Source: Actinomycetota bacterium
GTDB lineage: Bacteria; Actinomycetota; Aquicultoria; CAJVYJ01; JAUVQD01
Reading direction: 5' to 3'
Assembly: GCA_030679975.1 (NCBI GenBank)
Contig: JAUXSL010000027.1
Coordinates: 11,447-75,446, forward strand
Length of the DNA: 64,000 bases
Shown here piece by piece: positions 1-64,000 of this stretch. Position 1 is the first letter of the stretch, and each line of letters opens with the position of its first letter. The position numbers were made by a program, and so were the translations under genes. The notes beneath the pieces are model-generated. The model saw only the letters and a list, made by a program, of their open reading frames with translations. It had not been told where the DNA came from and did no database searches.

Positions 1-734
1 CATCCCCACCGCGTCGTATCGCCTGCGTCTATCTTGGTCTCGCAAAATTGTTTAAGCAAGCTTTCCTTTAGCGCGAAAGTATCGTCGCTAAATTTAATGA
101 AATCTATCTTAAGATCCACCACTAACCGGGAAAATTCACTATATATATTTTCCGCGCTCCGAAAACGCACCTTCCTCGACCAGACTGATCGGCTGGCGCA
201 AAAAGTACAGCGGTATGGACAACCCCTGCTCGCCAGAATGCTGGCGATTCTAAAACCGTTGTCCCTGAAAGCCTCGGCTATGTTCCGCTCTTGCTTGATA
301 AAGAGGCGGTCGGGGAAGGGCAGGGCATCGAGATCGCTGATGTAGTGTTTCTGCAAGATAGGCCGATGATCGCCTTGTAGGAAATCGAGAAACGCCGCCT
401 CTCCCTCACCAACGACAACAGTGTCGACCAAGCCGGTTTCGAGAACTTCATCGGGTAAGGCCGAGGGATGGACCCCGCCAAAAACAACCTTGTTTTTACT
501 GGTTTTGATCTTGGCTGCCAGCTCAAGGGCATGCTTCATCTGCGGAGAGGTGCACGAAAAAGCCACGACATCCGCTCTGCGACCGGCCGCGATCATCTCA
601 TCATCGTTATCGAAGAAGCCGCTGTAGAATTCAAGATCATCAAATCCGTGGCTGCGTATATAAGCAGCGATATAGCCGATGTTCAGCGCTTCCCAGGTAT
701 GAAAGGTTCGCGGCTGAATAAAGACGATTTTCAC
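1..734 (-). CDS. B12-binding radical SAM enzyme; 5' part only, C-terminus lies beyond the window
   Basis: Minus-strand translation gives VKIVFIQPRTFHTWEALNIGYIAAY...SRGCPYRCTFCAS. This combines a cobalamin-binding-like N-domain with a CxxxCxxC radical SAM motif. A GTG start overlaps the GT2 stop as GTGA, suggesting translational coupling. The plus-strand ORFs 34..345 and 468..851 are antisense artefacts. Confidence 0.6.
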   Translation of the reverse strand, partial: MKIVFIQPRTFHTWEALNIGYIAAYIRSHGFDDLEFYSGFFDNDDEMIAAGRRADVVAFSCTSPQMKHALELAAKIKTSKNKVVFGGVHPSALPDEVLETGLVDTVVVGEGEAAFLDFLQGDHRPILQKHYISDLDALPFPDRLFIKQERNIAEAFRDNGFRIASILASRGCPYRCTFCASRSVWSRKVRFRSAENIYSEFSRLVVDLKIDFIKFSDDTFALKESLLKQFCETKIDAGDTTRWG

Positions 735-1828
735 CGGATATTCTCTTTCTGCCTCTGCGGTTTCTTTATTGAGCCCGGCCCAGCCGCCATTGGCCGCCAG
801 GCGCCTGGGATTAAGGCTTCAATAAGGCCGGTTGCCGAACCGATGCCGTAGCTCAAATGCATTAGCAAGAAAAGCATAGGCAAAATCGGGAAGAAGCGCC
901 AGCCCCCATTTCGCCTGGCGCCAACAATGCCGGTGAGCGCGGCCGCCAAATACGCCAGTCCGATGGCCAAGAGGAGTTCCGGCCTGCCAAAGAAAGCCAG
1001 GATTGCTGCCACAGCCAGGGCTGAGACTAATGTCAGGGGCGCGAGATGGCGCCAAGCTAGCCGACGACGGCCGACTAGGCGCACCATGCGGATGTTCCAA
1101 AGTCCGTTCCTGAACGCTTGGCGACAGAACTTACGCAGAGTGTTTGGCGCATAGTAGTATGAATTTATTTTTGGGGTCAGAAGAATCTTGCCGCCCTGCC
1201 GCCTTAAGCGCCAATGAAAGTCATTGTCTTCATTACGGACAAGTCGCTCATCGAACTGTCCGATTTTTTCGAACACAGCTCGGCGGTAGACCGCAAACGG
1301 CACTGTGTCGACCAGCAGTTCCCTGTTGCTGATTCTAAAACTAGAGTTGCCGACGCCGAAGGGAGAGCAAAGGACCGATGAGATTGCGCCTGCCAAATAT
1401 CCGGCTCCGATGGTTTTCATGGTGCCGCCGACACAATCGATCTCTTCCCGATCCCGAAGAAGGCCAACTGCTCGTTCAATATAGTCGGCATCTAAATAGC
1501 TGTGAGAATCGACCATTCCGATATATTGTCCAGTCGCCAAAGATAAGCCAATATTTCTGGCCGCCGGAACAATTCTTGCGGCGTTTTGTGCCAAGCTGAA
1601 GTTCCGGTAATTGTCGATAAAGTCTTTGGCGATAGCGACGGAGCCGTCATCGCTTATCCCGTCAACGATGATAATCTTCAGCTTTTCTGCCGGGTAGGTC
1701 TGTTTCGCAAGCGATTCAAGGCATTGATGGATATAAAGCTTATCATTTCTTAAAGGCACGATGACTGAAACTGTAGCGAAGTCCCGACCATTGAAATCCA
1801 ACTCTGCCTCACTTCTTGGCATAATCAT
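731..1828 (-). CDS. Family 2 glycosyltransferase with C-terminal transmembrane segments
   Basis: The VSVIVPLRNDKLYIHQCLESLAKQTYP...IIVDGISDDGS stretch matches a GT2 Rossmann and DXD region. The C-terminal 100 aa are hydrophobic. Confidence 0.8.
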   Translation of the reverse strand: MIMPRSEAELDFNGRDFATVSVIVPLRNDKLYIHQCLESLAKQTYPAEKLKIIIVDGISDDGSVAIAKDFIDNYRNFSLAQNAARIVPAARNIGLSLATGQYIGMVDSHSYLDADYIERAVGLLRDREEIDCVGGTMKTIGAGYLAGAISSVLCSPFGVGNSSFRISNRELLVDTVPFAVYRRAVFEKIGQFDERLVRNEDNDFHWRLRRQGGKILLTPKINSYYYAPNTLRKFCRQAFRNGLWNIRMVRLVGRRRLAWRHLAPLTLVSALAVAAILAFFGRPELLLAIGLAYLAAALTGIVGARRNGGWRFFPILPMLFLLMHLSYGIGSATGLIEALIPGAWRPMAAGPGSIKKPQRQKENIR

Positions 1829-2922
1829 AGCTTACCTAACAACTTGCGCACAATCTTAGCAGCGCTTTGTCCGTCACCGTAGGGGTTCGATTCTCGGCCT
1901 CGATCGGCGTTCAAGCTCTCGGTTAGCGCCAGGCTGACAGCCGTTGTCGATTTGGGCGGCGCCAGCTTGTTCCAGCCCAATTCCACGAGCTCAACCCACT
2001 CAGTCTCATCTCGCAGAGTCACACAGGGAACGCGATAAAAGAAGGCCTCTTTTTGCAGACCACCTGAATCAGTCGCGATTATTCTGGCATTCTTAAGCAG
2101 CATAATCATATCCAAATATCCGATCGGCTCGATCAGGCGCAAGCAGCTGGATGCCGATGCATATGAACTCAGCTTGCCTGCCAAGGCTTTTTGGGTGCGG
2201 GGATGGACCGGTATTATAACCGGGATGTTCTCTTGTCGGGAGAAGGCGCTCAGGCCTTCAAGGATTGCCTGTAGTCTGGCAATATTGTCAGTGTTTTCCG
2301 CTCTATGAACCGTGGCTATCATGTAGCCGCGCGGCTCGATATGCAAGCGGTTCAGTATTTGACTTTTTGTCCCGGCCTTGGCCTCGAAATAAAGCGCGGC
2401 GTCAAACATTACGTCGCCGACCACAAGGATTCGTTCCTCGGCCACACCTTCTCGAAGCAATTGTTCCATTGCCGTTGTCGTGGGCGCGAAGAGAAGGTCC
2501 GCCGCATGGTCGGTAAGTACCCGGTTGATTTCCTCCGGCATTCGATGGTTGAAAGAACGTAGCCCGGCTTCTACGTGTCCCACGGGTATGCCTAGTTTGA
2601 CGGCGGCGAGAGCGCCGGCGAGCGTCGAGTTTGTGTCACCGTAGACAAGGACCCAATCCGGGTCGATCTTTACCAGGACTTCTTCAATGGCTTCAATCAT
2701 CCGGCCGGTTTGAGCGCCCTGTCTTCCCGAACCGATGCCCAAATGGAAGTCCGGTTGGGGTATCTCTAATTCAGTAAAAAATATTTGGGAAAGGCCTTCA
2801 TTGTAGTGCTGGCCTGTATGGATAAGAATTTCTTGTGCGCCGGGTGCTGAAGCAAGAGCGCGGGAAACCATCGCGGCCTTAATAAACTGTGGTCTGGCGC
2901 CGACAATAGTTGCTATCTTCAT
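1825..2922 (-). CDS. wecB: UDP-N-acetylglucosamine 2-epimerase (non-hydrolysing), WecB/WbpI-like
   Basis: The N-terminus is MKIATIVGARPQFIKAAMV. Conserved HVEAGLRS and GDTNSTLAGALAA segments are present. Length is 365 aa, typical for this family. Confidence 0.85.
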   Translation of the reverse strand: MKIATIVGARPQFIKAAMVSRALASAPGAQEILIHTGQHYNEGLSQIFFTELEIPQPDFHLGIGSGRQGAQTGRMIEAIEEVLVKIDPDWVLVYGDTNSTLAGALAAVKLGIPVGHVEAGLRSFNHRMPEEINRVLTDHAADLLFAPTTTAMEQLLREGVAEERILVVGDVMFDAALYFEAKAGTKSQILNRLHIEPRGYMIATVHRAENTDNIARLQAILEGLSAFSRQENIPVIIPVHPRTQKALAGKLSSYASASSCLRLIEPIGYLDMIMLLKNARIIATDSGGLQKEAFFYRVPCVTLRDETEWVELVELGWNKLAPPKSTTAVSLALTESLNADRGRESNPYGDGQSAAKIVRKLLGKL

Positions 2923-4046
2923 GGCGCCAGCCTGTCAGCGTAAAAGTCAAGGAGTTTTTGCGATTCAATCGCCCAATTATACCGTGTGCGAATAGCGTTA
3001 AGGCCACGCTGCCCCATATTCAGTGCCTCTTGCGGATCTTCCAATAGGTCTCTGATGGCCCGAGATATGGCCTTAGGATCTAAGGAGTCAACCACCAAGC
3101 CACAGCCTGTTCCCATAACGATTTCTCGCCAGAGCGGGAAATTCGAGGCGATTACGGGAAGGCCGACGGACATATATTCAAAAAGCTTGTTTGGTTGTGA
3201 CTCGATGTGGTTTGCTTCAGGGTAAAATAGCACCAGCCCGATTCGACTTTGGCCTAAAAGATTCGCAACCTTCTCGCGGCTTTGATAACCGATAAAATCC
3301 ACTCGCTTGAAATCGGCTGATTTGCGCGTCTCAGTCTCTAGTCCGGGGGGGCAAAAATCGCCGGCCATTGCCAACCTGGCGTTTAGCGCCTCGGGCAGCA
3401 TGTCGATAGCCTGGATGATTTCGTTTACGCATCTAATAATGCTGATTCCACCAACATAAGTAATGAGGTGCGGTCGTTCTAAGTAAGGGCTTGATTTGGC
3501 GGGTTGAAGTTCGCCAAGGATAGGCATATTTTGCACGATCACAGTCTTTTTGTGGGGAAATCTTCGAGCAATTGCCGGGGTTGCGGCCACGACTCCGTCG
3601 AACGCCTTTACGCCCATGGTTTCCATAAGACCGACAGCCTTAGCGACCGGCCGCCTCAGCCAACGCGGTATCCAATATTTGCTCAGAATATCTTTTGGCA
3701 CGTCCTCATGGACATCATAAACGGTTTTAGCTCTTGAAATTATTCTTAGGAAAATAGTTGGAATAACTAGTTCGGGATCGTGAATGTGGTATATATCGGC
3801 ACGTTGGGCCAGAGCCAGCCTTATGGGCCGCCAGAGATTCCAAAATCGATCGATTCGACTCTTGGGTTCCGGGAGGGCTTTTATTTTGACGCCGCCGATG
3901 GTTTGATTTCGATCGTGGGGGGCGATTAAGGTCACGTCATAGCCGGATCGAGCCAATTCGGCGGCTTCTTTGTGAAAGATGCGAACGTCAAAAGCAGGGT
4001 GAACAGAGGTTATGTGAACTATTTTTGGCATAGCTGCGGCTAACAT
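2919..4046 (-). CDS. Family 4 glycosyltransferase
   Basis: GT-B fold, with a C-terminal EX7E-like region (GLPVIASNFPLWREIV). Overlaps neighbours by 4 nt in operon style. Confidence 0.8.
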   Translation of the reverse strand: MLAAAMPKIVHITSVHPAFDVRIFHKEAAELARSGYDVTLIAPHDRNQTIGGVKIKALPEPKSRIDRFWNLWRPIRLALAQRADIYHIHDPELVIPTIFLRIISRAKTVYDVHEDVPKDILSKYWIPRWLRRPVAKAVGLMETMGVKAFDGVVAATPAIARRFPHKKTVIVQNMPILGELQPAKSSPYLERPHLITYVGGISIIRCVNEIIQAIDMLPEALNARLAMAGDFCPPGLETETRKSADFKRVDFIGYQSREKVANLLGQSRIGLVLFYPEANHIESQPNKLFEYMSVGLPVIASNFPLWREIVMGTGCGLVVDSLDPKAISRAIRDLLEDPQEALNMGQRGLNAIRTRYNWAIESQKLLDFYADRLAP

Positions 4047-6004
4047 GATAGACGAATGTTATGTTTCGCGCCTATAGCGCCTGGAATCGCCTGATCGATA
4101 AACTGTCGAAACCAGAGTTCGGTTGTGATGAGGCGCCATATTTCCCAGCTAAGATCCAGTTGGCCGCCGGCATGTTTTTTCAAGCTTTGTTCAAGAACCC
4201 GATGATCGAATATGCGGCGCTTTCTGCACTCGCTTGAGAGCAGTATTTCTTTGGCTTGACGACACTCGTCTTCACGCAACCATTTATTAAAAGGCGTCGG
4301 GTAACCTTTTTTATCGGAACGATTAACTATCTGTTCCGGAAGAATGCCGGTCAGCGACCGTCTCAAAATAGACTTGGTTGTGGCGCGATCGATCTTTTGG
4401 GTATAGGGCAGTCCCAGGCAAAATTCAACCAACCGGTAGTCGAGAAATGGGGTCCGTGCTTCAATGGAAAACGCCATGCTGTTCCTGTCTTCATACCTTA
4501 AGAGGGCGGGTATGCTGCTAACGGTTAAATCATCATAGAGCATCGTATCCAGTAAGCTATCCAATTTTCGCCGCCTCTTTGGCCGACTTCCGTTGGCTTT
4601 CGCCTGGTCTGCAAACTCAGGGTGTAAAGTGCCATAGCGGCATTGAGCTGTTCCGCTTAGCGCTATTGATAGATTAGCCAAACCCGGCAAAGGCGAACTC
4701 ATCGAGTATCTCAATAGTTGTTTAAGGAACAGCTTGGTCAGCCGCTGTAATTGGAATTGTCCGGTTAGGCCGCGAATTCCGCGCTTGCCCTCAAAGAACA
4801 AGCTTAAAAACTTACTATCTCTTGTTTTGGTCCAACTAGACAGCAAAGAAAATAAATAATGATCGAAATAGCTGAAGTAGCCGCCAAGCAGCTCGTCGCC
4901 CCCCTGGCCGTCTAAGAGCACCTTAACTTTGCCGTGGGCCTCTTGCATGACAAGCCATTGAGAATAAAGCCCCGGGGCGGCGCTGGGTTCGTTTTGAAAA
5001 CAAACGATCTTAGATAGTACGTCAAAAAGGTCATCGGCTCGTGGGTAAACCGGAAAAGGCTGTGTGTTAAATCGGCCGTTCATTATATTTACGTATGAAC
5101 TTTCATCACAGTCAGGGTCGGCATAAAGCGCGGAAAATGTTTTGATGGGAAGATGGACTTCTTGACTCATCAAAGCGACGATGGAAGATGAGTCAAGGCC
5201 ACCGCTTAAACAAGTGCCTATTGGGACGTCACTGCGCAACCTTAGCCGAACGGCGTCTTTTAGTAATTCCCGGAATGTTTCTTCAGGTGCGGAATAATCA
5301 TAGGTTTGATTGACGCTCTCGCGATTGTAATCCCAATGCTTCCAGGTTTTATACTCGCCCCGCTTATTGACGGTCATTGAATGGGCCGGCGCTAAAGATT
5401 TTATCTTGGCGAAAAATGTCTCATCGTTGTAATTAGGTACGCCGGTTGTAAGAAAACGGTATAAATAAGGCTCATTGGTTGATCGCAGTTCTGGAAACCG
5501 GGCCAGGATAGGCTTGATTTCCGACGAAAAACAGATCACTTCTTTATTAAGATAATAGTGGAGCGGTTTTACGCCAAAGCGGTCTCGGGACAAGAAAAGG
5601 CGTTGTTTGGTTTCGTCCCAGACGGCAAAGGCCCACATACCGTTAAAGCGCTGCACGCAGTCGGTGCCGTATTCTTCGTAAGCGTGGATGATTATTTCGG
5701 AATCCGCATGGGACTTGAACTTGTGACCCTTTGCTTCAAGTTCGGGGATAAGTTCTAAATAGTTATAGATTTCGCCGTTAAAAGTCAGCCAAATGGTCCC
5801 GTTTTCATTGCTCATCGGTTGATACGCAGCCGAAGAGAGATCAATGATACTTAACCGTCGGTGCCCAAGGCCAATATTGTTTTTGACAAAAAAACCCTCG
5901 TCATCAGGTCCCCGGTGTTCCATTAAATCGCACATTGCTCGCAGCTCGTTAATGTTTACGGGACGGCCGGCCTCGAACCACAGTAAACCGGCTATTCCAC
6001 ACAT
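4040..6004 (-). CDS. asnB: Asparagine synthase (glutamine-hydrolysing)-like amidotransferase, WbpS-like
   Basis: MCGIAGLL N-terminal nucleophile start, a glutaminase domain, and the SGGLDSS PP-loop motif. Located inside the glycan locus. Confidence 0.85.
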   Translation of the reverse strand: MCGIAGLLWFEAGRPVNINELRAMCDLMEHRGPDDEGFFVKNNIGLGHRRLSIIDLSSAAYQPMSNENGTIWLTFNGEIYNYLELIPELEAKGHKFKSHADSEIIIHAYEEYGTDCVQRFNGMWAFAVWDETKQRLFLSRDRFGVKPLHYYLNKEVICFSSEIKPILARFPELRSTNEPYLYRFLTTGVPNYNDETFFAKIKSLAPAHSMTVNKRGEYKTWKHWDYNRESVNQTYDYSAPEETFRELLKDAVRLRLRSDVPIGTCLSGGLDSSSIVALMSQEVHLPIKTFSALYADPDCDESSYVNIMNGRFNTQPFPVYPRADDLFDVLSKIVCFQNEPSAAPGLYSQWLVMQEAHGKVKVLLDGQGGDELLGGYFSYFDHYLFSLLSSWTKTRDSKFLSLFFEGKRGIRGLTGQFQLQRLTKLFLKQLLRYSMSSPLPGLANLSIALSGTAQCRYGTLHPEFADQAKANGSRPKRRRKLDSLLDTMLYDDLTVSSIPALLRYEDRNSMAFSIEARTPFLDYRLVEFCLGLPYTQKIDRATTKSILRRSLTGILPEQIVNRSDKKGYPTPFNKWLREDECRQAKEILLSSECRKRRIFDHRVLEQSLKKHAGGQLDLSWEIWRLITTELWFRQFIDQAIPGAIGAKHNIRLSC

Positions 6005-7248
6005 TGTTCGATATCCGTTTCTTGTCCATGCTCAGTGGAGCGATTGTCGGGTTTTTGAACCAGTTCACTATATAATGTAATGAGCTTGTCCGCGACCGAG
6101 TTCCAGGAATACTTGGCCGCATGTTTGAGTATTGCCGAACTATCCCAAGAATGGTTTAATGCCTCAATAACCGCGTTCGCTAGTTGTCCAACATCACCGG
6201 GGCTAACTAAAAGACCGATCCTTGAGTCGGTTATCAATTCGGGAGTGCCGCCAACCCTAGAGGCCACAATCGGCTTACCGCAAGATATAGCCTCTATCAA
6301 CGCTGTCGGTAGTCCCTCCATTAAGCTGGGAAGCACTACCAAATCGGCCGCGTTAAACCAGAGCGGCAGTTCTTCGTGCGGGCGGGCGCCCACAAGGACG
6401 GCACTGTCGTTGATTCCCAGAGAGTCGCGCAACCGGCGAAGTTTGGGCAAGAGGTGCCCGTGACCGACTATGTACAGGAGGGCATCGGGAACTGATCGCT
6501 TAATAATAGCAAAGGCCGCCAGGAGATTGTCCAGACCTTTAAGCTCGACCAGGTTGGCGACAGACAGGATAATGCGTTTTGGGCTCCCCGGTAGACCTAA
6601 GGCTTGCCGGCAGGAATTTGAGTTTCTCGGAAAAAAAACGGTCTCGTCGGCCCCGTTTGGAATAACCATCGTGCTGCTCTTGACAACGCCAAGTTTTCCC
6701 AGGTTCGACAGAAGCGACTTACTGACGGCGATGATGCGATCGCTATGCCTTACAGCTTCCATGACGGCATGTTTGTATATTCTGTTTCGCCAAGGAATAT
6801 CGTAAGCATCATAGCCATGGACGGTGATGATTAAGGGGACCCCAAATTGCTTAGCCAGCATGGCTGCCGCATAGCCGTCCGGAAAAAGCATATGGGCATG
6901 GATCACATCGAAGGGAGATGCTTCATTTCTTTGGTGCGACATTCTTTTTATCGCCAAGGGGAATGTCCACTTAGATAAATAATAAAGTTTTGGCAAAATA
7001 AAATACCGGGGAAAATAAACCGGCACATCATCAAGTTTGGAATTGCGCGGAATTTGTGAATAAGCGAAATACTTGGGCAAACCGCGCCAGGGCGGAGCCC
7101 AAGGGACGGGACAGACGACCGACACCTCGCATAAGCGGCTCAAGGCCCTGACTTGCCCGGCAACGAAGGTGCCGAGCACGGGGTCTTGGCTATTTGGAAA
7201 AAGATGAGATATCACTAAAACACGCATGGGGATCACCCTGGCTGGCAA
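5992..7248 (-). CDS. Family 4 glycosyltransferase
   Basis: GT4 C-terminal domain (LVLPSLMEGLPTALIEAISCGKPIVASRVGG). 418 aa. Confidence 0.8.
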   Translation of the reverse strand: MPARVIPMRVLVISHLFPNSQDPVLGTFVAGQVRALSRLCEVSVVCPVPWAPPWRGLPKYFAYSQIPRNSKLDDVPVYFPRYFILPKLYYLSKWTFPLAIKRMSHQRNEASPFDVIHAHMLFPDGYAAAMLAKQFGVPLIITVHGYDAYDIPWRNRIYKHAVMEAVRHSDRIIAVSKSLLSNLGKLGVVKSSTMVIPNGADETVFFPRNSNSCRQALGLPGSPKRIILSVANLVELKGLDNLLAAFAIIKRSVPDALLYIVGHGHLLPKLRRLRDSLGINDSAVLVGARPHEELPLWFNAADLVVLPSLMEGLPTALIEAISCGKPIVASRVGGTPELITDSRIGLLVSPGDVGQLANAVIEALNHSWDSSAILKHAAKYSWNSVADKLITLYSELVQKPDNRSTEHGQETDIEQCVE

Positions 7249-7335
7249 GACATCGCTGTTTATTGTACACGTCTACTATAAAATAACCAAACCGCGAATC
7301 GATCGATCGTCTCACTGGAAATGCTCCCCGACGTT

Positions 7336-7399
7336 GGGGTCAAATCTTTACTCTTGACTTTGCCTAACCAACCAAAGTCAAGAGTAAAGATTTGACCCC
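7336..7399. promoter_or_regulatory. Perfect 26-bp inverted repeat with a 12-nt spacer in a divergent promoter region
   Basis: GGGGTCAAATCTTTACTCTTGACTTT (7336-7361) is the exact reverse complement of 7374-7399. It lies between the divergent starts at 7248 and 7553. Confidence 0.4.
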
Positions 7400-7552
7400 A
7401 TTACAGGAACAAAAAGGTTTACTTGGTTCGCGGCATGTGCGTTAATTGGAATGGTCGTCAGAGGAGCGCCGGCTATCGCTTAGCGGTTAAGGCATCGGTA
7501 ATATTGGCGACGGGGAGGTCTTGGGATAGCGCGGAAAGAAAAACTGGCTATT

Positions 7553-8767
7553 TTGCTTCTGCTGGCTTTTGGTTTAGCCAAGGGAATTGTCTGGGCCGCC
7601 ATGGTGCCACAGGGGGAGGCGTACGATGAAACCGTCTATATTCAAGAGATTGCGATGGTCGCTCAGGAGCACAGGATTCCCGGCATCACAGGCCCAAGAC
7701 TGACCGGTCACACTCAACTCTACTCAGTAGCGGCTGCGCCCTTTTTTATTTTAGGTTCACCGTGGGGAGAGGCCGGCCGGATATTTAGCATCCGTTTTTT
7801 TGGTGTCTTGCTCTCCTTGGTAGTTGTCTATTTCGGATACGCTACAGCCGCGCTTGTTTTTCCCGGCAATAGATTTGTGCCGTTGGCAACGGCCACCTTC
7901 TTACTACTTCATCCAGGCTCTACATTTGTTATGAGTTCGATTAACAGCGACACTTTGCTAAATGCCTTCGCGGCTCTGTTCTTTTGGCAAAGCGCTCTGT
8001 TAGTTAGGTTCGAAATAAGCTTGAAGAGAGTTGCTCTCCTTTTTCTTATAATAGCCGGGGGTTTATTGACAAAAGAACGGTTTTGGTTTGCCGTCGCTCT
8101 GCTGGGGATTCTCGGCTTTGTAGTCGCCATAAGGGCTATACTCAGACGCCGGACCAGTACCGATAAGCAAGGATTCGGGGGTTTTCCGATAGCGGCACTA
8201 CTCCTTGTTGCCCTGCCTCTGTTATTGTTTGGTTCTATTTTCAACAGACTTTTTGGATCAAAATTTCTAGGTGCCGTCAGACCCGTCATCAACCAGGCTA
8301 TGGATCCCGCCTTCAGGATCGACATGTTTAAGTATTTTTGGGGTTTCTTTAGTTGGCTCACTATCCCCATGACCGATCAGATATATAGGCTGTTGGCGCT
8401 TTTGGTCATTCTGGGAGTGCTCGGCTGTACCTATGCTTTAATTGGTTTTGTCAAGAAGATTGCTTCCGAGACAGATTCATCCAAATGGAATTCACTCAGA
8501 GTCGACACGCTGATTCTGTTGCCTTTTTTCGCTTTATCAACCGTTCTCATGTACTATGCGCTGGCCGCGTATCATTTTTACTCCGGCGGGGGCGAAGGTC
8601 GCTATCTTTTTGTCGTTCTGGTTCCCATATTTACACTTCTCTCTTGGGGTCTGAGTGAACTGGTCCCCGAAAGATTCTGGTCCCAGGCTTTTATGGGTCT
8701 GTTCGGCGCCATGTTCGCGCTGAACATGGTTGCTCTTTATAATTTTGTTATTCCTTACTATTACTAA
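7553..8767 (+). CDS. Polytopic membrane protein, possibly a GT-C-like glycosyltransferase or polymer-modifying enzyme
   Basis: About 10 predicted transmembrane helices, with a YDE motif in the first extracytoplasmic loop. It starts at TTG, and an internal ATG at 7601 is an alternative start. It sits on the opposite strand, embedded in the glycan locus. Confidence 0.45.
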   Translation: MLLLAFGLAKGIVWAAMVPQGEAYDETVYIQEIAMVAQEHRIPGITGPRLTGHTQLYSVAAAPFFILGSPWGEAGRIFSIRFFGVLLSLVVVYFGYATAALVFPGNRFVPLATATFLLLHPGSTFVMSSINSDTLLNAFAALFFWQSALLVRFEISLKRVALLFLIIAGGLLTKERFWFAVALLGILGFVVAIRAILRRRTSTDKQGFGGFPIAALLLVALPLLLFGSIFNRLFGSKFLGAVRPVINQAMDPAFRIDMFKYFWGFFSWLTIPMTDQIYRLLALLVILGVLGCTYALIGFVKKIASETDSSKWNSLRVDTLILLPFFALSTVLMYYALAAYHFYSGGGEGRYLFVVLVPIFTLLSWGLSELVPERFWSQAFMGLFGAMFALNMVALYNFVIPYYY

Positions 8768-8768
8768 A

Positions 8769-9530
8769 ATGAAAATAAAGATACTCTGCTTTATTTATAT
8801 TTTTATGATACTGATCGCGATCGGGTTTTCTCGACCGAGCGCGCTAATGGATGACCGTCAAATGAAGGGATGGGGGGTGACGTATCTTGCTGAGATCGCT
8901 GACGGCGCTAAAGTCAGCCAAACATTTGTCACCAAGCATGATAATCTAACCGGGATCGCGGTCTTGTCACAAAACTTTAGGCATGCTGTTTTTGGAGATC
9001 TGATCCTAACCGTATCCGAAGTTAAGGACACCGCCAACAAACGTCTTGTTGTTGGCAAAGAACTGACCAGGGTGATTAAGCCCGCTACCGGCACCACGAA
9101 CAACGCTGCGCTGACGTTTTGGTTTTCACCGATACATGTCAAGACCGGTAAGACATATGCCTTTACTTTGACCTCAACCTCACTGCGCGGCCAGGGCATC
9201 ACCGTTTGGTCGGCAAATTCAGATGTCTACAGAGGAGGCAGAGGGTACTTTGAATACCGTGTCCAGACGGCTAGCGCGGTTGTGCAGGGGCAAGGAAGAG
9301 AAGTTTCAAGAATAGTGACGGAGGATCCCGGTGATATCTTCTTTATAACCTATTACCATAAGCCGTTCTTCGCGGCAATTAGAGGACTATTTCATGCAGC
9401 GGGGGCATTGCCGTTGGCGCCCATATTCGTTGTTATTCCAGCCTTTCTTGCGGCGGTCTGCTTGGCCGCGCTGGCGCTGGCGGGATCGATCGATTTGTTA
9501 GTTAGCGACCATCCGTCTCTTTATCCGTGA
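8769..9530 (+). CDS. Hypothetical exported or membrane-anchored protein
   Basis: The ATG lies 1 nt after the upstream stop. It has an N-terminal transmembrane or signal segment, a beta-rich middle and a C-terminal hydrophobic anchor. I recognise no family. Confidence 0.4.
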   Translation: MKIKILCFIYIFMILIAIGFSRPSALMDDRQMKGWGVTYLAEIADGAKVSQTFVTKHDNLTGIAVLSQNFRHAVFGDLILTVSEVKDTANKRLVVGKELTRVIKPATGTTNNAALTFWFSPIHVKTGKTYAFTLTSTSLRGQGITVWSANSDVYRGGRGYFEYRVQTASAVVQGQGREVSRIVTEDPGDIFFITYYHKPFFAAIRGLFHAAGALPLAPIFVVIPAFLAAVCLAALALAGSIDLLVSDHPSLYP

Positions 9531-10458
9531 CGTAGCTAAACGTATGTCCGATAAAGCGGAGCGGCCAAAGAAGATCATGGCGGGCTCCTCTTAACATGAT
9601 GGCGACAGCCTCGACCGGATGTTTTCTTCGCAAGCTATGACCGGCAAAATCCATAGAGATCTTTGTGTGCCATTTTCGGCAGGCATTCATCACTTCCAGC
9701 GATAGGTTTTGATCGCCAAGGAATCTTTCAGCTAAAGTCAACTGTTCGGCGGCGGCCTCCTTGCGCATGATATAATCTGTCCCGCTCAAGGTAAGCGAGC
9801 CGGGATGGAGCCGGTAATGATAAGTTACTTGCCCTAATGAAGTGTGTCTTATACCCCCGGCAATCAGCCGCAAAAAGAAATCTATATCGGCCGCCAAGCG
9901 ATAGCGCAAATCAAATTGGCCGAATCGCGAAAAGACGCGTCGACGAAAAAAGTGGGCGTTTATCGCCGGCGAGCTTAAAGTGCCGGGTTGAGACAGAAAA
10001 TTTTCATCTTTAAAAAAATCATAGCGAGCGACAACAGTCCGTGCGCCGGGCACGCTTTCTTCAAAAAGGTCGGCCATTCCCAGAACCGCGTCGATCTCGG
10101 GGTTGTCCGTAAATTGCTTGACCGCTTTGTCAAAAACATCTGGCTCGTAAAGGTCGTCGCTGTTCAGGATGCCGATGATCTCACCCTTAGCTCGGTCTAT
10201 GCCTTTGTTAAAACCGTCATAGACTCCTCCATCCGGTTCGCTCGAGACGCTTAATTGCGGGTAACAGCGCAGAACATCAAGGGTCCCGTCTGTCGACCCC
10301 CCATCGATAATAATATGTTCGATCTTGGGATATCCCTGGCGCAGAACACTCTCAATGGCCGAACCAACTAATTCAGCCCGGTTTAAACAAGGCGTAATAA
10401 TTGAGATAAGCGGTGCGTCGGTCATGAGCCGAATATCTTTACGCGCATTACGAAGCAC
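9502..10458 (-). CDS. Family 2 glycosyltransferase
   Basis: The LISIITPCLNRAELVGSAIESVLRQ...IIIDGGSTDGT segment matches GT2. The likely true start is the ATG at 10425 (MTDAPLIS). Confidence 0.8.
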   Translation of the reverse strand: MLRNARKDIRLMTDAPLISIITPCLNRAELVGSAIESVLRQGYPKIEHIIIDGGSTDGTLDVLRCYPQLSVSSEPDGGVYDGFNKGIDRAKGEIIGILNSDDLYEPDVFDKAVKQFTDNPEIDAVLGMADLFEESVPGARTVVARYDFFKDENFLSQPGTLSSPAINAHFFRRRVFSRFGQFDLRYRLAADIDFFLRLIAGGIRHTSLGQVTYHYRLHPGSLTLSGTDYIMRKEAAAEQLTLAERFLGDQNLSLEVMNACRKWHTKISMDFAGHSLRRKHPVEAVAIMLRGARHDLLWPLRFIGHTFSYVTDKETDGR

Positions 10459-11698
10459 CCAGGGCTTGCTTGTACAACATTAAATAAGCCTCCGCCATCA
10501 AACCAAGGTCAAAGCGGCTCAAGGCACTTAAACGAGCAGCGGTTGCCATTTTTTCTTGGGTTTGCCGGTGGTCAAGAACAGAGCGCAGAGCCCGGGAAAA
10601 TTCTTGGGCATTGCCTTGGCCGGCCAATAAACCTGTTTTTCCGTCATCTATCAGCTCGGGAATTCCCCCGACTGCCGAGGCGACTATCGGCAAGCCACAT
10701 GCGAGCGCTTCCAAAACAACTAAGGGACAATTATCGGCGATACTAGTATAAGCCAATACATCAGCGGCTCGATAGTAATCGGCTGTTTCCCGGGCGTTGG
10801 TTGAATGTGGCCGAAAGACGATGTTAGAGTCGGACGGGATTGGGCTGGGTGGTTTTTCCTGTCCGACCACAAGAAGCAGGGGTTGGTCGTTGTGCCGGCC
10901 CATTTTGTCTCTTAACAAACTAAATGATTTCAATAATGTCGACGGGTCCTTCCAAGGACTATCGAGGCCATTGTTGGCAATAAATAAGATAATTTTAGCG
11001 TTGGCGCCAAGCCCAAGACGTTGTCTGGCTTCATTGGGATTGCCGGGTGAAAAAATATCCGTGTCAACGCCGTTATAAATAACTTGTTTAGGCGCGTTGG
11101 CTAAGAAACTTTTATCAACCCTGTCGGCAAGCCATCTTGAAGGCGTCGCTATGTATGGATTAGAGTCACTGACAACACGGCGCTTGTATCGCCAATTAAA
11201 CCGGGTGCCGTCCCGTCTCACATGGGGATAGATAGACAGGTCCGGACACCTGCCACAACCGGTCAACCAGCGTTCGCAATTAAAAGGATGGGCGCAGTGC
11301 CCGGTTAAAAGCCAATGATCATGAAGGGTTAAGATTATTGGTAAGCGCTTAGAAAGCTTGCGAAAGACTGAAAGGTTGATATAGGCACTGTGCAGATTGT
11401 GGCCGTGGATTATGTCAAAGTTGTCGACTACCAGTTTTGGCAACTTACGGCTTTTAAGATGAGCAAGGCTTTGCCAACCCGTCAATGCTTCAAGAGCACG
11501 GAGTCCAAACCGGATTGATTTTGAATGAGTGTCGTCATCGACAGCGAATACGTCGGGATCATCGGAGAGCTTTTTGCCGACCACCAGCAGAGACTTATGG
11601 CCCATCGTTCTGTAGGCATTATGAAGCGACCAGGCGATATTTTCAGCTCCGCCGCCTATATCGATTGTGCTTATTTGAACGATTCTTAGAGGTCTCAT
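10448..11698 (-). CDS. Family 4 glycosyltransferase
   Basis: GT4 fold with a C-terminal LEALACGLPIVASAVGGIPELI segment. Confidence 0.8.
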   Translation of the reverse strand: MRPLRIVQISTIDIGGGAENIAWSLHNAYRTMGHKSLLVVGKKLSDDPDVFAVDDDTHSKSIRFGLRALEALTGWQSLAHLKSRKLPKLVVDNFDIIHGHNLHSAYINLSVFRKLSKRLPIILTLHDHWLLTGHCAHPFNCERWLTGCGRCPDLSIYPHVRRDGTRFNWRYKRRVVSDSNPYIATPSRWLADRVDKSFLANAPKQVIYNGVDTDIFSPGNPNEARQRLGLGANAKIILFIANNGLDSPWKDPSTLLKSFSLLRDKMGRHNDQPLLLVVGQEKPPSPIPSDSNIVFRPHSTNARETADYYRAADVLAYTSIADNCPLVVLEALACGLPIVASAVGGIPELIDDGKTGLLAGQGNAQEFSRALRSVLDHRQTQEKMATAARLSALSRFDLGLMAEAYLMLYKQALGAS

Positions 11699-11723
11699 CT
11701 ATGACCTGCTCTTAGACCGACGT

Positions 11724-12764
11724 TCATATCGGTTTGCCCGCCAGCGCCCGGGTACCGGTTTTAATGGCGGAAAAAAATAGTCGATGGTCTAGCCTAAATG
11801 CCAGCATAAAGAAGGCTAAGCTCCTCCGTGTTGAGAGCTTATTGGCTGCCAGGGCTAGAGTATAGAGCTTTTTTCCGACGTTCCGATCGATTTCTCTGAT
11901 TTCTCTTTTGGATAAGGGCGTTGCTCTAATATAGGCTGAGTATAATCTTTGGATAAGTGCGGCCGCCGTATTGATTTGCCCAAGACTTGTTAGGAGCGAG
12001 TGGTTTCCCAGATTGATTTGGCGAAGACTATTAATTGAATCGGCCGACACGTTTGACTTAATCAACGGAGCGATCATTGACTGCATGGTTTTAAGCACGT
12101 GAGTTTCTTGCGCCTGGAAATTTGTCGAGCAGATGCTGCCTTCCCAATCGCGTCTTTTAAGCAGCACCTCGGGGATATTGGCCAATTGAGTCAGTTTAGT
12201 TGCCCGGACCCACAAATCATAATCTTCAACATTCACGGCTTCAGGGTTGTACGAACCTAAGCATTCAAAAACCTCGCGGCGCATCATTATTGTTGGGTGA
12301 GCGAGGCAATTTTCAAACATTAGAGCCCATTTTACAGCGCCCGGCGTGGTCGGTGCGCGCCAAGGCGGTCCCAACCGGCCTTTGTTGTCGATAATCCGCA
12401 ACCATGTGCCAAGAATACCTATTGACGGGTGGTTCTCCATGTAGCGTACTTGCTTTTCCAGACGCATAGGCAAGCTGACGTCGTCGGCGTCCATTCGGGC
12501 AATATACTTGCCTTTGGCGATCGAGCAACCCTTATTCAGTGAAGCGATCAAGCCCTGGTTCTCTTGCCGGTACAGCTTTATTCGGCCGTCTATCTTGGCA
12601 TATTCCGCGAGGATCGCGCTGCTTTCATCGGTTGAACCGTCATCGACAATAATGAATTCGAAATCGCCCAGTGATTGGTCAAGCAGGCCGGTGATAGCCT
12701 CTCTCAAAAACCTTTGGCCGTTATACACCGACATAACCACGCTCACCGGGGGCGGCGCGGACAT
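11724..12764 (-). CDS. Family 2 glycosyltransferase
   Basis: The VSVVMSVYNGQRFLREAI...IIVDDGSTDES segment matches GT2. Start refined to the ATG at 12764 (MSAPPPVS). Confidence 0.8.
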   Translation of the reverse strand: MSAPPPVSVVMSVYNGQRFLREAITGLLDQSLGDFEFIIVDDGSTDESSAILAEYAKIDGRIKLYRQENQGLIASLNKGCSIAKGKYIARMDADDVSLPMRLEKQVRYMENHPSIGILGTWLRIIDNKGRLGPPWRAPTTPGAVKWALMFENCLAHPTIMMRREVFECLGSYNPEAVNVEDYDLWVRATKLTQLANIPEVLLKRRDWEGSICSTNFQAQETHVLKTMQSMIAPLIKSNVSADSINSLRQINLGNHSLLTSLGQINTAAALIQRLYSAYIRATPLSKREIREIDRNVGKKLYTLALAANKLSTRRSLAFFMLAFRLDHRLFFSAIKTGTRALAGKPI

Positions 12765-12765
12765 T

Positions 12766-13920
12766 TCAGGTGATCTCCTCGATATGCCCGGACGGCGCAT
12801 TCACCAGCGGATGAACGCTTGATTCAACCGGCAGCCCGGCTTGATTAAAGATGTTCGCGAACCGATGCGCGTAAGTATGCTCATCTTGTGTTCTCTGGTA
12901 TCCGGCTTCAGCAATAGTCTGACGTTCATCGTCATGTCGTAAATAATATTGCGCCTTGGCGATCAGATCATCGGTACCGGTAAAGCATATGATTTCCTTG
13001 CCGGGCTCATAATAGTCGTCTAGATTGTCGGCCATACCGGTCAGAACGAAGCCTCCACAGCCGGGGATTTCAAAATTGCGGCCTTTGATCTGATCGTGGT
13101 AGTCGATCGTATCGGTGCTCGCGGGATTACCGTCGCTTGTGTCGCTTCTGAGTCGCAGGTTTTTCAGTGCTTTGATCCGGGCGCCGAAAGGCATTGCGTC
13201 TAAAGCCCGGGACAAAATCCTATAGCTTACGTTTTGGGCCGGCGGTGTCGGAGCAGGCACGGAAGCGTTTGATAGATTAAGGTTAACGCGGCTCTGATTG
13301 AATACCCGGATCATCTCTTCTTGAGACAACCGCCCGGTCTCCCAACCCGTACCCCAAACGTTTACTTTTAGACCGGCTTGACCCAACGCCTCGATCGTGC
13401 GGCGCCGATTTCCATGGGGCTGGCCGACGAATGTAATGTCATATAGCAGCGGCAGGTCAAGCCGGCGATAAGAAAAATGATTGCAGCCCCATTGGCTTTT
13501 TATTACGTTTTCATAACCAAGCTCCGCGTACTTGGGCAAAGCGCTTCTGGCTGTCGTGACTGCCCAATTAAAACATGGCGCCCAAATGTGTGAGAAGTTG
13601 TCGAAACGCCAATGGTCATCGCAAAACCAATTAAGAGTTATGGTATCGGTCTCTTCGGAAATCTTTCTGAGGATTTTCGGTTCGAATTCATCGGTGAAAA
13701 GCACGGTAAACATGAGATCAGGTTTTTCCGCCACGACCACATCCCAGAGGAGCCGGTTCATCTTACCGCGTCCGTATTGTTGTATTAATGTCATAAAATC
13801 AAAATAAAGAATATCGTGACCCATCTGAGCAAACGTGTCGTAAAAATTATGGTGCTCAAAGCCAAAACCCTGTTCCGGGCGCCCATAATCGTATTTCATG
13901 GCCGCGTACAAAAGTTTCAT
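12766..13920 (-). CDS. CgeB-like / GT1-type glycosyltransferase
   Basis: C-terminal GT-B region (GCGGFVLTGMADNLDDYYEPGKEI) resembles the CgeB and Glyco_trans_1_2 family. Confidence 0.6.
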   Translation of the reverse strand: MKLLYAAMKYDYGRPEQGFGFEHHNFYDTFAQMGHDILYFDFMTLIQQYGRGKMNRLLWDVVVAEKPDLMFTVLFTDEFEPKILRKISEETDTITLNWFCDDHWRFDNFSHIWAPCFNWAVTTARSALPKYAELGYENVIKSQWGCNHFSYRRLDLPLLYDITFVGQPHGNRRRTIEALGQAGLKVNVWGTGWETGRLSQEEMIRVFNQSRVNLNLSNASVPAPTPPAQNVSYRILSRALDAMPFGARIKALKNLRLRSDTSDGNPASTDTIDYHDQIKGRNFEIPGCGGFVLTGMADNLDDYYEPGKEIICFTGTDDLIAKAQYYLRHDDERQTIAEAGYQRTQDEHTYAHRFANIFNQAGLPVESSVHPLVNAPSGHIEEIT

Positions 13921-15146
13921 CGCTTAACCCTCGACGTCGAATCTTGTTTTTTCCTCGCCAAATCAATATAAAGGCTTTCATACCGGTCGACCACTCGATC
14001 CCAGTTGTACTGCTTTTGCCAGGCATTATAACCTTCGGTTGCCAATTGCTTGCGCCGGCCCTCGTCCAAAATTAGTTCTGTGATGGTTTTTGCGAAAGCC
14101 CCGGAATCCACCGCATGCTCTTTTTGTCCGCTTAGCTTATTTCCCAAGCGTGTGATCAGCGGGTTTGTTGAGGGCTGGTCATGAACGACAACTCCGCCGG
14201 GAAAGTGTTTCGCGCAGCCGCTGTCCGTGCTTATAAAGGCTGTTTGTGAGGCCATGGCCTCGATAAGGACCAGGGGAAAGCATTCAATTTTTGAACCGAA
14301 AACAAAAAGGTCGGCTTGCTTGTACGCGGCGACAACGTCAGACCGGGAAATATTCGATATCACGTGGACGGTTTTCTTGCCGCCGGAATGTTTGTTGATA
14401 GCCCGGGCTGCATCTTTGCACAGCTCCTGGCAGCCGCCGGTTGGTTCATTGCCGATGACGGCCAGGGAGGTGTCGCTAATCCGTGAGCGGTCGAATGCTT
14501 CCAAAATCAGCGCATGTCCTTTGTCAAAGTAGTGATTGGAAACGCAAATAATCAGATGTTTGTTTGGGATTTGATATTTGCTTTTAAAATCAACTAAGCT
14601 GTCTTGGGCAAATTCTTCCGCACCGGCTCCATTTGGAATAATGGTGTAGTTGCTGATTTTGTGCCGGTCTCCAAACTCTTTGTCCCGATAGAAGTCGGAA
14701 TGATAAACGATACGGTCGTATTCGTTTAGGTGTTTGGGAAGCTCGGAAAAATATTCCTTATATTGCCGATCATAAAGAGCTGAATAACCGCAAGGTGCGA
14801 ATATCTTGGCGTATTTTATCTCCGACAGATGGCTGAAGAGCAAATCAGAGTTCCAGATCTGCGCGGCGTAATTGAGCATAATGTCAAAATCACTATCTCG
14901 GACAAATTCGACGAATCTCTTCGCTTCGCTTGGTCCGCCTTTGATGCCGTTCACAATGTTGCCGGCAAGTATGAATTCTTTGATATTGACACCATTGATC
15001 ATATTGCTTGTACGCCGAGCGTCTATGGCGGTGGCGATCGTAACGTCGTGGCCGCGTCTAACTAAACGTTCTGAGATTTGCTTCACTACTTCTTCGCTGC
15101 CGCCGACAAAGGGGTCGTAATGTTGGACTGTGTGCAGAAATTTCAT
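13917..15146 (-). CDS. Family 4 glycosyltransferase
   Basis: GT4 fold with an ECFPLVLIEAMASQTAFISTDSG segment. Confidence 0.8.
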   Translation of the reverse strand: MKFLHTVQHYDPFVGGSEEVVKQISERLVRRGHDVTIATAIDARRTSNMINGVNIKEFILAGNIVNGIKGGPSEAKRFVEFVRDSDFDIMLNYAAQIWNSDLLFSHLSEIKYAKIFAPCGYSALYDRQYKEYFSELPKHLNEYDRIVYHSDFYRDKEFGDRHKISNYTIIPNGAGAEEFAQDSLVDFKSKYQIPNKHLIICVSNHYFDKGHALILEAFDRSRISDTSLAVIGNEPTGGCQELCKDAARAINKHSGGKKTVHVISNISRSDVVAAYKQADLFVFGSKIECFPLVLIEAMASQTAFISTDSGCAKHFPGGVVVHDQPSTNPLITRLGNKLSGQKEHAVDSGAFAKTITELILDEGRRKQLATEGYNAWQKQYNWDRVVDRYESLYIDLARKKQDSTSRVKR

Positions 15147-15161
15147 GAGGATATCCTGGTA

Positions 15162-16124
15162 TTAGCCAAGAAGAGTCGGTTCTTTTATGTGATCCGTGTT
15201 CTTCTCAAACCAAGTTAGAGTGCGTTCAATGCCTTCATTAAGTTCGATTGTCGGTTGCCACCCGAGCACCTGCTTGGCCAGCGTAGGATCGAGTACGTTG
15301 CGTGGGATATCGACAGGTCTCGAGGGCGTATATTGGATCGCAAAATCTTTACCGGCAATCCCGCGCAATATCTGAATAATCGCGTTGACGCTGGTTCCAC
15401 GGCCGGTGCCGATGTTAAACAGACGATGAGGCGACGTGTCAAGCATTATTTTAATAAAGGCGTCGGTTGCATCTTCGACAAATAAATAATCCCTGACAAC
15501 TTTGCCGTCACCCCATACTTCAATCGGCAGGCCTTCGATTATTCGGCGGCAAAAAACGCCGATTATGCCCTGATTTTGCGAACCCCATTGCCGAGCCCCG
15601 TATGGGTTGGAAAGGCGGAGAATGCGGTAGTCGAGACCATATAGCTTATTGAACATGCCAAGATATTTCTCGATCGCCAGTTTATGTATTCCATACGAGC
15701 TTATCGGCTCTGTCCGATGACTCTCGGTAATTTTGTTTTGAGTCGTCGGGCCGTAAACAGTTCCACCCGAAGATGGAAAAATAATCCTCGAAACACCACA
15801 TTTAACGGCGATCTCCAGTAGATTAAGGGTCGGGATAAGATTTGTGCTTATGTCGAAAGCCGGGTTTGCAGTTGAATTATTCACTGTTGTCGTCGAGATC
15901 AAATGGAAAATGATATCCATTCCCTTAACTGCTGATTCGAGATCTTCCCGGCTGGTGAAGTCGCCGCTAATCACCTTTACCTTAGGCAGGGCGGCGGCGA
16001 TGTTCTTAGTTGTAGCCGCGGGGTGCTCAAAGACGCTGACGTTTTCATAGCTTTCCGCGAGTTTTAAGGTCAGATTGGCGCCGAGGAATCCACCACCGCC
16101 AAGCAAGAGTATCTTTTTTTTCAT
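15162..16124 (-). CDS. NAD-dependent nucleotide-sugar epimerase/dehydratase (SDR)
   Basis: GGGGFLGANL Rossmann motif near the N-terminus, and a YxxxK catalytic region. Start refined to the ATG at 16124 (MKKKILLLGG). Confidence 0.8.
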   Translation of the reverse strand: MKKKILLLGGGGFLGANLTLKLAESYENVSVFEHPAATTKNIAAALPKVKVISGDFTSREDLESAVKGMDIIFHLISTTTVNNSTANPAFDISTNLIPTLNLLEIAVKCGVSRIIFPSSGGTVYGPTTQNKITESHRTEPISSYGIHKLAIEKYLGMFNKLYGLDYRILRLSNPYGARQWGSQNQGIIGVFCRRIIEGLPIEVWGDGKVVRDYLFVEDATDAFIKIMLDTSPHRLFNIGTGRGTSVNAIIQILRGIAGKDFAIQYTPSRPVDIPRNVLDPTLAKQVLGWQPTIELNEGIERTLTWFEKNTDHIKEPTLLG

Positions 16125-18124
16125 GAGTCTGATTGAGGACGCAAGAGAAGTTTTTTTGAAATCTGCCATACGTGTCTTAATAGCCGCTCTCCGGTATGCT
16201 TGCCGATTTGCCAATATAGCCTGATGTTCATTAGTCTCTTTGGCTCAAGACTCATGGCCAGGGCCCACCGGACAAAAGACGAAGGCGCCGGTCCCGCCCA
16301 CATCTTGTTGAGGTACTTATCGGACAATCGTCTTTTTATTAATTGTTTGGTCTCGGGGGGATAATCGGCATAGGCGCCTTGGAACAATTTTCTTCCGGCC
16401 TTAAGCAGAACCGATATTCGCTTGAGCGCGGCGGTAATTGAGAGGTGCTCCGGTAAGTCCATGCCAAGCCAAGCGGACCGCAAAAAAGCGATATCGTCAT
16501 CGTCAAGAGGCAGATTGTCTCCCACGGAAAACCGGCAATTACGGGCGCTAATATCAAAAGCTTGACGGCGCTGTTCTTCAAGATTGCTCAAGGTCATACC
16601 TTCGGGATGCTCCACTCTTGTTACCAGTGGTGTTTCAAGATTTACCAACTTGGTGTACCCGGCCATTCTCGACCAAAGATCATAATCTTGAGTATAATCA
16701 TACGTCTTGCTCTGGTCGTAGGCGCCGTGCGCTTTAAGCAAAGAGCTTCTAAACATAACGGAAGAGTGAATCATAGGATTGTCGAAAAGCAAGAACCAGC
16801 GAATGTCCTCGTCGCTAAATGCGTAACTGGCAATTCTTTTTATTTCTCCATCAAGAGTAGCCAGCCAGCTTGTCGATCCCACTAGTCCCACATCCGCATG
16901 GTTATCAAGGTACGCTTTCTGTTGCGCCAACCGTCCGCGGTCGGCCACGTCATCTTGGTCCAAGCGACATATGTAAGCTCCTCTGGCGATATCAAGTCCC
17001 CTATTTAAGGTGCGGGCCAAGCCCATGTTTTCGTGAGCGATAGCCACTATTCTATTATCCGAATAATTGGAGATGATCTCTTCAGAGGCGTCCGTTGATC
17101 CGTCGTTTAAGATAATCAACTCAAAATCGGTGAACGTTTGCATAAGCAGGCTCTCGATGGCTCGGGTCAGAAGGTCGGCGCCGTTATATACGGGGAGTAG
17201 GATGGAAATATCCGGTTTAGCCGGCCCATTGGCGCCACCGGAATCACCTTCTTTGGCTAATAGAGAAGCGCTGTAATCGTTCATAATCAAATTCTTGTTC
17301 TTCTCGTCCGCGCGTAGGTAGTAACAGCGGATTTTATCCAGCATCATCATCTTACCGACATGTCTGGCCGGTGCGCCGAGCTTGTCCTTCATGTGAGCCA
17401 TTGTTTTAAAATAATAGACCATCTCGGCTCGATAGCCAAATTGAGATCCTAACAACTTTTTCGACAGATTTTCCTCTCCTTGCCGGTTGAAAGCGAGCAC
17501 CTTATCCAAATAATAGAAGTTGGTTGAGGCTAAAATCCTTGACCACATATCAATATCCGCGGCGCAACCGACCGCCGGGTCGAAATATCCGACCTTGTCA
17601 ATGTCTCTTCGACGAAACAGAATCGCCGTCGGCCAGCCAATGCGTCTTTTTTGCAGGAGATAGTTCTTAATAAGATCCTCACCGGACTCTTTTCTATCTC
17701 CAACGAATAGGCGATAGGGATTTTCATCTTGGCTTGTTAGCGTGTTGTTGTCGGCGTCGATGGCCAGATAGTTTGAGCAAGCAATTCCGACATCGTCGTA
17801 TTCATCTAAGACCTTTACCTGTTCCGCAAGGCAGTTTTTATCAAGAATGTCGTCATCGCCCATTATCTTAATATACTCACCTTGGGCTAAATCCAGTCCT
17901 TTATTCCAATTAAGAACAAATCCGATGTTTTTTTCATTACGCACAAACCTAATGTTGCCTCGATCACGATATTCAACCGCTAAGCGGCTTGTTTCATCTT
18001 GAGAGCAATCATCCAGGACTATGATCTCAAAGTCCCCAAAGGTCTGGGTCAACGCTGAATCGATAGCCATCTTTAGATAATGCGATCTATTAAAGGTTGG
18101 AATCAGTATTGAGCACTTAGCCAT
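16121..18124 (-). CDS. Tandem two-domain family 2 glycosyltransferase
   Basis: Two GT2 domains: CSILIPTFNRSHYLKMAIDSAL...VLDDCSQD and ISILLPVYNGADLLTRAIESLL...ILNDGSTD. 667 aa. Confidence 0.75.
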   Translation of the reverse strand: MAKCSILIPTFNRSHYLKMAIDSALTQTFGDFEIIVLDDCSQDETSRLAVEYRDRGNIRFVRNEKNIGFVLNWNKGLDLAQGEYIKIMGDDDILDKNCLAEQVKVLDEYDDVGIACSNYLAIDADNNTLTSQDENPYRLFVGDRKESGEDLIKNYLLQKRRIGWPTAILFRRRDIDKVGYFDPAVGCAADIDMWSRILASTNFYYLDKVLAFNRQGEENLSKKLLGSQFGYRAEMVYYFKTMAHMKDKLGAPARHVGKMMMLDKIRCYYLRADEKNKNLIMNDYSASLLAKEGDSGGANGPAKPDISILLPVYNGADLLTRAIESLLMQTFTDFELIILNDGSTDASEEIISNYSDNRIVAIAHENMGLARTLNRGLDIARGAYICRLDQDDVADRGRLAQQKAYLDNHADVGLVGSTSWLATLDGEIKRIASYAFSDEDIRWFLLFDNPMIHSSVMFRSSLLKAHGAYDQSKTYDYTQDYDLWSRMAGYTKLVNLETPLVTRVEHPEGMTLSNLEEQRRQAFDISARNCRFSVGDNLPLDDDDIAFLRSAWLGMDLPEHLSITAALKRISVLLKAGRKLFQGAYADYPPETKQLIKRRLSDKYLNKMWAGPAPSSFVRWALAMSLEPKRLMNIRLYWQIGKHTGERLLRHVWQISKKLLLRPQSDS

Positions 18125-19298
18125 TTTGATAAATAGGCGGCCGTGCGCCGGCAGCTATCTCCCCTAAAATGTTTTCCATATTTATCACAGCATTTTGCCA
18201 GCTAAATTTGCGTACACAATCGATCCCGTTTCGGGCGATATAGTCCCGTTTTTTGGGATTATCGATCAGCGTCAAAATCGCTTTTGCCAGTTCTTCCGGT
18301 TGACGGGGCGTCACCACTAAGGCTGTCTCTCCGTCTATCGCGTAGTCCTCAGTTCCATATTCGGTAACGACGACGGGTGTGCCGCAAGCCATGGCTTCAA
18401 GGGGGGGCAAAGGGAAACTCTCATACCATGATGAAAGAAAGACAATATCGGCTTCATTGTATAACTCAGTTAACTTTTCTTTGTAAACCTGGCCCACATA
18501 TTCAAAGGGAATGCCGGCGTCTTCGGTGGTTACCTCAGGGGCGCCGCCATAGACTTTCCAGACGATATTCTTATCCCTTGTTTGGTCAAAGACTATTTTC
18601 ATCGCCGCAACCGCATCCTTAAACCCTTTCCAGGCCACCCCGTTGCCCGAGAAGGAGGCAATCGTGAGGCGGTTGTCGTCTTTGGTATTGGCCAGCGGGT
18701 GGAAATGATCTAAGTTGACACCGTTGCAGCAGAGATAAGATTCCGCCTCGAATTTTTCCCAAATTATGTTTTTCAGCCAAGAAGAGTTGGCGATTTTAAC
18801 CAAGGGCAAATGATATGTATAGTCGGCGTCAAGCGCTTCAATCAAGGAATCGAAAGGGCGTGCGTCGGCGAATAATCGTTCATAATGTTGCATAAAATAG
18901 CAGCCCTTACCTTTTTTCGAAAGGTAGACCGGTATCGCGGTAGGGAAATCAGTGGCAATGTTTATATCGCAATCGGGCATGAGCAGGAGCAGGTTTTGTT
19001 CGGTATTTGTCCTGCGTTGAATATACTGCGCGTAAGTCTTCAGCTCTTCCGGCATCTCGTGCAGTTGCGAATATTGCCGATCGTCGGTTTTGGCTTGATC
19101 CGATTCGCTCGGCATAATTAACGCGGCTTCCAAATCAAACCAGGTCGGTTTGGTGTCGCGATAGGGAATGGTGATAGTTACCGTATGGCCTTTTCTTCTT
19201 AGTCCGTTTGCGTATTCAAAAATTGCTCTAATCCCGCCGGTGGCCGGTATGCCGGAAATGCAAAAATTAACTTTCAAATACCGCCTCCTTCTCACCAT
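18117..19298 (-). CDS. Family 4 glycosyltransferase
   Basis: ESFPLPPLEAMACGTPVVVTEYG motif. Confidence 0.8.
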   Translation of the reverse strand: MVRRRRYLKVNFCISGIPATGGIRAIFEYANGLRRKGHTVTITIPYRDTKPTWFDLEAALIMPSESDQAKTDDRQYSQLHEMPEELKTYAQYIQRRTNTEQNLLLLMPDCDINIATDFPTAIPVYLSKKGKGCYFMQHYERLFADARPFDSLIEALDADYTYHLPLVKIANSSWLKNIIWEKFEAESYLCCNGVNLDHFHPLANTKDDNRLTIASFSGNGVAWKGFKDAVAAMKIVFDQTRDKNIVWKVYGGAPEVTTEDAGIPFEYVGQVYKEKLTELYNEADIVFLSSWYESFPLPPLEAMACGTPVVVTEYGTEDYAIDGETALVVTPRQPEELAKAILTLIDNPKKRDYIARNGIDCVRKFSWQNAVINMENILGEIAAGARPPIYQNG

Positions 19299-20661
19299 TT
19301 AGAATCGAGCCCACACACTCGGCGCCCATCATGACGGAGTGGTCCATATTACCGATCTCATAACGCCAAGCGCCAAATCGGCCGCGGGAGTAGACTGAGT
19401 TTGCGTGTAGAAAGTCTTGGATGTCGGTAAGCGCCCTATCTCTACCTATCGTTGGGACCGGGTAAGCTCTGTCTACCTCAATCAAATATGTGCCGGCAAT
19501 AAGTTTTTCATCGCCGGGTTCCATCATTCGATTGTCAATCAAGCCCTTAACAGTTTTTTCTATAATCGTTTCTTTTCCAACCGATACGTCTTTGGAAAAA
19601 CTAGTCTCGCACATAAAAGAGGAAAACCGCTCTCTATCGCCACTGGGAACATTGAAAGGCGAATAATTTGAAAACTGCGTGACGCGGTAGAATGGAGCCG
19701 AGCTGTCGGGAAAATAAATCCAACATTTGGAAGACTGCAGCTTTTTATCAAGTCCGACGCCGACTACGTAGACGGAATTTGAGATTAGATTACCAGCGGC
19801 TTGTCTAACCTCTTCCGGCGCGCTTGATTTGCCGATCAGGCTATCCAGCGGTGACGTATTAATAAGAATGTCGTAAGTGTCGGTTGCGCCGTCGGCAAAC
19901 CAAATCCTTTTTTGTTCGAGATCGATTTTGACCGCGTCCGCGTATATGCGAAGGTTATCTTCAATGTAGGGCAGGAACCTGCCAAACAGGCCGCCCGTTC
20001 CGTTTTTTAGAGGGAACTTAAATACATTGTTTGGTCCCCAGCCGGTATCGTCTTTAGCGAGGATAACATTGTTTAGCGCTTTCTCGAAATCAACCACGCT
20101 AACCCTCTCGGCTATCCAGCTCTTGTCCATTTTATCAAGGGGCGTCCGCCATAATTTTTTATTGTACGGGAACATGAAATGCTTGGCGATTCCTTCACCA
20201 AACGTGCTTAATATCCATTCGTGAAAATTGCGGGCGGGCTCATGAGTATTTCGGGCGGCTTCGTGCAAGCCGACAAGACATTCCAATACGGCCTCTTTTG
20301 GGAGGTGGCGAATATTGTTTTGCAGGGGGTAGGGGACCCACCGCTGCAGCATCCTTATCCAACTCTCTCTTTGGTGCTCCAGGTAATCATCGCCGAGTAA
20401 TTTATCGACAACATCATCAAAATACTTGTAGTGGGAGAACATCACATGGCCGCCGATATCCCAAGTGAATCCCTGGTCGTCCTTGAAGGAGGCGGCCAGA
20501 CCGCCTATATAGTCGTTCTTCTCATAAATGAGCCAATTTCGGTATCCCAATTCGCGCAAGCGATAGGCGGCGCCGAGCCCGGTTGGTCCGGCGCCTAGGA
20601 TCACGATCCTTTTTTCCAAGGGCTCATCTTTCTTCCAACCGCTTTTCACTTGAACGACCAT
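19267..20661 (-). CDS. glf: UDP-galactopyranose mutase-like FAD-dependent enzyme
   Basis: N-terminal ILGAGPTGLGAAYRL dinucleotide-binding fold. The C-terminal RFGAWRYEIGNMDHSV resembles the conserved UGM RLATYRYYNMDQ region. Start refined to the ATG at 20661. Confidence 0.55.
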   Translation of the reverse strand: MVVQVKSGWKKDEPLEKRIVILGAGPTGLGAAYRLRELGYRNWLIYEKNDYIGGLAASFKDDQGFTWDIGGHVMFSHYKYFDDVVDKLLGDDYLEHQRESWIRMLQRWVPYPLQNNIRHLPKEAVLECLVGLHEAARNTHEPARNFHEWILSTFGEGIAKHFMFPYNKKLWRTPLDKMDKSWIAERVSVVDFEKALNNVILAKDDTGWGPNNVFKFPLKNGTGGLFGRFLPYIEDNLRIYADAVKIDLEQKRIWFADGATDTYDILINTSPLDSLIGKSSAPEEVRQAAGNLISNSVYVVGVGLDKKLQSSKCWIYFPDSSAPFYRVTQFSNYSPFNVPSGDRERFSSFMCETSFSKDVSVGKETIIEKTVKGLIDNRMMEPGDEKLIAGTYLIEVDRAYPVPTIGRDRALTDIQDFLHANSVYSRGRFGAWRYEIGNMDHSVMMGAECVGSILNGEKEAVFES

Positions 20662-21959
20662 TGAGTCTGTGGAAAGAAAACCCCGCATCCTTCATCCACA
20701 TTCGGCGCGGGAGGGTTAACGACTATAAAAGTTTCCATCTGCCGCCAGCAATAAGGTAGCTGGCCGGCGAGTTCTCTGTCCGAGACTGCCAGGCCGATAA
20801 AATATTCACCGCTGTTGAATTGATTTAGTACTGAAAAACAAAACTTACCTCTGCCCTTGCTTAATCTGGGCGGGATTACTTTACTAAAGTAGGTTCTATC
20901 CAGTCCGCATACCAGCCCATCGGTTCTGACGAAAGTCAAAGAGTACATTGGGTTTTCAACATCGAGCGAAGAATCGAACGTTACTTCGCCGTGAATCTCA
21001 TCTCCAACCGAGAATTCCCGGCTGGCACGGCCGTCCTTATCGCGTAACTTCACCGATAGGATAGTTATTTCACCCGTGCCCCTGTTTTCAAAGGTGTTTT
21101 TTGTGCGGTCTTGCCGGTTTTCGGTCGACGCTAAGCTTTTCTTAAGCATCAAGTTTTCATAGACGGAGAGGGCTTCGGTCACCTCGTCGGTGTAAGCCAT
21201 TGTCTTGCCTTTGTTTAAAACCAAGACACTGTCGCAAAACCCTTCAATGCTGTACATATTGTGACTGACGAGAATGAACGAGACGCCGTTCTTTCTCATA
21301 CGTTTCATTTTGTTAAAAGACTTGCGTTGAAAACCTATATCGCCGACGGTTAATATCTCGTCAACCAATAATATCTCCGGTTCTGAATGGATGGCTATCG
21401 CGAATCCCAGGCGTACGAACATCCCGGAGCTATAATTTTTGACCGGTGAATCAAGGAAGTCGCCGATATCGGCAAAGTCGACAATGTCTTTGAATTTGCC
21501 GTCGATTTCCTTTTTGCTCATTCCCAAGATGGCGCCGTTGATGTAGATATTTTCTCGTCCGGTCAGCATGGGATGGAAGCCGGCGCCGACCTCGATAAGC
21601 GCTCCTACCCGGCCTTTTATTTCAATCCGGCCTCTGTCGGGCATATATATGCCGTTGATCATCTTGAGCAGGGTGCTCTTACCTGAACCATTGGCGCCGA
21701 TAATGCCAAGCGCTTCGCCTTGTCTTAGGTTAAACGACACATCATCGACAGCCAAGAATTCACCGTCGCGCAGAATATTTGCCCGTGAGCCCAGGCCGAC
21801 CATGTTCCGGACAACTTCCGTTGTGCCGTAGAGCATTACGTGTTTTAGGTTGCGGGAGAATTTTTTTGCCACACCGTCAACGCGAATGATCTCAGTTGAA
21901 ATGCTTTTTTGGTCGCTCGCGAAGTCCTTTGCGGCGATCGGGGGTGCTTGAGCTTTCAT
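20646..21959 (-). CDS. wzt: Wzt-type ABC exporter ATPase with an extended C-terminal carbohydrate-binding-like domain
   Basis: Walker A (GANGSGKST), an ABC signature (SGMFVRLGFA) and Walker B (LLVDE). About 190 aa of beta-rich C-terminal extension is typical of Wzt_C. Confidence 0.85.
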   Translation of the reverse strand: MKAQAPPIAAKDFASDQKSISTEIIRVDGVAKKFSRNLKHVMLYGTTEVVRNMVGLGSRANILRDGEFLAVDDVSFNLRQGEALGIIGANGSGKSTLLKMINGIYMPDRGRIEIKGRVGALIEVGAGFHPMLTGRENIYINGAILGMSKKEIDGKFKDIVDFADIGDFLDSPVKNYSSGMFVRLGFAIAIHSEPEILLVDEILTVGDIGFQRKSFNKMKRMRKNGVSFILVSHNMYSIEGFCDSVLVLNKGKTMAYTDEVTEALSVYENLMLKKSLASTENRQDRTKNTFENRGTGEITILSVKLRDKDGRASREFSVGDEIHGEVTFDSSLDVENPMYSLTFVRTDGLVCGLDRTYFSKVIPPRLSKGRGKFCFSVLNQFNSGEYFIGLAVSDRELAGQLPYCWRQMETFIVVNPPAPNVDEGCGVFFPQTQWSFK

Positions 21960-22804
21960 ATCCTCTCAGCGATCTTGGTTTCAGCCATATGGAAGACGCG
22001 CCAAAAAAACAGAAACGAGGCAACGGCCAGCAAGGTCGACCAAAGCCATCCGGTTGTGTTTGAGAAAGTCCCGTATAATACAAGATCACGCGGGGCCATT
22101 ATTAGTTGCGCAAAAGGATTCCACGTGGTGATTTTTGCGATGATCCCTGTTTTTAAAGGCGGATAAAGGATGGGGATTAAAAACATCATAAAATTTGTGG
22201 CCAACGACACAACGTATGAGACGTCTCTTATCAGAACGGTAGCCAGGGCCAGAAAAAGACCTAGTCCGAGCGCCATGAGAAAAAGCGGCACCAAGACCAG
22301 CGGCAAGAAGATTATTTTCCATGAGGGAACTACACCAAATAAGATAAAGACAGCCAATGTTAGGCTTAGACGAACCAAAAACTCAACTATAGATTGTAGG
22401 GCAGCGGCTATAACCAGACTTACTTTGGGGAAATTAATCTTTCCAATCATAGCGCCGGCTGAGGCAACGCTTCCCGAGCAAGCCGAAACGCAAGATGCGA
22501 ACAAATTCCAAATAGTTAATCCGACAACAGCATAAACAACATAAGGTACGCCTGTGTCTCCTATTTTGAGAATACCGGCACTGCTAAGATAGACAAAAAC
22601 ACCGACGGTCGCCAGCGGATTGATGATTACCCAAATCAGTCCCAGGAAGGATTGTTTATAACGCGACGTAAACTCGCGCAGGAAGAGCCGCCAAATAAGT
22701 TCGCGACTCGATCCAAGATCGCCGATCATTTCCTGAAACTGGACGACGATGCTTATCTTTAGCGCTCGATCGGATTCGTATACAGTGGTCTTTTCTGTCG
22801 CCAT
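21956..22804 (-). CDS. wzm: Wzm-type ABC-2 exporter permease
   Basis: Six predicted transmembrane helices of the ABC-2 family. Start refined to the ATG at 22804 (MATEKTTVY), 1 nt downstream of the fcl stop. Confidence 0.8.
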   Translation of the reverse strand: MATEKTTVYESDRALKISIVVQFQEMIGDLGSSRELIWRLFLREFTSRYKQSFLGLIWVIINPLATVGVFVYLSSAGILKIGDTGVPYVVYAVVGLTIWNLFASCVSACSGSVASAGAMIGKINFPKVSLVIAAALQSIVEFLVRLSLTLAVFILFGVVPSWKIIFLPLVLVPLFLMALGLGLFLALATVLIRDVSYVVSLATNFMMFLIPILYPPLKTGIIAKITTWNPFAQLIMAPRDLVLYGTFSNTTGWLWSTLLAVASFLFFWRVFHMAETKIAERI

Positions 22805-22805
22805 C

Positions 22806-23789
22806 TTAATTTTCGACCTTGTCCGGGGGTAACGGTTTCGCTTGGTCGGAATACCATTGATACGTGCTTTTAAGTCCTTCACGCAAGCCGATAGCGGCCT
22901 GCCAGCCAAGGCTATTAAGCTTGGCGACATCGAGCAGCTTGCGGGGCATGCCGTCTGGTTTTGAGGCATCAAAGCTGATATCGCCGGTAAAAACGGCAAC
23001 CTCTTTTATCAACAGGGCCAGCTCTTTTATAGATATGTCCTGGCCAACACCGATATTAATGAGTTTGCCGCTATTGTAAGACCGCATGAGAAAAAGGCAA
23101 GCGTCGGCCAGATCATCAACATGCAGGAACTCGCGCCTGGGGTTGCCCGATCCCCAGACCTCGACAGACTTAGCGCCGGCGGCTTTAGCTTCGTGAAACT
23201 TGCGGATTAAAGCCGGTAAGACATGGGAGTTCTTGAGATCAAAGTTATCGTTTGGTCCATAGAGGTTTGTGGGCATGACCGAAATGAAGTTCGTCCCGTA
23301 CTGGTAATTGTAGCTTTGACACATCTTGATGCCGGCGATTTTTGCAAGCGCATAAGCGTCATTTGTCGGCTCCAAGGGCCCGGTTAAGAGATACTCTTCC
23401 TTGATCGGCTGGGGCGCTTTTTTCGGATAGATACAGGAACTGCCCAAAAAGAGCAATTTTTTGACGCCGGAAATGTAAGCATTATGGATTACGCTGGTCT
23501 CAATCAGCAAGTTGTCTCGAATAAATTCTGCCGGGCAGTGGCTGTTTGCCCAGATGCCGCCCACTTTAGCCGCAGCCATGAAAACATATTCCGGACGCTC
23601 CGCGGCAAAAAAAGCTTTAACGTCCGCGTTTTCGCGCAGATCAAGCTCATTGTGTGAGCGCGTGATCAAGTTGTGGAAACCTTCCGCCTCAAGTTTGCGG
23701 ACGAGAGCGGAGCCGGCTAGCCCTGAATGTCCGGCCACATATATCTTCGAGTCTCCGCTGAAGTGATCTTTCGGGCTCATAATGCTCAA
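22806..23789 (-). CDS. fcl: GDP-L-fucose synthase (GDP-4-keto-6-deoxymannose 3,5-epimerase/4-reductase)
   Basis: [26 protein letters not shown] and [15 protein letters not shown] motifs. Confidence 0.85.
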
Positions 23790-24868
23790 GACTCAAAGAC
23801 CAGTGGTTGATTCGGCAAAGCGGAGGCTTGCTTCTGAGCTTCCTGAAGATCGGCTTTGACCATCATTTTGACCAGCTCGGGAAAAGCGATCTTAGGGCTC
23901 CAGCCAAGCCGTTTCTTGGCTTTGGCGGCATCCCCTTGAAGAATTTCGACTTCTGTCGGTCTAAAATAGCGCGGGTCTATCTCGATTATCGCTTCTCCGG
24001 TCCGGCTATTCAGGCCTTTTTGGCTGACCCCGCTGCCTTGCCAGACTAGATTGATGCCAACTTCCCTAAAAGCCTCTTCGCAGAATTCCTTGACCGAATG
24101 GGTCTTGCCGGTAGCTATGATGTAATCGTCCGGGTTGTCTTGCTGTAGCATCAACCACATTGCTTCAACATAATCCGGGGCGTAACCCCAGTCCCTCCTG
24201 GCGTTTAGGTTGCCAAGAAACAATTTTTTCTGCAGGCCGAGTGTTATACGAGCGGCGCTCATTGTGATCTTGCGGGTGACAAAGGTTTCGCCTCTGAGGG
24301 GGGACTCATGGTTAAACAGTATCCCATTATTGGCGTGGATGCCGTAGGCCTCCCGGTAGTTGACCGTTATCCAGTAGCTGTACAGCTTGGCCACGCCATA
24401 AGGGCTTCTGGGGTAAAAAGGTGTTTTTTCAGTTTGCGGAATCTCTTCTGTTTTACCATAGAGTTCGCTGGTAGCCGCATTATAGAAACGGGTCTTGGCG
24501 CACATCCCCAATATGCGCAAAGCCTCCAGCAAGCGCAGAGTGCCCAGGCCGTCCGCATTGGCGGTATATTCAGGGGACTCAAAAGAAACTTGAACGTGGC
24601 TCTGGGCCGCCAGATGGTATATCTCATCCGGCCGAGTTTCTTGAATGAGCCGGATTATGTTAGTGGAGTCCGTCACGTCGCCATAATGTAACAAAAAGTT
24701 TGGGTGCCCATCATGGGGGTCTTTATATAAATGGTCGATTCGCTGAGTGTTAAACGAAGAAGATCGTCTTTTAATGCCGTGGACCAGGTAATCTTTATTT
24801 AACAAGAATTCAGCCAGATAAGCCCCGTCTTGTCCCGTTGCGCCGGTTATTAAAGCTGTTCTACGCAT
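23786..24868 (-). CDS. gmd: GDP-mannose 4,6-dehydratase
   Basis: [21 protein letters not shown] near the N-terminus, and SELYG and [11 protein letters not shown] motifs. Start refined to the ATG at 24868. Confidence 0.9.
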
Positions 24869-24963
24869 GTGCCTCTTTCCCCTAAATAGAGCGTGTACCA
24901 CTGTTCATCATACGAACAACGATAATCGTCAGATATGCCAGCGTCAAGGTTGTCGGGGCATCT

Positions 24964-25686
24964 TCATTTTTTGCTCACAAACGCCATACCCGGCAGCCCT
25001 AATAGTTGCCATTGTACGTGCGACACAGTCGCTCTCTGGGTTTCCAGCAGCTCCTGGAGTGATTGCCAAGGACCGATATTGTAAGCTGACGGTGTTTGAA
25101 AGAGAACGTCGTGCGCCAAGAGGCCAGAGCCGGAAGGCAGCCGAGCCCACAGAGAGAGATCGCGCCTGGTGGATTGTCGCGAATGGTCACCGTCAATGTA
25201 GAGCAAAATTGGGCTTGAAATTCCTTCTAGTAGTCGGCCGGCGGTTTCAAATCCATCTCCGACAAATTGCTCCACCTTGGTTTTAGCAAGATATCGGCCC
25301 CTGGCCGCTCCGGGAAATTCAGGATGATTTGCATCCATTGAATCCACTGTGCATACTCGACAATCCCGCAGACCCAAGGCTTCTTTGACTTCCCAAAAGA
25401 GGCGAGCGGATTTACCATGATGAGTGCCCCATTCAACAATCAAGCAAGGCTGAACGAATGCTACAGCGGCAGCCATCAGCATCTGCTCGTTTAAAGGGTA
25501 GGGATGGGCGCCGATATTCGGGATTACTCTTTCCAGTAATAGTTCGCTAAGTTTCCAGCAATCGACCTCAAAAATTGAGCCGTTCTTAACGATATCGTTT
25601 TCTAAGTCGTCTTTAACGACATCGTTCCTATTATCGTATTTTTTTGCTTTAACGAAATTGAATGGATTATGGAAAAAGCATACCAC
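24964..25686 (-). CDS. Class I SAM-dependent methyltransferase (TylF/MycF/CmcI-like); candidate glycan chain-terminating O-methyltransferase
   Basis: LLYIDGDHS and surrounding fold resemble Methyltransf_24-type O-methyltransferases. It is adjacent to wzm/wzt. Confidence 0.5.
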   Translation of the reverse strand: MVCFFHNPFNFVKAKKYDNRNDVVKDDLENDIVKNGSIFEVDCWKLSELLLERVIPNIGAHPYPLNEQMLMAAAVAFVQPCLIVEWGTHHGKSARLFWEVKEALGLRDCRVCTVDSMDANHPEFPGAARGRYLAKTKVEQFVGDGFETAGRLLEGISSPILLYIDGDHSRQSTRRDLSLWARLPSGSGLLAHDVLFQTPSAYNIGPWQSLQELLETQRATVSHVQWQLLGLPGMAFVSKK

Positions 25687-25798
25687 CTCCGTTTATGATG
25701 GTATCGCTTAGCTGGGAGTTATGCAAATTAATAGATAACGAGCGACAGGCATATTGTTCCCTGTGCTGAGCGGACGCCCGTTTGTTGGGGGAGATAAG

Positions 25799-27202
25799 TC
25801 AAGTGGATGCCGCGACCTGCGTAGTTAAGCTTGAGCCGGTCTGTGATCGACTGGCGGCCAACCCCAGCAGGAACCAGAGTGCTTTTTGTGGCATGGTGCT
25901 AAGAAAGAAGCCCGCGACCAAAAACCCGATAATGCCGATCATCAGCATCGAACAATCGACGGCCAGGTCTTGTTTTAACAGGCCGGCGTAAGCCCACCGC
26001 GCCCGACTCAATTCGAGGAGGCTTAAGCCGAGCAGCCCAACAAACGCCGCCAAGCCAATGATGCCGGTCTCGACGGCTGTTTCGATGTAAGTGTTATGCG
26101 CTACCATCGCCTTGACATTGCCCAGGTTAATCCACGGCATGTAGGAAGCGTATTTATAAAAGGCAAATTTGTAGTTTTGGATGCCCACTCCGAGCACTGG
26201 ATGATCGAGCCATATGCGCCAAGCGGTCTGCCAAATATCCAACCGACCCGACCCTCCGCTAACCAGGATCGAGCTTAGGGAAAACCGTGGATCCAAGAGT
26301 GCCAGGAAGACGCCGCTGAGGGTAACTACAAAAAACAAGATCCTCAGGCGCTTCTTGAGTAACGGTTCGACGAAGCCGTTCCGAGACAGAAAAAAGAACA
26401 TGACGACAACAGCGACCATGGCTCCGCGAGACAAGTTCGCCAATGTACCGATAAGCAGCAAGAAGAAGACTGTCCAGTACAACGATCTCTTATTTCCCTG
26501 GTTTCCGTTGACGAAAGCGAAAGCCAAGGGGATAAGGATCAGGATATTTAAAGCCGAGTAATTAGGGTCCATAGAGACACCGATGGCTCGGTTGGCGCCG
26601 CCGAGGATAAATTGGAAGACACCGATGAGCGCTGCCGGTATACCGGCTAAAGTTAAAATAAGCAGAGTGTTCTTAAACGTGGCTTCGTCATGAGTAAGAT
26701 CGACGACCATAAAGTAGAGGACAACCAGTTGTATCATAGTTATCAGTCTGTCCACGCCGACGGCCGGGTATTGCGCTTGGGTGATGGATAGAGCTGAAAC
26801 GGCGAGAAATAGCATTAAGACCAGGCCGGCCTTGTTTCGGGGGTTTATGAAAACCTGCCGGGTCCGCGCGAGTCTAATAAACCAGGAAAAAAAAGCGACG
26901 ACGCCGATAAGCTTGAATGAGGAAAAATCGCTGTTAAGCGAAGCGAGACTCTCAAACGGCAACCAGGCGGCGATCATGTAGAGCCCCAGCTTAGGGTTGG
27001 GAAGCACCAAAAAGGCCAATATCGGTAAGACTGAAACACCAAGACCGATTCTCGGATTAAAGGCTACTACGGCGCCGAGGCCTAGCCCAAAGACGGCCAC
27101 CACCAGCGTGATCAGCCAATTTCGATCGAGGAGCCGATTAAGTTGGCGAGAGGGTAGGGCCGCTTCCATGTTAAAGTGCGGCCCCTTGGCCGACAGTTTC
27201 AT
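25799..27202 (-). CDS. Wzy_C / O-antigen ligase family polytopic membrane protein
   Basis: About 12 transmembrane helices. A large periplasmic loop with HNTYIETAVETG matches the Wzy_C ligase/polymerase motif region. Confidence 0.75.
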   Translation of the reverse strand: MKLSAKGPHFNMEAALPSRQLNRLLDRNWLITLVVAVFGLGLGAVVAFNPRIGLGVSVLPILAFLVLPNPKLGLYMIAAWLPFESLASLNSDFSSFKLIGVVAFFSWFIRLARTRQVFINPRNKAGLVLMLFLAVSALSITQAQYPAVGVDRLITMIQLVVLYFMVVDLTHDEATFKNTLLILTLAGIPAALIGVFQFILGGANRAIGVSMDPNYSALNILILIPLAFAFVNGNQGNKRSLYWTVFFLLLIGTLANLSRGAMVAVVVMFFFLSRNGFVEPLLKKRLRILFFVVTLSGVFLALLDPRFSLSSILVSGGSGRLDIWQTAWRIWLDHPVLGVGIQNYKFAFYKYASYMPWINLGNVKAMVAHNTYIETAVETGIIGLAAFVGLLGLSLLELSRARWAYAGLLKQDLAVDCSMLMIGIIGFLVAGFFLSTMPQKALWFLLGLAASRSQTGSSLTTQVAAST

Positions 27203-28028
27203 AAGCGATAGCCAGGCCGCATCCGGCGATGAGCGCGGCTAAGGCGGCGAAGATCAAGTTCGCGGTGATGTTGGGCGATGCCGGCGTGGTTGGTCTAACC
27301 GCGGCGGTCAGGATCTTGGTGCGCGGCCCTTCTTCGAGATTGTTCATCAATGTCTGCTCTTGGGCCAATAGTGACTGCTCGCGATCGACCAAGAGCAGTT
27401 TTTGATCGATTAGCCGCGGCCGCTGCTCCTCTAATGCCGCCAGCCTTTGGTTTAGAGCAAAGACGATTATCGCTTTTTCCGAGGCCGGAATATCCTTGTT
27501 TTCAGCTTGCGCCAGCTCTTTTTTGGCCGCCCGTATCTCACCATCTATATGGGTGGTGTCCAGCAACGGTTGTTTGATCTTGGATTTGCCGGAGTTTTGC
27601 TTGTACAGGATCTCGTCAAGCCATTTAAGCGTTGCGCGCGTTATACGCAGTTGAGCGGCTGTTTTCTCGGCCTCGGGATCGACTGTCTTGGCATAGGCAA
27701 TAAATCTTTGTGCCGCTAGGTTGGCTATTTTATGTACAGAAGTTTTGTCGGGCGCGCTGACGGTTATGGCTATGATGTTGGACCCGGTGGCGTTTTCCGC
27801 GTGAACCATTTTCTTCAGTTCCAAAACGCTATATTTGAACTTGCCCTTATTAATGACTTCAGTCAGCAGGGTATCGCTAACGATTACCTCATTTAAGGCT
27901 GTCGGTGTATTAAAGACGCCGAGGGCGACCGGGCTGAGCATGACAGTCGAGGATGCCTCGTAAGTAATCTGCCGGATATTGATAAGTCCGGTGGTCATCA
28001 TAGTCACGACCATAAAAAAAGCAATCAA
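27171..28028 (-). CDS. Wzz-like polysaccharide co-polymerase (chain-length determinant)
   Basis: N-terminal transmembrane helix, a long coiled-coil periplasmic region and a C-terminal transmembrane helix (LIFAALAALIAGCGLAIAY). Confidence 0.6.
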   Translation of the reverse strand: MIAFFMVVTMMTTGLINIRQITYEASSTVMLSPVALGVFNTPTALNEVIVSDTLLTEVINKGKFKYSVLELKKMVHAENATGSNIIAITVSAPDKTSVHKIANLAAQRFIAYAKTVDPEAEKTAAQLRITRATLKWLDEILYKQNSGKSKIKQPLLDTTHIDGEIRAAKKELAQAENKDIPASEKAIIVFALNQRLAALEEQRPRLIDQKLLLVDREQSLLAQEQTLMNNLEEGPRTKILTAAVRPTTPASPNITANLIFAALAALIAGCGLAIAYETVGQGAAL

Positions 28029-28186
28029 CCACTTTCTCCGACCGATGGAGTCGAGATACTCAGTTAATTCGAAGGGTTTTTCAGCCGGATCGATCCGGTC
28101 AAGCCGAATCTCTGTTTTACCGCTTATAGCTATCTCTCCCAGCCAAATAGTTGTAATCGGCAGTATAATATCATAATTGCCGCCTG

Positions 28187-29320
28187 CTATTTTACCGCTA
28201 TCGGCCGCTCTATGGCGACGGCCAGCGTCCTACATACATAGGTGACTTGCTTCTCACTCAATTGCGGGTACATCGGTAGGGATAAAACTTCTGTCGTTGC
28301 TAGTTCGCTTTGTGGATATGCTCCGGCGACCAGCCCTAAGTCAGCGTAGGCGGGTTGCAGATGGATGGGGAGCGGGTAATGAACGGCACTGTCGATGCCG
28401 CGATTCGCCAGTCTCTCCCTGATCGGGTCTCGCTCTTTGACGCGAATTGTATACTGGTGCCAGACATGTGTTCGGTTAGCGCCGGTTGCCGGTCGTTTGA
28501 CGCCCGGCAGTTCCGACAACAATGTATCATATAGGCCCGCACGCGAGCGCCGGGCCGCCGTCCAATTTTCGAGGCGCTTAAGTTTGGTTCTGACTACGGC
28601 GGCCTGCAGTTCGTCCAAGCGGCTGTTATATCCGATTTCTTCATGGTAATACTTCCGGCTGCTGCCGTGAGCTCTGAGCCGGCGGATTCGGCCGGCCGTT
28701 TCTTCGTCGTCGGTGACGATCATCCCACCGTCGCCGGCGCCGCCCAGATTTTTGCTGGGGAAGAAGCTTAGGCAGCCAATATTGCCGATCGATCCGACCC
28801 GTTTGTCCTTGTATTCGGCGCCGATAGCTTGGGCGCAATCTTCGACTACAGCGAGCTTGTATTTTCCGGCCAAGGTCATGATCTCAGCCATATCGGCCGG
28901 TTGTCCGTATAAGTGGACGGGCAAGATCGCGCGGGTGCGCGGGGTGATTTTAGCTTCGATCTGCCCGACATCCAAATTGTATGTCGCCGGATCGATATCG
29001 ACGAAGACAGGCACGGCGCCGCAATAAGATATAGCTTCGACGGTAGCGATAAAAGTAAACGGCGTAGTGATGACTTCGTCGCCGGGTCCAACACCTAAAG
29101 CACGCAAAGCCAGGTGCAGGGCGTCTGTTCCCGATGCGACCCCGACCGCGAAGCGGGCGCCGCAAAAGGCGGCGATCTCATCTTCCAGAGCGGCTACATT
29201 GGGGCCAAGGATAAACCTGCCGTCGGCCAGGGTTTGGTTAACGGCTGCCGTCAGTTCGTCTTTTATCTCTAAATACTGGGCCTTAAGATCAACGACGGGT
29301 ATCATCAATCGCTTAACCAC
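28187..29320 (-). CDS. DegT/DnrJ/EryC1-family PLP-dependent sugar aminotransferase (WbpE-like)
   Basis: N-terminal VDLKAQYLEIKDEL. A conserved lysine region (SFFPSKNLGGAGDGG). 377 aa. Confidence 0.85.
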   Translation of the reverse strand: MVKRLMIPVVDLKAQYLEIKDELTAAVNQTLADGRFILGPNVAALEDEIAAFCGARFAVGVASGTDALHLALRALGVGPGDEVITTPFTFIATVEAISYCGAVPVFVDIDPATYNLDVGQIEAKITPRTRAILPVHLYGQPADMAEIMTLAGKYKLAVVEDCAQAIGAEYKDKRVGSIGNIGCLSFFPSKNLGGAGDGGMIVTDDEETAGRIRRLRAHGSSRKYYHEEIGYNSRLDELQAAVVRTKLKRLENWTAARRSRAGLYDTLLSELPGVKRPATGANRTHVWHQYTIRVKERDPIRERLANRGIDSAVHYPLPIHLQPAYADLGLVAGAYPQSELATTEVLSLPMYPQLSEKQVTYVCRTLAVAIERPIAVK

Positions 29321-29797
29321 TCGTCCTGCGGCACATCGCGGATTATGCGGGCCGGGATACCCATGACCAGTTTGGCGTCCGGGACATCCTTAGTCACTAC
29401 CGAACCGGCAGCGACAAAAGCTTCGCGGCCGATAGTGATGCCCGGCAAAAGGAGCGAGGCGCCGCCGATGCGGGCGCCGCAAAAGGCGGCGATCTCATCT
29501 TCAAGAGCGGCTACATTGGGGCCAAGGATAAACCTTCCGTCGGCCAGAACTTGGTTAACGACTGCCGTCAGTTCGTCTTTTATTTCTAAATACTGGGCCT
29601 TAAGATCAACAACAGGTAGCATTAGCTGCTTAACCACTCGTCCTCCGGCACATCGCGGATTATACGGGCCGGGATACCCATGACCAGTTTGCCGTCGGGA
29701 ACATCCTTAGTTACTACCGAGCCGGCGGCGACAAAAGCTTCGCGACCGATAGTGATGCCCGGCAAAAGGAGCGAGGCGCCGCCGATGCGGGCGCCGC
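29153..29797. repeat. Tandem duplication of two 317-bp units, about 95% identical, bounded by 11-bp GCGGGCGCCGC microhomologies
   Basis: The GCGGGCGCCGC motif occurs at 29153-29163, 29470-29480 and 29787-29797. Each unit is the degT 5' end, the intergenic spacer, and the acetyltransferase 3' end. Confidence 0.85.
29305..29637 (-). pseudogene. Chimeric in-frame ORF created by the duplication: DegT N-terminus fused to acetyltransferase C-terminus
   Basis: Residues 1-56 are near-identical to the DegT N-terminus (MVKQLMLPVVDLKAQYLEIKDELTA...FCGAR). Residues 57-110 are near-identical to the acetyltransferase C-terminus (IGGASLLLPGITIGREAFVAAGSVV...). The junction is GAR, encoded by the microhomology. 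Confidence 0.5.
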
Positions 29798-30368
29798 GTT
29801 TAACGTGGGCGCCCTTGATCTTATTAAAACGATTGACGCCGCGTCCCATGGCATTGTCGTTAGTGGTTGTCACCATGGGCGCGATAAAGACGCGTTCCTC
29901 TAAGACAACATAAGCGGTGATGTAGGCGCCCGTCTGAATCTTAGTATATGAGCCGACTGAAACGTCGTTTTCAATAGTGACCCGACAGCCGATCATCACA
30001 AAATCGCTGATGTGACATCGCTCGCGCACAACGGCCAGATCGCCGATTAAGGTTGAGGTTCCGATGGTCGATCCGGCAAAAACGATGGCGCCGGAGCCGA
30101 TGATGCAATTGTCGCCGACAATTAGGGAAAGCGGATCGGCGCTGATTTTTACGGTACTTGTCGGTCCGGGGCGGGATTTTCTGCCTATAACTGCGTTATC
30201 GCCGATCACGACATTTTTTCCAATCGTGGTGCCGGCATGCACGACAACATTATTGCCGATTGTCACACCGGCGCCAATCCTGGCGTCCTCTGCCACGGCC
30301 GCATTTTTTCCAAGGATGATATCAGTCAACCACAATCTCCTTGAGATCGATAGGTCGGCCGTTTTCAT
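29622..30368 (-). CDS. Hexapeptide-repeat sugar N-acetyltransferase (WbpD/PglD-like)
   Basis: Left-handed beta-helix repeats (IGAGVTIGNNVVVHAGTTIGKNVVIGDNAVIG). The C-terminal LLLPGITIGREAFVAAGSVV is typical of UDP-amino-sugar acetyltransferases. Confidence 0.8.
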   Translation of the reverse strand: MKTADLSISRRLWLTDIILGKNAAVAEDARIGAGVTIGNNVVVHAGTTIGKNVVIGDNAVIGRKSRPGPTSTVKISADPLSLIVGDNCIIGSGAIVFAGSTIGTSTLIGDLAVVRERCHISDFVMIGCRVTIENDVSVGSYTKIQTGAYITAYVVLEERVFIAPMVTTTNDNAMGRGVNRFNKIKGAHVKRGARIGGASLLLPGITIGREAFVAAGSVVTKDVPDGKLVMGIPARIIRDVPEDEWLSS

Positions 30369-31404
30369 TGAGTGAGGCCTGGGCCGCTTGCAGAATTCTC
30401 AGTACATCGAGGCCATTTTGTCCGTCGGTAAGCGGACGACGACCGGTCCGGACGCAATCCAGAAAATGGTTGCATTCTAAGGCTAATGGTTCTTGCATTT
30501 TAATGCTGGGTATTAATATGTCGCCAAAGCGTAAGGTCAGGTCATCACCATATTTTTTATAGCCGGCCGACAAATCAGCCCCTTTGTCATAAAGGCGGAC
30601 TTTTTCCGAGCTTTCCATATCGTCGAAGACGACCATCTTCTTGCTGCCGACAACAGTGAATTTTCGGGTTTTGTGCGGGTCCAGCCAGCTGACATGTGAG
30701 TGGGTCGCGATTCCGCCTTCAAAAACGATGGTGACAAAGACAACATCTTGCACGCCCGGCCTCAGGCAGCACTGCCCAACAGCTGCGACGCTGAGCGGCT
30801 GTTTGCCGATTAAGTGGAGGGCGACGGCGACATCATGGGGCGCCAGGCTCCAGAGGGCGTTCTCGTCTTTTCGCACGGTGCCCAGGTTCAGGCGTTGAGA
30901 GTATAGATAGTAGACATCGCCTATATCTTGTTTGTCGATCAAAGACTTAATTAGTGTAATAGCCGGGTGGTACATCAGCAGGTGACCGACCATGAGTATC
31001 CGGTCGAAGCGGTCGGCGAGGTCTATCAGAGTCTGCGCCTCGCGAATATCCAGCGTAATCGGTTTTTCCACAAAGACATGCTTTCCGGCTTTGAGCGCCG
31101 CCTCGGCGTGCTTAAAGTGCATCGGCGCGGGCGAGGCTACGACCACGGCGTCGATCTCATCATCAAGAAATACTTCCGATATGTCGGCGGTAGTCCTTGT
31201 TTCCGGATACCGACTTGCCAGGGCTTCCAATCGAGCTATGGCCAGGTCGCAGACTGTCGTTAAATTGGATTCGGGTAGCTCGGCGAACTTGCGCACCAGG
31301 TTTTGGCCCCACCGGCCGGCGCCGATTACAGCTACATTGACAGGCTTGATTGGCTTCTTGTCGACCGGAGTCAGTTGCGCCGGCGGATCTTTTGTCATAT
31401 CCAC
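30322..31404 (-). CDS. Gfo/Idh/MocA-family NAD-dependent oxidoreductase (WbpB-like)
   Basis: N-terminal VAVIGAGRWGQNLVRKF Rossmann fold, and an EKPI motif. Confidence 0.8.
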   Translation of the reverse strand: MDMTKDPPAQLTPVDKKPIKPVNVAVIGAGRWGQNLVRKFAELPESNLTTVCDLAIARLEALASRYPETRTTADISEVFLDDEIDAVVVASPAPMHFKHAEAALKAGKHVFVEKPITLDIREAQTLIDLADRFDRILMVGHLLMYHPAITLIKSLIDKQDIGDVYYLYSQRLNLGTVRKDENALWSLAPHDVAVALHLIGKQPLSVAAVGQCCLRPGVQDVVFVTIVFEGGIATHSHVSWLDPHKTRKFTVVGSKKMVVFDDMESSEKVRLYDKGADLSAGYKKYGDDLTLRFGDILIPSIKMQEPLALECNHFLDCVRTGRRPLTDGQNGLDVLRILQAAQASLNENGRPIDLKEIVVD

Positions 31405-31407
31405 ATT

Positions 31408-32760
31408 CTACAACCCCACAATGTTCGGTCCGGCGAAAGCGGCGAAAGCGTTTCGGGTATCTATAATTAATTTGGAGCGTTTTGCCAGCTCTTCATAAGG
31501 ATAAGCGCTGTGGTCGGCGCAGAGTACGATGCAATCGAAGGACTCAATTGCTAAACTTTCCAGTATTTGTGAAGCGTAGCTGTCCGAGCCTAACGTCACG
31601 GATGGGATAAACGGGTCGCTGTAGATTACCTTCGCTTGAGCTCCAATCAAGAGCTCCATGATCTCTAGGCCGGGGGACATGCGGGCGTCGTCTATATCTT
31701 TCTTATACGCTACCCCCAAAATCAGGATTTTTGCCCCTCGCAGGCATTTACCGGCCTGATTTAGCGCTTTGTTGATCTTTTCCATAACAAACAAGGGCAT
31801 CTGCAGATTGACCTCGCCCGCCAATTCTATGAATCGGGTATGGAAGTCATACTGCCTGGCCTTCCAGGTCAGATAGAAAGGGTCGACCGGTATGCAATGT
31901 CCGCCGACCCCCGGCCCGGGGTAGAAGCTCATCATACCAAAAGGCTTGGTTGCCGCCGCGTCGACGACTTCCCAAACACTAATGCCCATCTTATCGCAGA
32001 GCAGTGCGAGTTCATTGACGAGGGCTATATTGACCGCTCGAAATGTGTTTTCAAAGACCTTGGTCATCTCCGCGACTTTTGGCGAGCTGACGGGCACGAT
32101 GGTCATGATCGTCTGCGAGTAAAGAGCGGTCGCGGTCTTTAGGCAGTTCTCGGTTACGCCTCCGACGACCTTGGAAATATTTTTTGTGGTAAACCGTTTA
32201 TTGCCCGGATCGACTCTTTCCGGTGAAAAAGCCAGGAAATAATCGACGCCGATTTCAAGGCCGCTCGCGGCCAGGATGGGCAAAACCACTTCTTCGGTCG
32301 TCCCGGGGAAGGTTGTGCTTTCCAAGACCACCATTTGTCCGGGGCGCAGGTATTGAGCGATCTCCTTGGTGGTTGAGATGATGTAGGAGATATCGGGGTC
32401 GCGGGCCGCGTCAAGCGGCGTCGGCACGCAGATTATGATGACATCGGCCTTGGCCAGCACCGAGTAATCATCGGTCGCCCTGATCTTCCCTGTCGCCACG
32501 AGCTCGGCCAGCTCTTTATCTTCGACGTCGGAAATATAATTTTGGCCGGCGTTTATCATCTCCATCCGCTCGACCTTTTGCTCGATGCCGATGACCGTAA
32601 AGCCGACTTTAGCTTTCTCCACCGCCAAGGGCAGGCCGACATAGCCCATACCGATGACGACGATGACGGCTGTTCGGGCGCTTATCTTTTCTTCAAGCGC
32701 CAGAATAGGTGGTGACGGCGCTTCTCTTAAAGCCAATTTCTCCTCGATGGGTCGATACAA
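31408..32760 (-). CDS. UDP-N-acetyl-D-glucosamine/mannosamine 6-dehydrogenase (WbpA/WecC-like)
   Basis: N-terminal VIGMGYVGLPLAV. Catalytic region GGHCIPVDP. 450 aa. Confidence 0.85.
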   Translation of the reverse strand: MYRPIEEKLALREAPSPPILALEEKISARTAVIVVIGMGYVGLPLAVEKAKVGFTVIGIEQKVERMEMINAGQNYISDVEDKELAELVATGKIRATDDYSVLAKADVIIICVPTPLDAARDPDISYIISTTKEIAQYLRPGQMVVLESTTFPGTTEEVVLPILAASGLEIGVDYFLAFSPERVDPGNKRFTTKNISKVVGGVTENCLKTATALYSQTIMTIVPVSSPKVAEMTKVFENTFRAVNIALVNELALLCDKMGISVWEVVDAAATKPFGMMSFYPGPGVGGHCIPVDPFYLTWKARQYDFHTRFIELAGEVNLQMPLFVMEKINKALNQAGKCLRGAKILILGVAYKKDIDDARMSPGLEIMELLIGAQAKVIYSDPFIPSVTLGSDSYASQILESLAIESFDCIVLCADHSAYPYEELAKRSKLIIDTRNAFAAFAGPNIVGL

Positions 32761-32928
32761 CCAGCGTCCCTGAAAGCTAGGAAGTCCTTATAGACCGACC
32801 AGAATACTACCAGACTCATCTTGGCTTTCCAAGGAGACCGTTTGGAGTTTTTGTCGATTTTCTTGGACCTTTAGATAATTTTTAGTACAATCAAAGTCGT
32901 TTTAATCGCGAGTGGCTTGAGGTAGCAA

Positions 32929-34962
32929 ATGGCAAAAAAACAAGTTGTAAGAAAGCCGGGCGTGAAAAGGCCTGTCGCAAGCACGGCGGCCGGCGGGCCA
33001 AAAGAAGTCATATCGTCATATGATAAGTGGATAATGTGGCTGGTCTGCGCGATTTTGATAGCGGTGCCGCTTATCTTTTCGCGCATATCCTATGACCAAT
33101 TTGATTTAGTGAAGTTAGCGGTATTTAAGGTTTTGGTCTTAGGTATCGTGGTTATCTGGGTAGCTAAGATGCTCACAAAGCCCGAGCCGATTAGTTGGAG
33201 TTGGCGGGAAGGTTTGCTGGCGGCGTTTGTCCTCGTGGCCATCATTTCAACTTTTACCTCGATACACATCCCAACGTCGCTGCACGGCAAATATAAGAGA
33301 TATGAAGGTCTTTTGACTTTCATTACCTATATAACCGCGTATTTTGTTGTAACTCAGACATTTAAAGGTAAGAACTGGCTAAGGATAATAGTCGAGGTCG
33401 TAAGCATCACCGGCGGGATTGTCGCTCTTTACGGTATTTTGCAGTTTATCGGCTTTGACCCCATTTATTGGGGCAGTGTGCCCTTCGAGGAACGGCGGAG
33501 TTTCTCCACTTTTGGTAATCCGGACCTATTGGCCGGTTATCTGGTTTTGGCTTTCCCTTGCGCGCTGGCGGCTTACTTTAACAAGGGCAAGATAGCTTGG
33601 TTGCACGGAGTGTCGGCGTTCGTTCTAGCCTCGGGCCTTTTGACGGCTTTGACCCGGGGTGGTTGGTTGGGGGCGCTTGTCAGTGTGATCTGCATCGGCG
33701 TGCTTTTGGGCCGGCGCCTGAAGCTCTATTGGAAGAAAGTCCTCGTCCTGATCGTGCCTGTTGCCATTGTCTTGTTCGCATTAGTGATTTATTCATCGGC
33801 CATTAATTTAGATATAGTCTCCAAGTTTCAAGGGGCTTTCCAGCTTAACAGCGGCACGGCTCTGGGCCGCTTTGAAATTTGGAAGGCCGGTTGGCGGATG
33901 GTGAAGGACAGACCGTTATTCGGGCAGGGTTTGGATACCTACCGTTTAGCGTCTGAGCATTTTGAAACTAAACGATATGTCCAGTCGGTAGCAGGAACAA
34001 CTGTCTCAGATAACGCCCATAATTACTTTATTCAACTGGCGGCCGGCGGCGGCCCGATGGCGGCTCTATTGCTGTATGGGTTTTTTATCGCTTGGATAGT
34101 CAGGGCTTTAAGAATCAGACGCCGGCTGGCTGATGATAGCGAGTATCTCTTGGTAAGCTGTATCATCGCCGCCGTGATCGGTTATTTAGCGACCATGCTT
34201 GTGGGGATCAGCATCGTCGGCGCGACTTCGACTTTTTGGCTGTTGATGGGGTGTGTAACCGGATTCACGCTAAAACTTGACCCGGCCTGTCGATTCCTGG
34301 ACCTATCGAAGCGGTGGCAGGAGGCTAAGCTGGCGGCGGCGGCGGCGGCGGTAGTGGTTGTAACCGTGGTTATCGCCGGCTTTGCCGTGGCCATGTATCT
34401 TGGCGATGTCTATTTGATCAAGGGTCTGCGGTCTGCCGCCGGTGGGCAAGAGCAGCTGGCCCTGGGCAATCTTAATACGGCTATTTCGCTGTATCCGGGG
34501 AACGGGCGGATAATGTCTGAGTTGGGGCAGGCTTATATGCGCTGGGCAAGCGGGGCGGTGCAACAAAGAGATAAAAAAACCTTTACATATAGTTCACAGA
34601 AAGCTATTGAATCTTTTCGCCGTGCCAGTTTGGCGGAGCCGCCGGAAGTCGATTATCGTGTCTTTTTGGCCAATTCGTATAGTTATGTCGGTCAGACTCA
34701 AGAGGCTTTTAAGATATTAGATGAGATACTTCTTAAGCAACGGCCCTACTCCCTTCCGGCCAATCTTCTCTATGGCCAACTCTTAACGGATGAGAAGAGA
34801 AAAGCTGAGGCGGTAAAGTATTACAAAACAGCATTATCGCTAGCGTCCGCGACGCAACCGGCTCTATCCGCGCTGGCCGATTATTACAAAGAAATCGGCA
34901 ACAGAGGCAAAGCGGACTATTACCAGAAGCAATTGGACAAGGTCAACGCCGCGCCTCAGTGA
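32929..34962 (+). CDS. Wzy_C (O-antigen ligase family) membrane domain fused to C-terminal TPR repeats; candidate O-oligosaccharyltransferase
   Basis: About 12 transmembrane helices. The periplasmic-loop motif HNYFIQLAAGGGPMAA matches the Wzy_C family. Residues from about 480 to 677 form TPR-like helical repeats. SD GAGGTAG lies before the ATG. Confidence 0.75.
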   Translation: MAKKQVVRKPGVKRPVASTAAGGPKEVISSYDKWIMWLVCAILIAVPLIFSRISYDQFDLVKLAVFKVLVLGIVVIWVAKMLTKPEPISWSWREGLLAAFVLVAIISTFTSIHIPTSLHGKYKRYEGLLTFITYITAYFVVTQTFKGKNWLRIIVEVVSITGGIVALYGILQFIGFDPIYWGSVPFEERRSFSTFGNPDLLAGYLVLAFPCALAAYFNKGKIAWLHGVSAFVLASGLLTALTRGGWLGALVSVICIGVLLGRRLKLYWKKVLVLIVPVAIVLFALVIYSSAINLDIVSKFQGAFQLNSGTALGRFEIWKAGWRMVKDRPLFGQGLDTYRLASEHFETKRYVQSVAGTTVSDNAHNYFIQLAAGGGPMAALLLYGFFIAWIVRALRIRRRLADDSEYLLVSCIIAAVIGYLATMLVGISIVGATSTFWLLMGCVTGFTLKLDPACRFLDLSKRWQEAKLAAAAAAVVVVTVVIAGFAVAMYLGDVYLIKGLRSAAGGQEQLALGNLNTAISLYPGNGRIMSELGQAYMRWASGAVQQRDKKTFTYSSQKAIESFRRASLAEPPEVDYRVFLANSYSYVGQTQEAFKILDEILLKQRPYSLPANLLYGQLLTDEKRKAEAVKYYKTALSLASATQPALSALADYYKEIGNRGKADYYQKQLDKVNAAPQ

Positions 34963-35039
34963 GCGCATAGAACCCTAGCTGCTTCAAAACAAGCCTTTTC
35001 TCCTGTATAATTACCGCACTTTAAATTTGAGGTGCGCAA

Positions 35040-35783
35040 ATGGCACGAAGTTCCGTCGTCACCGAATCCGAAGCTGTCGTCAGCCGGACGCATAAGAAAA
35101 AATATAGACCGTGGCCGAGTCGGGCCATTCTTGTTTTTCTGGCCGGGGGCTTAATAGTGCTCCTTGCAGTCGGTTACCTGGGATTCTTTGGCTCCACCGA
35201 AACGAAAACCAAAGCGGCGGCCGGCCGGCTCAAGCTTCAAGGCCAAAGACTATATCGGGCCAAGAAGTACGACCAGGCGGCAGATTTTCTCAACCGCTAT
35301 CTGGGATTGGCCCCCAAAGATCAGCGTACCCGGGAACTGTTGGCCCAGATTTATTGGCAGATAGGCGACGGCTGGCGGGCATTCGCTGAATTGAATATCG
35401 TTAATCGATCTTCCGCACCAAATGGAGATCGTTTTTACAGACTGGGCTTGCTCGCCGATCAGATGGGAAAAAGGGATGAATCGGTCGTTTTTCTCAAGAA
35501 AGCTGTCGCTTTAAAGCCGGAATCTATGCTCTTCCGGGTAGAATTGGCAAAATCGCTAACGAAGCTGGAACACTATGATGAGGCGGTCGTCCAGTGGCAG
35601 GAGGCGATCGACCGATTGCCGGACAAAGACCTCTATGCCGCTGTCATCTACGCGGAGCTCGGAGATGTTCTGCGCCTAAAAGGCGATATCGAAAAAGCTA
35701 AGGAGGCATATCGCCGGGGATTGGAGATCGAGCCGGGCAACGTCTACCTCCAGGCTCAGATAGCCGGCGCCGGCGGTCAATAA
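35040..35783 (+). CDS. Membrane-anchored TPR-repeat protein
   Basis: One N-terminal transmembrane helix (ILVFLAGGLIVLLAVGYLGFF) followed by 4-5 TPR repeats. Confidence 0.7.
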   Translation: MARSSVVTESEAVVSRTHKKKYRPWPSRAILVFLAGGLIVLLAVGYLGFFGSTETKTKAAAGRLKLQGQRLYRAKKYDQAADFLNRYLGLAPKDQRTRELLAQIYWQIGDGWRAFAELNIVNRSSAPNGDRFYRLGLLADQMGKRDESVVFLKKAVALKPESMLFRVELAKSLTKLEHYDEAVVQWQEAIDRLPDKDLYAAVIYAELGDVLRLKGDIEKAKEAYRRGLEIEPGNVYLQAQIAGAGGQ

Positions 35784-35786
35784 GGC

Positions 35787-38700
35787 GTGAGTAAAGCTTT
35801 ACAACGCTATAAAATCAGATTTTGGCCTCTTTTGATAACGCTGGTCTACCTTCTTATGGCCGGCGGCGCATCCGGCAAAGCCGGTGTCAATAAAGCTATC
35901 AGTGTGCCCGCGGAGACAGCCATTGTCTCGGTTAGCCACAATCGCCGCGCGGACAGCATCGGGGCTTTCGGTCTGACATCCGGCGAACTTAGTGGCATTG
36001 AGCTGGTATTGCGCCGGCCGGATGGTTGGTTTTGGGACCCGATTACTCTTGACTGGAAGCCGGAGGCGACCTGGCAAAAGAGCTCGTTGATACCAATGAG
36101 CCCGACGACTTTCGCTTGGGACGAGATTTTAGCCGCGCCTCCCTGCGACGGAGCCAGCCTTCTCCTATTAGCCAGGGCCGTAAGCCGCCAAGGTCAGCCG
36201 GACCCGAAGCCGGCGGGCGCGCGTATCTATATCGATAACATCAAGCCGGTCGTCACCAAGTTCGACGTCGAGGGCGCGCGTTGGTCGAATAGCCGCGAAG
36301 CGACGCTAAGCCTTGAAGCTTCCGGCGCTACCACGATACAATTAGCCGAATCCCGTCAAGGTCTAAGCGCCGCCAAGAATATCCGCTACCGCGACAAAAT
36401 CAAATTCCAGTTCTCCGAAGGAGACGGGCTAAAGACGCTTTACGGAGCGTTTTTAGATAGCGTCGGGAATCGGGTAGTGGTTCCCTTAAACGGCGGACCG
36501 ATCGGTTTGGATACGGCGTCGCCGGCCGTCAACCGGTTGGCGCCGCCCGCCGAGGCCCGATCTGTCAGTGTCGGCGCCAAGATCAGCGCCGGGTTTATCG
36601 ACGACAGCGATATCGATCCCTCCACCCTAAAGAGCGAATTTGGTCCCGACGCGACTTTTTATCTCACGCAAGGTAGTCGCTGGACGACCGCGACGGTCGC
36701 TTACGACCCCAAAAAAAAGACAGCGGTGCTCACACCGGCTGAGCCCTTGGTAAAAGGTCAAGTATACACAGCCCACCTAAAGCCGGGCATTAAAGATATT
36801 GCCGGCAATGAATTTGACGACGACATCTCATGGAGCTTTCAGGCTGTTGAGCCCAGCCCGCCGGAAACAAAGATTGACGGCTTGCCGGAAGTGATGTCGG
36901 GGAAGACCAAGGTCTTGATCGAAGGAAGCGCTCATGATCCGGACGGGGTCGGGGCGGTTTCGGTGTTTGTCCGTGACGGCGACGGCCATTATTGGGATTC
37001 AATTTCAGCTACCTGGACGGCGGAACCGTTTGCGAATGACGCTATGCTTGCCCGCAAGGGGCAAAAAGAGACCGGCTGGGAGTGGCGTTGGCCTTTGCCG
37101 AGCAGTGACGGAGCCCGTTTTGTCGTGACGGCGGCGGCAAAAGATCGCTTTCTGGCGGAAGACCCCACACCGGCCGGCACTTCTCTGTTGGTGGACAACC
37201 AGCCGCCGCAAGTCGAGCGTTTGATCTTACAGAACGATCTGCCGGTTACCGCTTCAGATACGATCACTATAACCAGTCTGGTTAAAGGGGCGACGCAAAT
37301 GAGATTCGCGGCCGACTCTGCCGCTCTTAAATTTCAACGGTGGCAGTCGTTTAGCGCTGAAACCAGTTTTACTTTGCCGAAAAAGGAAGGCCGAAAAGAA
37401 GTATTCGGGCAGTGGCGGGACGCGCTCGGCAATTATTCCCGAGTAGGGGAGGCTGGGAGCAAAGGTAGGATCATCTTAGATAAAAGCGGCCCTAAGGTTG
37501 CATCGACCTATCCCCACGATCAGGTTGAAAACGTAAATATCTCAGTGATGGTTACGGCCAATTTCGAAGAGATCAGCCTGGATGAAACCGGGATAACCAC
37601 CGATACATTCAAGCTAATCGGTCCCGACAAAAATCCGGTTCCGGCCGCGGTCACATTCGATCAGCTGTCAAAGACGGCTACGCTCACGCCCATTGAGTTC
37701 TTGCGATACGGGACCGGCTATAGAGTGATATTAAGCGGCGCCATCAAAGATCGGCTTGGTAACACCATCGGTCATGATTATGGCTGGACATTCAAGACGG
37801 TCGGGCTGTCGACGCATCCGCCGGCTCGTCCTCAAGGTTTGACGGTGGCGGCGGCGGAGCAAGGCGACAAGGTGTCGTGGTCGCCTCCTTTGGGAATCGA
37901 CAAGGGCAACGACTTCGACCCGCCCGTCCAGGGCGGCTACAACATTTATCGCGCCTCGTCTCCTGACGGACCGTTTGAGCTGGTAAACAAACTCCCCGTA
38001 ACGGCTTTGACTTACTACGACAAAGACTACGAACGGCCGGGCCGAAGGTTTTACATGGTCAAAGCGGTCGATGCCGGAGGCAGTGAAAGTGAAGGTTCGC
38101 CGGTCTCCGCCAATGATGATATAAACACGTTGATTAAAATCGCCCCCGGTAAGCCGGCCACCGTGACGCTCTCAAATGACGCCCTGAGACTGGAAGTGCC
38201 GAAGATCGAGCGACCGATGACGCTGCGCATCAAGACCAGGGAGGCGTTAGGCGCGCCGGCTACGCCGATGCGTCTCTTTCAGCTGGATTCAAGCCCGACC
38301 GTCAACCTTAAGACCTTGTCTTTAGTCTTGCCCGGAGACCCTATGGGGGCGACGATAATGCGGAGGGAAGAAGGCGGGTGGCAGCCACTGGCGGACGTGA
38401 CTTATTCGCGCGATCCGTTGACTCACATCGTCACAGTCGGGCCGGTCTCGTCAAGCGGACAATACTTAGTCGTCAATCGCGCGGACTTGACTCCGCCGCC
38501 GTCGGCCCCGGAAGTACATCTGTCAACGAGAGAGGGAAAGCCGCTTGTCGGTTGGTCCAAGATCAACGATCCGGACAGCGGCATCAGGGCCTACCGGCTG
38601 TGGCGCACGGAAACAACCATGACTTTCGAAACTTCGACGACCGCGGCCGCCGTCAATCTGCCGCCCGGCATGAACAGGTTCTTGGATAACAGCGCGGAGC

Positions 38701-40394
38701 CCGGCCACACCTATTACTATTGGGTCGCCGGTGTAAACGGCGCCGATTTGCCGAGTCCCATCGGGGGAGCGGATCCGACCGTCACGGCGCGCCCGATGGT
38801 GGAGCATCGGCCGCGTGTCGCCGGCGTCGTTAATTGTCAGTCATGTCATATTGAAAGACGGGTCCAAAGTGATATGGGGTTGATCGACTGCCGCCGCTGT
38901 CATGACGGGACCGGCAGCCTTGTCATCATTACCGGCTACGATAGCGGAAGTTCGCTCTGCCGGTCATGCCATGCGCTCAGCCGGGGACAGCTCAACCGGG
39001 CGGGCGGCTCGCAGATCGGGCGGTGCGGCGGTTGCCATACCAAGGGAGATTCACCGATCCTGGTTAGCGATAATGGTCACACCGGCCGCTCGGGACTGGA
39101 CTCAATGGTTTGCTCCAGCTGCCACAGCCTCCACCGACCGGGGGACAGTAAAAGCGGGTATTTGGTCGACCCGGCTAATACAAGGCGGTCTTGGTCGGGC
39201 TCTAAAAGCGATTTTTGCCTTGTCTGTCATCGCGCGACCGGCTGGCCGGAAGCGACCGAGACTTTGGAGAGGTTTGTGGCAAGGGACGTCATTTTTTCCA
39301 GCATGGAGAGCGCCCGGTTGTTTCCGGGGTGGTCAAAAACCGGTTGGAAACAGTCGGCGCATCAAAGAGTAGCCGGGTGTTTGACCTGCCATGAGCCGCA
39401 CAAGTCCCCGAACGCGCGGTTGGTCGCTTTTCGCGCCAAAGGGGGCAAGTATATCTACTTTTCGGAGTTTAGCGCTTCCGAAGCTCTTTGCTATGAATGC
39501 CACCGCCCCGGCGGCCCGAAGGGCGCGGTCGATTTATTGACGTTGTCGCGGTTGCCTTCGACCCATAGCGCCGGCACCTTCAGTGTCCACAGCGATGCTG
39601 AAACGGCGTCGCAGCTGGGCATATTAAACAGGCATGTAAATTGCAACGATTGTCATAATGTCCACGAATCGCAGAGGGAGAAGCGGGAACTCTTTTCCAA
39701 CAGGGTTTCCGGCGCTTTAAGGGGAGTACCCGGCGTTGAGCCGCTAAACGGCGGAGCGGGCTTGCCGCCGAGTTATACGGAGGTCTACGCCGCGGGGCGC
39801 GAGTACCAGATCTGCTTCAAGTGCCATTCTTCATATGTGAAGATGCCGCCGGCCGGCATGACCGATTACGCGATCAAGTTTAATCCGGCCAATTCTTCAT
39901 ACCATCCGGTGGAAACGAGGGGCAAAAACCGCGGGATAAAATCGGTGGCCTTTGTTAATGGTTGGAACCAGAAAGCGACAATGTATTGTTCCGATTGTCA
40001 CGCCAATCGGAAGGAGCCGGGTGTGGCCCGCGGGCCGCACGGGTCCAAGTTTAACCCTATGCTGGCCGGTGAGTTTGGCCCGCTTGCCGACGCCGGGCGC
40101 CAAGACGAGCTCTGCTACCAATGCCACAACCAAAAGACCTATAAGGAAGGTCGAGAAGGTAGCCGCTGGCAAGGTCCGGGCGGGCATGCCGACCACATAA
40201 GCAAGGACAAAATCGGGTGTTTTAAATGCCACGAAACCCATGGCAGCAGTTTTACCGACCATCTGATAAAGATTATGCAACCTCTTGAAGCTTCGGGGAC
40301 CACAGCTTTTTCACACGATTCGACCGGCGGCGGTTGCATAGCTACCTGTCACACGCGGCCGAATGACAGCTATCAATATAAACACGCGTATTAG
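35787..40394 (+). CDS. Large secreted multidomain protein: signal peptide, Ig-like (SbsA_Ig/Big-like) and FN3-like modules, and a C-terminal multihaem c-type cytochrome domain
   Basis: Hydrophobic N-terminus (PLLITLVYLLMAGGASG). Two SbsA_Ig-like modules, each ending in a ...AGNEF/...LGNTIGHDYGW pattern. Two FN3-like modules (YNIYRAS..., YRLWRTE...). Over the last 520 aa (nt about 38830-40394) there are 13 CxxCH motifs, many as CxxCHxxH, plus one CxxxCH. Confidence 0.8.
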   Translation: MSKALQRYKIRFWPLLITLVYLLMAGGASGKAGVNKAISVPAETAIVSVSHNRRADSIGAFGLTSGELSGIELVLRRPDGWFWDPITLDWKPEATWQKSSLIPMSPTTFAWDEILAAPPCDGASLLLLARAVSRQGQPDPKPAGARIYIDNIKPVVTKFDVEGARWSNSREATLSLEASGATTIQLAESRQGLSAAKNIRYRDKIKFQFSEGDGLKTLYGAFLDSVGNRVVVPLNGGPIGLDTASPAVNRLAPPAEARSVSVGAKISAGFIDDSDIDPSTLKSEFGPDATFYLTQGSRWTTATVAYDPKKKTAVLTPAEPLVKGQVYTAHLKPGIKDIAGNEFDDDISWSFQAVEPSPPETKIDGLPEVMSGKTKVLIEGSAHDPDGVGAVSVFVRDGDGHYWDSISATWTAEPFANDAMLARKGQKETGWEWRWPLPSSDGARFVVTAAAKDRFLAEDPTPAGTSLLVDNQPPQVERLILQNDLPVTASDTITITSLVKGATQMRFAADSAALKFQRWQSFSAETSFTLPKKEGRKEVFGQWRDALGNYSRVGEAGSKGRIILDKSGPKVASTYPHDQVENVNISVMVTANFEEISLDETGITTDTFKLIGPDKNPVPAAVTFDQLSKTATLTPIEFLRYGTGYRVILSGAIKDRLGNTIGHDYGWTFKTVGLSTHPPARPQGLTVAAAEQGDKVSWSPPLGIDKGNDFDPPVQGGYNIYRASSPDGPFELVNKLPVTALTYYDKDYERPGRRFYMVKAVDAGGSESEGSPVSANDDINTLIKIAPGKPATVTLSNDALRLEVPKIERPMTLRIKTREALGAPATPMRLFQLDSSPTVNLKTLSLVLPGDPMGATIMRREEGGWQPLADVTYSRDPLTHIVTVGPVSSSGQYLVVNRADLTPPPSAPEVHLSTREGKPLVGWSKINDPDSGIRAYRLWRTETTMTFETSTTAAAVNLPPGMNRFLDNSAEPGHTYYYWVAGVNGADLPSPIGGADPTVTARPMVEHRPRVAGVVNCQSCHIERRVQSDMGLIDCRRCHDGTGSLVIITGYDSGSSLCRSCHALSRGQLNRAGGSQIGRCGGCHTKGDSPILVSDNGHTGRSGLDSMVCSSCHSLHRPGDSKSGYLVDPANTRRSWSGSKSDFCLVCHRATGWPEATETLERFVARDVIFSSMESARLFPGWSKTGWKQSAHQRVAGCLTCHEPHKSPNARLVAFRAKGGKYIYFSEFSASEALCYECHRPGGPKGAVDLLTLSRLPSTHSAGTFSVHSDAETASQLGILNRHVNCNDCHNVHESQREKRELFSNRVSGALRGVPGVEPLNGGAGLPPSYTEVYAAGREYQICFKCHSSYVKMPPAGMTDYAIKFNPANSSYHPVETRGKNRGIKSVAFVNGWNQKATMYCSDCHANRKEPGVARGPHGSKFNPMLAGEFGPLADAGRQDELCYQCHNQKTYKEGREGSRWQGPGGHADHISKDKIGCFKCHETHGSSFTDHLIKIMQPLEASGTTAFSHDSTGGGCIATCHTRPNDSYQYKHAY

Positions 40395-40479
40395 GAGGGA
40401 AGTAAGGCGTCGATTATAATCTGGATACAGTCGGCCGGCGGTTGCCTTGCGAGCACTGTCACGAGATTAAGGGTTGTTA

Positions 40480-41565
40480 ATGTCGGATTGGGTCAGGAAA
40501 TCGCTTGAACAAATTGAGGCGTACCGCGCGGGCAGACGGGCCTCGGAGGTAAAAGGGGAGCTCGGCTTAAGCGACATAATTAAGTTGTCTTCCAATGAAT
40601 CGCCGTTTGCGCCGGTCAGACAGGCATCCAGGGCGATGGGTCAGGCCCTAAAGGGTCTCAACCGGTATCCGGACGGGGATTGCCGACTTCTCAAGAGCAA
40701 ACTGGCCGCCAATCTAGACGTGGCTTATGAAACATTGATGGTCGGCAACGGCTCTAACGAGCTCATTCGTTTGCTGGCGCAAGTCATTCTGGAGCCGGGC
40801 GATGAGGTCATAATGGCGGCCCCGTCTTTTGTCGTTTACCCGATCGTCACCGCCATCATGAGCGCGATGGCGGTAGAGGTGCCGCTCAAGGGGTTGGCGC
40901 ACGATTTGGACGCTATGGCCGCGGCGATCACGCCCAAGACCAAGCTGATATTTGTCTGCAACCCCAACAATCCGACCGGGACGGTCGTCCCCGCCGCCGA
41001 CTGCGGCGCTTTCTTGGAATCGGTCCCCGGGCATGTGCTGGTCTGCTTCGACGAAGCCTACCACGAGTTTGTCTCCGACTTCACTTATGGGACAGCTCTT
41101 GAGCTGCGCGGCAAGCATGAAAATATCATTGTGTTGCGAACATTTTCAAAGATTTACGGCCTGGCGGGCGCGCGCGTCGGATACGGGATGGCGCCGCCGG
41201 CGGTAGTGGAGGCGATAGACAAGGTTCGCGAACCGTTCAACGTCAACCTTCTCGGCCAGATCGGCGCTTATTACAGCCTTGACGGGCAACCGGAAATCCG
41301 CCGGCGGGCCGCTGTCAATCGGACGCAGCGGGAGCTGGTTGAATCGGCCCTGGACCGGCTTGGCTTGGAGCGAGCGGCGTCGCAGGCAAATTTTGTCTAT
41401 TTCGATCCGCGTATGCCGGCGGCTGAGGCGTTTGACAGGCTGGCGCGGCACGGCGTCATCGTCCGCGCGTTCAGGCACGGAGACCACATCCGGGCGACGC
41501 TCGGCAGCCCCAAGGATAACCTGGTGCTGATAAACGCTCTGGGGACGTTAAAGACGCCCCCGTAA
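40480..41565 (+). CDS. hisC: Histidinol-phosphate/aromatic aminotransferase (class II PLP aminotransferase)
   Basis: Conserved segments SSNESPFAP, KIYGLAGARVGY and NPNNPTG. The ATG at 40480 is preferred over the TTG at 40474, given an upstream AAGGG. Confidence 0.85.
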   Translation: MSDWVRKSLEQIEAYRAGRRASEVKGELGLSDIIKLSSNESPFAPVRQASRAMGQALKGLNRYPDGDCRLLKSKLAANLDVAYETLMVGNGSNELIRLLAQVILEPGDEVIMAAPSFVVYPIVTAIMSAMAVEVPLKGLAHDLDAMAAAITPKTKLIFVCNPNNPTGTVVPAADCGAFLESVPGHVLVCFDEAYHEFVSDFTYGTALELRGKHENIIVLRTFSKIYGLAGARVGYGMAPPAVVEAIDKVREPFNVNLLGQIGAYYSLDGQPEIRRRAAVNRTQRELVESALDRLGLERAASQANFVYFDPRMPAAEAFDRLARHGVIVRAFRHGDHIRATLGSPKDNLVLINALGTLKTPP

Positions 41566-41644
41566 CTCAGCGCTGGTTTTTTTCGCTCATGCTTGCTAAT
41601 CTATAAAAAACTAAAACACAAACCACCAAAGGAGGAATGGCAAG

Positions 41645-42658
41645 ATGATGGTCGTTATGAGAGAAGGCGCCACTGAAGAGCAGGTAGAGCACGTCATCGA
41701 CCGGTTGGAAAAAGCGGGGTTGGGCGCGCATCTCTCCCGGGGTCAGTTTAAGACCGTTATCGGCGTTATCGGTGAGCGTGAAGCCATTTCCAAAGTCCCG
41801 CTTGAGGCGTTGCCGGGCGTGGAAAGTATTATCCCTATCCAAAAACCATATAAGTTCGTCAGCCGCGAGTTTCAAGGTGAGGATACGGTCATAGACGTCG
41901 GCGGCCACTTGATCGGCGGCGATAATTTCGCTGTTATCGCCGGGCCGTGTTCGGTGGAGACCGAAGCCCAGATGAAGTTGGCGGCCCGCAAAGTCAAAGA
42001 GGCCGGAGCGACGTTTCTGCGCGGCGGCGCTTTCAAGCCGCGAACATCGCCTTACAGTTTCCAGGGGCTGGGGGAGTCCGGTCTAAAAATGTTGGCGACC
42101 GCCCGTGCCGAAACGGGCTTGCCGATAGTCACGGAACTTCTTGATGTCCGGGATGTCGATATCGTTTGCGAGTATGCCGATGTCATCCAGATCGGCACCC
42201 GGAATATGCAGAACTTTATTCTTCTTTTGGAAGCCGGTCGCACCGGCAAGCCCATCGTTCTTAAGCGGGGCTTCGGCAGCACGGTCGATGAACTGCTGAT
42301 GGCGGCGGAATACGTCGTTAAGGGCGGCAGCACACAGATCATCCTGTGCGAACGCGGTATCCGCACTTTTGAGAAGGCGACCAGAAATACGCTTGATCTA
42401 AGTATGATACCGATCGTCAAGAAACTAAGCCACCTGCCGGTAATCGTCGATCCCAGCCACGCCACCGGCAAGAATGAATTGGTTCCGCCGATGTCTCTGG
42501 CGGCTTTGGCGGCGGGGGCGGACGGATTGATGATCGAGGTCCATCCCAATCCCGAAGAGGCCTGGTGCGACGGGCCTCAATCACTTGATCTGCCGGCCTT
42601 TGCCGAGTTGATGGCGATGATAAAACCGATAGCCGCGGTGCTCGGCAAGAAAATATAA
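41645..42658 (+). CDS. aroF: 3-deoxy-7-phosphoheptulonate (DAHP) synthase, type I-beta, with an N-terminal ferredoxin-like regulatory domain
   Basis: The catalytic core (GPCSVE...KPRTSPYSFQG...VDPSH) follows an 80-aa regulatory domain. SD AAAGGAGG lies upstream. Confidence 0.9.
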   Translation: MMVVMREGATEEQVEHVIDRLEKAGLGAHLSRGQFKTVIGVIGEREAISKVPLEALPGVESIIPIQKPYKFVSREFQGEDTVIDVGGHLIGGDNFAVIAGPCSVETEAQMKLAARKVKEAGATFLRGGAFKPRTSPYSFQGLGESGLKMLATARAETGLPIVTELLDVRDVDIVCEYADVIQIGTRNMQNFILLLEAGRTGKPIVLKRGFGSTVDELLMAAEYVVKGGSTQIILCERGIRTFEKATRNTLDLSMIPIVKKLSHLPVIVDPSHATGKNELVPPMSLAALAAGADGLMIEVHPNPEEAWCDGPQSLDLPAFAELMAMIKPIAAVLGKKI

Positions 42659-42663
42659 AATTG

Positions 42664-43764
42664 ATGGAAGCCCAACGTATCACAATAATCGGCGTGGGCT
42701 TGATCGGCGGCTCCATCGGGATGGCGATCAAGGCCCGGTGGCCGCAAGCGACTATCACCGGTTATGATATAGACAAGGGGGTCCTTCAAGCGGCGCTGGA
42801 GATCGGCGTCATCGATGAAGCCGCCGCCGGCCCGGCGGACGGTTGCCGGGACGCCGACTTTGTCTTTGTAGCCGTGCCGGTTTCGGCTATCCCCAATGTA
42901 ATGGCTGAAGTGGCCGGAGCCATCGGGTCCCAGACTATCGTCACCGATGTCGGCAGCACCAAGACGAGCGTTGTCGCCGTCGCTGAGACTCTTTTTCCGC
43001 CGGAAGTCAACTTTATCGGCGGCCACCCGATGGCCGGTTCCGAACAAGAGGGATTGAGCGCCGCGACGCCGGCCCTCCTTCAGGAAGCCGTCTATGTCTT
43101 GACGCCGACTCCGAAGACCAGCCCTGAGGCATTTCAAAAGCTTCATGCCCTGCTGACTAAGCTGGGCGCCAAAGTCATGGCGCTCAGCCCCAAGAAGCAT
43201 GATGAAGTGGTAGCGGCCGTCAGTCATCTGCCACATTTAACGGCGTCCGCCCTGGTGAACTTGGCGGCCAGTGTCGAAGAGGGGGTTGAGAACCGCCTTT
43301 TCTTTGCCGCCGGCGGTTTTCGGGACCTGACCAGGATAGCCTCGGGCAGCCCGTCATTGTGGGTCGATATCTGCTTTGATAACAAAGAAGCCATCGTCAA
43401 GAGCATCGACCAATTCATTTCAGGCTTACAGGATGTCAGGGACCTGCTCGCCCGTGGCGGCCGGTCGGAGCTACTGGGTCTGCTGGAAGCGGCCAGAGCC
43501 CGGCGCGCCTCGATGGCCGCGGGAGAGCTGGAAGCCGGAGTCTACCGGGAATTCGACGTGCCGGTCAGCGATCGGCCGGGAACGATTAGCCAGTTGACCT
43601 TGACCTTCGGCCAGCTTGGCATCAACATCGAGGACATCCAGATAGTGCCGTTAAGCGGGGATCGGGGCGTCGTCAAGCTGCTGGTAAATGAGAGTCCGAA
43701 CCTGCTAAAAGCTCTAGCTCAACTAAAGGATTATGGTTTCCATATTATTGAAAGGACGCGATGA
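42664..43764 (+). CDS. tyrA: Prephenate dehydrogenase with a C-terminal ACT domain
   Basis: N-terminal IIGVGLIGGSIGMAI Rossmann fold, a HPMAGSE motif, and a C-terminal ACT-like region. Confidence 0.85.
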   Translation: MEAQRITIIGVGLIGGSIGMAIKARWPQATITGYDIDKGVLQAALEIGVIDEAAAGPADGCRDADFVFVAVPVSAIPNVMAEVAGAIGSQTIVTDVGSTKTSVVAVAETLFPPEVNFIGGHPMAGSEQEGLSAATPALLQEAVYVLTPTPKTSPEAFQKLHALLTKLGAKVMALSPKKHDEVVAAVSHLPHLTASALVNLAASVEEGVENRLFFAAGGFRDLTRIASGSPSLWVDICFDNKEAIVKSIDQFISGLQDVRDLLARGGRSELLGLLEAARARRASMAAGELEAGVYREFDVPVSDRPGTISQLTLTFGQLGINIEDIQIVPLSGDRGVVKLLVNESPNLLKALAQLKDYGFHIIERTR

Positions 43765-45092
43765 CGTACCGCGTTCTCATAAACGGTCCGCAAAAACTAT
43801 CCGGGCGCCTGGCGGTACCGGGAGATAAGTCCATCACTCACAGGGCGCTCATCCTGTCGGCGATGGCATTCGGCCGAGCCCGGATTTCAAATATATTGAC
43901 CTCGACTGACTGCCTTAGCACTCTCGATTGCCTCCGGCGTCTGGGAGTGGAGATCGAGCTTGACGGGGAAGACGCCATTATTAGCGGATGCGGCCTGACC
44001 GGGCTCGCGGAGCCCGATGATGTCTTAGACGTGGGTAATTCCGGCACGGCGCTCCGGATCTTGCCGGCGCTTCTGGCCGGGCAGGAAGGTTTTGCGGTCA
44101 TCACAGGCGACCGGTCCATCCGCAAGCGACCGGTCGATCGTGTCTTAAAACCGCTGGTTGAGATGGGGGCCAAGGTCTGGGCCCGCGACGGCGGGCGATT
44201 GGCGCCGGTGGCGGTATCCGGGGGGCCGCTGCGGGGGATCGTTTATCGTTTGCCGGTAGCGAGCGCCCAGGTTAAGACGGCGGTGCTTTTGGCGGGTCTG
44301 CCGGCGTCAGGCCGAACTACGGTTATCGAGCCGGTGACCTCACGGGACCACACCGAGATCATGCTGGAATATTTGGGGGCGGCGATAGCCGTCGAAGCGG
44401 ACCGCCACAGCGGCGAGCGGCATATTACCGTGACCGGCGAAACACAATTTCAGTCTAAAGATATCGGCGTGCCGGGAGATTTTTCCTCGGCGGCGTTTTT
44501 TCTGGCCGCGGGCGCGCTGGTCGCGGACGAACATATCGAGATAATCAACCTCGGCTTAAATCCAACCCGGACAGGGTTTATCGAAGTTCTGGAAAAGATG
44601 GGCGGGGCCCCTGAGAGCACAGAGCTGGGCGCGGTCGCCGGAGAGCCCGTCGGCTCTGTCGGTATCGGTCGGGCGCGCCTTGTCGGGACAGATATCGGCG
44701 GCAGTATGATCCCCCGGCTCATCGACGAACTCCCGCTGGTCGCGCTCCTGGCTACCCAAGCCCAAGGCCGGACGACGGTCAAGGATGCGGCCGAGCTCCG
44801 GGTCAAGGAGACCGACAGAATAGCTCTGACAGCCGCCGAACTAAATAAGCTGGGGGCAAAAGTTACGCCGACCGACGACGGCTTTATCATTGACGGACCG
44901 ACCCCGCTCAAGGGCACGGCGGTCGAAAGCCATGGCGACCACCGCTTGGCGATGATGCTGGCCGTGGCCGCCTTGAGCGCCACAGGCGCCACGGTTATCG
45001 CGGGCGCCGGTGCCGTCGACGTCTCTTTTCCGGATTTTTTCGACCGGCTCCGGCAACTGGGCGCCGAGTGTGATAGAATCGCTAAAGAATGA
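43761..45092 (+). CDS. aroA: 3-phosphoshikimate 1-carboxyvinyltransferase (EPSP synthase)
   Basis: LPGDKSITHRALIL and NSGTALRIL motifs. The start overlaps the tyrA stop as ATGA. Confidence 0.9.
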   Translation: MTYRVLINGPQKLSGRLAVPGDKSITHRALILSAMAFGRARISNILTSTDCLSTLDCLRRLGVEIELDGEDAIISGCGLTGLAEPDDVLDVGNSGTALRILPALLAGQEGFAVITGDRSIRKRPVDRVLKPLVEMGAKVWARDGGRLAPVAVSGGPLRGIVYRLPVASAQVKTAVLLAGLPASGRTTVIEPVTSRDHTEIMLEYLGAAIAVEADRHSGERHITVTGETQFQSKDIGVPGDFSSAAFFLAAGALVADEHIEIINLGLNPTRTGFIEVLEKMGGAPESTELGAVAGEPVGSVGIGRARLVGTDIGGSMIPRLIDELPLVALLATQAQGRTTVKDAAELRVKETDRIALTAAELNKLGAKVTPTDDGFIIDGPTPLKGTAVESHGDHRLAMMLAVAALSATGATVIAGAGAVDVSFPDFFDRLRQLGAECDRIAKE

Positions 45093-47803
45093 ACCGGTTG
45101 CGTCTGATCATAGGGATTACTCTGGCGACGATCGTCGTTCTGTTTTTCATTGGGGCGACGACCTACACCGACTGGCTTTGGTTTATGAAGCTTGGTTACG
45201 GCCGTATCTTCATAACCAGTTGGACTTATCGCCTCGGGGTCAGCGGCGCCTTCGGCGCTATCACGTTTATTCTCCTGGCGCTCAATGTCTGGCTGGCCAA
45301 ACGCCTCTCACCGAACATCCACTTCATCTCGCGCCGGCTCGAATTTGAACGATTTATCCAGCAGGGGCGGGCATATCTCGACCAATATTTTGCTTTAGTG
45401 GGGTATTTGGGCTCGGCGGCCGTCGCTCTCTTTACGGCTCTTTCAATGGGGGCGTTTTGGGACGCTTGGCTTAAGTACTTTTCTTATACCGGCGCCGGGG
45501 TTAAAGACCCGCTCTTCGGCCGGGATATCGGCTTTTACTTCTTCACCTTGCCGGTCGTTGAGATCGTCCAGAACTACCTCTGGTTTGTCTTATTGGCGGC
45601 CCTGGCCGCAACGATCGTCATTCATTTGATCAGAGGCAGCTTTAACATCGGCCAGGGGCCGGCGGCGATCTATCCAAAAGCCAGAGTCCACCTGTCTGTT
45701 CTAGTCGCCTTATTGCTGGGGGTTGTCGGCCTGCAATGGTGGTTGGCCGCCTATAGATTGGTTTATTCGCCTCGGGGACTTGTCTACGGGGCCGGTTATT
45801 CAGATATCCACGTGCTTTTGCCGGCGTATAAAGTCCTGATAGTCGTTACCGGAGCGGCGATCGCGCTGGTTATCATCTACGCGCTGTCTAACCGGTGGAG
45901 ATTGCCGATTGTCGGGGCGGCGGGGATAGCGTTAGTCTGGATTGTCGGAGTGGTAGTCTTGCCGACGGTAGTCCAGCAGTTCCGGGTGGTCCCCAATGAA
46001 TTGGCCAAGGAGCTGCCCTATATCTCCAAAAGCATCGCATCGACGCGCCGGGCCTATGGGCTGGATAAGGTCGTCCAGAGGGAGTTCCCGGCTGAAGCCG
46101 GGCTCTCCGCAGCGGTGCTGGAACAAAACCAGGGGACGATAGACAGTCTCCGCCTTTGGGATTGGCGCCCGCTCCAGAAGACCTACAAGCAAATTCAGGA
46201 GATACGCCTCTACTACGGTTTTCAGGATGTCGACCTTGACCGCTATACCGTGGACGGGCGTTACCGCCAGTTGGCCTTGTCGGCCAGAGAAATGATCGCC
46301 GGCCAACTGCCTCAACAAGCGAATTCCTGGATAAACCGCCACCTTGTCTATACTCACGGCTACGGCGCGGTGGTCAGTCCTGTCAATGAAGTGGCGGGCG
46401 AGGGGCTGCCGGAATTCTTTGTTAAGAACATACCGCCCCAGTCGACTTCAAAGAGTCTGGCTATCAAGCAGCCTCAGATATATTTCGGCGAGGCGACCGA
46501 CGACTATGCCATTGTCAATACCAAGACCAGGGAATTTGACTATCCGGCCGGCGATCGGAACAAGTATACGGATTATAACGGCAAGGACGGCATCAAGCTC
46601 GACAGCTATCTGACCAAGCTGGCCTTTGCCTACCGGTTCGGCACGGTTGATTTGATGTTGAGCGATGCCGTGACGGCCAAGACCCGGATCCTGTTCTACC
46701 GCAACGTCCGGCAGCGTCTTGAAACGCTTGCGCCTTTCTTAACTTACGATCCCGATCCATATATGGTCATAAATAACGGGCGGCTGTATTGGATAGTCGA
46801 CGCCTATACGGTGACCGACAAGTACCCGTATGCGACGCCGTCAGGCAATGGACAAAACTACATCCGCAACTCGGTTAAAGCGGTTGTCGATGCGTATGAA
46901 GGCACGGTCGACTTCTATATTGCCGATACCAAGGATCCCATTATCGCGACTTACGCCAAAGCCTTCCCGGGCGTCTTTAAACCGCTTAGTAAGATGAATA
47001 AGGGTCTGCTAAAACATATCCGCTACCCGGAAGCGCTCTTTAAGGCTCAAGCTGAGCTTTATAGGTCTTTTCACATGGGCGACCCGCAGGTCTTCTTTCG
47101 CAAAGAAGACCTTTGGGATATTCCTAATGAGATTTACGATAACCAGACCGTCGCTATGGACCCATATTATGTCGTCATGCAGCTACCGGGCGAAAACCGC
47201 GGCTTGGAGTTCGCCCTTATTTTGCCGTATACGCCGTCAAACAAGAGTAATATGACCGCCTGGTTGGCGGCCCGCAGCGACCCGCCCAACTACGGGCAAC
47301 TGCTTTTATACACTTTTCCGAAAGACAAGTTGGTCTTTGGCCCCATGCAGGTGGAAGCCCGTCTCGACCAAGACCCGGAGATATCGCGCCAGCTAAGCCT
47401 CTGGAATCAGCGCGGCTCACGGGTGATCCGCGGCAACCTGCTGGTCGTCCCGATCGGCAAGACGATCCTTTATGTGGAGCCGCTGTATTTACAAGCTGAA
47501 TCGAGTGAGATGCCGGAATTAAAACGCATAGCGGTCGGTATTGGCGACAAAGTGGTCATGGAGCCGACTCTGGAGCAGGCTCTAAATAGCCTGCTCGGCG
47601 GGAAGGCGCCGGCTCCAGCCCCGCGGACACCGGGCAAGCCTGCTCCTCCGGCCACGGCGGAAACCCGCCAGCAGCTTATCCAAAAAGCGGGCGACGCCTT
47701 CAGTAAAGCCGAGGAAGCCCAAAAGAGCGGCGACTGGGCCGAATACGGCCGCCAACAGAAGATACTTAAAGACACGTTGCTCAAACTGATCCAAGGGCAA
47801 TAG
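45089..47803 (+). CDS. UPF0182-family large membrane protein
   Basis: Seven N-terminal transmembrane helices and a long extracytoplasmic domain. The characteristic C-terminal tail is WAEYGRQQKILKDTLLKL. 904 aa. Confidence 0.8.
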   Translation: MNRLRLIIGITLATIVVLFFIGATTYTDWLWFMKLGYGRIFITSWTYRLGVSGAFGAITFILLALNVWLAKRLSPNIHFISRRLEFERFIQQGRAYLDQYFALVGYLGSAAVALFTALSMGAFWDAWLKYFSYTGAGVKDPLFGRDIGFYFFTLPVVEIVQNYLWFVLLAALAATIVIHLIRGSFNIGQGPAAIYPKARVHLSVLVALLLGVVGLQWWLAAYRLVYSPRGLVYGAGYSDIHVLLPAYKVLIVVTGAAIALVIIYALSNRWRLPIVGAAGIALVWIVGVVVLPTVVQQFRVVPNELAKELPYISKSIASTRRAYGLDKVVQREFPAEAGLSAAVLEQNQGTIDSLRLWDWRPLQKTYKQIQEIRLYYGFQDVDLDRYTVDGRYRQLALSAREMIAGQLPQQANSWINRHLVYTHGYGAVVSPVNEVAGEGLPEFFVKNIPPQSTSKSLAIKQPQIYFGEATDDYAIVNTKTREFDYPAGDRNKYTDYNGKDGIKLDSYLTKLAFAYRFGTVDLMLSDAVTAKTRILFYRNVRQRLETLAPFLTYDPDPYMVINNGRLYWIVDAYTVTDKYPYATPSGNGQNYIRNSVKAVVDAYEGTVDFYIADTKDPIIATYAKAFPGVFKPLSKMNKGLLKHIRYPEALFKAQAELYRSFHMGDPQVFFRKEDLWDIPNEIYDNQTVAMDPYYVVMQLPGENRGLEFALILPYTPSNKSNMTAWLAARSDPPNYGQLLLYTFPKDKLVFGPMQVEARLDQDPEISRQLSLWNQRGSRVIRGNLLVVPIGKTILYVEPLYLQAESSEMPELKRIAVGIGDKVVMEPTLEQALNSLLGGKAPAPAPRTPGKPAPPATAETRQQLIQKAGDAFSKAEEAQKSGDWAEYGRQQKILKDTLLKLIQGQ

Positions 47804-48022
47804 AAGAGGCCGGGCATGACTTTCGAAAAGACGCTGTCGATTTCCCCGGCGAGGAAATCGCGGCTCCGCATCTCGGCCTCGCTCCTTGCGACTTAACCAT
47901 TGTTAAGCCGCAAGACCATGCCCGCTTCGGCCTCCGAACGGCTTTTCAAAAGTAATTGCCCGGCCTCTTCTTGTTTAGCTCGCATCGTGCATCGTGCATC
48001 CTTCATCATGTATCATATAACC

Positions 48023-48679
48023 ATGATTATCGCCATCGACGGCCCGGCGGGAGCCGGTAAAAGCACTGTAGCTAAAGAAGTCGCCCGGCGGCTTGGTTAC
48101 GGCTATCTCGATACCGGCGCCATGTACCGGGCGGTCACGTGGAACGCATTGCGTACCCAGGCCGATCTGCACGATGAAGAAGCGCTCGGCCGATTGGCGG
48201 GGGAGAGCCGGCTCGAGTTGCGGGATTCCCACATCTTGATCGACGGGCATGATGTCACTGAGGCCATCAGGCTGCCGGATGTCGGCGAAGCGGTATCCAT
48301 CGTGTCAAGGGCGCCGCAAATGCGGGCCCATATGGTCATTAAGCAGAGAGAGATGGCTGCGCGGCTCGGGGATATCGTGGTCGAAGGCCGCGATATCGGG
48401 ACCGTCGTCTTCCCGGACGCGGAAGTAAAGGTTTTTCTAACGGCCCGGGCCGATGAGCGGGCGCGGCGGCGAGTCATCGAATTGAGGGGCAAAGGTCTCG
48501 AAATAGAGGCCGCCGCGGTCGAGGCGGAGATAGCCGCCCGGGACCGGATTGATTCGGGCCGGCGGGTAAGCCCCCTGGAAAAAGCGGCCGATGCTTGCGA
48601 AATCGACACCACCGATAAATCGATCGTCGATGTCGTGGACATTATCTTAAGGCTGGTGGCTGAATGTTCTACCAGGTAG
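48023..48679 (+). CDS. cmk: Cytidylate kinase
   Basis: MIIAIDGPAGAGKSTVAKEVARRLGYGYLDTGAMYR. Start refined from the ORF-track 47900 to the ATG at 48023. Confidence 0.9.
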   Translation: MIIAIDGPAGAGKSTVAKEVARRLGYGYLDTGAMYRAVTWNALRTQADLHDEEALGRLAGESRLELRDSHILIDGHDVTEAIRLPDVGEAVSIVSRAPQMRAHMVIKQREMAARLGDIVVEGRDIGTVVFPDAEVKVFLTARADERARRRVIELRGKGLEIEAAAVEAEIAARDRIDSGRRVSPLEKAADACEIDTTDKSIVDVVDIILRLVAECSTR

Positions 48680-49260
48680 TAAAGGTCATCTTGTGGCCGA
48701 TATTCAGGGTCGCTTACCGGTTTTCCGCTAAGGACGCGTCAAGACTGCCGGCCGACGGTCCGGTCCTCATTGTCGCCAATCATGCCAGCTATCTCGATCC
48801 GGTCGTCATCGGCCTGGCGGCCGGGCGGCCGGTACGGTTTATGGCCAAGGAACAACTATTTAAAATGTTCGGGCTGGGGTGGATCATCCGGCGTCTGTAC
48901 TCGTTTCCCGTCAAGCGGGATGAGTTTGATCGCCGGGCCATCCACACGGCGTTAAAAACGCTGGCCGACGGCGAGATCGTGGGGATATTTCCCCAAGGAA
49001 CACGACAAAAAGACGGGGTAAGCGAAGCTTTTCCCGGCGCGGCCCTGATAGCCTATAAAAGCGGAGCGACGGTAGTGCCGGTGGCTATTTCCGGAACCGA
49101 AAAGATCATGCCCGACGGGGCGCGATTCCCACGCTGGCCTCGTATCGTGGTAAGCTTTGGTGAGCCGATCAAGCCGGATACAGCCGGAGACAAAAAAGAA
49201 GTCATAGCCCGGCTGACCGACCGGATTGTGGTCGAGTTAAGAGGAATGTTGAGTAATTAA
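48664..49260 (+). CDS. plsC: 1-acyl-sn-glycerol-3-phosphate acyltransferase
   Basis: HX4D motif (NHASYLD) and FPQGTR motif. Confidence 0.8.
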   Translation: MFYQVVKVILWPIFRVAYRFSAKDASRLPADGPVLIVANHASYLDPVVIGLAAGRPVRFMAKEQLFKMFGLGWIIRRLYSFPVKRDEFDRRAIHTALKTLADGEIVGIFPQGTRQKDGVSEAFPGAALIAYKSGATVVPVAISGTEKIMPDGARFPRWPRIVVSFGEPIKPDTAGDKKEVIARLTDRIVVELRGMLSN

Positions 49261-49265
49261 GTGTC

Positions 49266-49285
49266 ATTCCTGCGAAAGCAGGAAT
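49266..49285 (+). other. 8-bp stem with a GAAA tetraloop between plsC and ispH
   Basis: ATTCCTGC-GAAA-GCAGGAAT, immediately upstream of the ispH SD AAGGA (49288-49292). Confidence 0.3.
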
Positions 49286-49299
49286 CTAAGGATGAGCTA

Positions 49300-50142
49300 A
49301 TGGAAATAAAAGTCGCCGGCCAAGCCGGTTATTGCTATGGGGTCGAAAGAGCCCTGCGCCTGACGGACGCGGCCGCGGAGAGCACGCGGAAACCGATATT
49401 CACCCTGGGGCCGATAATCCACAACCCCCAGGTCGTTGAGTCATTTGTCGCCCGGGGCGTCAATCCCATCGAGCAGATAGACGAGGCGTCGAGCGGGACG
49501 ATAATCGTGCGCACCCACGGGGTCGACCCGCTTGTTATCGAGCAGGCGGGGGAGAAAGGCCTGGCTGTGGTCGATGCCACCTGCCCGTTCGTCGCCAAAG
49601 CCCAACAGCGGGCGGCGGAACTGGTACGCGACGGCTATAATTTGGTCATCATCGGCGAAAAAGAACATCCGGAAGTCGCCGGCATTCTGGCCCATGCCCG
49701 GGGCGAAGCCACGGTCGTGGAAAAAGCCGGCGATGCCGCGCGCATTAAAGGGCGCAAGCCCTTGGGCGTCGTCGTCCAGACGACCCAATCAATGGAGAAT
49801 TTCCAGCAGATAGTGGCGGTCCTGGCCGCTAAGGTGTCGGAAATAAAAGTCTTTAACACGATCTGTAGCGCCACCACCAGGCGACAGGACGCGGCCAAGA
49901 AGTTGGCCGAGGAAGCCGACCTGATGATAGTCGTCGGCGGCAAGAACAGCGCCAACACCTCGCGCCTGGCCCAGATCTGTCGGGCGACCGGCACCGCGAC
50001 CCATCATATCGAAACCGCCAAGGAATTGGAGCCGGCCTGGTTTGCCGATGTTAACGTGGTCGGGCTGACCGCCGGCGCCTCTACCCCCCAGTGGTTGTTG
50101 AAAGAAGTCATCGCCGGGCTTGAAGAGATGAGAGATGTGTGA
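49300..50142 (+). CDS. ispH: 4-hydroxy-3-methylbut-2-enyl diphosphate reductase
   Basis: Three conserved cysteines, in the contexts GYCYGVERAL, ATCPFV and TICSATT. Start refined to the ATG at 49300 (MEIKVAG). Confidence 0.9.
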   Translation: MEIKVAGQAGYCYGVERALRLTDAAAESTRKPIFTLGPIIHNPQVVESFVARGVNPIEQIDEASSGTIIVRTHGVDPLVIEQAGEKGLAVVDATCPFVAKAQQRAAELVRDGYNLVIIGEKEHPEVAGILAHARGEATVVEKAGDAARIKGRKPLGVVVQTTQSMENFQQIVAVLAAKVSEIKVFNTICSATTRRQDAAKKLAEEADLMIVVGGKNSANTSRLAQICRATGTATHHIETAKELEPAWFADVNVVGLTAGASTPQWLLKEVIAGLEEMRDV

Positions 50143-51439
50143 CCCCGTTTTGATTACCGTGGTGGAGCCGGGCTGTCCGGCCGAGGCGGCGGGCATCCGG
50201 CCGGGCGATCGTCTGGTGGCCCTGAACGGGGAAATCCTCAGAGACGTGATCGACTACCAGCTCGCGCTGGAAGCTGATGAGCTCGACTTTTCCCTCGTCC
50301 GCGAGGGCCGCTCTTTCCACGCTCAGCTAAGCGGGCATGATGGGCGGCCGCTCGGCTTGGCGTTGGAAAAATCCTTGTTCGACAAGGAAAAAATGTGCCA
50401 AAACCACTGCGCTTTTTGCTTTATCGATCAACTGCCGCCAAATTGCCGGTCGACACTATATATAAAGGACGATGACTTCCGGCTCTCGTTTCTATACGGC
50501 AATTTCATTACTTTGACCAACTTAAGCCGGGCCGATCTGGATAGAATAGCGGAGCAACGCCTATCGCCCCTGTATGTATCGATACACAGCACCGATCCGC
50601 GGGTCAGGCGCTCTCTGGTCAATCCGCCGAAGGTCGACAAAGCCTTGGACAACCTTAAGGCGTTGCTGGCCGCCGGCACTGAGGTCCACGTGCAGATAGT
50701 CGCGTGCCCCGGGATAAACAATGGGGCCGTCCTCGATGAGACGCTGGCCACTCTACTGGCTGATTTTGACGCCGTGGCTTCGGTCGGCATTGTCCCTGTC
50801 GGTCTAACCGGTTACCGGCGCGGCCTGCCGGACCTTCGGAGCTTCAGCCGGTCGGAGGCGCCGGCTTTATTAAGTCAAGTCCGCGCCTGGCAGGAACGGG
50901 CGCTGGCGCAAAAAAGCTATCGATGGGTCTACGCCGCCGATGAGTTTTATTTGATGACGGGCGACGAGATTCCGCGTGAGCCGGATTATGATGACTTCCC
51001 CCAGGTCGAGAATGGCATCGGTATGGTTCGGCTTTTTATGGATGAGATAAACGACTGGGCGGCGCAAAATGGCGGCAGCCGCCGGTCAGGGGGGCGGGTA
51101 AACTTGGTCACAGCCCCGCTGGCGGCCAAGGCGCTCAAGACAGTGCTTCCGGTAATAAGCGGATCGACGGGACGGGGAGTTGAAGTGATAACAGCAAATA
51201 ACAATTGGCTGGGCGGCGATGTTTCAGTGGCCGGGTTGCTCGCCGGCGCGGATGTTATCGAGGCGATAAGGACGGCGGGACCTGTCGGGCCGGTCTTGCT
51301 CCCGGGGGTCTGTTTAAACCCCGATGGGCTCTTCCTCGATAATCTTTGTGTCGACGATATCATCGGCTCGACAGGGGCGGAAGTCATTGTCGTTCCCAGC
51401 ACCGGCTGGAAGTTTATGGAAGCGCTGGCGGATGTCTAA
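50135..51439 (+). CDS. PDZ-domain plus DUF512 radical-SAM-like Fe-S protein
   Basis: N-terminal PDZ-like region (GIRPGDRLVALNGE) followed by the CQNHCAFCF cysteine motif. Its 3' end overlaps the der start. Confidence 0.7.
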   Translation: MCDPVLITVVEPGCPAEAAGIRPGDRLVALNGEILRDVIDYQLALEADELDFSLVREGRSFHAQLSGHDGRPLGLALEKSLFDKEKMCQNHCAFCFIDQLPPNCRSTLYIKDDDFRLSFLYGNFITLTNLSRADLDRIAEQRLSPLYVSIHSTDPRVRRSLVNPPKVDKALDNLKALLAAGTEVHVQIVACPGINNGAVLDETLATLLADFDAVASVGIVPVGLTGYRRGLPDLRSFSRSEAPALLSQVRAWQERALAQKSYRWVYAADEFYLMTGDEIPREPDYDDFPQVENGIGMVRLFMDEINDWAAQNGGSRRSGGRVNLVTAPLAAKALKTVLPVISGSTGRGVEVITANNNWLGGDVSVAGLLAGADVIEAIRTAGPVGPVLLPGVCLNPDGLFLDNLCVDDIIGSTGAEVIVVPSTGWKFMEALADV

Positions 51440-52736
51440 GCCCCTCGCCGCGATAGTCGGCCGCCCTAATGTCGGCAAATCAACACTGGTAAACCGGCTG
51501 GGAGCCACGAGACAAGCGATTGTGGATATGACGGCGGGGGTGACCCGCGATCGCAACTATGTCGAGACCGATTGGCGCGGGCGCGAGTTTGTTTTAGTCG
51601 ATACCGGCGGTCTCGAGCCGGGCGGTCAAGAGCCGATGATACAGGCGATCAAAGCGCAGGCGTTGGCCGCTATCGAAGAGGCCGATATTATCTTGTTTGT
51701 TGTCGACGGCAAAAGCGGTCTGACGGCGGCGGATGAAGAGGTCGCCGAAATCTTGCGGAAGACCAGTAAGCCGCTGTTGCTGATCGTTAATAAGGTGGAC
51801 AACCCGGCCAACGAGGCGGCGATAATCCCTTTTTACGGGCTTGGTCTGGGCGATCCCGTGCCGGTATCGGCGTCCCATGGCTTGATGACCGGGGACTTGT
51901 TGGATATGGTCGTCGAACGATTACCGGAGACGCCCCCGGAGGATGCCGACACCGAGCAAGTGAAAATAGCGATCGTCGGGCGGCCTAACGCCGGCAAGTC
52001 GTCGGTCTTTAACCGCATCATCGGCGCCGAGAGGGCGGTCGTCTCCGAAATACCGGGCACCACCAGAGACGCCATCGATACCATGGTCGCGGTGGGGAAT
52101 AGCCAATATCGTTTTGTCGATACCGCCGGCCTGCGGCGGATCGCAAAACTCTCGGGCAACCTGGAATACTACGGCACGCTGAGAGCGATAAAAGCGCTTG
52201 AAGACGCGGCGGTCGCGATGTTGGTGGTCGATTGCTCGGTCGGCGTGACCGACCAAGACCAAAGAATAGCCGGGCTGGCGGAAGAGAAGCATTGCGCTCT
52301 TATCATCTTGCTGAACAAGTGGGACCTCGTCGACGAAGAAGAGGCCGAAGCCGTGGAATACGCCGTCGCGCATAAGCTTAATTTTGTCGAATACGCTATC
52401 GTCCTCAAGACATCGGCGCAAACCGGAGTGGGCATAAAGCGGGCCATCGCCGCCATCGATCAGGTCCATCAATCTTTCAACCGCCGGCTGGCCACGTCGG
52501 CCGTGAATAAGTTTCTGGTCGGCCTGCGAACGCAGCATGTTCCGACCAGGAAGGGCAAGGCGCTCAAGCTTAAATATATGACCCAACTGAAGGAAAGGCC
52601 GCCGACGTTCTTAATTTTTGTGAACGATCCGCAGATCGTTGACAATGCTTACAAGCGCTTTTTCGACAAGAAGTTTCGGGGCGCGTTCGACCTCACGGGC
52701 ACGCCGGTAAACTATTTTTTCCGGAAAGGCGATTGA
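51432..52736 (+). CDS. der: Ribosome-biogenesis GTPase Der (EngA), double GTPase plus KH-like domain
   Basis: Two G-domains (GRPNVGKSTL and GRPNAGKSSV). Start refined to the ATG at 51432 (MSKPLAAIVG). Confidence 0.9.
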   Translation: MSKPLAAIVGRPNVGKSTLVNRLGATRQAIVDMTAGVTRDRNYVETDWRGREFVLVDTGGLEPGGQEPMIQAIKAQALAAIEEADIILFVVDGKSGLTAADEEVAEILRKTSKPLLLIVNKVDNPANEAAIIPFYGLGLGDPVPVSASHGLMTGDLLDMVVERLPETPPEDADTEQVKIAIVGRPNAGKSSVFNRIIGAERAVVSEIPGTTRDAIDTMVAVGNSQYRFVDTAGLRRIAKLSGNLEYYGTLRAIKALEDAAVAMLVVDCSVGVTDQDQRIAGLAEEKHCALIILLNKWDLVDEEEAEAVEYAVAHKLNFVEYAIVLKTSAQTGVGIKRAIAAIDQVHQSFNRRLATSAVNKFLVGLRTQHVPTRKGKALKLKYMTQLKERPPTFLIFVNDPQIVDNAYKRFFDKKFRGAFDLTGTPVNYFFRKGD

Positions 52737-52737
52737 T

Positions 52738-53379
52738 TTGCCGGTTCTCATGTCAGCTCTGCTCGCTTATTTTATAGGGGCCGTACCGACAGGCTTATTG
52801 GTCGGCCGGATCGGTTGGCGCACCGATGTCAGGCTCCACGGCAGCGGCAATATCGGCGCCACAAACGTGGGCCGGGTCTTGGGACGCCGCGCGGGTTTTC
52901 TGGTCCTGGCGCTTGACGTTATGAAAGGGGCGGCGGCGGTAATGGCGCCGGTCGCGGTCTATAGCGGCGTTGTCCGGTTTCCGGTCGGCGGGACTCCCCG
53001 GGATTCCTTGCTTATAGTGGCCGCGGCGGCCGCGGTCATCGCGGGGAACATGTTTTCTATATTCATTGGCGGCAAAGGCGGCAAGGGTGTCGGCGTCGCC
53101 TCGGGGGCATTATTAGTGATGGTCCCGGAGATAGCGGTTATCTTGTTGCTGGTCTGGCTGACGGTCCGGACGGCCACTAAATACGTTTCGTTGGCGTCGC
53201 TAAGTATCGCCGCTCTTTTTCCGGCACTGATGTGGGTCTATCACGGCGCGAACAAAACGTATCTGGTATTTTCGTTGCTCTCCTCGGTCATGGTCTTTTA
53301 CAGCCATCGAGCCAATATCAAGCGCTTGATCGCCGGCGAGGAGCTAAAATATGATCAAAAGGCGGATAAACCGGTATGA
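52738..53379 (+). CDS. plsY: Glycerol-3-phosphate acyltransferase PlsY
   Basis: LGSGNIGATNVGRVLG motif and 5-6 transmembrane helices. The track start is TTG at 52738; the ATG at 52750 is an alternative. Confidence 0.85.
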   Translation: MPVLMSALLAYFIGAVPTGLLVGRIGWRTDVRLHGSGNIGATNVGRVLGRRAGFLVLALDVMKGAAAVMAPVAVYSGVVRFPVGGTPRDSLLIVAAAAAVIAGNMFSIFIGGKGGKGVGVASGALLVMVPEIAVILLLVWLTVRTATKYVSLASLSIAALFPALMWVYHGANKTYLVFSLLSSVMVFYSHRANIKRLIAGEELKYDQKADKPV

Positions 53380-54371
53380 GTAGCACAGGAGTCATCGGGG
53401 CCGGCAGCTGGGGCACAGCGATCTCTAATCTGCTTGCCAGGGCCGGTCATGAAGTGGTTTTGTGGGGGCGCGACCCGGTTTTGGTCGATGCTATTAATTC
53501 GACGCGCCATAATTCGCGTTACCTGAAAGAGGTCGAGCTGTCACCTAATCTTTTGGCCTCTTCGGACATCCTGGCCGCGGTAACCGGTAGAGAGGTGGTG
53601 GTCATGGCTGTTCCATCCCAGGCCATGCGGACCATCGCGACTTCGATCTCAGGTCACCTGGACAACCGGCAGATAATCGTCAGTCTTACCAAGGGGCTGG
53701 AAACCGGGACGCTGATGCGGATGAGCCAAGTCATCACAGAGGTGCTGCCGGGGCCGGCGGTGGCCGCGCTTTCAGGTCCGAACCACGCCGAAGAAGTCAG
53801 TCTGAATATCCCCTGCGCCACGGTGATCGCGGTTGAAAATCCGGCTATCGGGGCCAAGCTTCAAGAGCTGTTCATGACCCCGACCTTCCGGGTCTACACG
53901 AATAAAGACCTGCTTGGCGTTGAGATGGCGGCGGCGACCAAGAATGTCATCGCCATCGCCGTCGGTATTTCCGACGGACTCGGCTATGGCGACAACGCCA
54001 AGGCGGCCTTGATGACGCGCGGCTTAGCCGAGATGACGCGCCTGGGCGTGGCGATGGGCGCTAAAGCGATGACCTACGCCGGCCTGGCCGGCATCGGCGA
54101 TCTGATAGCTACCTGCACCAGCCGGCACAGCCGCAACCGGGCGGTAGGCGAGCGGTTGGCTAGAGGGCAGGCGGTCGGTGAAGCCCAGGCGGAGCTGGGG
54201 ATGGTGGCTGAAGGGGTAAGGACCGTCGAGGCCGTCTGCGCCTTAGCGCAAACCCATGATCTGGACATGCCGATTAGCCGCGCTGTTTATGATGTGATCT
54301 ACCTCGGCAAAGACCCCAAAAATTGCGTCGAGGAATTGATGACCCGGGGCCCGGCTGAAGAAGAGCTGTAA
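53376..54371 (+). CDS. gpsA: NAD(P)H-dependent glycerol-3-phosphate dehydrogenase
   Basis: GAGSWGTAIS N-terminus and LSGPNHAEEV motif. The start overlaps the plsY stop as ATGA. Confidence 0.9.
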   Translation: MSSTGVIGAGSWGTAISNLLARAGHEVVLWGRDPVLVDAINSTRHNSRYLKEVELSPNLLASSDILAAVTGREVVVMAVPSQAMRTIATSISGHLDNRQIIVSLTKGLETGTLMRMSQVITEVLPGPAVAALSGPNHAEEVSLNIPCATVIAVENPAIGAKLQELFMTPTFRVYTNKDLLGVEMAAATKNVIAIAVGISDGLGYGDNAKAALMTRGLAEMTRLGVAMGAKAMTYAGLAGIGDLIATCTSRHSRNRAVGERLARGQAVGEAQAELGMVAEGVRTVEAVCALAQTHDLDMPISRAVYDVIYLGKDPKNCVEELMTRGPAEEEL

Positions 54372-54494
54372 GTCGGGCTTGCCGCCGCTCCTGCGTTCGG
54401 CTCCGGCTCATGCGCCACCCCACAAGACAAAGTCCGTCTTGCGGGGACCCCGGGTGGCTCACGAGTCGCTAAGAAAAGCTTGCCCTCGGCATTC
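54372..54494. repeat. Partial copy of the right half of the MITE-like element, carrying a 40-bp insertion
   Basis: GTCGGGCTTGCCGCCGCTCCT.CGTTCGG.TCCGGCTCATG ... GCTAAGAAAAGCTTGCCCTCGGCATTC matches 55372-55450. It includes a hairpin CCCCACAAGAC/GTCTTGCGGGG. Confidence 0.55.
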
Positions 54495-54496
54495 TA

Positions 54497-54525
54497 TTGA
54501 CAACTCTACATCTCGGCAATAATAT
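54497..54525 (+). promoter_or_regulatory. Near-consensus sigma70-type promoter for the RelE/ParE module
   Basis: TTGACA (54497-54502), a 17-nt spacer, and TAATAT (54520-54525), about 25 nt upstream of the antitoxin start region. Confidence 0.4.
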
Positions 54526-54548
54526 TGGACATATAGACATACAGGCGT

Positions 54549-54803
54549 ATGGAGGTGTATGTGTCCAAGCGGATGACCGTGGTTTTTGACGACGATGAGT
54601 TGTATACGACGCTGAAGGTCGAGTCGGCGCGACAGCACCGGCCCGCAAAAGATATAGTGGCGGATGCCCTGCGCCAGTGGTTTGAGGCTAGAGAAGATGA
54701 AGCGCTGCGGCTGGAAATTAGAGAGGCGCGCGCGGAGTATAAGAAACACGGCGGCAAGGAAGCTCGTCGTTTCTTTGAGGACCTAAAAGCCGGCAAAGCA
54801 TAA
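54549..54803 (+). CDS. Type II antitoxin (ribbon-helix-helix-like), cognate to the downstream RelE/ParE toxin
   Basis: An 84-aa acidic protein (TVVFDDDELYTTLKVE...) ending 1 nt before the toxin ATG. The GTG at 54561, preceded by GGAGG, is a likely alternative start. Confidence 0.65.
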   Translation: MEVYVSKRMTVVFDDDELYTTLKVESARQHRPAKDIVADALRQWFEAREDEALRLEIREARAEYKKHGGKEARRFFEDLKAGKA

Positions 54804-54804
54804 G

Positions 54805-55074
54805 ATGGCTTATCGGATTGAACTGTCACCCGCGGCCCAGCGGGATATCAAGCGTTTCCCATCCCAGATTGTGCCCCTAGTCGAAGCAGCGGTCCTCTCT
54901 TTGGAAAACGATGCTTACCCGCCCGGCGTCCGGAAAGTGATCGGCGAGAAGTCAGTCTGGCGCGTGCGGGTGAGGTCTTACCGGATAATATACGAAATCT
55001 ACCAAGACGAGAGTTTAATAGTCATTCTTAAAGTAGACAAGCGAGGAGAAAGCACCTACAAGCGACCTAAATGA
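54805..55074 (+). CDS. RelE/ParE-family type II toxin (mRNA interferase)
   Basis: MAYRIELSPAAQRDIKRF...PPGVRKV.G...WRVRVRSYRIIYEI.DESLIVILKVDKRGE matches the RelE/ParE signature. Confidence 0.85.
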   Translation: MAYRIELSPAAQRDIKRFPSQIVPLVEAAVLSLENDAYPPGVRKVIGEKSVWRVRVRSYRIIYEIYQDESLIVILKVDKRGESTYKRPK

Positions 55075-55241
55075 CTTACGCTTAAGAGCCTGTTGCACAA
55101 ACGGCAATCTCATATGAACTTTAAAACGATTTTCAGCTTGATAATAATTTCGCGGGACTATTACGTTTATTCAACATATTAATAATTATTTACTATTATC
55201 ATCACTGAAACGACTCAACTCGAGTAAGCTCTATTTTCCTG

Positions 55242-55485
55242 CCCATTCAAGAGGAAGCATCCAAAACTCTGTGGTTTTGCCTCCTGGGCCGAGGGCAAGC
55301 TTTTCTTAGCTCCAGTTCGCGACTATGGCCTCCACCTCACTCCGGAGGGTGAAAGCCCTCCATAAAAGCGGGTCGGGCTTGCCGCCGCTCCTCCGTTCGG
55401 TTCCGGCTCATGTGGCTCACAGTCGCACTAAAAGCTTGCCCTCGGCATTCCACCACAGAGTTTTGGATGCTTCCCATTCAAGAGC
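55242..55485. mobile_element. MITE-like non-autonomous element, about 221 bp, with 22-bp terminal inverted repeats and 9-12 bp flanking direct repeats
   Basis: The inverted repeats are GGAAGCATCCAAAACTCTGTGG (55253-55274) and CCACAGAGTTTTGGATGCTTCC (55454-55475). The flanking direct repeats are CCCATTCAAGAG at 55242-55253 and 55474-55485. The interior has about 50-bp imperfect long inverted arms and no ORF. Confidence 0.5.
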
Positions 55486-55546
55486 ATAATTGTCTAAAAC
55501 GAGATAAAATATAGAAGAAAGATAAAAAACACTGTTAGCTTTAAAA

Positions 55547-56056
55547 ATGACTAATCAACAGACGAGCAGCAAAAAAGCATATTATCAAGATCATCAGTTC
55601 GTAATTCTGCAATGGGTTTTTGGAATTGCAATCTTTTTGCTATGGATAAAGCGAGCGGTCTTCGGTGTGCCTTGGCAAGTAAACCAGTTCAGTCTTTTTC
55701 ATCGGGTAATTGGAAATGACGCAGGTGAATTTATGGCATCAACGCTTCTCGCCTTCTTTTGCGTCGCTTTTGTTTTATGGGGTGTTAATAAAAATGCATG
55801 GCGTGAAGGCGCAAATCCAGAAACCGATCTTAATTTTTGGTTTAGATTCATGCAGGTCATGTTTGTTGTTGTAATATTTGCTGCGGGTGCGCAAGCCATC
55901 AGTGCGCTACGCTTTAACGAGCCTATTGTTGGCATGGCGTCTCTGTCCGTATTTAGGATTGCTATTGGAATATATGGATTCTTTCTCGCGCAACAACTCA
56001 TTAAGACGGTTCGAAATAATGGCGTCGACGAATTGATGATAAAAAGCCGAAGCTAA
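55547..56056 (+). CDS. Small four-transmembrane-helix membrane protein of unknown function
   Basis: 169 aa with four hydrophobic helices. GC is lower than the flanking DNA. No family recognised. Confidence 0.5.
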   Translation: MTNQQTSSKKAYYQDHQFVILQWVFGIAIFLLWIKRAVFGVPWQVNQFSLFHRVIGNDAGEFMASTLLAFFCVAFVLWGVNKNAWREGANPETDLNFWFRFMQVMFVVVIFAAGAQAISALRFNEPIVGMASLSVFRIAIGIYGFFLAQQLIKTVRNNGVDELMIKSRS

Positions 56057-56068
56057 CAAGGCGCTCCA

Positions 56069-56112
56069 GCGGATTTTTTAAACGGCCAAAATCATGCCGT
56101 TTAAAAAACCGC
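56069..56112. terminator. AT-rich 17-bp hairpin just after the membrane-protein stop; possible bidirectional terminator
   Basis: GCGGATTTTTTAAACGGC ... GCCGTTTAAAAAACCGC with a 9-nt loop and one bulge. Confidence 0.3.
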
Positions 56113-56122
56113 TGAGCTTGGG

Positions 56123-56289
56123 CGTTCCCCGGGCGCTGCGCGCCCGGGGAACGGACCCGCGAGCTGGAATCGGTCGCTGTTCTCCGGCCTCGCTGACTCG
56201 CGCCGGATAACAGCGATCTGGAGCCGATGTCGGCATAATAGCCGAAAAAGCCGGCATTATGCCGCCGCGGCTCAGCTCGCGGGTCCGTT
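56123..56289. ncRNA. About 170-nt block of nested perfect palindromes; candidate structured RNA or REP-like element
   Basis: A 14-bp stem at 56123-36/56140-53. A 17-bp long-range stem at 56150-66/56273-89, enclosing a 14-bp stem (56175-88/56202-15) and a 9-bp stem (56231-39/56256-64). Confidence 0.3.
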
Positions 56290-56329
56290 AGGCGTTAAAT
56301 TAAAGGGGATCAAAAGAATGTCAGAAAAA

Positions 56330-56358
56330 TTGCCATAATGCACACATTGTGCTATATT
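56330..56358 (+). promoter_or_regulatory. Candidate promoter with an overlapping palindromic operator upstream of brnT
   Basis: TTGCCA (56330-35), 17 nt, then TATATT (56353-58). The spacer contains the palindrome GCACA-CAT-TGTGC (56340-52). Confidence 0.3.
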
Positions 56359-56365
56359 TGATAAA

Positions 56366-56644
56366 GTGAAGCACATAAACTGGAACACGGAAAAAAGCCT
56401 AGGACTCAAGAAACTAAGAGGCGTCTGTTTTGAAGACGTTGTTTATTATGTCGAGAAGGGCGACCTGCTAGATGACTATGAACATCCGAATCAGGAAAGA
56501 TATATGGGACAAAGAATAATGGTTATCGGAATAAACAATTACGCATATCTTGTTCCTTATATTGAGAATGAAGATGAAATATTTTTAAAGACTATAATTC
56601 CAAGCAGGAAAGCGACAGAGATTTATCTTGGGGGAAGAAAATGA
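56366..56644 (+). CDS. brnT: BrnT-family ribonuclease toxin (DUF497)
   Basis: INWNTEKSLGLKKLRGVCFED...RIMVIGI...IIPSRKAT pattern. GTG start. The stop overlaps the brnA start as ATGA. Confidence 0.75.
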   Translation: MKHINWNTEKSLGLKKLRGVCFEDVVYYVEKGDLLDDYEHPNQERYMGQRIMVIGINNYAYLVPYIENEDEIFLKTIIPSRKATEIYLGGRK

Positions 56645-56919
56645 AAACCAAACTAACCAAAGAAGAACAAGAAATACTAGATAGTTTTGAAAGAGATGAG
56701 TGGGTTCCCGTGAAGAACCAAGCAAAAAGAAAAGCGGAGCTAATGACCTACGCAAGAAATACTCTGAAAAAAGACAAACGATTGAATATAAGGATTTCCG
56801 AAAGAGATCTGACTGAATTGCAAAGAAAAGCGGTGTCGGAAGGTCTGCCCTACCAGACATATGTCGCCAGCATTATTCATAAATTTGTAAACGGGAAACT
56901 CATTGACGTAAAAAGCTGA
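56641..56919 (+). CDS. brnA: BrnA antitoxin (CopG/RHH-like)
   Basis: EQEILDSFERDEWVPVKN...KRLNIRISERDLTELQRKAVSEGLPYQTYVASIIHKFVNG is the classic BrnA pattern. Confidence 0.8.
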   Translation: MKTKLTKEEQEILDSFERDEWVPVKNQAKRKAELMTYARNTLKKDKRLNIRISERDLTELQRKAVSEGLPYQTYVASIIHKFVNGKLIDVKS

Positions 56920-56947
56920 GTTGCTTGTGACGTTTGAGAGATAAAAA

Positions 56948-57214
56948 ATGAAATATACAGAATACTTCTTGTACACGAGAAATAAGCCCGGAAGAGCCGG
57001 AATAAAAGAGGCCTGGATTCAGTTCGCAATCGACAAACCGGTGCGTACTGAAATACAATCAGATGGCAGGATATGAAAATGGGCCAAGGTTGCCGAGCAA
57101 GAAAAGTATTTGCGAGTGGTTTTATTGCCCGACGGTGAGACAGTCCATAACGCCAAAAAGACCGCGCATTTTCCAGACCTCGCATATCAACAAATTGATA
57201 AAGAAACCGCATAA
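56948..57214 (+). pseudogene. DUF4258-like small protein gene interrupted by an in-frame TGA (or translated by opal read-through)
   Basis: ATG with GAGAG SD. 42 codons (MKYTEYFLYTRNKPGRAGIKEAWIQFAIDKPVRTEIQSDGRI), then TGA at 57074-57076, then 45 more in-frame codons (KWAKVAEQEKYLRVVLLPDGETVHNAKK...). The second half carries a YLRVVLL.DGET.HNA-type motif. Confidence 0.45.
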
Positions 57215-57271
57215 CATCCATTGAGAGCGACCGTGTCAAGGGCAAAAAATAGAGCTGCTCGGCCGGGTGAT

Positions 57272-57559
57272 TTATGCGACAGCCGACCCCGTCTTCTCCG
57301 TCTTGTTATCTGACTTAGTTTCCGGTTTAGTATCGGATTTAGTTTCCGATTTGGTCTCAGTCGGCACCGGGTTGGTCGATTTTTTCTTATTGTCGGTAGT
57401 GTAAAAACCTGAGCCTTTAAAGATTATTCCCACCGGGTGGAACATCCGCTTGACCGGTCCGCCGCATTTCGGGCACTTAGTCACCGGCTTATCTGTCATT
57501 TTTTGTACCACATCGAACTCGTTCGCGCATTTTTGGCATCTATATCCGTACGTCGGCAT
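57272..57559 (-). CDS. FmdB-family zinc-ribbon protein
   Basis: MPTYGYRCQKCANEFDV...CPKCGG N-terminal CxxC...CxxC ribbon, with a Thr/Lys/Glu-rich low-complexity tail. Confidence 0.8.
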   Translation of the reverse strand: MPTYGYRCQKCANEFDVVQKMTDKPVTKCPKCGGPVKRMFHPVGIIFKGSGFYTTDNKKKSTNPVPTETKSETKSDTKPETKSDNKTEKTGSAVA

Positions 57560-57669
57560 TGTTTGAATTACCTCCTCGAATTAGAAACAATACAGCATGA
57601 GGGCTTAATTATGCAACCTGTCCGGTTTGTTGTTAGAATACGATAGGTTTTCGGGCGGTAGGTGCGACC

Positions 57670-59400
57670 ATGACGGATAAAATCAAGCAGTATGCCTCAA
57701 CGGCTATCTTCATAATCCTTTTATTCGGGGCCCTCTTTGTTGTACTCCAGAAGCAGCTTCACTTCGGCGGCGTCGCGGACTTGCCGACTGAGGTCTCCAA
57801 TCTGCCGGCTTACGCGTTTTATTCCTTCAGTCGCATGCTGGCCGCCTACATCTTGGCCTTTATCTTCTCCATCGTCTACGGCATGACGGCCGCTCTAAAG
57901 CGCAGGGCGGACAAGGTGATGTTACCGATCTTGGATGTTTTACAATCGGTGCCTGTCTTGGGTTTTTTCCCGGCCGCTGTTTTTTTCTTTGTCAATCTGA
58001 TGAACGGGAGTCGTATCGGGGTCGAGATGGCATCGGTTTTTCTCATCTTTACCAGCCAGGCCTGGAATATGACGTTCGGTGTCTATGAATCGCTGACAAC
58101 CATGCCAAAAGACGTCAGGGACGCGGGCAATGTTTATCGCCTGAACGGAGTCGAGAGGTTTAAGCGTCTGCTGATGCCGGCCTGCACATCCAAGCTCGTC
58201 TACAACAGCATCCTATCGTGGGCGGGTGGTTGGTATTTCCTGGTCGCGACCGAGATCATCACTATCGGGTCGGTCAACTTACGTCTGCCGGGTCTCGGAA
58301 GTTTTCTTATGCGGACAGCGCAAAGAGGGGAGACGGGACTGACACTGCTGGGGCTGGCAGTGCTCATCTTCATAATTGTCGTCATGGATGTCATGTTATG
58401 GCGTCCGCTGACTGTTTGGTCGCAAAAATTCCGGTATGAATTCGCCGCCGCCGTTGTCACTCAGCGGTATCACCGGTCGATTCTCCTGCGTCTCTTCTTG
58501 CGCGTCAGATCGCTCAAACCGGTGAGCCGGACGTTTCACGGGGCTTTTATGCTGTTTAAAAGCCCGGGCGCTCTCATCGCCGGTCTGACGGCGAGCGTCA
58601 CCGGCTCGATCAGGGGCAATATTGTTTTTAGAACGGCCCGTCCTTACGGGCGACGGTTCTTTTGGACCGTGTTCGCGATATTATTCGCCTACTTGATATA
58701 CTTGGCCGCCCGGGCGCTGGTAAGCGTCTTTTCAACGCCGATTCCCGCCCAGGCGTATCAGATACCGGGTGCGCTGGCCGCTTCCGGCCTGCGGCTGCTC
58801 GTGGCTTATATAATCGCGCTGGCCTGGACCATACCGGTGGCGGTAAAGATAGGCCATAGTCCCCGGGCCGCCCGGGTGTTGACGCCGGTCTTTGAGATCG
58901 TGGCCTCGGTGCCCGCCACCGCCATCTTTCCATTGATGGCTGTTTTTATAGTCACATATACCGGCAGTCTCAACCTGGTGGCGGTCCTCCTCGTTCTTAC
59001 CGGCATGCAATGGTACCTTCTCTTTAATCTGCTGGCCGGGGTGACCGCTATTCCCAACGACATGAAAGAAGTAGCCAAGATACATCAGCTAAGGGGTTGG
59101 CTTTACTGGCGGCGAGTAGTTTTGCCGGCTATTTTTCCTTCAATTGTCACCGGCAGCGTTACCGCCTGGGGCGGCGGTTGGAATGCTTTGATCATCGCTG
59201 AGTACTTTAAATTCCAGGGCAAGACATTTTCGGTCTTCGGCATCGGCGCGTTTTTAGACAAGGCTATGTTCTCTACCGGAAACAGCCAATTGATTGTCTT
59301 GGCCCTGGTCGCCATGGTCGGGGTGATCGCGATTATAAACAGGTTCTTCTGGCGCCGCCTTTACAATGAAGCGGCCAGACGATTTACTATTGAATACTGA
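57670..59400 (+). CDS. Fused double ABC permease (NitT/TauT-like binding-protein-dependent type, two BPD_transp_1 domains)
   Basis: Two EAA-loop regions ([15 protein letters not shown] and [19 protein letters not shown]). About 12 transmembrane helices. 576 aa. Confidence 0.8.
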
Positions 59401-59401
59401 T

Positions 59402-60184
59402 ATGAGCTTATTGGAACTGAACGACATCACAAAAAGTTACCAATTCGAGGAGACGGAAGTCACGGTCCTCGAAAAGATATCCTTCGCCGTCGAACCGCGC
59501 GAGTTTGTCTGTCTGGTCGGTCCTTCCGGCTGCGGTAAGAGCACTTTACTTAAGATGGTGACAGGTCTCTCGGTGCCGACCGCCGGACAACTTCTCTACC
59601 AGGGCAAGGAGATATCGGGGATTAACCGCGAGGCGGCCATGGTCTTTCAGTCGTTCGCCCTGTTTCCCTGGCTGACCGTCCGGCAGAACGTCGCTTTAGG
59701 CCTGGAGGCGCTGGGCTTGCCCAAGCCGGAGTATGAGCGCAAGGCCAATTATTATATCGATAAAGTCGGGCTCGACGGTCAGGAAGAGGCATACCCGCGC
59801 GAGCTGTCCGGGGGTATGAAGCAGCGTGTCGGCCTGGCGCGGGCGCTCACGGTTGAGCCGGAGTTGCTCTGCATGGATGAACCCTTTTCCGCCCTGGACG
59901 CTTTAACGGCGACAAACCTGAGAGAAGAAGTGATAGATCTTTGGCAAGATAAAACGTTGCCCTTGAGGGCCATCTTAATGGTCACGCACAGCATTGAAGA
60001 GGCGGTCTTCATGGCCGATAGGATAATCGTCATGTCGACGCGGCCCGGCCGCGTCATCAGCGAGATAAAAGTACCGTTGGCGCGACCGAGAAACATGAAA
60101 GAGGAGGCGTTTATGCAAGTAACCGATGAGATATATTCACTCATCGTCCGCCGGGCCGAGGAGTCGAAGGGTGAGGCGATTTGA
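59402..60184 (+). CDS. ABC transporter ATP-binding protein (NitT/TauT-like)
   Basis: Walker A ([11 protein letters not shown]), an ABC signature ([15 protein letters not shown]) and Walker B ([12 protein letters not shown]). Start refined to the ATG at 59402, 1 nt after the permease stop. Confidence 0.85.
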
Positions 60185-60234
60185 CGCCAGGTGATAAACT
60201 GCGTAACAATACTGGGGAGGAAGACTAGTAAACG

Positions 60235-60720
60235 ATGGAAGAATCTGCCGGCTTACCTCACGCGGGGATAAGCACAATCTTCGGTTTGTTGGAAGTTCTC
60301 GACGATCTGAGCGGTCGAGAAGACATATTTAAGCTTGCCCGGTCTCTCAACTACGAGCTGGACGACCTTCTGCCGGTCATGGAGGCAGCCGAGATTCTCG
60401 GCTTTGTCCAGCTGGAAGAGGGGGACATCACCATGACCGGACTCGGCAAAGAGATCGTCGAAGCCGATGTCGACGGGCGCAAGCAACTTCTTAAGGGCCG
60501 CTTGATGTGCCGGCCCATTTTCACGGAAATAGTCGCAATCTTGCGGGACAGGCGGGATAAGCGCCAGTCTCGCGGGTTCTTTCTTGAATTATTCGAGGAC
60601 CATTTTTCCCCGGAAGAATCCGAACGCCAACTAAATACGGTTTTGGACTGGGGTCGGTATGCGGAATTGTTGGGATACAACCCCGATACCGAGGAGCTCT
60701 ATCTTAGTGAGGAAGCGTAA
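60235..60720 (+). CDS. Small cytoplasmic protein resembling the C-terminal AAA-associated domain found with some NitT/TauT ABC ATPases
   Basis: 161 aa, acidic. SD GGGGAGG lies upstream. It follows the ABC ATPase directly. The family assignment is tentative. Confidence 0.45.
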   Translation: MEESAGLPHAGISTIFGLLEVLDDLSGREDIFKLARSLNYELDDLLPVMEAAEILGFVQLEEGDITMTGLGKEIVEADVDGRKQLLKGRLMCRPIFTEIVAILRDRRDKRQSRGFFLELFEDHFSPEESERQLNTVLDWGRYAELLGYNPDTEELYLSEEA

Positions 60721-60740
60721 AGCTCTTTATCGATAAAGAG

Positions 60741-61472
60741 CTGGAGCGGGCCGGGATACTGGCGGCTTTTACTACCAACTCGCTCAATCTTGCGCTGCAT
60801 ACTCTTGACGAAGAAGCGGTCGTTTTAAACAACCGCCGCCGGCTGGCTGAGGCGCTTGGCGTTGAACCCGGACGGCTGACGTTTGTCGACCAAGTCCATG
60901 GCGCCGACGTCATCCGCATAGACCCGTCACAAGTGGGGGCCGGCGCCGGCCCGGATGCTTCTGAGCCGTCGCGAGCCGACGGCATGGTCAGCGATATCCC
61001 GGGCGTTCCTTTGGTGATATTGACCGCCGACTGTTTGCCCATAATCCTAGCCGACGCCCGGCATAAAGTTGTCGCGGCGGTCCATGCGGGTTGGCGCGGC
61101 ACTTTTGACATGATCGCGGCCAACGCTGTTGCCGCCATGGTTGGCGCCGGCGCCAACCCGGCCGCAATAGAAGCGCGCTTTGGCCCGTATATCGGAGAGT
61201 GTTGCTTTGAAGTCGGCGCCGACCTCTACTCGCGGTTCGCGGATAAATTCTCTTTAGCCGCGGCGCCGGACCGGCCCAGTTTGGATTTAGGGCGGCTAAA
61301 TAAGTCGATTCTCATCGAATCCGGCCTGCGGCCGGAAAACATTCAGACACTTGCACTTTGCACGCGCGACAATCCGGATTTATTCTATTCGTGGCGCCGC
61401 GACGGAGTGACCGGCCGGCAGGCGGCGGTGGCGGCGATTAAAAACGCCTCAAACCAACTGGTGGTAGAATGA
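60741..61472 (+). CDS. pgeF: PgeF/YfiH (YlmD) laccase-domain purine-nucleoside-phosphorylase / peptidoglycan-editing factor; start codon unresolved
   Basis: Conserved ...GILAAFTTN.LNLALH...VDQVHG...ILTADCLPI...HAGWRG...CCFEVG.... The reading frame is open from 60711, but the first in-frame ATG/GTG/TTG is at 60933, inside the conserved domain. Only CTG (60741, 60759), ATC or ATA codons are available upstream. Confidence 0.6.
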   Translation: MERAGILAAFTTNSLNLALHTLDEEAVVLNNRRRLAEALGVEPGRLTFVDQVHGADVIRIDPSQVGAGAGPDASEPSRADGMVSDIPGVPLVILTADCLPIILADARHKVVAAVHAGWRGTFDMIAANAVAAMVGAGANPAAIEARFGPYIGECCFEVGADLYSRFADKFSLAAAPDRPSLDLGRLNKSILIESGLRPENIQTLALCTRDNPDLFYSWRRDGVTGRQAAVAAIKNASNQLVVE

Positions 61473-61475
61473 CAA

Positions 61476-62147
61476 TTGGGCGAATATTTTGGAGGGCTAG
61501 TGCGCCGGACTTTTCACGAAGAGCTAAAAGATCTAAAAGACGAGGTTGTCGTCATCGGCCGGCTTGTTGAAACATCAATTGAAAATGCCGTCAATTCCCT
61601 TGTCACGGGCGATTTGGGGTTGGCGGCTGAAGTCATCATCGGCGACGATGAGATAGATCGCCGGGCTTTGGCGGCCGAAGAACAATGCATGTCGGTTGTG
61701 GCCAGGCAGTGTCCGGTTGCGCGTGACTTAAGGCTCATATTTTCAATCTTGTTTATCAGCGTTCACCTTGAGCGGATGGGCGACTTGGCTCTCAATATGG
61801 CTAAGACGACAAAAAAGACATCCACGGGGGAGAGTCAACCGGAACTCTTGGAGCTGATCTCCGAGATGGGCCGGCAGACACAAGGCATAGTCCACGCCAG
61901 CCTTAAAGCTTTTGTCGATCGGGATCTGGAGCTCGCCCGCGCTTTGCCCCAGCTGGATGAGCCGATCGACCAGCTATTCAAGAAGTTCTTTAAAGAATTA
62001 GCCAAGGTATCCGATGTCGAGAATTTTTTCGAGTGGGCCAGCAATATGGTCTTGGCCAGCCGGTTTCTCGAGCGTATCGCCGATCACGCGGTCGATATCG
62101 GCGAGCGAGTCAGTTACCTGGTCACAGGTAAGATGGAAGAGTGGTAG
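61476..62147 (+). CDS. PhoU-family protein
   Basis: Two PhoU repeats (...DLRLIFSILFISVHLERMGDLALNMAK... and ...ASRFLERIADHAVDIGERV...). TTG start. Confidence 0.75.
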   Translation: MGEYFGGLVRRTFHEELKDLKDEVVVIGRLVETSIENAVNSLVTGDLGLAAEVIIGDDEIDRRALAAEEQCMSVVARQCPVARDLRLIFSILFISVHLERMGDLALNMAKTTKKTSTGESQPELLELISEMGRQTQGIVHASLKAFVDRDLELARALPQLDEPIDQLFKKFFKELAKVSDVENFFEWASNMVLASRFLERIADHAVDIGERVSYLVTGKMEEW

Positions 62148-62827
62148 GGGAGCGGATAAGAGAAAACCTCGCGGCTGTCAACGCCGAAATCGCGGCGGCG
62201 GCGGGCAAGACGGGGCGGCGGCTTGAAGACATCCGCCTGGTGGTAGTCACAAAAAATCAATCAGTGGCGGCGATTTCCGCCGCATTGGCTGCGGGCGCGA
62301 CGGATATCGGCGAGAACAAGGCCCAGGAGCTTTTAGCAAAGCAAGCGCAAATCAAGAATCAAGCCAATTGGCATTTTATCGGCAGGCTTCAGACAAACAA
62401 GGTCAAGCAGGTGGTTGGGACGGTCGCTTTGATACAATCCGTCGACGATCTGGAGCTGGGCTTGGAAATAGACAAGCGGGCGGCCAAAGCCGGCTTGGTC
62501 CAACCGGTTCTCATTCAGGTAAATGTGGCTCAGGAGCCGACAAAGCAAGGCATAGCCTTAAGTGACCTGGAAAAATTGGTTGCCAAGCTCGATAATCTGA
62601 AGCATATTGATGTAGAGGGCTTAATGACGATAGCCCCGCCGGCCCCGGACCGGGAGTCGGCGCGGCCGATATTTGCTAAACTAAAGCAAGTGTACGATAC
62701 TCTAACTGGCAGTTGGGGGCTGCGTTGGCTGTCGATGGGCATGACGGATGACTTCACAGTCGCCATCGAGGAAGGTTCCAACATGATCCGGGTCGGCCGG
62801 GCGATTTTTGCCCCAGAGACACAATAG
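62141..62827 (+). CDS. yggS: YggS/YlmE PLP-homeostasis protein (alanine-racemase-fold PLP-binding)
   Basis: IRENLAAVNAEIAAAA..., VVTKNQS, GENKAQEL, WHFIGRLQTNK and GMTDDFTVAIEEGSNMIRVGRAIF motifs. GTG start overlaps the PhoU-like stop. Confidence 0.85.
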   Translation: MVGERIRENLAAVNAEIAAAAGKTGRRLEDIRLVVVTKNQSVAAISAALAAGATDIGENKAQELLAKQAQIKNQANWHFIGRLQTNKVKQVVGTVALIQSVDDLELGLEIDKRAAKAGLVQPVLIQVNVAQEPTKQGIALSDLEKLVAKLDNLKHIDVEGLMTIAPPAPDRESARPIFAKLKQVYDTLTGSWGLRWLSMGMTDDFTVAIEEGSNMIRVGRAIFAPETQ

Positions 62828-62962
62828 AATGCGGCCCAAAGCTCCGGATGCAAGGCAGATGAACGCCGAGGTGAGGGAGCGTATGTGCGATTACGTGACC
62901 GAAGCGAGGCGGAGGATAACGCGGCAGACGGGGTTTTCGGCCGCATTCTAAGGGGAGGCGCG

Positions 62963-63433
62963 ATGAAGGAATTATGGAACAAAGCATTGTCGTACTTCGG
63001 CCTGGCGGAAGAAGAAGGTTACGATGACGAATATGACGAATATGACGACGACAGAATATATAACAGCGCCACATCCACAGTCAGGAAGATAACCAGGACC
63101 CCGGATCTGAGCCGGGCGGAACGGGCGGCCCTGCGTCCGGTCAGCGCGCCGCCTGTGCGTGTCAACATAGTCGAACCGAGAAGTTTTAACGACGCCCAAC
63201 AGATCGCGGACAAATTTAAGGCCAAACAGCCCGTGATCGTTAACTTGCAGCAGATCGATGCCGAGCTGGCAAAACGGCTTATCGATTTTGGCAGCGGCTT
63301 GACATATGGGCTTGGCGGCGGCATGCAGCGCATAGCCGAAAAAGTCTTTCTGCTCACGCCCAGCAACGTCGAGGTCAGCGCGGAAGAAAAACGGCGGCTG
63401 CGCGAGCGCGGCTTCATCTTCAACCAATTTTAA
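62963..63433 (+). CDS. sepF: Cell-division protein SepF (YlmF)
   Basis: Acidic Asp/Glu/Tyr linker and a C-terminal PVIVNLQQIDAELAKRLIDFGSGLTYGLGGGMQRIAEKVFLLTP core. SD AGGGGAGG lies before the ATG at 62963. Confidence 0.85.
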   Translation: MKELWNKALSYFGLAEEEGYDDEYDEYDDDRIYNSATSTVRKITRTPDLSRAERAALRPVSAPPVRVNIVEPRSFNDAQQIADKFKAKQPVIVNLQQIDAELAKRLIDFGSGLTYGLGGGMQRIAEKVFLLTPSNVEVSAEEKRRLRERGFIFNQF

Positions 63434-64000
63434 GTGGCAAAACTTAGTCTAATCGGGGCGGGCCGGATGGCCGAGGCGCTTATTTCCGGCATCCTGTCGG
63501 GAGCCACGCTGGCGCCCGACGATATATTAGCGGCGGATGTGAACGAAGACCGCCTTAGGCTCATCAATCAGCGTTATTCAGTAGCGACGACGACCGATTC
63601 GCTCCACGCCGCGCAAGCAGCGGAATATATCCTTCTGTCGGTCAAGCCCCAGCAGATAGACGAGGTGGTCTCGGCTCTCAAGCCGGCTTTGACGCCGCAA
63701 AAGACAGTGATATCGATCGCGGCCGGTGTCAGCGTGGCCCGCTTGCAAGCACTGGCGGGGCCGGGGGTACCCATAGTCAGGGTCATGCCTAACGCGCCGG
63801 CGTTGGTAAACCGGGGGATGTCGGCGGCGGCGCTCCCGCCCGGGCTGGCCGATGAGAAAAAGTCTTTTGTCGATCGGCTTTTAAGGTCAGCCGGCGAAGT
63901 TATCTATGTTGACGAAGATCTTATCGATGCCGTTACGGCCGTCAGCGGCTCTGGGCCGGCCTATTTCTTTCTATTTGTCCGGGAATTAGCCGAGGCCGGA
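63434..64000 (+). CDS. proC: Pyrroline-5-carboxylate reductase; 5' part only, runs off the window
   Basis: GTG start. LSLIGAGRMAEALISGIL Rossmann fold and PNAPALV motif. Confidence 0.8.
   Translation, partial: MAKLSLIGAGRMAEALISGILSGATLAPDDILAADVNEDRLRLINQRYSVATTTDSLHAAQAAEYILLSVKPQQIDEVVSALKPALTPQKTVISIAAGVSVARLQALAGPGVPIVRVMPNAPALVNRGMSAAALPPGLADEKKSFVDRLLRSAGEVIYVDEDLIDAVTAVSGSGPAYFFLFVRELAEAG

Follow-up and report, generated by a model that had tools for sequence, protein, structure and literature searches.

A WaaL-fold ligase with a TPR arm beside multiheme cytochrome genes in Actinomycetota: a candidate protein O-oligosaccharyltransferase

The 64-kb stretch of DNA analysed here (the window) comes from a MAG labelled Actinomycetota. 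On its plus strand it contains a gene for a 677-aa Wzy_C protein with C-terminal TPRs (32929-34962), a gene for a membrane-anchored 247-aa TPR protein (35040-35783) and, 3 nt further on, a 1535-aa ORF (35787-40394). The sequence-only reading had this layout right: the TPR partner follows the Wzy_C gene, and both genes lie directly 5' of the 1535-aa ORF, are co-oriented with it and diverge from the glycan locus, which lies on the minus strand and extends up to 32760. An identical gene order is found in an independent assembly (Logan SRR13727519). Between the glycan locus and the divergent ligase gene, the intergenic stretch 32761-32928 holds weak promoter-like sites (32851-32891) that do not rise above chance, and scanning 32.5-40.7 kb for promoters and terminators turned up no more of them than shuffled sequences did. 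In the same scan no terminator was found between the ligase and TPR genes, and a 10-of-12 promoter-like site lies between them at 34983-35011, with scan counts again at shuffle level.

The 677-aa protein begins with a WaaL-like core of 12 TM helices (aa 30-446; 33016-34266), within which Wzy_C matches aa 229-382 at 75.6 bits against a Pfam cut-off of 31.7. The structure model has a WaaL-type fold, with 12 TM helices and a large, predicted extracytoplasmic loop between TM9 and TM10 (aa 290-369; 33796-34035). This putative catalytic loop carries Arg314 and His364, and Arg243 lies just before it, in TM8. All three residues occupy invariant columns across 35 homologs, and the columns are equally invariant in a TM-only alignment that takes in a 467-aa paralog from the glycan locus; His364 belongs to an H-N-x9-G375 motif. 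The conserved triad is R215/R288/H338 in E. coli WaaL and R224/R298/H349 in PglL, and its spacing of 71/50 in the present enzyme compares with 73/50 and 74/51, respectively, an invariant His and two Arg being the signature of ligases and O-oligosaccharyltransferases (O-OTases; PMC3643930). Full-length phmmer and profile searches of the PDB returned TPR proteins only, the membrane domain being swamped, and the TM-only alignment was used instead. The sole sequence match of the resulting profile is WaaL of Cupriavidus metallidurans (7TPG/7TPJ; E 2.9e-15), to which identity is 16-17% and in which the TRG, RLxIW and AHN motifs of 7TPG line up with the Arg/Arg/His of the enzyme. Wzy_C family membership, proposed earlier from the sequence, is thus borne out by the WaaL fold and by a triad common to WaaL and PglL, which supports placing the enzyme among the ligase-type members of the O-antigen ligase superfamily.

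An IctB-like inorganic carbon transporter, the function under which database records name several homologs (JGI uses 'putative inorganic carbon transporter' for some), is hardly credible. The NCBIfam IctB model (TIGR00947) does match at E 7.8e-20, but the score of 71.3 bits falls far below the cut-off of 366.4 and reflects the shared Wzy_C core, and the fold, the catalytic triad and a transferase partner found in relatives all point to glycan transfer. Very unlikely, too, is a Wzy-type polymerase that would join Und-PP-linked repeat units made by an adjacent transferase and glycosyltransferases. Pfam Wzy_C covers polymerases as well as ligases, polymerase roles have been assigned to the Gram-positive Wzy_C-family proteins TuaE and WpaA/WpaB, and the PDB title of 7TPG reads 'polysaccharide polymerase/ligase'. 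The ligase/O-OTase signature described above argues against a polymerase, as does an identity of 28-78% across classes at a fixed position, unlike the serotype-variable polymerases. Neither Wzx nor a chain-length regulator is seen alongside the gene in relatives, the gene tables of the 10-kb flanks containing no Wzx- or Wzz-family Pfam matches, and a TPR arm is not known to play a role in polymerases.

WaaL has 12 TM helices, and its N and C termini are both cytoplasmic. Compared with WaaL, the 677-aa enzyme adds a thirteenth TM helix with a stalk (aa 462-504; 34312-34440) and a TPR arm of about five repeats (aa 505-675; 34441-34953). The stretch of aa 462-504 is modelled as one continuous helix; hydropathy peaks within it at aa 471-489, and the loop that precedes it is rich in K/R. 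This helix would return the chain to the cell exterior, and the arm is accordingly predicted to be extracytoplasmic; from the WaaL topology and the charge bias, we infer that the arm and the catalytic loop lie on the same outer side. The repeats of the fused arm are not duplicates of those in the 247-aa protein.

The acceptor used by WaaL itself is difficult to reconcile with the host. No lpx, kds or waa genes occur within the 64-kb window, the MAG is labelled Actinomycetota, and cultured Anaerosomatales, a lineage with the family, have a Gram-positive wall type (PMC9686372), in agreement with the earlier suggestion of a monoderm host without LPS-core genes. Among the lineages carrying the family, the Gram-positive wall is documented for two cultured Anaerosomatales only. 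Given the Actinomycetota host and these walls in a related lineage, a lipid A ligase role is unlikely; in a host lineage without an outer membrane the lipid A-core cannot be the acceptor, unlike for WaaL. An assignment as WaaL proper (lipid A-core:O-antigen ligase) is disfavoured on indirect evidence, the taxonomic labels and wall types pointing away from a diderm host and the 64-kb window showing no LPS core locus around the gene. The cultured Anaerosomatales relatives are Parvivirga hydrogeniphila and Anaerosoma tenue, which are possible carriers of the gene.

The 247-aa protein has one TM helix (aa 29-47) near its N-terminus followed by TPRs (TPR_2 E 7e-19), and is predicted to be oriented N-in with the TPRs outside. 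A TPR protein of 225-255 aa occupies the same slot, after the ligase or Rex and ahead of NHL/cytochrome genes, at nine loci of relatives (L001, L004, L003, L092, L093, L078, L074, L075 and L080). The small TPR proteins of different clades share 22-32% identity over partial lengths; because this similarity is weak and generic, their conservation is positional only.

The 1535-aa ORF encodes a giant cell-envelope multiheme cytochrome c composed of an N-terminal anchor, a region with two Big_5 domains and fn3, and, at the C-terminus, a domain containing 14 heme motifs. More precisely, the heme-binding region (aa 1017-1521; 38835-40349) contains 13 CXXCH motifs and one CX3CH (CIATCH), and is matched by the Pfam families Paired_CXXCH_1, MtrC/MtrF domain and Cytochrome_C7. 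The "1535-aa surface protein" of the sequence-only reading is therefore a cell-envelope protein as described, with its identity amended to a multiheme c-type cytochrome whose heme motifs lie behind the Big_5/fn3 region. Big_5 is the "SbsA Ig-like domain" of InterPro, named after an S-layer protein; these Ig-like domains recall SbsA, but the cytochrome is not a recognised S-layer protein. The full-length homologs found for it number only five, every one in the same neighbourhood, and PDB sequences gave just marginal c3/c7 matches. A search of the protein for a PglL-type acceptor linker found no long Ala/Ser/Pro-rich one, and the Ala/Ser/Pro/Thr-rich stretches are three and short (aa 242-257, 901-915 and 940-962).

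The 677-aa family occurs only in Actinomycetota lineages that bear the labels Aquicultor, Coriobacteriia/Anaerosomatales and Geothermocultor, across which 388 clusters (50% identity, E<=1e-30) were found, mostly of 620-750 aa and with matches spanning the full length. All 80 species loci either bear the label Actinomycetota or belong to uncultured MAGs, some of which are mislabelled Eubacteriales or Anaerolineae; there are no cultured-organism names among the homologs listed, and none of Paenibacillus or Geobacillus among the 240 listed. The ligase keeps its fixed position across classes at 28-78% identity. Of 73 loci from the 80 species genomes, 65 have a phosphoglycosyl transferase gene immediately upstream of the ligase, and multiheme cytochrome ORFs are found within 5 kb downstream at 42 of 53 loci, as opposed to 3 of 49 upstream. 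For loci with at least 8 kb of flank the figures are 37/46 downstream and 5/41 upstream (Fisher p = 9e-11, shared ancestry ignored). The co-oriented downstream block consists of a membrane-anchored TPR protein, an NHL propeller, multiheme cytochromes and ResB/CcsA maturation genes, and the recurring order of ligase, TPR, NHL, cytochrome and ResB/CcsA is confirmed by Pfam. Sugar genes of pgl-like type adjoin the cluster in relatives (a DegT aminotransferase, a PglF-like dehydratase, GT4s and GDP-mannose supply genes). Two to four glycosyltransferases stand beside the transferase-ligase pair; neither chain-length nor export genes were seen next to it, and the flanks examined contained no recognisable flippase gene. 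The arrangement in the window is derived, the transferase, Rex and one cytochrome having been lost.

The expectation that relatives would conserve the three-gene block holds in part: neither of the refuting outcomes named earlier was encountered, and extracytoplasmic proteins are conserved nearby, but the most constant partner of the ligase is the phosphoglycosyl transferase and not the giant protein. Aquicultor-type loci keep the transferase-ligase pair and have no cytochrome within 10 kb, with menaquinone-type genes (polyprenyl synthase) after Rex in place of the cytochromes. The enzyme is therefore not dedicated to one protein, contrary to the proposal that it serves the 1535-aa protein, and cytochromes cannot be its sole substrates and may not be substrates at all. 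These loci also bear on an explanation in which the enzyme performs general envelope glycosylation, protein-directed or not, and its adjacency to cytochromes is inherited gene order, the transferase-ligase pair and a Rex-controlled respiratory block being independent. Rex lies between the two blocks at 45 of 73 loci, which suggests separate transcription units; synteny in close relatives extends to unrelated housekeeping genes (hisC, aroF, tyrA, aroA and UPF0182), as inherited order would have it, and the neighbourhood statistics all ignore phylogeny. On the other hand, the cytochrome link persists where Rex and/or the transferase are missing (L074, L075, L080, L070, L003, L020 and the window), the second Aquicultor copy, L020, sits amid four multiheme genes, the gene order is held across classes at 28-35% protein identity, and 112 of 115 downstream cytochrome ORFs are co-oriented with the ligase. 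Inherited order is, on balance, an unlikely explanation. Searches for the Rex operator (TTGTGAA-N4-TTCACAA) gave 3 matches in the window with up to 3 mismatches, none near the genes considered here and equalled in 38 of 100 shuffles; in 1.3 Mb of related loci, 9 sites with up to 2 mismatches were found, none adjoining transferase, ligase or Rex genes.

The minus-strand glycan locus of the window encodes Wzt (an ABC ATPase with a Wzt_C glycan-binding domain) and Wzm (an ABC-2 permease; together 20646-22999), as well as a methyltransferase, an asparagine synthase homolog like WsfA and a GDP-mannose dehydratase, a set of genes resembling the slg clusters. It also contains a second Wzy_C protein of 467 aa without TPRs (25799-27202, minus strand; Pfam Wzy_C E 3.3e-20), which is 26% identical to the 677-aa protein with Arg/Arg/His aligned. 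By position this gene is a better analogue of WsaB than the 677-aa gene, which lies outside the slg-like ABC-transporter locus and diverges from it. Because the locus has a Wzy_C gene of its own, the Wzm/Wzt-exported polymer is unlikely to be the donor for the 677-aa enzyme.

The architecture of the 677-aa enzyme does have a published precedent: WsfB of Paenibacillus alvei joins Wzy_C to C-terminal TPRs, WsaB of Geobacillus stearothermophilus has a separate TPR partner, WsaA, and both are predicted S-layer O-OTases (PMC2943079). Compared by the description in that paper, the window shares the Wzy_C and TPR combination and the Gram-positive host, and the fused and the separate form occur in it together. 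The two cases differ in phylum (Actinomycetota here, Bacillota for WsfB/WsaB) and in partners, which are phosphoglycosyl transferase and multiheme cytochrome genes here and an S-layer gene there. The eukaryotic TPR glycosyltransferases (OGT; TMTC1-4) have unrelated catalytic folds and donors and offer an analogy only.

A further likeness, to PglL/TfpO, is suggested by the L003 paralog, which is located between pilin-like genes and prepilin peptidase/PilMNO genes, the classic place of a pilin O-OTase; the gene of a PglL/TfpO-type enzyme often adjoins that of its target. PglL and TfpO (PilO), which are Gram-negative O-OTases, have a Wzy_C core and the Arg/Arg/His triad as here, and PglL is the O-OTase of the general system in Neisseria (PMC3643930), whose O-glycoproteins include two membrane c-type cytochromes, CcoP and c5 (PMC2924362). 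The present case differs in its monoderm host and in a giant cytochrome without a long Ala/Ser/Pro-rich acceptor linker. The Pfam-A set, which presumably includes the PglL_A model, gave no PglL_A match in the 677-aa protein (E<=0.01).

The reading tentatively favoured here, with a likelihood judged to be slightly below even, is that of a protein-directed, WaaL-fold O-oligosaccharyltransferase whose TPR arm captures envelope proteins, cytochromes among them. The enzyme would take a finished chain from undecaprenyl-pyrophosphate at the outer face of the cytoplasmic membrane and move it en bloc to an acceptor. Because such hosts have no lipid A-core, this acceptor would most likely be Ser, Thr or Tyr of a protein, the enzyme acting as a WsfB-like O-oligosaccharyltransferase. 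Envelope proteins tethered to the membrane may be captured by the TPR arm on their emergence, and the substrates may include the cluster's multiheme cytochromes, the 1535-aa Ig-domain cytochrome among them; the 247-aa TPR protein may serve the cytochrome module as adaptor or chaperone. The window lacks the transferase that usually adjoins the ligase gene, and a separate ligase-like gene belongs to the neighbouring Wzm/Wzt locus. Protein O-glycosylation by the 677-aa enzyme is plausible but unproven.

Geobacter, as Rollefson et al. are said to have reported in 2011, needs an extracellular anchoring polysaccharide to keep its c-type cytochromes. In a comparable manner, the glycan could be ligated to a non-protein envelope acceptor (a membrane glycolipid, peptidoglycan or a secondary wall polymer), forming a matrix that embeds or anchors the cytochromes, with the TPR arm as an assembly scaffold. 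The fold, catalytic and topology evidence fits this alternative equally, the transferase-ligase pair is kept whether or not cytochromes are nearby, as for a general envelope polymer, and the cytochrome is without obvious acceptor linkers; TPR scaffolds are also known in polysaccharide export, according to work cited in PMC2943079. A short oligosaccharide nonetheless fits better than a polymer with the two to four glycosyltransferases and the lack of chain-length or export genes in relatives, and the L003 paralog lies amid pilin genes. Gram-positive wall polymers, moreover, are normally attached by LCP-family enzymes. WsfB, the nearest architectural precedent, is protein-directed (PMC2943079). 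A non-protein acceptor has only a small chance of being correct.

Little is understood of how electrons cross the thick Gram-positive wall to reach minerals, and just a few of the participating cytochromes have been studied. The presence, in dozens of subsurface Actinomycetota species, of a ligase with a protein-binding arm next to cytochrome genes points to a testable component of this process, in the form of glycosylated cytochromes or of a glycan matrix holding the cytochromes. The pairing of ligase and cytochromes in about 80 related species raises the possibility of a sugar coat on these electron-conducting surface proteins or around them. A broader and doubtful proposal is that metal-respiring Gram-positive Actinomycetota depend on a dedicated glycan-transfer step in which the TPR-armed enzyme recognises wall-spanning, membrane-tethered cytochromes, and perhaps NHL proteins and pilins, and O-glycosylates them with the help of the membrane-anchored TPR protein, the wall conduit being otherwise unstable or non-functional. 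If true, extracellular electron transfer in monoderm bacteria would have glycosylation as an integral component that had gone unrecognised. A literature search for an O-antigen ligase linked to multiheme cytochromes or extracellular electron transfer found none, and the Anaerosomatales paper (PMC9686372) and one supplement do not mention the ligase; the cytochrome linkage of a Wzy_C-TPR ligase appears to be unreported.

The family also brings the O-antigen-ligase/O-oligosaccharyltransferase superfamily into the Actinomycetota, and its several hundred TPR-fused variants are possible tools for glycoconjugate engineering. In databases its members are today labelled only 'O-antigen ligase family', 'TPR protein' or 'inorganic carbon transporter'.

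The 677-aa protein has the ligase-type WaaL fold. The sequence-only reading had proposed this Wzy_C protein and the TPR (protein-binding repeat) protein that follows as candidate protein O-glycosylation machinery, and the two open reading frames were confirmed at 32929-34962 (+), behind a good ribosome-binding site (GAGG), and at 35040-35783 (+). The larger product carries Wzy_C (aa 229-382; 75.6 bits against a Pfam cut-off of 31.7) and, toward its C-terminus, a TPR_19 match over its own cut-off (aa 588-642). Arg243, Arg314 and His364 are invariant in an alignment of 35 homologs, the His within H-N-x9-G, and their spacing of 71 and 50 residues matches that in E. coli WaaL and N. meningitidis PglL, where R215/R288/H338 and R224/R298/H349, respectively, are required for ligase activity (PMC3643930). 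A confident AlphaFold2 model (pLDDT 89.8, pTM 0.89) has the WaaL O-antigen ligase as its best structural match (Foldseek E 4e-7), and a profile of the membrane domain alone matched a single PDB sequence, WaaL 7TPG (E 2.9e-15), and aligned all three catalytic motifs with it. Beside this fold and these residues, a role for the Wzy_C protein as a Wzy polymerase is very improbable, and one as an IctB-like transporter is scarcely conceivable. Judged by hydropathy and charge bias, the protein is N-in with 12 helices, like WaaL, and has Arg314 and His364 in an 80-residue outer loop (aa 290-369); a K/R-rich inner loop then leads into a 13th helix (aa 471-489) that takes the chain back outside. From the WaaL topology we infer that the TPR arm (aa 505-675) lies on the same side as the catalytic loop, that is, outward.

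The ligase family belongs to a Gram-positive-type lineage. An identical 677-aa protein is recorded in an NCBI metagenome-assembled genome labelled Actinomycetota, and homologs come from Aquicultor, Anaerosomatales/Coriobacteriia, Geothermocultor and similar uncultured lineages; two cultured Anaerosomatales have a Gram-positive wall type, 17-18 multiheme cytochromes and the capacity for Fe(III) reduction (PMC9686372). Given this wall type of the host lineage and the absence of lipid A, Kdo and core genes from the 64-kb window, a classical WaaL role is unlikely. Matches to LpxA/LpxD and KdsA in the window fell below threshold and were cross-hits from a sugar acetyltransferase and DAHP synthase, respectively.

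An exhaustive search resolved the family into 388 clusters at 50% identity (E<=1e-30), mostly of 620-750 aa and matched through the TPR arm. Neighborhoods were compared in 80 species representatives and 13 loci obtained by exact-protein look-up of window homologs (L001-L008, L089-L093), with neighbors scored by tblastn and CXXCH motif counting; transferase and Rex counts draw on 86 loci (the 80 species loci and six look-up loci) and cytochrome counts on the 80 species loci alone. The ligase is constantly paired with an initiating transferase and directionally linked to extracytoplasmic cytochrome genes. A phosphoglycosyl transferase of about 453 aa (CoA_binding_3 and Bac_transf) lies directly upstream in 65 of the 73 loci with enough flank, and the repressor gene Rex directly 3' in 45 of 73. 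An ORF with at least four CXXCH motifs occurs within 5 kb downstream of the ligase in 42 of 53 loci, as against 3 of 49 upstream; among loci with at least 8 kb of flank the comparison is 37/46 versus 5/41 (Fisher p = 9e-11, ignoring shared ancestry), and 112 of 115 downstream cytochrome ORFs share the ligase strand. Enzymes of this class and the combination of Wzy_C with TPR repeats were known before. What appears to be new is that TPR-armed WaaL-like enzymes form a family across the Actinomycetota, that this family is in fixed pairing with a phosphoglycosyl transferase, and that it is directionally linked to genes for multiheme cytochromes and for cytochrome maturation. A literature search found no published link of an O-antigen ligase to multiheme cytochromes or extracellular electron transfer, and the paper on the cultured relatives, which mentions the Rex-cytochrome cluster, is silent on the ligase (PMC9686372).

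According to Pfam annotation of representative loci, the recurring order is GT4 glycosyltransferases and GDP-mannose genes, transferase, ligase and, where present, Rex, followed by a ~245-aa TPR protein with a membrane anchor, an NHL propeller, cytochromes with 7, 14 and 11 hemes, and ResB/CcsA. Variants on the ligase tree have Rex, lack Rex, place cytochromes ahead of Rex or lack the transferase; the last include L074, L075 and L080, which are flanked by giant NHL/Ig proteins and cytochromes of 23-33 CXXCH. A second Aquicultor ligase copy (L020) is surrounded by four multiheme genes, and in one clade (the Aquicultor type and a few others) transferase, ligase and Rex persist but no cytochrome lies within 10 kb. 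In most Coriobacteriia-type loci the TPR protein and cytochromes come with NHL-repeat beta-propeller proteins, which are either ~380 aa long or giants of 1300-1600 aa that also carry Ig-like domains (L078 13468-14610; L074 12926-14062 and 5000-9853; L080 6041-9886; L075 12787-14037).

Within the window, the 1535-aa ORF that begins 3 nt past the 247-aa TPR gene (35787-40394, +), first described as a surface protein, is rather a giant multiheme c-type cytochrome. It contains 13 CXXCH motifs and one CX3CH, all inside aa 1017-1521, with Paired_CXXCH_1, MtrC/MtrF-like and cytochrome c7 domains (Pfam), preceded by an N-terminal anchor, two Big_5 Ig-like domains and an fn3-like region. The atypical CX3CH is the terminal motif (CIATCH, aa 1517). 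Its start is ambiguous between the GTG at 35787 (1535 aa, ORF tool) and about 35832, and a public gene call for the identical sequence gives 1520 aa. Housekeeping genes follow (hisC, DAHP synthase, prephenate dehydrogenase, EPSP synthase, UPF0182), and the gene order around the ligase is the same in an independent assembly. The 247-aa protein, with one N-terminal TM helix and then strong TPR matches (Pfam), goes with the cytochrome module by position; it could be a glycosylation adaptor or a chaperone or scaffold of cytochrome assembly, and the data fit both.

The giant cytochrome's family is very small, with only five full-length homologs (51-100% identity) among 5.8 billion proteins; at each of their loci the genes run transferase, ligase, Rex, 14-heme cytochrome (about 488 aa), TPR protein, giant cytochrome. 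The 14-heme protein is membrane-anchored in L001, L004, L092 and L093, and the last two loci continue into the same hisC, aroF, tyrA, aroA and UPF0182 as the window. In contrast to every other homolog's locus, the window has neither Rex nor the ~488-aa cytochrome between ligase and TPR gene; the large glycan locus occupies the place of the relatives' transferase, and the whole 64 kb contains no Bac_transf gene. The homologs' shared order therefore indicates that the window has lost Rex and the 488-aa cytochrome and is a derived arrangement, through which ligase, TPR protein and cytochrome were kept contiguous. Among close relatives, ligase/giant-cytochrome adjacency belongs to a general synteny block and alone is weak evidence.

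In the mechanism we propose, the transferase and a few GT4 enzymes would assemble a short glycan on undecaprenyl phosphate, a putative flippase would flip it, and the ligase would then move it en bloc to an acceptor held by the TPR arm. Relatives also have a DegT aminotransferase and a PglF-like dehydratase beside the cluster, reminiscent of bacillosamine pathways. Protein is the best-supported acceptor class because of the missing lipid A-core and several precedents. WsfB of Paenibacillus alvei combines Wzy_C with C-terminal TPR repeats, as does the 677-aa enzyme, and Geobacillus WsaB is paired with a separate TPR protein, WsaA (PMC2943079), much as the 247-aa protein is encoded beside the enzyme. 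O-OTase genes commonly adjoin their targets (PMC3643930), and membrane c-type cytochromes of Neisseria are O-glycoproteins of its general system (PMC2924362), the O-OTase of which is PglL (PMC3643930). In L003, a relative's locus with a ligase 43% identical, a 749-aa Wzy_C-TPR paralog (3241-5490, within 1074-8861) has two pilin-like genes on one side and prepilin peptidase, PilM, a PilN-like gene and PilO on the other, the classic place for a pilin O-oligosaccharyltransferase. One of the pilin-like genes bears the class III signal 'GYSLGELMTVISVLVV', the paralog has Tyr in place of the first triad Arg, and the second ligase copy and the cytochromes come after the pilin-type genes.

Protein O-glycosylation that includes the cluster's cytochromes is the reading we tentatively favor. 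Against it, some lineages carry the enzyme without cytochromes nearby and Rex usually lies between ligase and cytochrome block. Also against the favored reading, a sequence search for acceptor linkers found no clear one in the giant cytochrome, no flippase was recognised in the flanks examined, and the neighborhood statistics take no account of phylogeny. Alongside the directional counts, it is unlikely that the ligase serves the envelope generally and is functionally unconnected with the cytochromes. The ligase might instead act on a non-protein acceptor to yield a cytochrome-anchoring glycan, which is doubtful beside the protein precedents.

The enzyme had also been tied to the Wzm/Wzt-exported glycan, a connection that is unlikely, as the 32-kb glycan locus (731-32760, opposite strand, upstream of the ligase) has its own ligase-type Wzy_C gene (25799-27202, -). 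Its 467-aa product, without TPR repeats, is 26% identical to the 677-aa protein over the core and has the same Arg/Arg/His. The adjoining 285-aa protein (27171-28028, -) has a TM helix at each end and a coiled segment of ~240 aa between them, matches GNVR faintly (E 0.08), and is laid out like polysaccharide co-polymerases or chain-length regulators. Because of this ligase-type gene and its regulator-like neighbor, the 467-aa protein is the more natural WsaB counterpart. Such a gene pair in an ABC-transporter locus is unusual in a monoderm.

Since relatives have the transferase at that place, the glycan locus may be a later insertion. G+C is 0.47-0.52 over it (window 1-27000) versus 0.56-0.60 over the cytochrome and housekeeping genes (36000-54000), and falls to 0.46-0.51 at 54-58 kb. 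The locus encodes many glycosyltransferases, Wzm, a Wzt bearing Wzt_C, UDP-GlcNAc 2-epimerase, GDP-mannose dehydratase with an epimerase/reductase, and a methyltransferase. Its sole plus-strand ORFs encode a 404-aa protein with nine or more hydrophobic segments (7553-8767) and a 266-aa protein hydrophobic at both ends (8730-9530); neither has a Pfam match even at E 0.5, and they may represent an unrecognised membrane glycosyltransferase or polymerase. Four sugar genes and an asparagine synthase homolog (28187-32760 and 4040-6004, -) also lie in the locus. The four (nucleotide-sugar 6-dehydrogenase, Gfo/Idh/MocA oxidoreductase, hexapeptide acetyltransferase, DegT aminotransferase) form the WbpA/B/D/E domain set and, judged by their domains, would provide a WbpA/B/D/E-like route to 2,3-diacetamido-2,3-dideoxy-uronic acid; the 654-aa asparagine synthase homolog is a parallel to WsfA in the S-layer glycan locus of P. 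alvei.

Follow-up and report, generated by a model that had tools for sequence, protein, structure and literature searches.

The window (the whole stretch of DNA analysed, 64 kb in length) comes from an uncultured marine-sediment actinobacterium, represented by an Actinomycetota MAG of a monoderm-type lineage, and carries the gene for a large multihaem c-type cytochrome directly downstream of a gene for a small membrane TPR protein. There is good support for assigning the protein as a multihaem cytochrome of the cell surface that has a TPR partner, and, judging from the sequence, a role in extracellular electron transfer is likely. The reading favoured here is a Sec-exported protein with a haem head on a stalk, paired with the TPR protein and probably forming the outer part of a route for extracellular electron transfer. 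What is known of electron export in thick-walled bacteria without an outer membrane comes from a small number of cultured Firmicutes, and for Actinomycetota electron export to the outside is a matter of gene lists alone. The locus defines a compact and recurring two-gene unit, in which a stalked 14-haem cytochrome is paired with a TPR protein of the membrane. Stalk-length variants, a gene fusion and loci without one part or the other provide testable predictions on anchoring, reach and partners. A literature search found no paper describing a family of stalked Big_5-multihaem cytochromes with a TPR partner.

The cytochrome gene (positions 35787..40394, forward strand) begins with GTG and encodes 1535 aa, as identified from its open reading frame and translation, its haem motifs and its Pfam matches. 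The haem domain comprises residues 1004–1535 (532 aa; 38796..40391, forward strand) and contains 13 CxxCH motifs at residues 1017–1478 and a single CxxxCH at 1517. The initial annotation had arrived at this same count, for a C-terminal stretch of about 520 aa, but its description of the motifs as mostly CxxCHxxH applies to only 4 of the 13 CxxCH. Almost all cysteines of the cytochrome (28 of 29) fall inside haem motifs, and shuffled protein sequences contain a mean of 0.011 CxxCH and a maximum of 1, compared with the 13 observed. Full-length homologues with 46–76% identity were identified in seven loci, and the homologues originate from deep-sea and cold-seep sediments. All 14 motifs are invariant both in these and in homologues at 35–52% identity, so the proposed conservation of the haem motifs holds down to 35% identity. 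Another 13 histidines, located outside the motifs, are also invariant at 35–76% identity and are predicted to be the distal haem ligands.

The haem domain scores above the Pfam cut-offs for Paired_CXXCH_1 (66.3 bits, cut-off 20.6), Mtrc-MtrF_II-IV_dom (54.5 bits, cut-off 30), Cytochrome_C7 (46.4 bits, cut-off 24.8) and Cytochrom_c3_2 (38.2 bits, cut-off 25). With the exception of fn3, which stays below its cut-off, all of the cytochrome and scaffold families for which the initial annotation proposed a search (Paired_CXXCH_1, Cytochrom_c3_2, Cytochrome_C7 and Big_5) are therefore present. The match to the DmsE/MtrA decahaem family (TIGR03508) reaches 37.7 bits against a cut-off of 192.2. In the structural model the first six haem sites have low confidence; the confident part has a predicted fold most like the linear decahaem wire MtrA, yet a Foldseek search of the PDB with the haem-domain model gave no match. 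Queried by sequence, the PDB gave no significant match for the haem domain, the stalk, module A or MID, and the sole PDB match is a weak profile match to OcwA (PDB 6I5B, E 8.4e-9), which is local and falls in the haem domain. An exhaustive search detected many uncharacterised proteins of very large size (900–6474 aa) that have a similar haem domain at their C-terminus, which suggests that the design may be common in sediments. The architecture had been thought limited to a small number of monoderm bacteria and archaea, but it is found beyond a handful of organisms.

Haem is attached to c-type cytochromes outside the cytoplasm, and an export signal is therefore expected. The N-terminus, MSKALQRYKIRFWPLLITLVYLLMAGGASG, is signal-peptide-like over residues 1–30 (35787..35876, forward strand), with a basic n-region, a hydrophobic core and a putative A-S-G site apparent from sequence inspection and hydropathy. 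The AF2 model described below for the stalk places a helix at residues 13–24, and the cleavage sites of the homologues are of the AQA/ADA type. The segment 'AL+RYKI' is conserved in the homologue P0003, which supports the GTG start. Together, the motifs, the Pfam matches and the signal-like N-terminus by inspection uphold the original view of a multihaem c-type cytochrome, probably exported, that is joined to an Ig-like/FN3 scaffold and belongs to a monoderm-type lineage. No wall or surface anchor (SLH, LPXTG, lipobox or C-terminal helix) was seen in the cytochrome by sequence inspection and Pfam.

The remainder of the protein is a stalk of ~970 residues that consists of nine beta-sandwich (Ig-like/FN3-like) modules in the order (A-B-Big_5)x2-FN3-MID-FN3 and is devoid of haem sites. 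The first cassette covers residues 40–356 (35904..36854, forward strand), with modules A (40–156, a Big_7-like Ig), B (157–245) and Big_5 (246–356). The second covers residues 357–674 (36855..37808, forward strand), with A (357–474), B (475–566) and Big_5 (567–674). A constant neck follows (37809..38795, forward strand), formed by an FN3-like module (675–778), MID (779–900) and another FN3-like module (901–1003). By sequence comparison the second cassette is a duplicate of the first: BLASTP of residues 40–356 against 357–674 gives 28% identity over 294 aa (E 2.9e-29), and hhalign with module HMMs built from the homologue alignment gives 98.8% for A1/A2, 97.1% for B1/B2 and 97.7% for Big5_1/Big5_2. 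Big_5 is matched twice in Pfam, above the cut-off (96 bits, best stretch 565–671). The fn3 match at residues 910–986 scores 17.9 bits and is under the Pfam cut-off of 25, while the equivalent module of the homologue P0141 reaches it. Of the two SbsA_Ig/Big-like and two FN3-like modules originally proposed, the former are thus confirmed as Big_5 and the latter are sub-threshold in this protein, and the scaffold has more than four modules. MID has no match in the PDB or Pfam. The arrangement (A-B-Big_5)n-FN3-MID-FN3 followed by a 13+1-haem domain is present in the window protein, P0002–P0005 and P0138–P0142, the last five of which keep the FN3-MID-FN3 signature. Among relatives the number of cassettes ahead of this constant FN3-MID-FN3-haem domain portion varies from 1 to at least 4. 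An AF2 model of the stalk, derived from 5 sequences and used for secondary structure only and not for fold search (pLDDT 54.5, pTM 0.25), is all-beta.

The TPR gene (35040..35783, forward strand) encodes a protein of 247 aa with a Pfam TPR match and a single predicted transmembrane helix at approximately residues 24–55 (hydropathy), and the TPR domain probably lies on the outer face of the membrane. Its stop codon is 3 nt before the cytochrome start. A promoter-like site, TTCAAA-17-TATAAT (34983..35011, forward strand), lies inside the 77-nt gap between the TPR gene and the preceding WzyTPR gene; it was located by a consensus scan (10 of 12 matches) and is a pattern match only. A TPR orthologue is located immediately upstream of the big cytochrome gene in all eight loci in which the 5' end of the latter is present. 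Both genes are absent together from four other loci (L013, L014, L096 and L097), and in P0140 the TPR protein is fused to a homologous cytochrome as one polypeptide (36% identity, E 6e-17). The 3-nt gap, the conserved position, the joint absence and the fusion indicate that the TPR and cytochrome genes are a two-gene unit, and genomic context marks the small TPR gene as the cytochrome-specific neighbour. The initial annotation gave this gene no specific role. Small TPR genes in L013, L096 and L097 and a TM-TPR gene in L066 were considered as orthologues of the partner and rejected as generic TPR proteins, because they score 23–42 bits compared with 324–405 for true orthologues.

On the outer side of the membrane, the TPR protein would dock or anchor the cytochrome or assist in its maturation. 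A more specific version, plausible although it has somewhat less than an even chance, is that it does not anchor the cytochrome but serves System II haem attachment as a dedicated apocytochrome chaperone, a counterpart of CcmI/NrfG in System I that a very long substrate or the CxxxCH site would require. CcmI is likewise built from a membrane helix and an external TPR domain, and both the big cytochrome and MHC488, a membrane-anchored 15-haem cytochrome of related loci, have one CxxxCH site. The TPR partner also matches the Pfam family TPR_CcmH_CycH, but weakly and below threshold (28.9 against a cut-off of 42). In L066 the gene order is TM-TPR, Big_5-MHC, ResB, CcsA, but the TPR protein of that locus is similar to the partner only generically. 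The permanent fusion of TPR protein and substrate in P0140 suits an anchor better than a chaperone, and L014 keeps a multihaem cytochrome (MHC491) without the TPR gene. The chaperone role affects a single mechanistic step and can be reconciled with the main explanation. For haem attachment, a System II synthase (ResB/CcsA) would have to be encoded in another part of the genome. The 64-kb window contains no gene for cytochrome c maturation, no quinol dehydrogenase and no second cytochrome, and ResB/CcsA adjoin distant relatives of the cytochrome in L066 and L003.

The initial annotation described a three-gene block of WzyTPR, TPR and cytochrome genes beside a glycan locus. This context is as stated, but comparison with six related loci, which have the array BacT-WzyTPR-Rex-MHC488-TPR-bigMHC, identifies the block as a remnant of a six-gene array. 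The gene for the redox regulator Rex stands between WzyTPR and the cytochrome genes in five of the eight TPR-bigMHC loci (L001, L007/L008, L009, L010 and L011); the window and L012 are without Rex, and L002 is cut. L012 does contain the membrane-anchored 15-haem cytochrome. No MHC488, Rex or BacT was found in the window by tblastn. A scan for the Rex operator (TTGTGAA-N6-TTCACAA, up to 3 mismatches) found no site near the locus, and the one match in the window is at chance level. Scans of the window for Rfam families and tRNAs gave no hits.

In the favoured reading, the stalk would set the distance between membrane and haem head in an actinobacterium with a wall and a single membrane, and the head would exchange electrons with extracellular or cell-surface partners such as minerals, humics or other cells. 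The likely upstream donor in relatives would be the membrane-anchored 15-haem cytochrome under control of Rex, a pair that may have been lost from this window or relocated outside it. Its absence from the window counts against the electron route. With 1 Cys, 10 His and no haem motif, the stalk is electrically insulating; a protein held at its N-terminus would therefore place its haems far from any membrane donor. None of the findings here explains how electrons would reach the haem head across such a stalk.

It is also conceivable, but rather unlikely, that the protein is redox-active without being a respiratory conduit. It could then be an adhesin-like surface protein in which the haem domain serves to take up electrons (from Fe(II) or cathodic oxidation, or from partner cells), to detoxify oxidants or to store charge. 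Both the length of the insulating stalk and the missing donor in the window are in keeping with this, as are the operation of MtrA/MtoA-type wires in both directions (PMC10376724) and the sediment and cold-seep origin, which suits syntrophy. However, relatives keep the Rex-regulated membrane cytochrome beside the big cytochrome, as respiration would predict. The evidence here does not separate the directions or purposes of electron flow.

The initial annotation proposed instead an S-layer-type surface glycoprotein, for which WzyTPR would be the dedicated O-oligosaccharyltransferase and the Wzm/Wzt locus the source of the glycan, as in Gram-positive slg loci. WzyTPR (32929..34962, forward strand; 677 aa) is a Wzy_C (O-antigen-ligase-like) membrane protein with a C-terminal TPR domain (Pfam Wzy_C 75.6 bits, plus TPR) and ~12 hydrophobic segments by hydropathy. 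The glycan biosynthesis and export locus (731..32760, reverse strand), annotated from Pfam/NCBIfam, contains Wzm (21956-22999, reverse strand), Wzt with a Wzt_C domain (20646-21959, reverse strand) and a second Wzy_C protein (25799-27202, reverse strand). It also includes more than 10 glycosyltransferases, WbpA/B/D/E-like genes, GDP-mannose dehydratase/epimerase, a Wzz-like protein, UDP-GlcNAc 2-epimerase and an AsnB-like protein. PglL/WsaB-type O-oligosaccharyltransferases belong to the Wzy_C family, which also contains ligases and polymerases. WzyTPR adjoins the cytochrome genes in eight loci, including L012 with its different upstream context, and in every homologous locus the cassette is flanked by glycan genes. 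The stalk linkers have invariant Pro/Ser/Thr (e.g. EPSPPETK), and in relatives that are free of cytochromes an Ig-like surface protein is encoded near GT4-BacT-WzyTPR.

Several observations nevertheless make this proposal improbable. GT4-BacT-WzyTPR-Rex is kept in L013, L096 and L097, three loci that are entirely free of cytochromes, and in L014, which has MHC491 but neither the big cytochrome nor the TPR gene. There are ~120 homologues of WzyTPR as opposed to fewer than 10 orthologues of the big cytochrome, and rex frequently separates WzyTPR from the cytochrome genes. Gene distribution thus indicates that WzyTPR is part of a BacT-WzyTPR-Rex backbone and not a glycosyltransferase dedicated to the cytochrome. 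The cytochrome has no SLH or other S-layer anchoring domain (Pfam, E<=1), which goes against its identification as an S-layer protein; Big_5 itself is not specific to S-layers. The slg-type locus is recognisable in Wzm/Wzt, the glycosyltransferases, the nucleotide-sugar genes and the two Wzy_C proteins, but has no target-specific transferase, and no initiating phosphoglycosyl transferase (Bac_transf or Glycos_transf_4) is present in the window, unlike in homologous loci, which have BacT. The glycan locus also differs in GC content (0.49 compared with 0.57 for the cytochrome gene) and its gene content varies between homologous loci. The S-layer and glycosylation reading is thus unproven, as is the assignment of the glycan locus to the cytochrome system. 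Glycosylation of the cytochrome is possible from the sequence, an idea tempered by the apparent role of the ligase-like WzyTPR as a general envelope gene of the lineage.

A more elaborate and quite improbable scheme is a tethered carrier of tunable length. The membrane TPR protein would grip the N-terminus, the non-conducting stalk would match envelope thickness through its cassette number, the 14-haem head would shuttle between a membrane-anchored cytochrome and outside acceptors, and WzyTPR would O-glycosylate the stalk. Eukaryotic TPR-containing O-mannosyltransferases modify the beta-sandwich domains of cadherins, and if the scheme were true WzyTPR would be their bacterial counterpart. That the gene is instead a decaying remnant which has lost its Rex-MHC488 partners, as their absence along with BacT from the window and the WzyTPR-TPR gap of only 77 nt could suggest, is very improbable, because the reading frame is intact across 4.6 kb, all haem motifs and all family-invariant residues are kept, a promoter-like site lies upstream, and the genome may well contain the partners outside the window.

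The features of this locus overlap with those of several known systems. In WsaB/PglL systems and slg loci, too, the gene of a Wzy_C-family membrane protein adjoins a Wzm/Wzt locus and the gene of a surface protein, but WzyTPR has an additional C-terminal TPR domain, is kept in cytochrome-free relatives and has a candidate target without an S-layer domain. The System I chaperones CcmI/CycH and NrfG resemble the TPR partner, as predicted, in being membrane-anchored with TPR on the outer face and encoded beside a cytochrome substrate; however, the Pfam match of the partner is sub-threshold, one relative has a TPR-cytochrome fusion, and System II is expected in the host lineage. MtrA/DmsE of the Shewanella Mtr complex (PDB 6R2Q chain A) has 10 haems rather than 14 haem sites, and the window cytochrome differs further in having no porin partner and no outer membrane, and in the position of its haem domain behind a stalk of ~970 residues.

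The giant cytochromes MHC-A/B/C of ANME archaea, which have S-layer, peptidase-M6-like or pectin-lyase-like domains, are proposed to carry electrons through the envelope (PMC9012536). They share with the window protein a large multihaem cytochrome joined to haem-free surface domains in a host without an outer membrane. The ANME proteins, however, possess C-terminal membrane helices and an archaeal S-layer domain (DUF1608) whose linker bears a haem, whereas the window cytochrome has no scaffold haem, no Pfam S-layer match and no C-terminal hydrophobic segment. OcwA of Thermincola potens and OmhA of Carboxydothermus ferrireducens are surface terminal reductases of Gram-positive bacteria (PMC6703420, PMC7829351), and are thus exported multihaem cytochromes at a monoderm surface, as the window protein is predicted to be. 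They contain 9 and 11 haems, respectively, do not match its stalk and have no described paired TPR partner. Multihaem cytochromes and Rex also occur in Fe(III)-reducing Actinomycetota (PMC9686372).

Dethiobacter alkaliphilus, also a monoderm, has MtoA/MtrD-like multihaem cytochromes that carry large Ig-like domains, and its extracellular electron transfer clusters also contain TPR genes; the TPR and NHL proteins encoded there are proposed to help place cytochromes on the surface (PMC10376724). Compared by published description, the two systems differ in phylum and in the position of the Ig-like domains, which are C-terminal in Dethiobacter but form the N-terminal stalk of A-B-Big_5 cassettes in the window protein. 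In common they have a multihaem module, only predicted to be MtrA-like in the window protein, that is fused to Ig-like domains in a monoderm host.

The multihaem cytochrome is encoded at 35787–40394 on the forward strand by an open reading frame of 1535 codons with a GTG start, as the initial annotation had it. The start is supported because the N-terminus (MSKALQRYKIRFWPLLITLVYLLMAGGASG), which is Sec-signal-like, is conserved in the homologue P0003. The predicted 13 CxxCH motifs (first cysteines at residues 1017, 1035, 1058, 1080, 1109, 1144, 1198, 1235, 1286, 1343, 1401, 1443 and 1478) and one CxxxCH (residue 1517) are likewise present and hold 28 of the 29 cysteines, versus a mean of 0.011 CxxCH expected by chance in shuffled sequence. 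Their description as mostly CxxCHxxH was wrong, since only 4 of the 13 take this form. In Pfam searches, the first two thirds of the protein match Big_5 twice and the last third matches, above curated cut-offs, Paired_CXXCH_1, Mtrc-MtrF_II-IV_dom, Cytochrome_C7 and Cytochrom_c3_2; fn3 scores below its cut-off. Sequence inspection, Pfam and hydropathy revealed neither a lipobox nor an LPXTG motif, and neither an SLH domain nor a C-terminal helix.

Residues 40–356 and 357–674 are duplicates (28% identity, E 2.9e-29), and profile comparison pairs modules A1 and A2, B1 and B2, and the two Big_5 domains at 97–99% probability. The protein thus runs from signal through two A-B-Big_5 cassettes, an FN3-like module, a MID module and a second FN3-like module to the haem domain. 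Big_7 matches in larger relatives overlap module A. An AF2 model of residues 1–1010 is all-beta with an N-terminal helix, at low confidence (pLDDT 54.5, only 5 sequences). The stalk (residues 31–1003) contains one cysteine, ten histidines and no haem motif, and is insulating. Five homologues (P0138–P0142) share the full FN3-MID-FN3-haem signature and keep every haem motif plus 13 further histidines, while carrying one cassette (P0140), two, or at least four (P0142, 2783 aa). A variable count of spacer cassettes before a constant domain is what would be expected of a stalk. In P0142, a 'disaggregatase related repeat' (PF06848, residues 602–766) also precedes the cassettes.

A word-index search yielded five full-length homologues (51–100% identity). 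Genome and metagenome scans add cold-seep MAGs of Actinomycetes and contigs recovered from sediments of Loki's Castle, and all 14 haem motifs are invariant among the homologues. The protein, which is probably exported, therefore combines 14 conserved haem sites with a stalk of nine modules that lacks haem. The window itself matches NCBI 'Actinomycetota bacterium' MAG proteins (MDP1808327.1, MDP1808328.1 and MDP1808333.1). The haem domain alone belongs to a large family. It has 1268 word-index matches, most of them free-standing proteins ~460 aa long that are encoded by Acidobacteriota and members of other phyla, and 1172 representatives in an exhaustive search. Eighty of 141 new representatives have at least 900 aa, and in most of these the last haem motif is near the C-terminus. 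HMMs built from the cytochrome detect Big_5-like modules in 17 of the representatives of this length.

Relatives occur within electron-transfer-type clusters and beside System II genes. Free-standing ones neighbour other multihaem cytochromes and NHL-propeller proteins, and in a Bacteroidales locus they follow a fused ResB-CcsA. Across the many loci L023–L087 they very often have, no more than a few kb away, a gene for a protein of repeated paired-CXXCH units similar to MHC488 (described below); the HMM applied may cross-match other paired-CXXCH cytochromes. In a distant, high-GC (0.65) metagenomic locus (L066, 3089–11491), the gene for a TM-TPR protein whose linker is Thr-rich is followed consecutively by those for a Big_5 multihaem cytochrome (1649 aa, 13 CxxCH), ResB and CcsA. 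Within the 64-kb window there are no cytochrome maturation genes and no other CxxCH proteins.

Upstream on the same strand are a 677-aa Wzy_C protein with C-terminal TPR and ~12 hydrophobic segments (WzyTPR, 32929–34962) and a 247-aa TPR protein (35040–35783), whose stop lies 3 nt before the cytochrome start. The 77-nt gap ahead of the TPR gene contains a promoter-like pattern match, TTCAAA-17-TATAAT. A TPR orthologue directly precedes the cytochrome in all eight loci that include its 5' end. In six related loci (L001, L002 in part, L007/L008, L009, L010 and L011) the order is BacT, WzyTPR, Rex, MHC488, TPR and big cytochrome, where MHC488 is a second cytochrome (14 CxxCH, one CxxxCH) with an N-terminal membrane helix; BacT, Rex and MHC488 occur nowhere in the window.

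Other loci serve as natural deletions. L014 has BacT-WzyTPR-Rex and a cytochrome (MHC491) without TPR or big cytochrome, L013, L096 and L097 have GT4-BacT-WzyTPR-Rex without cytochromes, and L012 has WzyTPR-MHC482-TPR-big cytochrome behind pilus genes, without Rex. The TPR and big cytochrome genes are therefore present or absent together; Rex-MHC488 forms a module of its own, and in BacT-WzyTPR-Rex the lineage has an older backbone. L012 (2265–10998) carries two Wzy_C+TPR paralogues: one neighbours a prepilin peptidase gene, and the second comes after PilM/PilO, directly before the cytochrome genes. They may be protein-directed transferases, because pilins are glycosylated by Wzy_C enzymes in other bacteria. 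In the cytochrome-free L013 (3551–6100) and L097 (2161–4188), a 675–849-aa Ig-like (Big_13/Big_3) protein lies just upstream of the GT4 gene and is possibly a surface target of the same glycan genes.

In every TPR orthologue the N-terminus is basic and leads into a single hydrophobic helix. P0140 has, fused ahead of its stalk, a membrane helix and a TPR region that shares 36% identity with the window's TPR protein (E 6e-17). The TPR domain is therefore predicted to share the outer face with the cytochrome. This membrane partner strictly co-occurs with the cytochrome, and the two form a clear, testable core. The TPR protein would dock, anchor or chaperone the cytochrome, whose haems would be loaded by System II. 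The stalk may determine how far from the membrane of a walled monoderm the haem domain sits, and the haem domain would trade electrons with outside partners. In relatives, Rex-controlled MHC488 would probably feed it.

Further upstream, on the reverse strand, a glycan locus (731–32760) encodes Wzm, Wzt with Wzt_C, more than 10 glycosyltransferases, GDP-mannose dehydratase and epimerase, UDP-GlcNAc 2-epimerase and an AsnB-like protein. Four adjacent genes at 28187–32760 (UDP-sugar 6-dehydrogenase, GFO/IDH/MocA oxidoreductase, hexapeptide acetyltransferase and DegT aminotransferase) have Pfam domains that correspond to WbpA/B/D/E, a pathway that would make a 2,3-diacetamido uronic acid sugar. 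A second Wzy_C and a Wzz-like chain-length protein (25799–28028) lie inside this Wzm/Wzt locus, so that components of two different export routes are combined in it. The region downstream of the cytochrome carries housekeeping genes, in the order hisC-like, DAHP synthase, prephenate dehydrogenase, EPSP synthase, UPF0182, cmk, plsC, ispH, der, plsY and gpsA, then pstA/B-like genes, phoU and pgeF-yggS-sepF. Between gpsA and an ABC permease, 3.3 kb of low GC (0.46–0.51; 54372–57670) has no Pfam-recognisable gene. It contains inverted repeats of 23–30 nt and a direct repeat of 41 nt, whose two copies (54372–54412 and 55372–55412) are 95% identical and exactly 1000 nt apart, the first immediately following the gpsA stop. 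A small insertion or duplication may account for this region.

The observation made in the initial annotation is thus confirmed, and its interpretation, a glycosylated surface conduit in an slg-like locus, is partly supported. The window resembles slg loci in its exporter, sugar genes and Wzy_C candidate, but differs in lacking Wzy_C specificity, an initiating transferase in the window and an S-layer domain; the link of the glycan locus to the cytochrome is hypothetical. The protein is a scaffold-fused, probable surface multihaem cytochrome, a kind already known. A literature search found no published description of the stalked family. Its domain order, cassette-number variation and TPR pairing are described neither for the nearest published cases, which are the monoderm surface cytochromes OcwA and OmhA, the ANME S-layer fusions and the Ig-like-domain MtoA-like cytochromes of Dethiobacter (PMC6703420, PMC7829351, PMC9012536, PMC10376724), nor for Fe(III)-reducing Actinomycetota, in which multihaem cytochromes with Rex have been reported (PMC9686372).

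Follow-up and report, generated by a model that had tools for sequence, protein, structure and literature searches.

A probable integron cassette-array fragment, now decaying, at the parE–fmdB junction of a genome with the label Actinomycetota

The window, a 64-kb (64,000-nucleotide) stretch of DNA from a genome that carries the NCBI label Actinomycetota, contains at positions 55087–57282 a block that is probably a fragment of an integron cassette array, captured between the genes parE and fmdB in one lineage and now decaying (probability approximately 0.8). The insertion is polymorphic among related genomes, its units have cassette boundaries, its genes have homologues in true arrays, and it has undergone several decay events. 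All units of the block are in one orientation and follow each other as a leader, cassette 1, a GC-rich unit, cassette 3, and cassette 4. Each cassette is an independent mobile unit and not part of one system. The capture of the fragment would mean that cassettes of cross-phylum environmental arrays find their way into a genome labelled Actinomycetota; integron elements are reported as extremely rare in this phylum.

The low-GC block is a foreign insertion

The GC content is 43.6% at positions 55075–57270, compared with 52.7% over the whole window (mean 0.527 and sd 0.050 for 500-nt windows). It decreases to 37.7% in the brnTA pair, and reaches 57–60% in der, plsY, and gpsA on the left flank and 54–55% on the right flank. 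The GC3 values of the block genes are 0.37–0.46, versus 0.67–0.72 in the flanking genes. Thus, the drop in GC content reported in the original prediction is real and extends to codon composition. Also present, as had been listed, are a BrnT-like/CopG-like pair, an open reading frame (ORF) of 169 residues that has four hydrophobic segments, and a short ORF interrupted by an in-frame TGA. This 2.2-kb stretch of low GC is a genuine foreign insertion. The range 55075–57270 first given for it is indeed low in GC, but the indel itself runs from 55087 to 57282, and on the right it takes away the 3′ end of fmdB.

The blastn alignment of the window to L169, the closest relative with 89% nucleotide identity, runs up to position 55086 and picks up again at 57283. 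The strain-specific insertion on the + strand is therefore 2,196 bp long (55087–57282), and it stands in place of 48 bp from the 3′ end of fmdB in L169, where the order of elements is gpsA–MITE–ParDE–fmdB. In the more distant relatives L081 and L082, gpsA abuts fmdB and the block is missing. Its absence from the same locus in three relatives supports the view of the block as an accessory islet acquired horizontally, and the block is rich in toxin–antitoxin (TA) modules. The left core flank is gpsA (53376–54371, + strand; Pfam NAD_Gly3P_dh N- and C-terminal domains, E = 1e-53 and 3e-57), and the right core flank is the fmdB zinc-ribbon gene (57272–57559, − strand; TIGR02605, 70 bits). The gpsA proteins of L081–L083, obtained in a metagenome scan, are 86%, 73%, and 64% identical, and the best gpsA matches in the scanned species-representative genomes are only ~52–53% identical and come from mixed phyla. 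Rfam yielded nothing relevant within 53–59 kb, and there is no tRNA within the 64-kb window.

An attC site at the end of cassette 1

Cassette 1 (55535–56124, + strand), delimited by the complementarity of its 5′ end to its own R″, consists of an orphan four-TM ORF of 169 residues (55547–56056, + strand; four hydrophobic segments) and its own attC. Positions 56051–56130 (80 nt, + strand) form this attC site, E1, which is identified from sequence as a predicted recombination site and scores 95 bits with covariance model (CM) R1. The R″ sequence AGCTAAC (56051–56057) contains the stop codon of the four-TM ORF, the R′ GTT is located at 56124–56126, and the AAC and GTT triplets pair in the consensus fold. 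This fold comprises an R box, an unpaired spacer, an L box with bulges, and a variable hairpin. The L box of E1 contains the bulged bases C56066 and A56073 and is followed by the hairpin and L′. In attC sites, the L box is imperfectly paired and has extrahelical bases, the central spacers are unpaired, and the terminal hairpin is variable and 20–100 nt long (Cury et al. 2016, PMC4889954). An integron integrase recombines such sites in the form of the folded bottom strand. The 5′ end of cassette 1, GTTAGCT (55534–55540), equals the reverse complement of the cassette's R″ at 7/7 positions, and seven of nine reference cassettes have a 5′ end complementary to their own R″ (4/5 and 3/4 in two arrays).

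The CM was built from five sequences, E1 and four metagenomic copies. It matches attC_aadA1 of plasmid R100 over the full length and with the same bulged positions (43.5 bits, E = 8e-11), and this is the only significant match in 5.1 kb of In2. The CM also recognizes five sites located directly after cassette ORFs downstream of the integron integrase of Ca. Kuenenia L166 (TIGR02249, 373.5 bits, cutoff 265) and six sites in the array L170, with zero matches in 1.57 Mb of control DNA. Compensatory changes are present in 18 of the 22 pairs in an alignment that was fitted to the model, and paired cells account for 90.7% of this fitted alignment versus 28–38% in slid controls. E1 resembles the canonical attC sites of aadA1 (In2 of R100) and Kuenenia L166 in the R″–spacer–L″–hairpin–L′–spacer–R′ layout with AAC and GTT, the length of 80 nt, the two bulged bases at identical model positions, and the location directly 3′ of an ORF. 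It differs from them in its R′, which reads GTTCCCC instead of GTTRRRY because the GC-rich unit comes next.

It is unlikely that the block is a generic horizontally acquired islet, such as a plasmid, phage, or transposon remnant, in which the hairpins are ordinary terminators unrelated to integrons. Such an origin would agree with the lack of an integrase and a tRNA in the 64-kb window, the lack of clean G|TT junctions, the presence of MITEs, and the IS elements that adjoin related arrays. However, the model derived from the hairpin selects attC_aadA1, a canonical site, together with those of a true integron and nothing in the controls, the complementarity of R′ and R″ is perfect, with the stop codon enclosed in R″, and the same cassettes occur in arrays of six attC sites.

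Other units of the block

The block begins with an AT-rich non-coding leader (55087–55534, + strand; alignment to L161), which is interrupted by a complete MITE. The last ~60 nt of the leader are 80% identical to the sequence that precedes a different (HEPN) cassette in L161. The homology runs to ACTG|TT, exactly to the crossover G, beyond which the two sequences diverge. The sole ground for calling the leader attI-like is that two different cassettes come after it, and its sequence possibly represents an attI-like site. We also considered whether the AT-rich spacer downstream of parE, without the MITE, could be a third type of attC, and rejected this, as its fold has only −4.6 kcal/mol and the CM does not match it. 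As a separate point, the presence of an attI within the insert would speak against a simple insertion of cassettes.

The complete MITE (220 nt, 55254–55473; DNA fold z = −10.3) has 22–23-nt terminal inverted repeats beginning with GAAGCATCC and is flanked by the 12-bp direct repeat CCCATTCAAGAG at positions 55242–55253 and 55473–55484. It is recognized as a MITE by its terminal inverted repeats, target-site duplication, non-coding sequence, and the existence of further copies, a partial one elsewhere in the window and another in L169; no autonomous partner was found. The MITE copies do not bound the islet on the left, as had been stated, since the partial copy lies to the left of ParDE and the complete copy is inside the low-GC block. 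Because the same family occupies the 3′ end of gpsA in both the window and L169, the MITE is one of the host lineage's own elements, and it transposed into the leader after the arrival of the block.

The sequence after cassette 1 is a palindromic ORF-less element with 62% GC (56125–56287, + strand; RNA fold −154 kcal/mol, z = −10.4). It could be an ORF-less cassette of 163 nt (R′ GTTCCCC / R″ GGGGAAC) or else a sequence that inserted into the R′ core of E1. A weak and atypical CM match is located at 56205–56289 (16.4 bits, E = 0.12). No second copy of the GC-rich unit is present in the window or in the compared loci.

Homologues of the remaining two units, brnTA and the DUF4258-like/DUF2283 pair, are cassettes in true integron arrays. 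Cassette 3 (56288–56932, + strand), defined by nucleotide identity to arrays and by Pfam profiles, contains brnT (56366–56644, + strand; Pfam BrnT) and brnA (56641–56919, + strand; Pfam CopG_antitoxin). Its nucleotide identity is 91.5% to L162, 81% to L170 and L171, and 77% to L164. A full attC comes after the cassette in L170 and L164, and in the window the 3′ part alone is left (GCTGAGTT...GAC GTT, 56915–56934). The genes have their own promoter TTGCCA-17-TATATT (56330–56358), an operator-like palindrome GCACACATTGTGC, and a leaderless GTG start. BrnT and BrnA align to the full length of PF04365 (25.3 bits, threshold 34.5) and CopG_antitoxin (25.2 bits, threshold 28), respectively, both with sub-threshold scores. 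Many BrnT homologues that are 74–95% identical carry a precomputed PF04365 match, and the NCBI annotation is 'BrnT family toxin'. The pair is similar to BrnT/BrnA type II TA systems (PF04365 / PF12441-PF14384) in the toxin-first order, the 4-nt overlap, the size of the proteins of ~92 residues, the full-length alignment to both profiles, and the palindromic operator in the promoter. It differs in scoring below the Pfam gathering thresholds and in having no significant match to PDB sequences for either protein, and is considered a putative pair.

Cassette 4 (56933–57251, + strand; protein alignment and blastn against L163 and L161) is decayed. In the alignment of homologues, positions 56948–57216 (+ strand) consist of a DUF4258-like gene joined to the 3′-terminal ~21 codons of a DUF2283 gene. 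The in-frame TGA is at 57074–57076, where the homologues have Arg, and the junction of a 177-nt deletion is at 57150–57153. The unit had been described as a disrupted gene, which was correct with respect to the internal stop and missed the deletion that fused two genes. The conserved 3′ flank after the DUF2283 stop (57217–57251, + strand) is common to L161 and L163 and is not classifiable as attC. Intact two-gene modules are present in L161, L163, and L165–L167, and the 80-residue first gene of the intact relatives overlaps the DUF2283 second gene. Unlike these modules, the copy in the window is a defunct fusion remnant, of a family not caught by Pfam at threshold. The DUF4258-like assignment is weakly supported, since 11 of 28 homologues of the first gene give sub-threshold DUF4258 matches with E of 0.001 or weaker, but none reaches the threshold. 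The read-through of cassette 4 has no match to DUF4258 (PF14076), and the first-gene profile no significant match to PDB sequences.

Relation to integrons and CALINs

No integron integrase was detected in the 64-kb window by tblastn with the IntI of L166 (best E = 0.28), and without intI the window does not contain a complete integron, which comprises intI, an adjacent attI, and a promoter. CALINs are attC clusters without an integron integrase; the origins proposed for them are loss of the integrase, rearrangement, or insertion into secondary sites (Cury et al. 2016, PMC4889954; 10.1101/2022.02.28.482270). By the IntegronFinder definition, a CALIN has two or more attC sites in a span of 4 kb and no integron integrase nearby. 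The block has one intact attC (E1), the weak atypical site in the GC-rich unit, the 3′ remnant after brnA, and the truncated, unclassified flank of cassette 4, and does not clearly conform to the strict requirement of at least two attC. It shares with CALINs the attC cassettes in one orientation, the lack of a nearby integrase, the cargo of mostly unknown-function or TA genes, and the IS and MITE activity around. It differs in keeping a single fully intact attC among truncated or atypical ones, in possibly including an attI-like leader, and in having a host labelled Actinomycetota, where such elements are rare. [quoted passage not shown]

According to Richard et al. (2024, PMC13108822), TA cassettes in sedentary chromosomal integrons have their own promoters among promoter-less cassettes and are presumed to stabilise the array. 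The block is similar in containing a TA pair as a cassette with its own promoter, and different in being a four-unit remnant outside any integron with one TA pair inactivated.

It is improbable that this deep-branching lineage with the label Actinomycetota possesses, or possessed until recently, its own working integron. The leader would then be a genuine attI and the block the integrase-proximal part, with intI lost or located elsewhere in the genome, and an integrase active in this host would have brought in the cassettes that also occur in Planctomycetota-type and other arrays. If true, this would be a first functional platform of its kind in a phylum for which complete integrons are reported to be lacking.

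The four-TM protein and the older parDE layer

The four-TM protein has no homologue among ~15 billion proteins covered by word-index and HMMER searches, and the word-index search with the ORF returned itself as the sole match. The candidate homologue P0002, the only match besides the ORF itself in a HMMER search of 1.84 billion representatives, was rejected as a translated 180-nt tandem repeat with an E-value inflated by repetition. There were zero matches in PADLOC and PHROG, and none to Pfam, NCBIfam, or PDB sequences. The single-sequence AF2 model is all-helical with a pLDDT of 67, and a Foldseek comparison of the model to the PDB found generic helical bundles only (best E = 0.19). The four-TM cassette appears to lack its own promoter, and its expression, if any, may depend on readthrough from parDE or the MITE.

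The original prediction had interpreted the block as a defence or addiction islet, with the four-TM protein as an abortive-infection effector acting with the neighbouring TA modules. The islet is TA-rich, small membrane proteins are common among abortive-infection effectors, and phage-defence genes have been reported as cargo of integron cassettes. Nevertheless, this function is not supported and is unlikely. The four-TM ORF forms a cassette by itself, complete with attC and boundaries, and its adjacency to TA modules therefore carries no functional information. The protein has no defence-family match, and no conserved linkage to TA or defence genes, as there are no homologues to show one. The ParDE module belongs to an older layer, and attC together with the structured GC-rich unit separates the four-TM ORF from brnTA. 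Gene neighbourhood is uninformative inside cassette arrays, which makes annotation through guilt-by-association, for example as an abortive-infection effector, unsafe. The orphan four-TM cassette with its intact attC is a clean substrate for recombination and function tests.

The ParD-like RHH antitoxin and the ParE toxin are encoded at 54549–54803 and 54805–55074, respectively (54549–55074, + strand). ParE matches PF05016 (47.1 bits, cutoff 23), and the PHROG matches are RelE-like for the toxin (3.9e-13) and Arc-like repressor for the antitoxin (0.005, a weak RHH/Arc-like match). A promoter scan identified TTGACA-17-TAATAT at 54497–54525. The RelE/ParE pair had been included in the low-GC islet, but it lies outside the range given for the islet. 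The host-like GC content of parDE, 53%, and its presence in L169 place it in an older layer. Thus, parDE was inserted before the low-GC block, and the earlier description had merged two layers. We rejected parDE as an attC-bearing cassette, as there is no attC beside it in the window or L169. A partial MITE copy (54372–54495) is located directly 3′ of the gpsA stop and has 41/41-nt and 21–23-nt matches to the full copy, and L169 contains a more complete MITE copy at the same place.

Junctions and order of events

The left junction of the block reads CTTAAG, whereas a clean G|TT crossover would retain the G, and the right junction was destroyed by a deletion. Relatives carry the core-like site GTTAAGT at the insertion junction. 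The Logan contig L172, from an independent assembly, is 100% identical to the window over 56265–57251. An assembly chimera, in which cassette-array reads of another organism were joined into the host contig, is highly improbable. One metagenome did yield the donor-like arrays, L163 and L170, as well as L169, the relative of the host, and source-run Logan contigs break at 56265, at 57251, and inside the MITE. However, it would take two independent mis-joins to put the block between what are neighbouring sequences in L169, neither junction has a shared repeat, a MITE of the host lineage with its 12-bp target duplication lies within the block, and fmdB has a matching 48-bp deletion.

Based on the preferred reading of the block as a captured cassette-array fragment, an order of events can be proposed, which would turn an unexplained 'TA and defence islet' into a dated sequence at one chromosomal junction. 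The initial state was probably a bare gpsA/fmdB junction, at which a MITE and parDE would have arrived between the two genes. The integron cassette block would have subsequently entered between parE and fmdB. We speculate that it entered at or beside the GTTAAGT core-like site, through an integrase provided in trans or through illegitimate recombination. The MITE then transposed into the leader, and the block decayed. The retention of the block may be due to BrnT, a putative RelE-fold ribonuclease toxin, which together with BrnA would make its loss costly. Cassette 4 was inactivated by the nonsense codon and the 177-nt deletion, and its attC was probably lost together with the 48 bp of fmdB. 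As a result of the latter deletion, fmdB lacks ~16 codons of its 3′ end and has 11 nt of the insert instead, which gives the protein the new C-terminus ...GSAVA in place of the ...KPLEKA(A/S)T of L081, L082, and L169.

Successive insertions at the gpsA-fmdB junction

Metagenomic relatives of the host were recovered by a gpsA search, and one more, L169, by way of a ParE that shares the 90% cluster of the window protein. The stop codons of gpsA and fmdB are just 0-5 nt apart in L081 and L082, whose gpsA genes are 86% and 73% identical to that of the window. The DNA of L169 is 89% identical to window positions 52283-55086 and contains der-plsY-gpsA-MITE-parD-parE followed directly by fmdB. In the window, a block of 2,196 bp (55087-57282) stands in place of 48 bp of L169, where fmdB (FmdB zinc ribbon; window 57272-57559, minus strand) has its stop and the ~16 codons before it. 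Therefore, the window protein has the new ending ...GSAVA instead of ...KPLEKA(A/S)T. The comparison indicates two insertion layers, in which a bare junction first acquired the MITE and parDE, common to L169, and then the low-GC block, present in the window only. The accessory status of the islet put forward in the original prediction is thus upheld by its absence from all three relatives.

The junction of both L169 and L081 contains GTTAAGT, which matches GTTRRRY, the core-site pattern of integron recombination. GTTAAGT lies within a short inverted repeat formed by the end of parE or gpsA and the end of fmdB (L169 ~2805-2850, L081 4750-4790), with the arms GCGACTTAA ... TTAAGTCG. The parDE block and the cassette block were inserted successively at this same point, and the junction may therefore be an insertion hot spot.

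The expected drop in GC content was confirmed, with 43.6% in 55075-57270 against 52.7% in the window (500-nt windows: mean 0.527, sd 0.050), 57-60% in der, plsY, and gpsA, and 54-55% in the ABC-transporter genes on the right; brnTA alone has 37.7%. Codon usage deviates as well. The GC3 of the block ORFs is 0.37-0.46 versus 0.67-0.72 in the flanks, and the window-trained codon adaptation index reaches its minimum of 0.64 in the membrane ORF (reference mean 0.73, sd 0.03). Low GC by itself is not unique to the islet, since glycosyltransferase genes form the other low-GC stretches of the window. These stretches (16121-19298 and others within ~4.6-22 kb) are large genes of a polysaccharide cluster, not cassette arrays, and the attC model R1 had no match in them. 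The islet was proposed to include a RelE/ParE toxin with its antitoxin. The pair is real, consisting of a small RHH protein (54549-54803; PHROG Arc-like repressor) and ParE (54805-55074; PF05016, 47.1 bits, cutoff 23), but it lies to the left of the islet and its composition is host-like (GC 53%, GC3 about 0.6).

Identification of attC sites

The block represents integron cassettes outside an integron, either a CALIN (a cluster of attC sites lacking an integron integrase) or isolated attC, which is a known phenomenon; the 64-kb window contains no integrase. The ~80 nt downstream of the membrane ORF (56051-56130) recur, according to blastn, in three copies after unrelated ORFs in L163 and before geneA, the DUF4258-like first gene of a geneA-DUF2283 pair, in L161. 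Column identity among the five aligned copies is 78%, and the consensus fold combines TAAC/GTTA ends with unpaired spacers, a bulged base in the inner stem, and a variable hairpin with compensatory changes. The site after the membrane ORF has all the features described for attC in PMC4889954: R and L boxes, spacers that stay unpaired, extrahelical bases, the conserved triplet AAC/GTT, and a variable terminal structure, 20-100 nt in size.

The covariance model R1 was built from the five aligned copies. In Ca. Kuenenia locus L166, a cassette ORF immediately precedes each of the five sites that it identified (E 1e-10 to 3e-7, and one weak match in addition), and the array begins beside a divergently oriented recombinase (TIGR02249 'integron integrase', 373.5 bits, cutoff 265). 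It also found six sites in L170, all oriented alike and each following a toxin-antitoxin or unknown cassette, and one after brnA in L164. The attC of aadA1 is 100% identical to R100 13425-13534 and lies downstream of intI1, with aadA1 on one side and qacEdelta1 on the other. This attC was matched by R1 over the full model length (43.5 bits, E 8e-11) with the same two bulged positions, and it was the only significant match in the 5.1-kb R100 region. Unrelated gpsA neighbourhoods totalling 1.57 Mb yielded no match at E <=1. Over 18 aligned sites, 90.7% of cells are paired versus 28-38% with slid partners, and 18 of 22 pairs contain double changes, in an alignment whose fitting to the model favours the structure.

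The Ca. Kuenenia contigs (L165/L167 3032-3987 and L166 4908-6329) carry the same integron and differ in the cassettes that it contains. On two of these contigs the integron integrase is divided between two ORFs (182 and 136 aa), probably by a frameshift. The L170 array comes from the same metagenome as the host relative L169, and an IS110-family transposase gene (L170 380-1554) directly adjoins its first attC, which recalls the attC-targeting IS1111 group.

Cassettes of the block

The 5' end of a cassette (G|TTxxxx) should be reverse-complementary to the R'' of the cassette's own attC. The rule holds at seven of seven positions in four of five L170 and three of four L166 cassettes, and in the L161 HEPN cassette (GTTGGGC and GCCCAAC). 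The same 7/7 match links GTTAGCT (55534-55540) to AGCTAAC (56051-56057) around the 169-aa ORF with four hydrophobic segments (55547-56056), the stop codon of which falls within R''. The membrane ORF thus forms a self-contained cassette of 590 nt (55535-56124).

No homologue of the protein turned up in a word search of 5.8 billion clusters or when 1.84 billion representatives were scanned in full with HMMER, and it has no family, defence, or structure match; the suggestion that it is an abortive-infection effector therefore gains no support. Its AF2 model is helical (pLDDT 67). By our estimate, a 169-codon open frame in 42% GC DNA arises by chance at ~3e-5 per start, and together with the attC this identifies a genuine cassette ORF. 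The product may be a small inner-membrane protein; since the promoter scan showed no promoter of its own, any expression would come by read-through from upstream.

The GC-rich unit that follows (56125-56287; 62% GC) has a fold of -154 kcal/mol (z = -10.4), complementary GTTCCCC and GGGGAAC, a weak covariance-model match (E 0.12), and no second copy in the window or related loci. Two readings fit, a 163-nt cassette without an ORF and an insertion that split the R' core of the attC at 56051-56130; excision of the unit would give back GGGC GTTAGGC.

The brnTA unit begins at GTTAGGC (56287). The predicted BrnT/BrnA pair (56366-56644 and 56641-56919) is present and is named BrnT family toxin and antitoxin by NCBI; the profiles matched full-length with sub-threshold scores of 25.3 and 25.2 bits. 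The unit has a predicted promoter of its own, TTGCCA-17-TATATT with an extended -10 element, together with the conserved palindrome GCACACATTGTGC. The brnT GTG start lies 7 nt past the -10 element, which suggests a leaderless mRNA. The brnTA DNA is 91.5% identical to L162 and 81% to L170/L171. In L170 and L164 brnA is followed by a full attC, which in the window is cut down to GCTGAGTT...GAC GTT, and the brnA stop is the TGA of the L' remnant.

The ORF at 56948-57216, which has an in-frame TGA, is a dead third toxin-antitoxin-like module. Homologues of its read-through translation have 78-83 aa and no Pfam domains. In the alignment, the translation follows the geneA family to ...GETVHNA and continues with the last ~19-21 DUF2283 residues, ...KKTAHFPDLAYQQIDKETA. 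Intact geneA and DUF2283 genes are adjacent and overlap in L161, L163, and L165-L167, and geneA starts 17-18 nt past the G/ATT core in every context. The decay involved a TGA (57074-57076) in place of an arginine codon and a 177-nt deletion relative to L163 (L163 225-401) with 4-nt microhomology at 57150-57153. Both lesions recur in a Logan contig, an independently made assembly of the SRR13727519 reads that is 100% identical over 56265-57251. The disruption anticipated for this gene is real and includes fusion to the DUF2283 end, but DUF4258 matches are weak and limited to 11 of 28 family members (best E 0.0011), with none for the window copy. The 3' flank of the DUF2283 remnant (57217-57251) is common to L161 and L163. 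The related L163 array has a further small membrane unit, a 64-aa two-TM ORF (575-768), and this same flank comes after it.

Leader, MITEs, and other features

The AT-rich leader (55087-55534) has no attC likeness by R1 match or fold. Over the final ~60 nt it shares 80% identity with the stretch ahead of the L161 HEPN cassette, and the similarity ends exactly at the crossover G. An attI would give this pattern, and the leader may, as a conjecture, be one.

A complete MITE (55254-55473) with terminal repeats of 22-23 nt and a 12-bp direct repeat on both sides is located inside the leader, so the MITE copies do not bound the islet on the left as had been described. A partial copy after gpsA (54372-54495) is common to L169; it lacks terminal repeats and has a 42-nt insertion relative to the full copy (cgccaccccacaagacaaagtccgtcttgcggggaccccggg; 54413-54454). 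These positions indicate that the MITE family is native to the host lineage and transposed once the block was in place, which also disfavours an assembly chimera.

The insertion of such cassettes at secondary sites has been discussed (PMC4889954). For Actinomycetota, no complete integron, one In0, and only a few CALIN have been reported. If the NCBI Actinomycetota label holds, the block adds another rare case, in which the states before and after insertion are unusually clear. Elsewhere in the window, a 300-nt tandem duplication (29149-29765; copies 92% identical) spans the 3' end of a hexapeptide-repeat acetyltransferase gene and the 5' end of a DegT-type aminotransferase gene, producing a chimeric 110-aa ORF at 29305-29637.

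Follow-up and report, generated by a model that had tools for sequence, protein, structure and literature searches.

A probable gene-less integron cassette of atypical structure beside a canonical attC site in an Actinomycetota bacterium

Results and discussion

General features of the locus

The window (the whole stretch of DNA that was analyzed, 64,000 nucleotides or 64 kb) comes from a metagenome-assembled genome (MAG) of an Actinomycetota bacterium and contains a gene islet set among housekeeping genes. It is preceded on its upstream side by cmk, plsC, ispH, der, plsY and gpsA and followed on its downstream side by a zinc-ribbon gene, an ABC transporter and phoU. The islet itself encodes a ParE-type toxin-antitoxin pair, a 169-aa membrane ORF, brnT with a brnA-like gene, and a short ORF (56948-57214) that is interrupted by an in-frame TGA stop codon. 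The G+C content of the region from about 55000 to 57200 is 43%, compared with about 57% around it. This study concerns a palindromic block at 56123-56289, between the membrane-protein gene and brnT, and in particular the 163-nt stretch of it that we call unit X. The features of the neighboring brnT-brnA module (brnTA) are as follows.

56288-56920, + strand: body of the brnT-brnA cassette, 5' end TTAGGC
56330-56358: predicted brnTA promoter TTGCCA-17-TATATT, with a palindrome, GCACACATTGTGC, at 56340-56352
56366-56644, + strand: brnT
56641-56919, + strand: brnA-like gene

Homologues of BrnT number 3,672 in environmental metagenome and MAG records; identities range from 74 to 95% for the best 120 of the 3,672. 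The membrane protein matched no Pfam family, and among 5.8 billion proteins it retrieved itself only, from an Actinomycetota MAG. In an exact-protein look-up, GpsA and BrnA were found only on contigs of about 1 kb from run SRR13727519, and the membrane protein was absent. Neither an integron integrase nor a pseudogene of one was detected in the window by tblastn with two integron integrases (best E = 0.72), and a Pfam search of 39 ORFs returned no integrase. There is no transposase near unit X. A MITE-like element with terminal inverted repeats and a target-site duplication is located at 55254-55473, 650 nt upstream of unit X.

A block of nested palindromes

The palindromes of the block and its immediate left flank are listed below.

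56123-56136 / 56140-56153: hairpin B, 14 bp, perfect, with a loop of 3 (TGC)
56150-56166 / 56273-56289: stem C, 17 bp, perfect, with its arms 106 nt apart
56172-56218: hairpin D, within stem C, 16 pairs with one internal mismatch
56221-56273: hairpin E, within stem C, 21 pairs, imperfect, with a perfect 9-bp core (56231-56239 / 56256-56264)
56063-56117: a fifth hairpin, directly left of the block, 22 pairs with single-base bulges

A preliminary description of this DNA had reported four inverted repeats within 56123-56289, and all four were located in the sequence. The repeat map and the predicted fold also bear out its 17-bp long-range stem enclosing two local hairpins, and the block lies, as it stated, between the membrane-protein gene (55547-56056, stop codon included) and brnT (56366-56644). 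Its third repeat, given as 14 bp, is present, though it is actually 15 bp long with one mismatch (56174-56188 / 56202-56216). RNA folding, which it had proposed as a check, predicts structure far beyond chance. The region 56055-56300 folds at -153 kcal/mol (z = -11.8 on the + strand and -10.0 on the - strand), and none of 200 shuffled sequences folded as well; folded as DNA, the - strand has a z of -12.6. The equal stability of the two strands points to a palindrome at the level of DNA rather than to an RNA. The fifth hairpin at 56063-56117 had been overlooked, and it is the key to interpreting the block.

A canonical attC site upstream of the block

The fifth hairpin forms the core of a sequence with the anatomy of an integron recombination site (the bar marks the crossover point here and below).

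56051-56130, + strand: canonical integron attC of cassette 1 ('hairpin A')
56051-56057: R'' box AGCTAAC, which holds the stop codon of the membrane ORF; it is followed by the spacer AAGGC and the L'' box GCTC[C]AGCGG; C56067 and A56073 are extrahelical
56074-56108: variable terminal structure
56109-56117: L' box CCGCTGAGC, followed by the spacer TTGGGC
56124-56130: R' box GTTCCCC, crossover at G56124|T56125
55535-56124, + strand: cassette 1, consisting of the 169-aa membrane ORF (55547-56056) and its attC

The two spacers, AAGGC and TTGGGC, are unpaired. Two covariance models, R1 (built from 48 sites) and R2 (built from 125 sites in 48 loci), both of them trained on one attC super-family, score 56051-56130 at 57.2 and 55.7 bits, respectively (E of about 1e-13), and this is their only match in the 64-kb window. 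The arms of the site are identical to those of attC sites in four other loci (L087, L092, L094 and L106). A family pattern derived from the arms, AACAAGNCNCTCCAGCGG N10-40 CCGCTGA, with a chance expectation of about 1, was found in at least 120 metagenome loci and in 5 viral contigs. R1 detects 193 attC sites in 100 loci, including sites of the type found in locus L024 that were absent from its training set. Two loci, L050 and L077, encode integron integrases, oriented divergently, beside such arrays, scoring 453 and 441 bits against TIGR02249 (cut-off 265). Taken together, the model scores, the family matches and the integrase-linked arrays show that 56051-56130 is a bona fide integron attC, and a canonical one.

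Cassette 1 is consistent with this assignment at its other end. Its 5' boundary reads cactG|TTAGCT, with the G at 55534, 10 nt ahead of the ATG, and G plus TTAGCT is the exact complement of its inverse core AGCTAAC. No attC-like sequence was found ahead of cassette 1.

Unit X occupies one cassette slot

56125-56287: unit X, 163 nt, ORF-less, with G|TTCCCC at its left boundary and G|TTAGGC at its right

The left end of unit X is the crossover point of the model-detected attC (G56124|T56125). Its right end, G56287|T56288, was placed by comparison with locus L024, in which a segment with 84% DNA identity to brnTA (L024 3923-4555) is a cassette between two attC sites; the DNA homology between the two starts at this point (window 56286). 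The attC sites of L024 are 72-nt repeats of the form RYYYAAC-AAAYC-GCTC[C]ACC...GGTGAGC-TCGGAC-GTTAGGY, one of them at 3859-3930, and belong to the classical kind, having an extrahelical base and an unpaired spacer. Since both ends of unit X fall on crossover points, it takes up exactly one cassette slot. It has a cassette on either side and is internal to the cluster, and so the earlier suggestion that the block might be the mobility end of the islet does not hold. The G+C content of unit X is 68%, against 41% and 37% in the neighboring cassettes, a difference that fits independent acquisition.

Integron cassettes circularize at G|TT, and as a result a G joined to the first six bases of a cassette is the complement of that cassette's R'' box. 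In unit X, G plus TTCCCC is complementary at 7 of 7 positions to GGGGAAC (56146-56152). The same rule was checked on the cassettes of another array, L053, and all of them fit (TTAGAT/ATCTAAC, TTGGAC/GTCCAAC and TTCGCA/TGCGAAC). The 5' end and the R'' box are separated by a gene in ordinary cassettes and by just 15 nt in unit X, and for this reason they appear as the first palindrome of the block: hairpin B pairs the 5' end TTCCCC with the inverse core GGGGAAC, and the pairing is lengthened by GGGCGC/GCGCCC. Both triplets of an attC, AAC and GTT, are present, in GGGGAAC (56146-56152) and in GTTAGGC (56287-56293). Stem C can accordingly be read as an R-box triplet (AAC/GTT), a spacer (GGACC/GGTCC) and an L box (CGCGAGCTG/CAGCTCGCG), and hairpins D and E, which it surrounds, as the branched variable terminal structure of a putative site. 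The spacer is fully paired, and stem C is perfect over its 17 bp, with no bulge and no extrahelical base. When unit X is folded as a circle, 80% of its bases are paired and the junction becomes a perfect helix of 27 bp. In the minimum-energy fold of the whole region, CTAAC of the upstream attC pairs with GTTAG at the far end of unit X, as expected if unit X had been inserted into a former junction between this attC and brnTA.

No ORF lies within the 163 nt of unit X; the single ORF that overlaps it, 59 aa on the - strand, crosses the left boundary. ORF-less cassettes are recognized by the lack of any ORF of at least 70 aa together with a classical attC at the 3' end, and unit X has no classical attC there. 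It went unreported by R1 and R2 with filters off and E values up to 10. A heuristic attC scan, which yields about 10 false matches per 64 kb at an L-box stem threshold of 7 bp and serves as a pointer only, picks up unit X on both strands, because there is no bulge to set its polarity.

No attC was found after brnTA in the window. GCATAAC at 57207 with TTTATGC at 57268, a candidate for such a site or for the cluster's right-hand end, was rejected since its L boxes fail to pair. Another reading, in which the - strand of unit X would be the attC belonging to a brnTA cassette in inverted orientation, with a consensus R'' of GCCTAAC, was rejected because the upstream attC and the comparison with L024 both fix the direction of the array as +. 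In other loci brnTA is flanked by a different direct repeat (L036) or lies among riboflavin genes (L037), indicating that the module is not always an integron cassette. The window contains one model-detectable attC plus unit X, and no intI. The attC clusters that have no integron integrase (CALINs) are defined by at least two attC sites; with just one model-detectable site the cluster is outside the formal definition, and it is a CALIN only if unit X is counted.

Similar gene-less units in other arrays

Unit X is not a one-off, as its architecture recurs as a class in other arrays. Units of this architecture sit directly after the attC crossover in loci that were fetched with the attC family pattern. 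They share a short hairpin in which the 5' end pairs with R'' and, directly after it, a long perfect stem around one or two hairpins, and they have no ORF. The array L053 contains three copies of a 165-nt unit (TTCGCACCG-CTT-CGGTGCGAAC...CAACTCGCCG) built like unit X. Two of the copies are identical, and the third, which is cut off by the contig end, is 96% identical over 125 nt. The copies are arranged in alternation with three ORF cassettes that are unrelated, each copy having G|TT as its boundaries. A further family, Y, has units of about 110-126 nt and is found in L093, L081, L130 and L026; the last has duplicate records (L028 and L096), all three being one Hainich contig that also bears a brnTA module. 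A third family, Z, is present in L081, L093 and L130, and L081 encodes a partial integron-integrase homologue.

These units stand out from what usually follows an attC. Among 116 segments of 170 nt taken downstream of attC sites, the median fold z is -0.2, and the five segments below -5 are all units of this kind; the 170-nt segment that begins at 56125 has a z of -11.0. Every difference between copies of the Y family in its two main stems is compensatory (four double changes and one inserted pair), and in one Y copy the hairpin loop is inverted. The ends of these two families are non-canonical, Y ending at A|TT and Z starting at G|AT.

Searches for further copies of unit X

The preliminary description had raised the possibility of a recombination element of the REP/BIME type and had proposed BLAST searches for additional copies. 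None was found in the 64-kb window (self-BLAST) or among plasmids and phages (blastn). A pattern of the two arms yielded no true copy in 185,579 species genomes; the single match, in a Steroidobacteraceae MAG, is coding sequence without internal similarity and was discarded as a chance hit. The 21-mer of the left arm has no match in JGI metagenome contigs. The 17-mer arm has 11 matches in viral contigs, all of them single-arm and all coding (an ERTRELE motif), which were likewise put down to chance, and GC-rich palindromes resembling hairpin B in 8 viral contigs proved unrelated. REP/BIME elements occur in many dispersed copies per genome, typically with a RAYT transposase. A MITE was also considered and rejected: the ends of unit X, TTCCCCGGG... 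and ...GGGTCCG, are not inverted repeats of each other, and the sole sequence shared by its flanks, CGTT, is the crossover motif. The idea of a recombination element stands in spirit, given a unit between two crossover points with attC-like R and L boxes, but not in its REP/BIME form.

Unit X as a probable gene-less cassette

The best explanation, to which we assign a probability of about 0.68, is that the region is a short integron-type cassette cluster without an integrase, located between housekeeping genes, and that unit X is a 163-nt gene-less cassette within it, made up almost wholly of a recombination-site-like hairpin of its own. We favor a gene-less cassette because of the position of the unit, its boundaries, its agreement with the complementarity rule and the recurrence of its class. 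Since no second copy of unit X was found, the case for its own mobility comes from its position and from analogy, and these suggest that it may have been mobilized by an integron integrase; at present it may be either still mobile or a frozen copy. It would have arrived as a small circle, joined by attC x attC recombination at G|TT; the integrase would have acted in trans and be either encoded elsewhere or since lost. A secondary 'attG' site (5'-GWT-3') may have been the point at which the whole cluster entered the chromosome; such seeding at a secondary genomic site is possible because cassette 1 has a G|TT boundary without a preceding attC. With no gene in unit X there would be no selection for one orientation of insertion, and the features that confer polarity (extrahelical bases and an unpaired spacer) may be dispensable because there is no gene to orient. 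The arms could be kept perfectly complementary by selection on the hairpin, or one arm could be repaired from the other.

A broader proposal, which we regard as tentative and rather doubtful, is that unit X, the L053 unit and the Y and Z families together make up a class of minimal non-coding cassettes that has not been described before: 'attC-only' mini-circles, about 110-170 nt long, that parasitize integron integrases. Such mini-circles would spread to many attC junctions within and between arrays. They would drop the extrahelical bases and the unpaired spacer, as a gene-less unit needs no control of orientation, and hairpin-templated repair would preserve the perfect pairing of their arms. 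If units of this kind do recombine, polarity control is dispensable where there is nothing to express, and integrons have MITE-like parasites of their own. Free-standing recombination sites could also be a source of attC sites for new cassettes, whose acquisition of such a site is an unsolved problem. Standard attC models miss these units, so automatically determined cassette boundaries and counts would be wrong wherever they occur.

Alternative explanations

Could a different enzyme have put unit X where it is? A palindromic non-autonomous element that targets attC cores (MITE-like, or a passenger of the hairpin-recognizing HUH/IS110 type) and is moved by something other than an integrase is, in our judgment, unlikely. 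Targeting of this sort has precedents. IS1111-attC elements target attC sites. Group IIC-attC introns are also known to do so (PMC3001079). Such an element would account for the failure of the attC models to recognize unit X and for the Y and Z ends that depart from G|TT, and the inverted loop in one Y copy hints at replication or repair based on hairpins. Against it, unit X and the L053 unit start and end exactly at G|TT and both have an R'' complementary to their own 5' end. Even the G|AT start of Z falls within the 5'-GWT-3' consensus at which integrases cleave genomic sites (10.1101/2022.09.11.507474). Unit X, moreover, lacks terminal inverted repeats and a target-site duplication, and no transposase is nearby.

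It is also improbable that unit X is a dead remnant, i.e., the attC of a gene cassette whose coding part was deleted and whose arms were perfected by quasi-palindrome correction, leaving it functionless and immobile. Its single copy would fit, and so would its lack of the features needed for efficient and polar recombination (PMC2727003; PMC5027507). The cluster as a whole looks decayed, with a brnTA module lacking an attC and an ORF (56948-57214) carrying an in-frame stop. Very similar architectures, on the other hand, recur in multiple identical copies elsewhere, and the compensatory evolution in related units argues for an active or selected class. The 15 nt between the 5' end and R'' are themselves palindromic, unlike the product of a random deletion.

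A role in transcription, as a terminator or an insulator separating the membrane gene from brnTA or as the structured small RNA that was considered at the outset, is very unlikely. The structure is very stable, hairpin E and its T run read as a terminator on the - strand (the one terminator-like site there, 56267-56252), and attC sites and gene-less cassettes can affect transcription (PMC8876359). But no stem between 56060 and 56300 is followed by a T run on the + strand, there is no promoter-like site within unit X, and both strands fold equally well. Rfam gave no match in the window at the gathering score; with E values up to 10 allowed, the best local scores, 21-22 bits against thresholds of 38-77, are at chance level. 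As no homologue of unit X was found, conservation and covariation cannot be shown for it, and a transcriptional role would leave the coincidence of its ends with crossover points unexplained. Our verdict is that neither the sRNA nor the REP/BIME reading is supported and that the block is not a terminator.

Finally, an assembly artefact, in the form of a chimeric or fold-back join in a metagenome-assembled contig, is barely credible: the source is a MAG and an independent short assembly (Logan contig L002) breaks within unit X at 56265, but from there that contig covers the last 23 nt of the unit and reproduces the right arm and the junction exactly, nesting, asymmetry, distinct loops and internal hairpins set the structure apart from a simple fold-back, and analogous units occur in independent assemblies from other samples.

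Comparison with known systems

The sites to which unit X is most readily compared are the attC sites, or 59-base elements, which are defined by their structure (Bouvier 2009, PMC2727003; Nivina 2016, PMC5027507; IntegronFinder, PMC4889954). Three unpaired features, namely extrahelical bases, an unpaired spacer and a variable end, have been described for all known attC sites and direct both bottom-strand selection and recombination efficiency (PMC2727003; PMC5027507). In VCR sites, pairing the spacer lowers recombination 27-fold, and removing the extrahelical bases as well has a drastic effect on both strands (PMC2727003). Unit X resembles an attC in having R'' and R' boxes with AAC...GTT triplets, a 7 + 5 + L-box spacing, and a long branched terminal structure like that of VCR sites (PMC2727003). 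The putative site lies at the 3' end of a G|TT-bounded unit, and its R'' is complementary to the unit's own 5' end. Its departures from an attC are the lack of extrahelical bases, a central spacer paired throughout, an R-box helix lengthened to 14 bp in the array and to 27 bp in the circular form, and the absence of a score from two covariance models.

Gene-less cassettes are already known, and have been documented in Treponema, Xanthomonas and Vibrionaceae; in those described, a classical attC comes after a non-coding body that often contains a promoter (PMC6557892; PMC8876359; 10.1101/2023.11.21.568050). Unit X is like them in being an ORF-less cassette slot among ORF and toxin-antitoxin cassettes. 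It is unlike them in that its body is reduced to almost nothing (15 nt), it has no promoter-like site, and its site is non-classical and perfectly paired; it is best described as an atypical gene-less integron cassette next to a canonical attC. In the open-access literature we found no description of body-less, fully paired cassette units. With REP/BIME elements and MITEs unit X has in common that it is short, GC-rich, intergenic and strongly palindromic. It differs from both in having no other copy in the 64 kb or in the collections searched and in ending at integrase crossover points, and from MITEs in lacking terminal inverted repeats with a target-site duplication.

The cluster as a whole departs from CALINs in having one model-detectable attC rather than at least two. 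Complete integrons have not been reported in Actinobacteria and CALINs are few (PMC4889954; PMC9024848), so that the locus is a further cassette cluster without an integrase in a phylum whose integron components are reported to be extremely rare. Integrase-mediated insertion at genomic 5'-GWT-3' sites has been documented (10.1101/2022.09.11.507474). Like CALINs and such attG insertions, the cluster consists of cassettes away from any integrase, between core genes (PMC4889954; 10.1101/2022.09.11.507474), and like attG insertions it has a left boundary, G|TT with no attC before it, that fits the 5'-GWT-3' consensus.

MITE-like and repeated elements in the islet and elsewhere in the window

The acquired, AT-rich islet between gpsA and the zinc-ribbon gene carries, upstream of its cassettes, an insertion of textbook MITE-like form, with terminal inverted repeats and a flanking direct repeat. 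Part of it recurs beside gpsA.

55254-55473 (55243-55484 with flanks): MITE-like insertion, 220 bp
54372-54494 and 55372-55450: GC-rich repeat in two copies, the second within the MITE-like element

The terminal inverted repeats are 22 bp long and perfect (GAAGCATCCAAAACTCTGTGGT), an 11-bp direct repeat (CCATTCAAGAG) lies on either side, and the fold energy of the element is -114 kcal/mol. The element is GC-rich and the surrounding islet AT-rich, which suggests that an element already resident inserted itself into the acquired sequence. The gpsA-side copy of the GC-rich repeat starts one base past the gpsA stop codon and shares with the MITE-internal copy two 41-nt stretches (95% and 90% identity); it lacks terminal inverted repeats and has an additional hairpin. 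L001, a short contig from an independent Logan assembly, terminates within this copy. The gene for the ParE-type toxin and the partner upstream of it (54549-55074) are apparently GC-rich and host-like, while the adjoining cassettes are AT-rich; the G+C content of the bin 54001-55000 is 59%. No Pfam family matched the partner, an ORF of 84 amino acids.

Two further repeats lie elsewhere in the window, the first adjoining polysaccharide-synthesis genes and the second between two divergent ORFs of a glycosyltransferase cluster.

29149-29480 and 29466-29797: tandem duplication; the two copies overlap, measure about 332 bp each and are 92.8% identical
7335-7400: near-palindrome, 66 nt, 88% self-complementary

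The brnTA module and its apparent vehicles

The brnTA toxin-antitoxin module has a promoter of its own and is followed by an interrupted reading frame.

56330-56358: sigma-70-like brnTA promoter, TTGCCA-17-TATATT
56948-57214: ORF of about 88 codons, 3' of brnA, broken by an in-frame TGA at 57074-57076

A palindrome, GCACACATTGTGC, overlaps the spacer and -10 region of the promoter. Homologous modules in other samples (metagenome loci L023, L024, L026, L036 and L037) retain it as GCACACATTGTG or GCACACAATGTG, which makes it the likely operator of the antitoxin. The interrupted ORF, which reads …DGRI*KWAKVAEQEKYLRVVLLPDGETVHNA… around the in-frame TGA, may be a decayed fourth cassette; its stop codon lies within GCATAAC, a motif like the attC inverse core, and no matching L boxes were found 3' of that motif.

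The Y family consists of gene-less palindromic units at the attC junctions of other cassette arrays. In the metagenome locus L081, two minus-strand copies (starts 4510 and 7448) are collinear outside the loop of the first hairpin, which is exactly inverted between them (TCACTTCGCTCG versus GAGCGAAGCGAG), and in a third copy about 50 nt are duplicated internally.

The brnTA module seems to have more than one vehicle for travel. In L024 it is a cassette between two attC sites; in L036 its flanks (about 9700-10000 and 10560-10800) carry, in place of attC sites, a direct repeat some 125 nt long (…ccagggacacaatacttatctcttaggcttaggtcccggc…).
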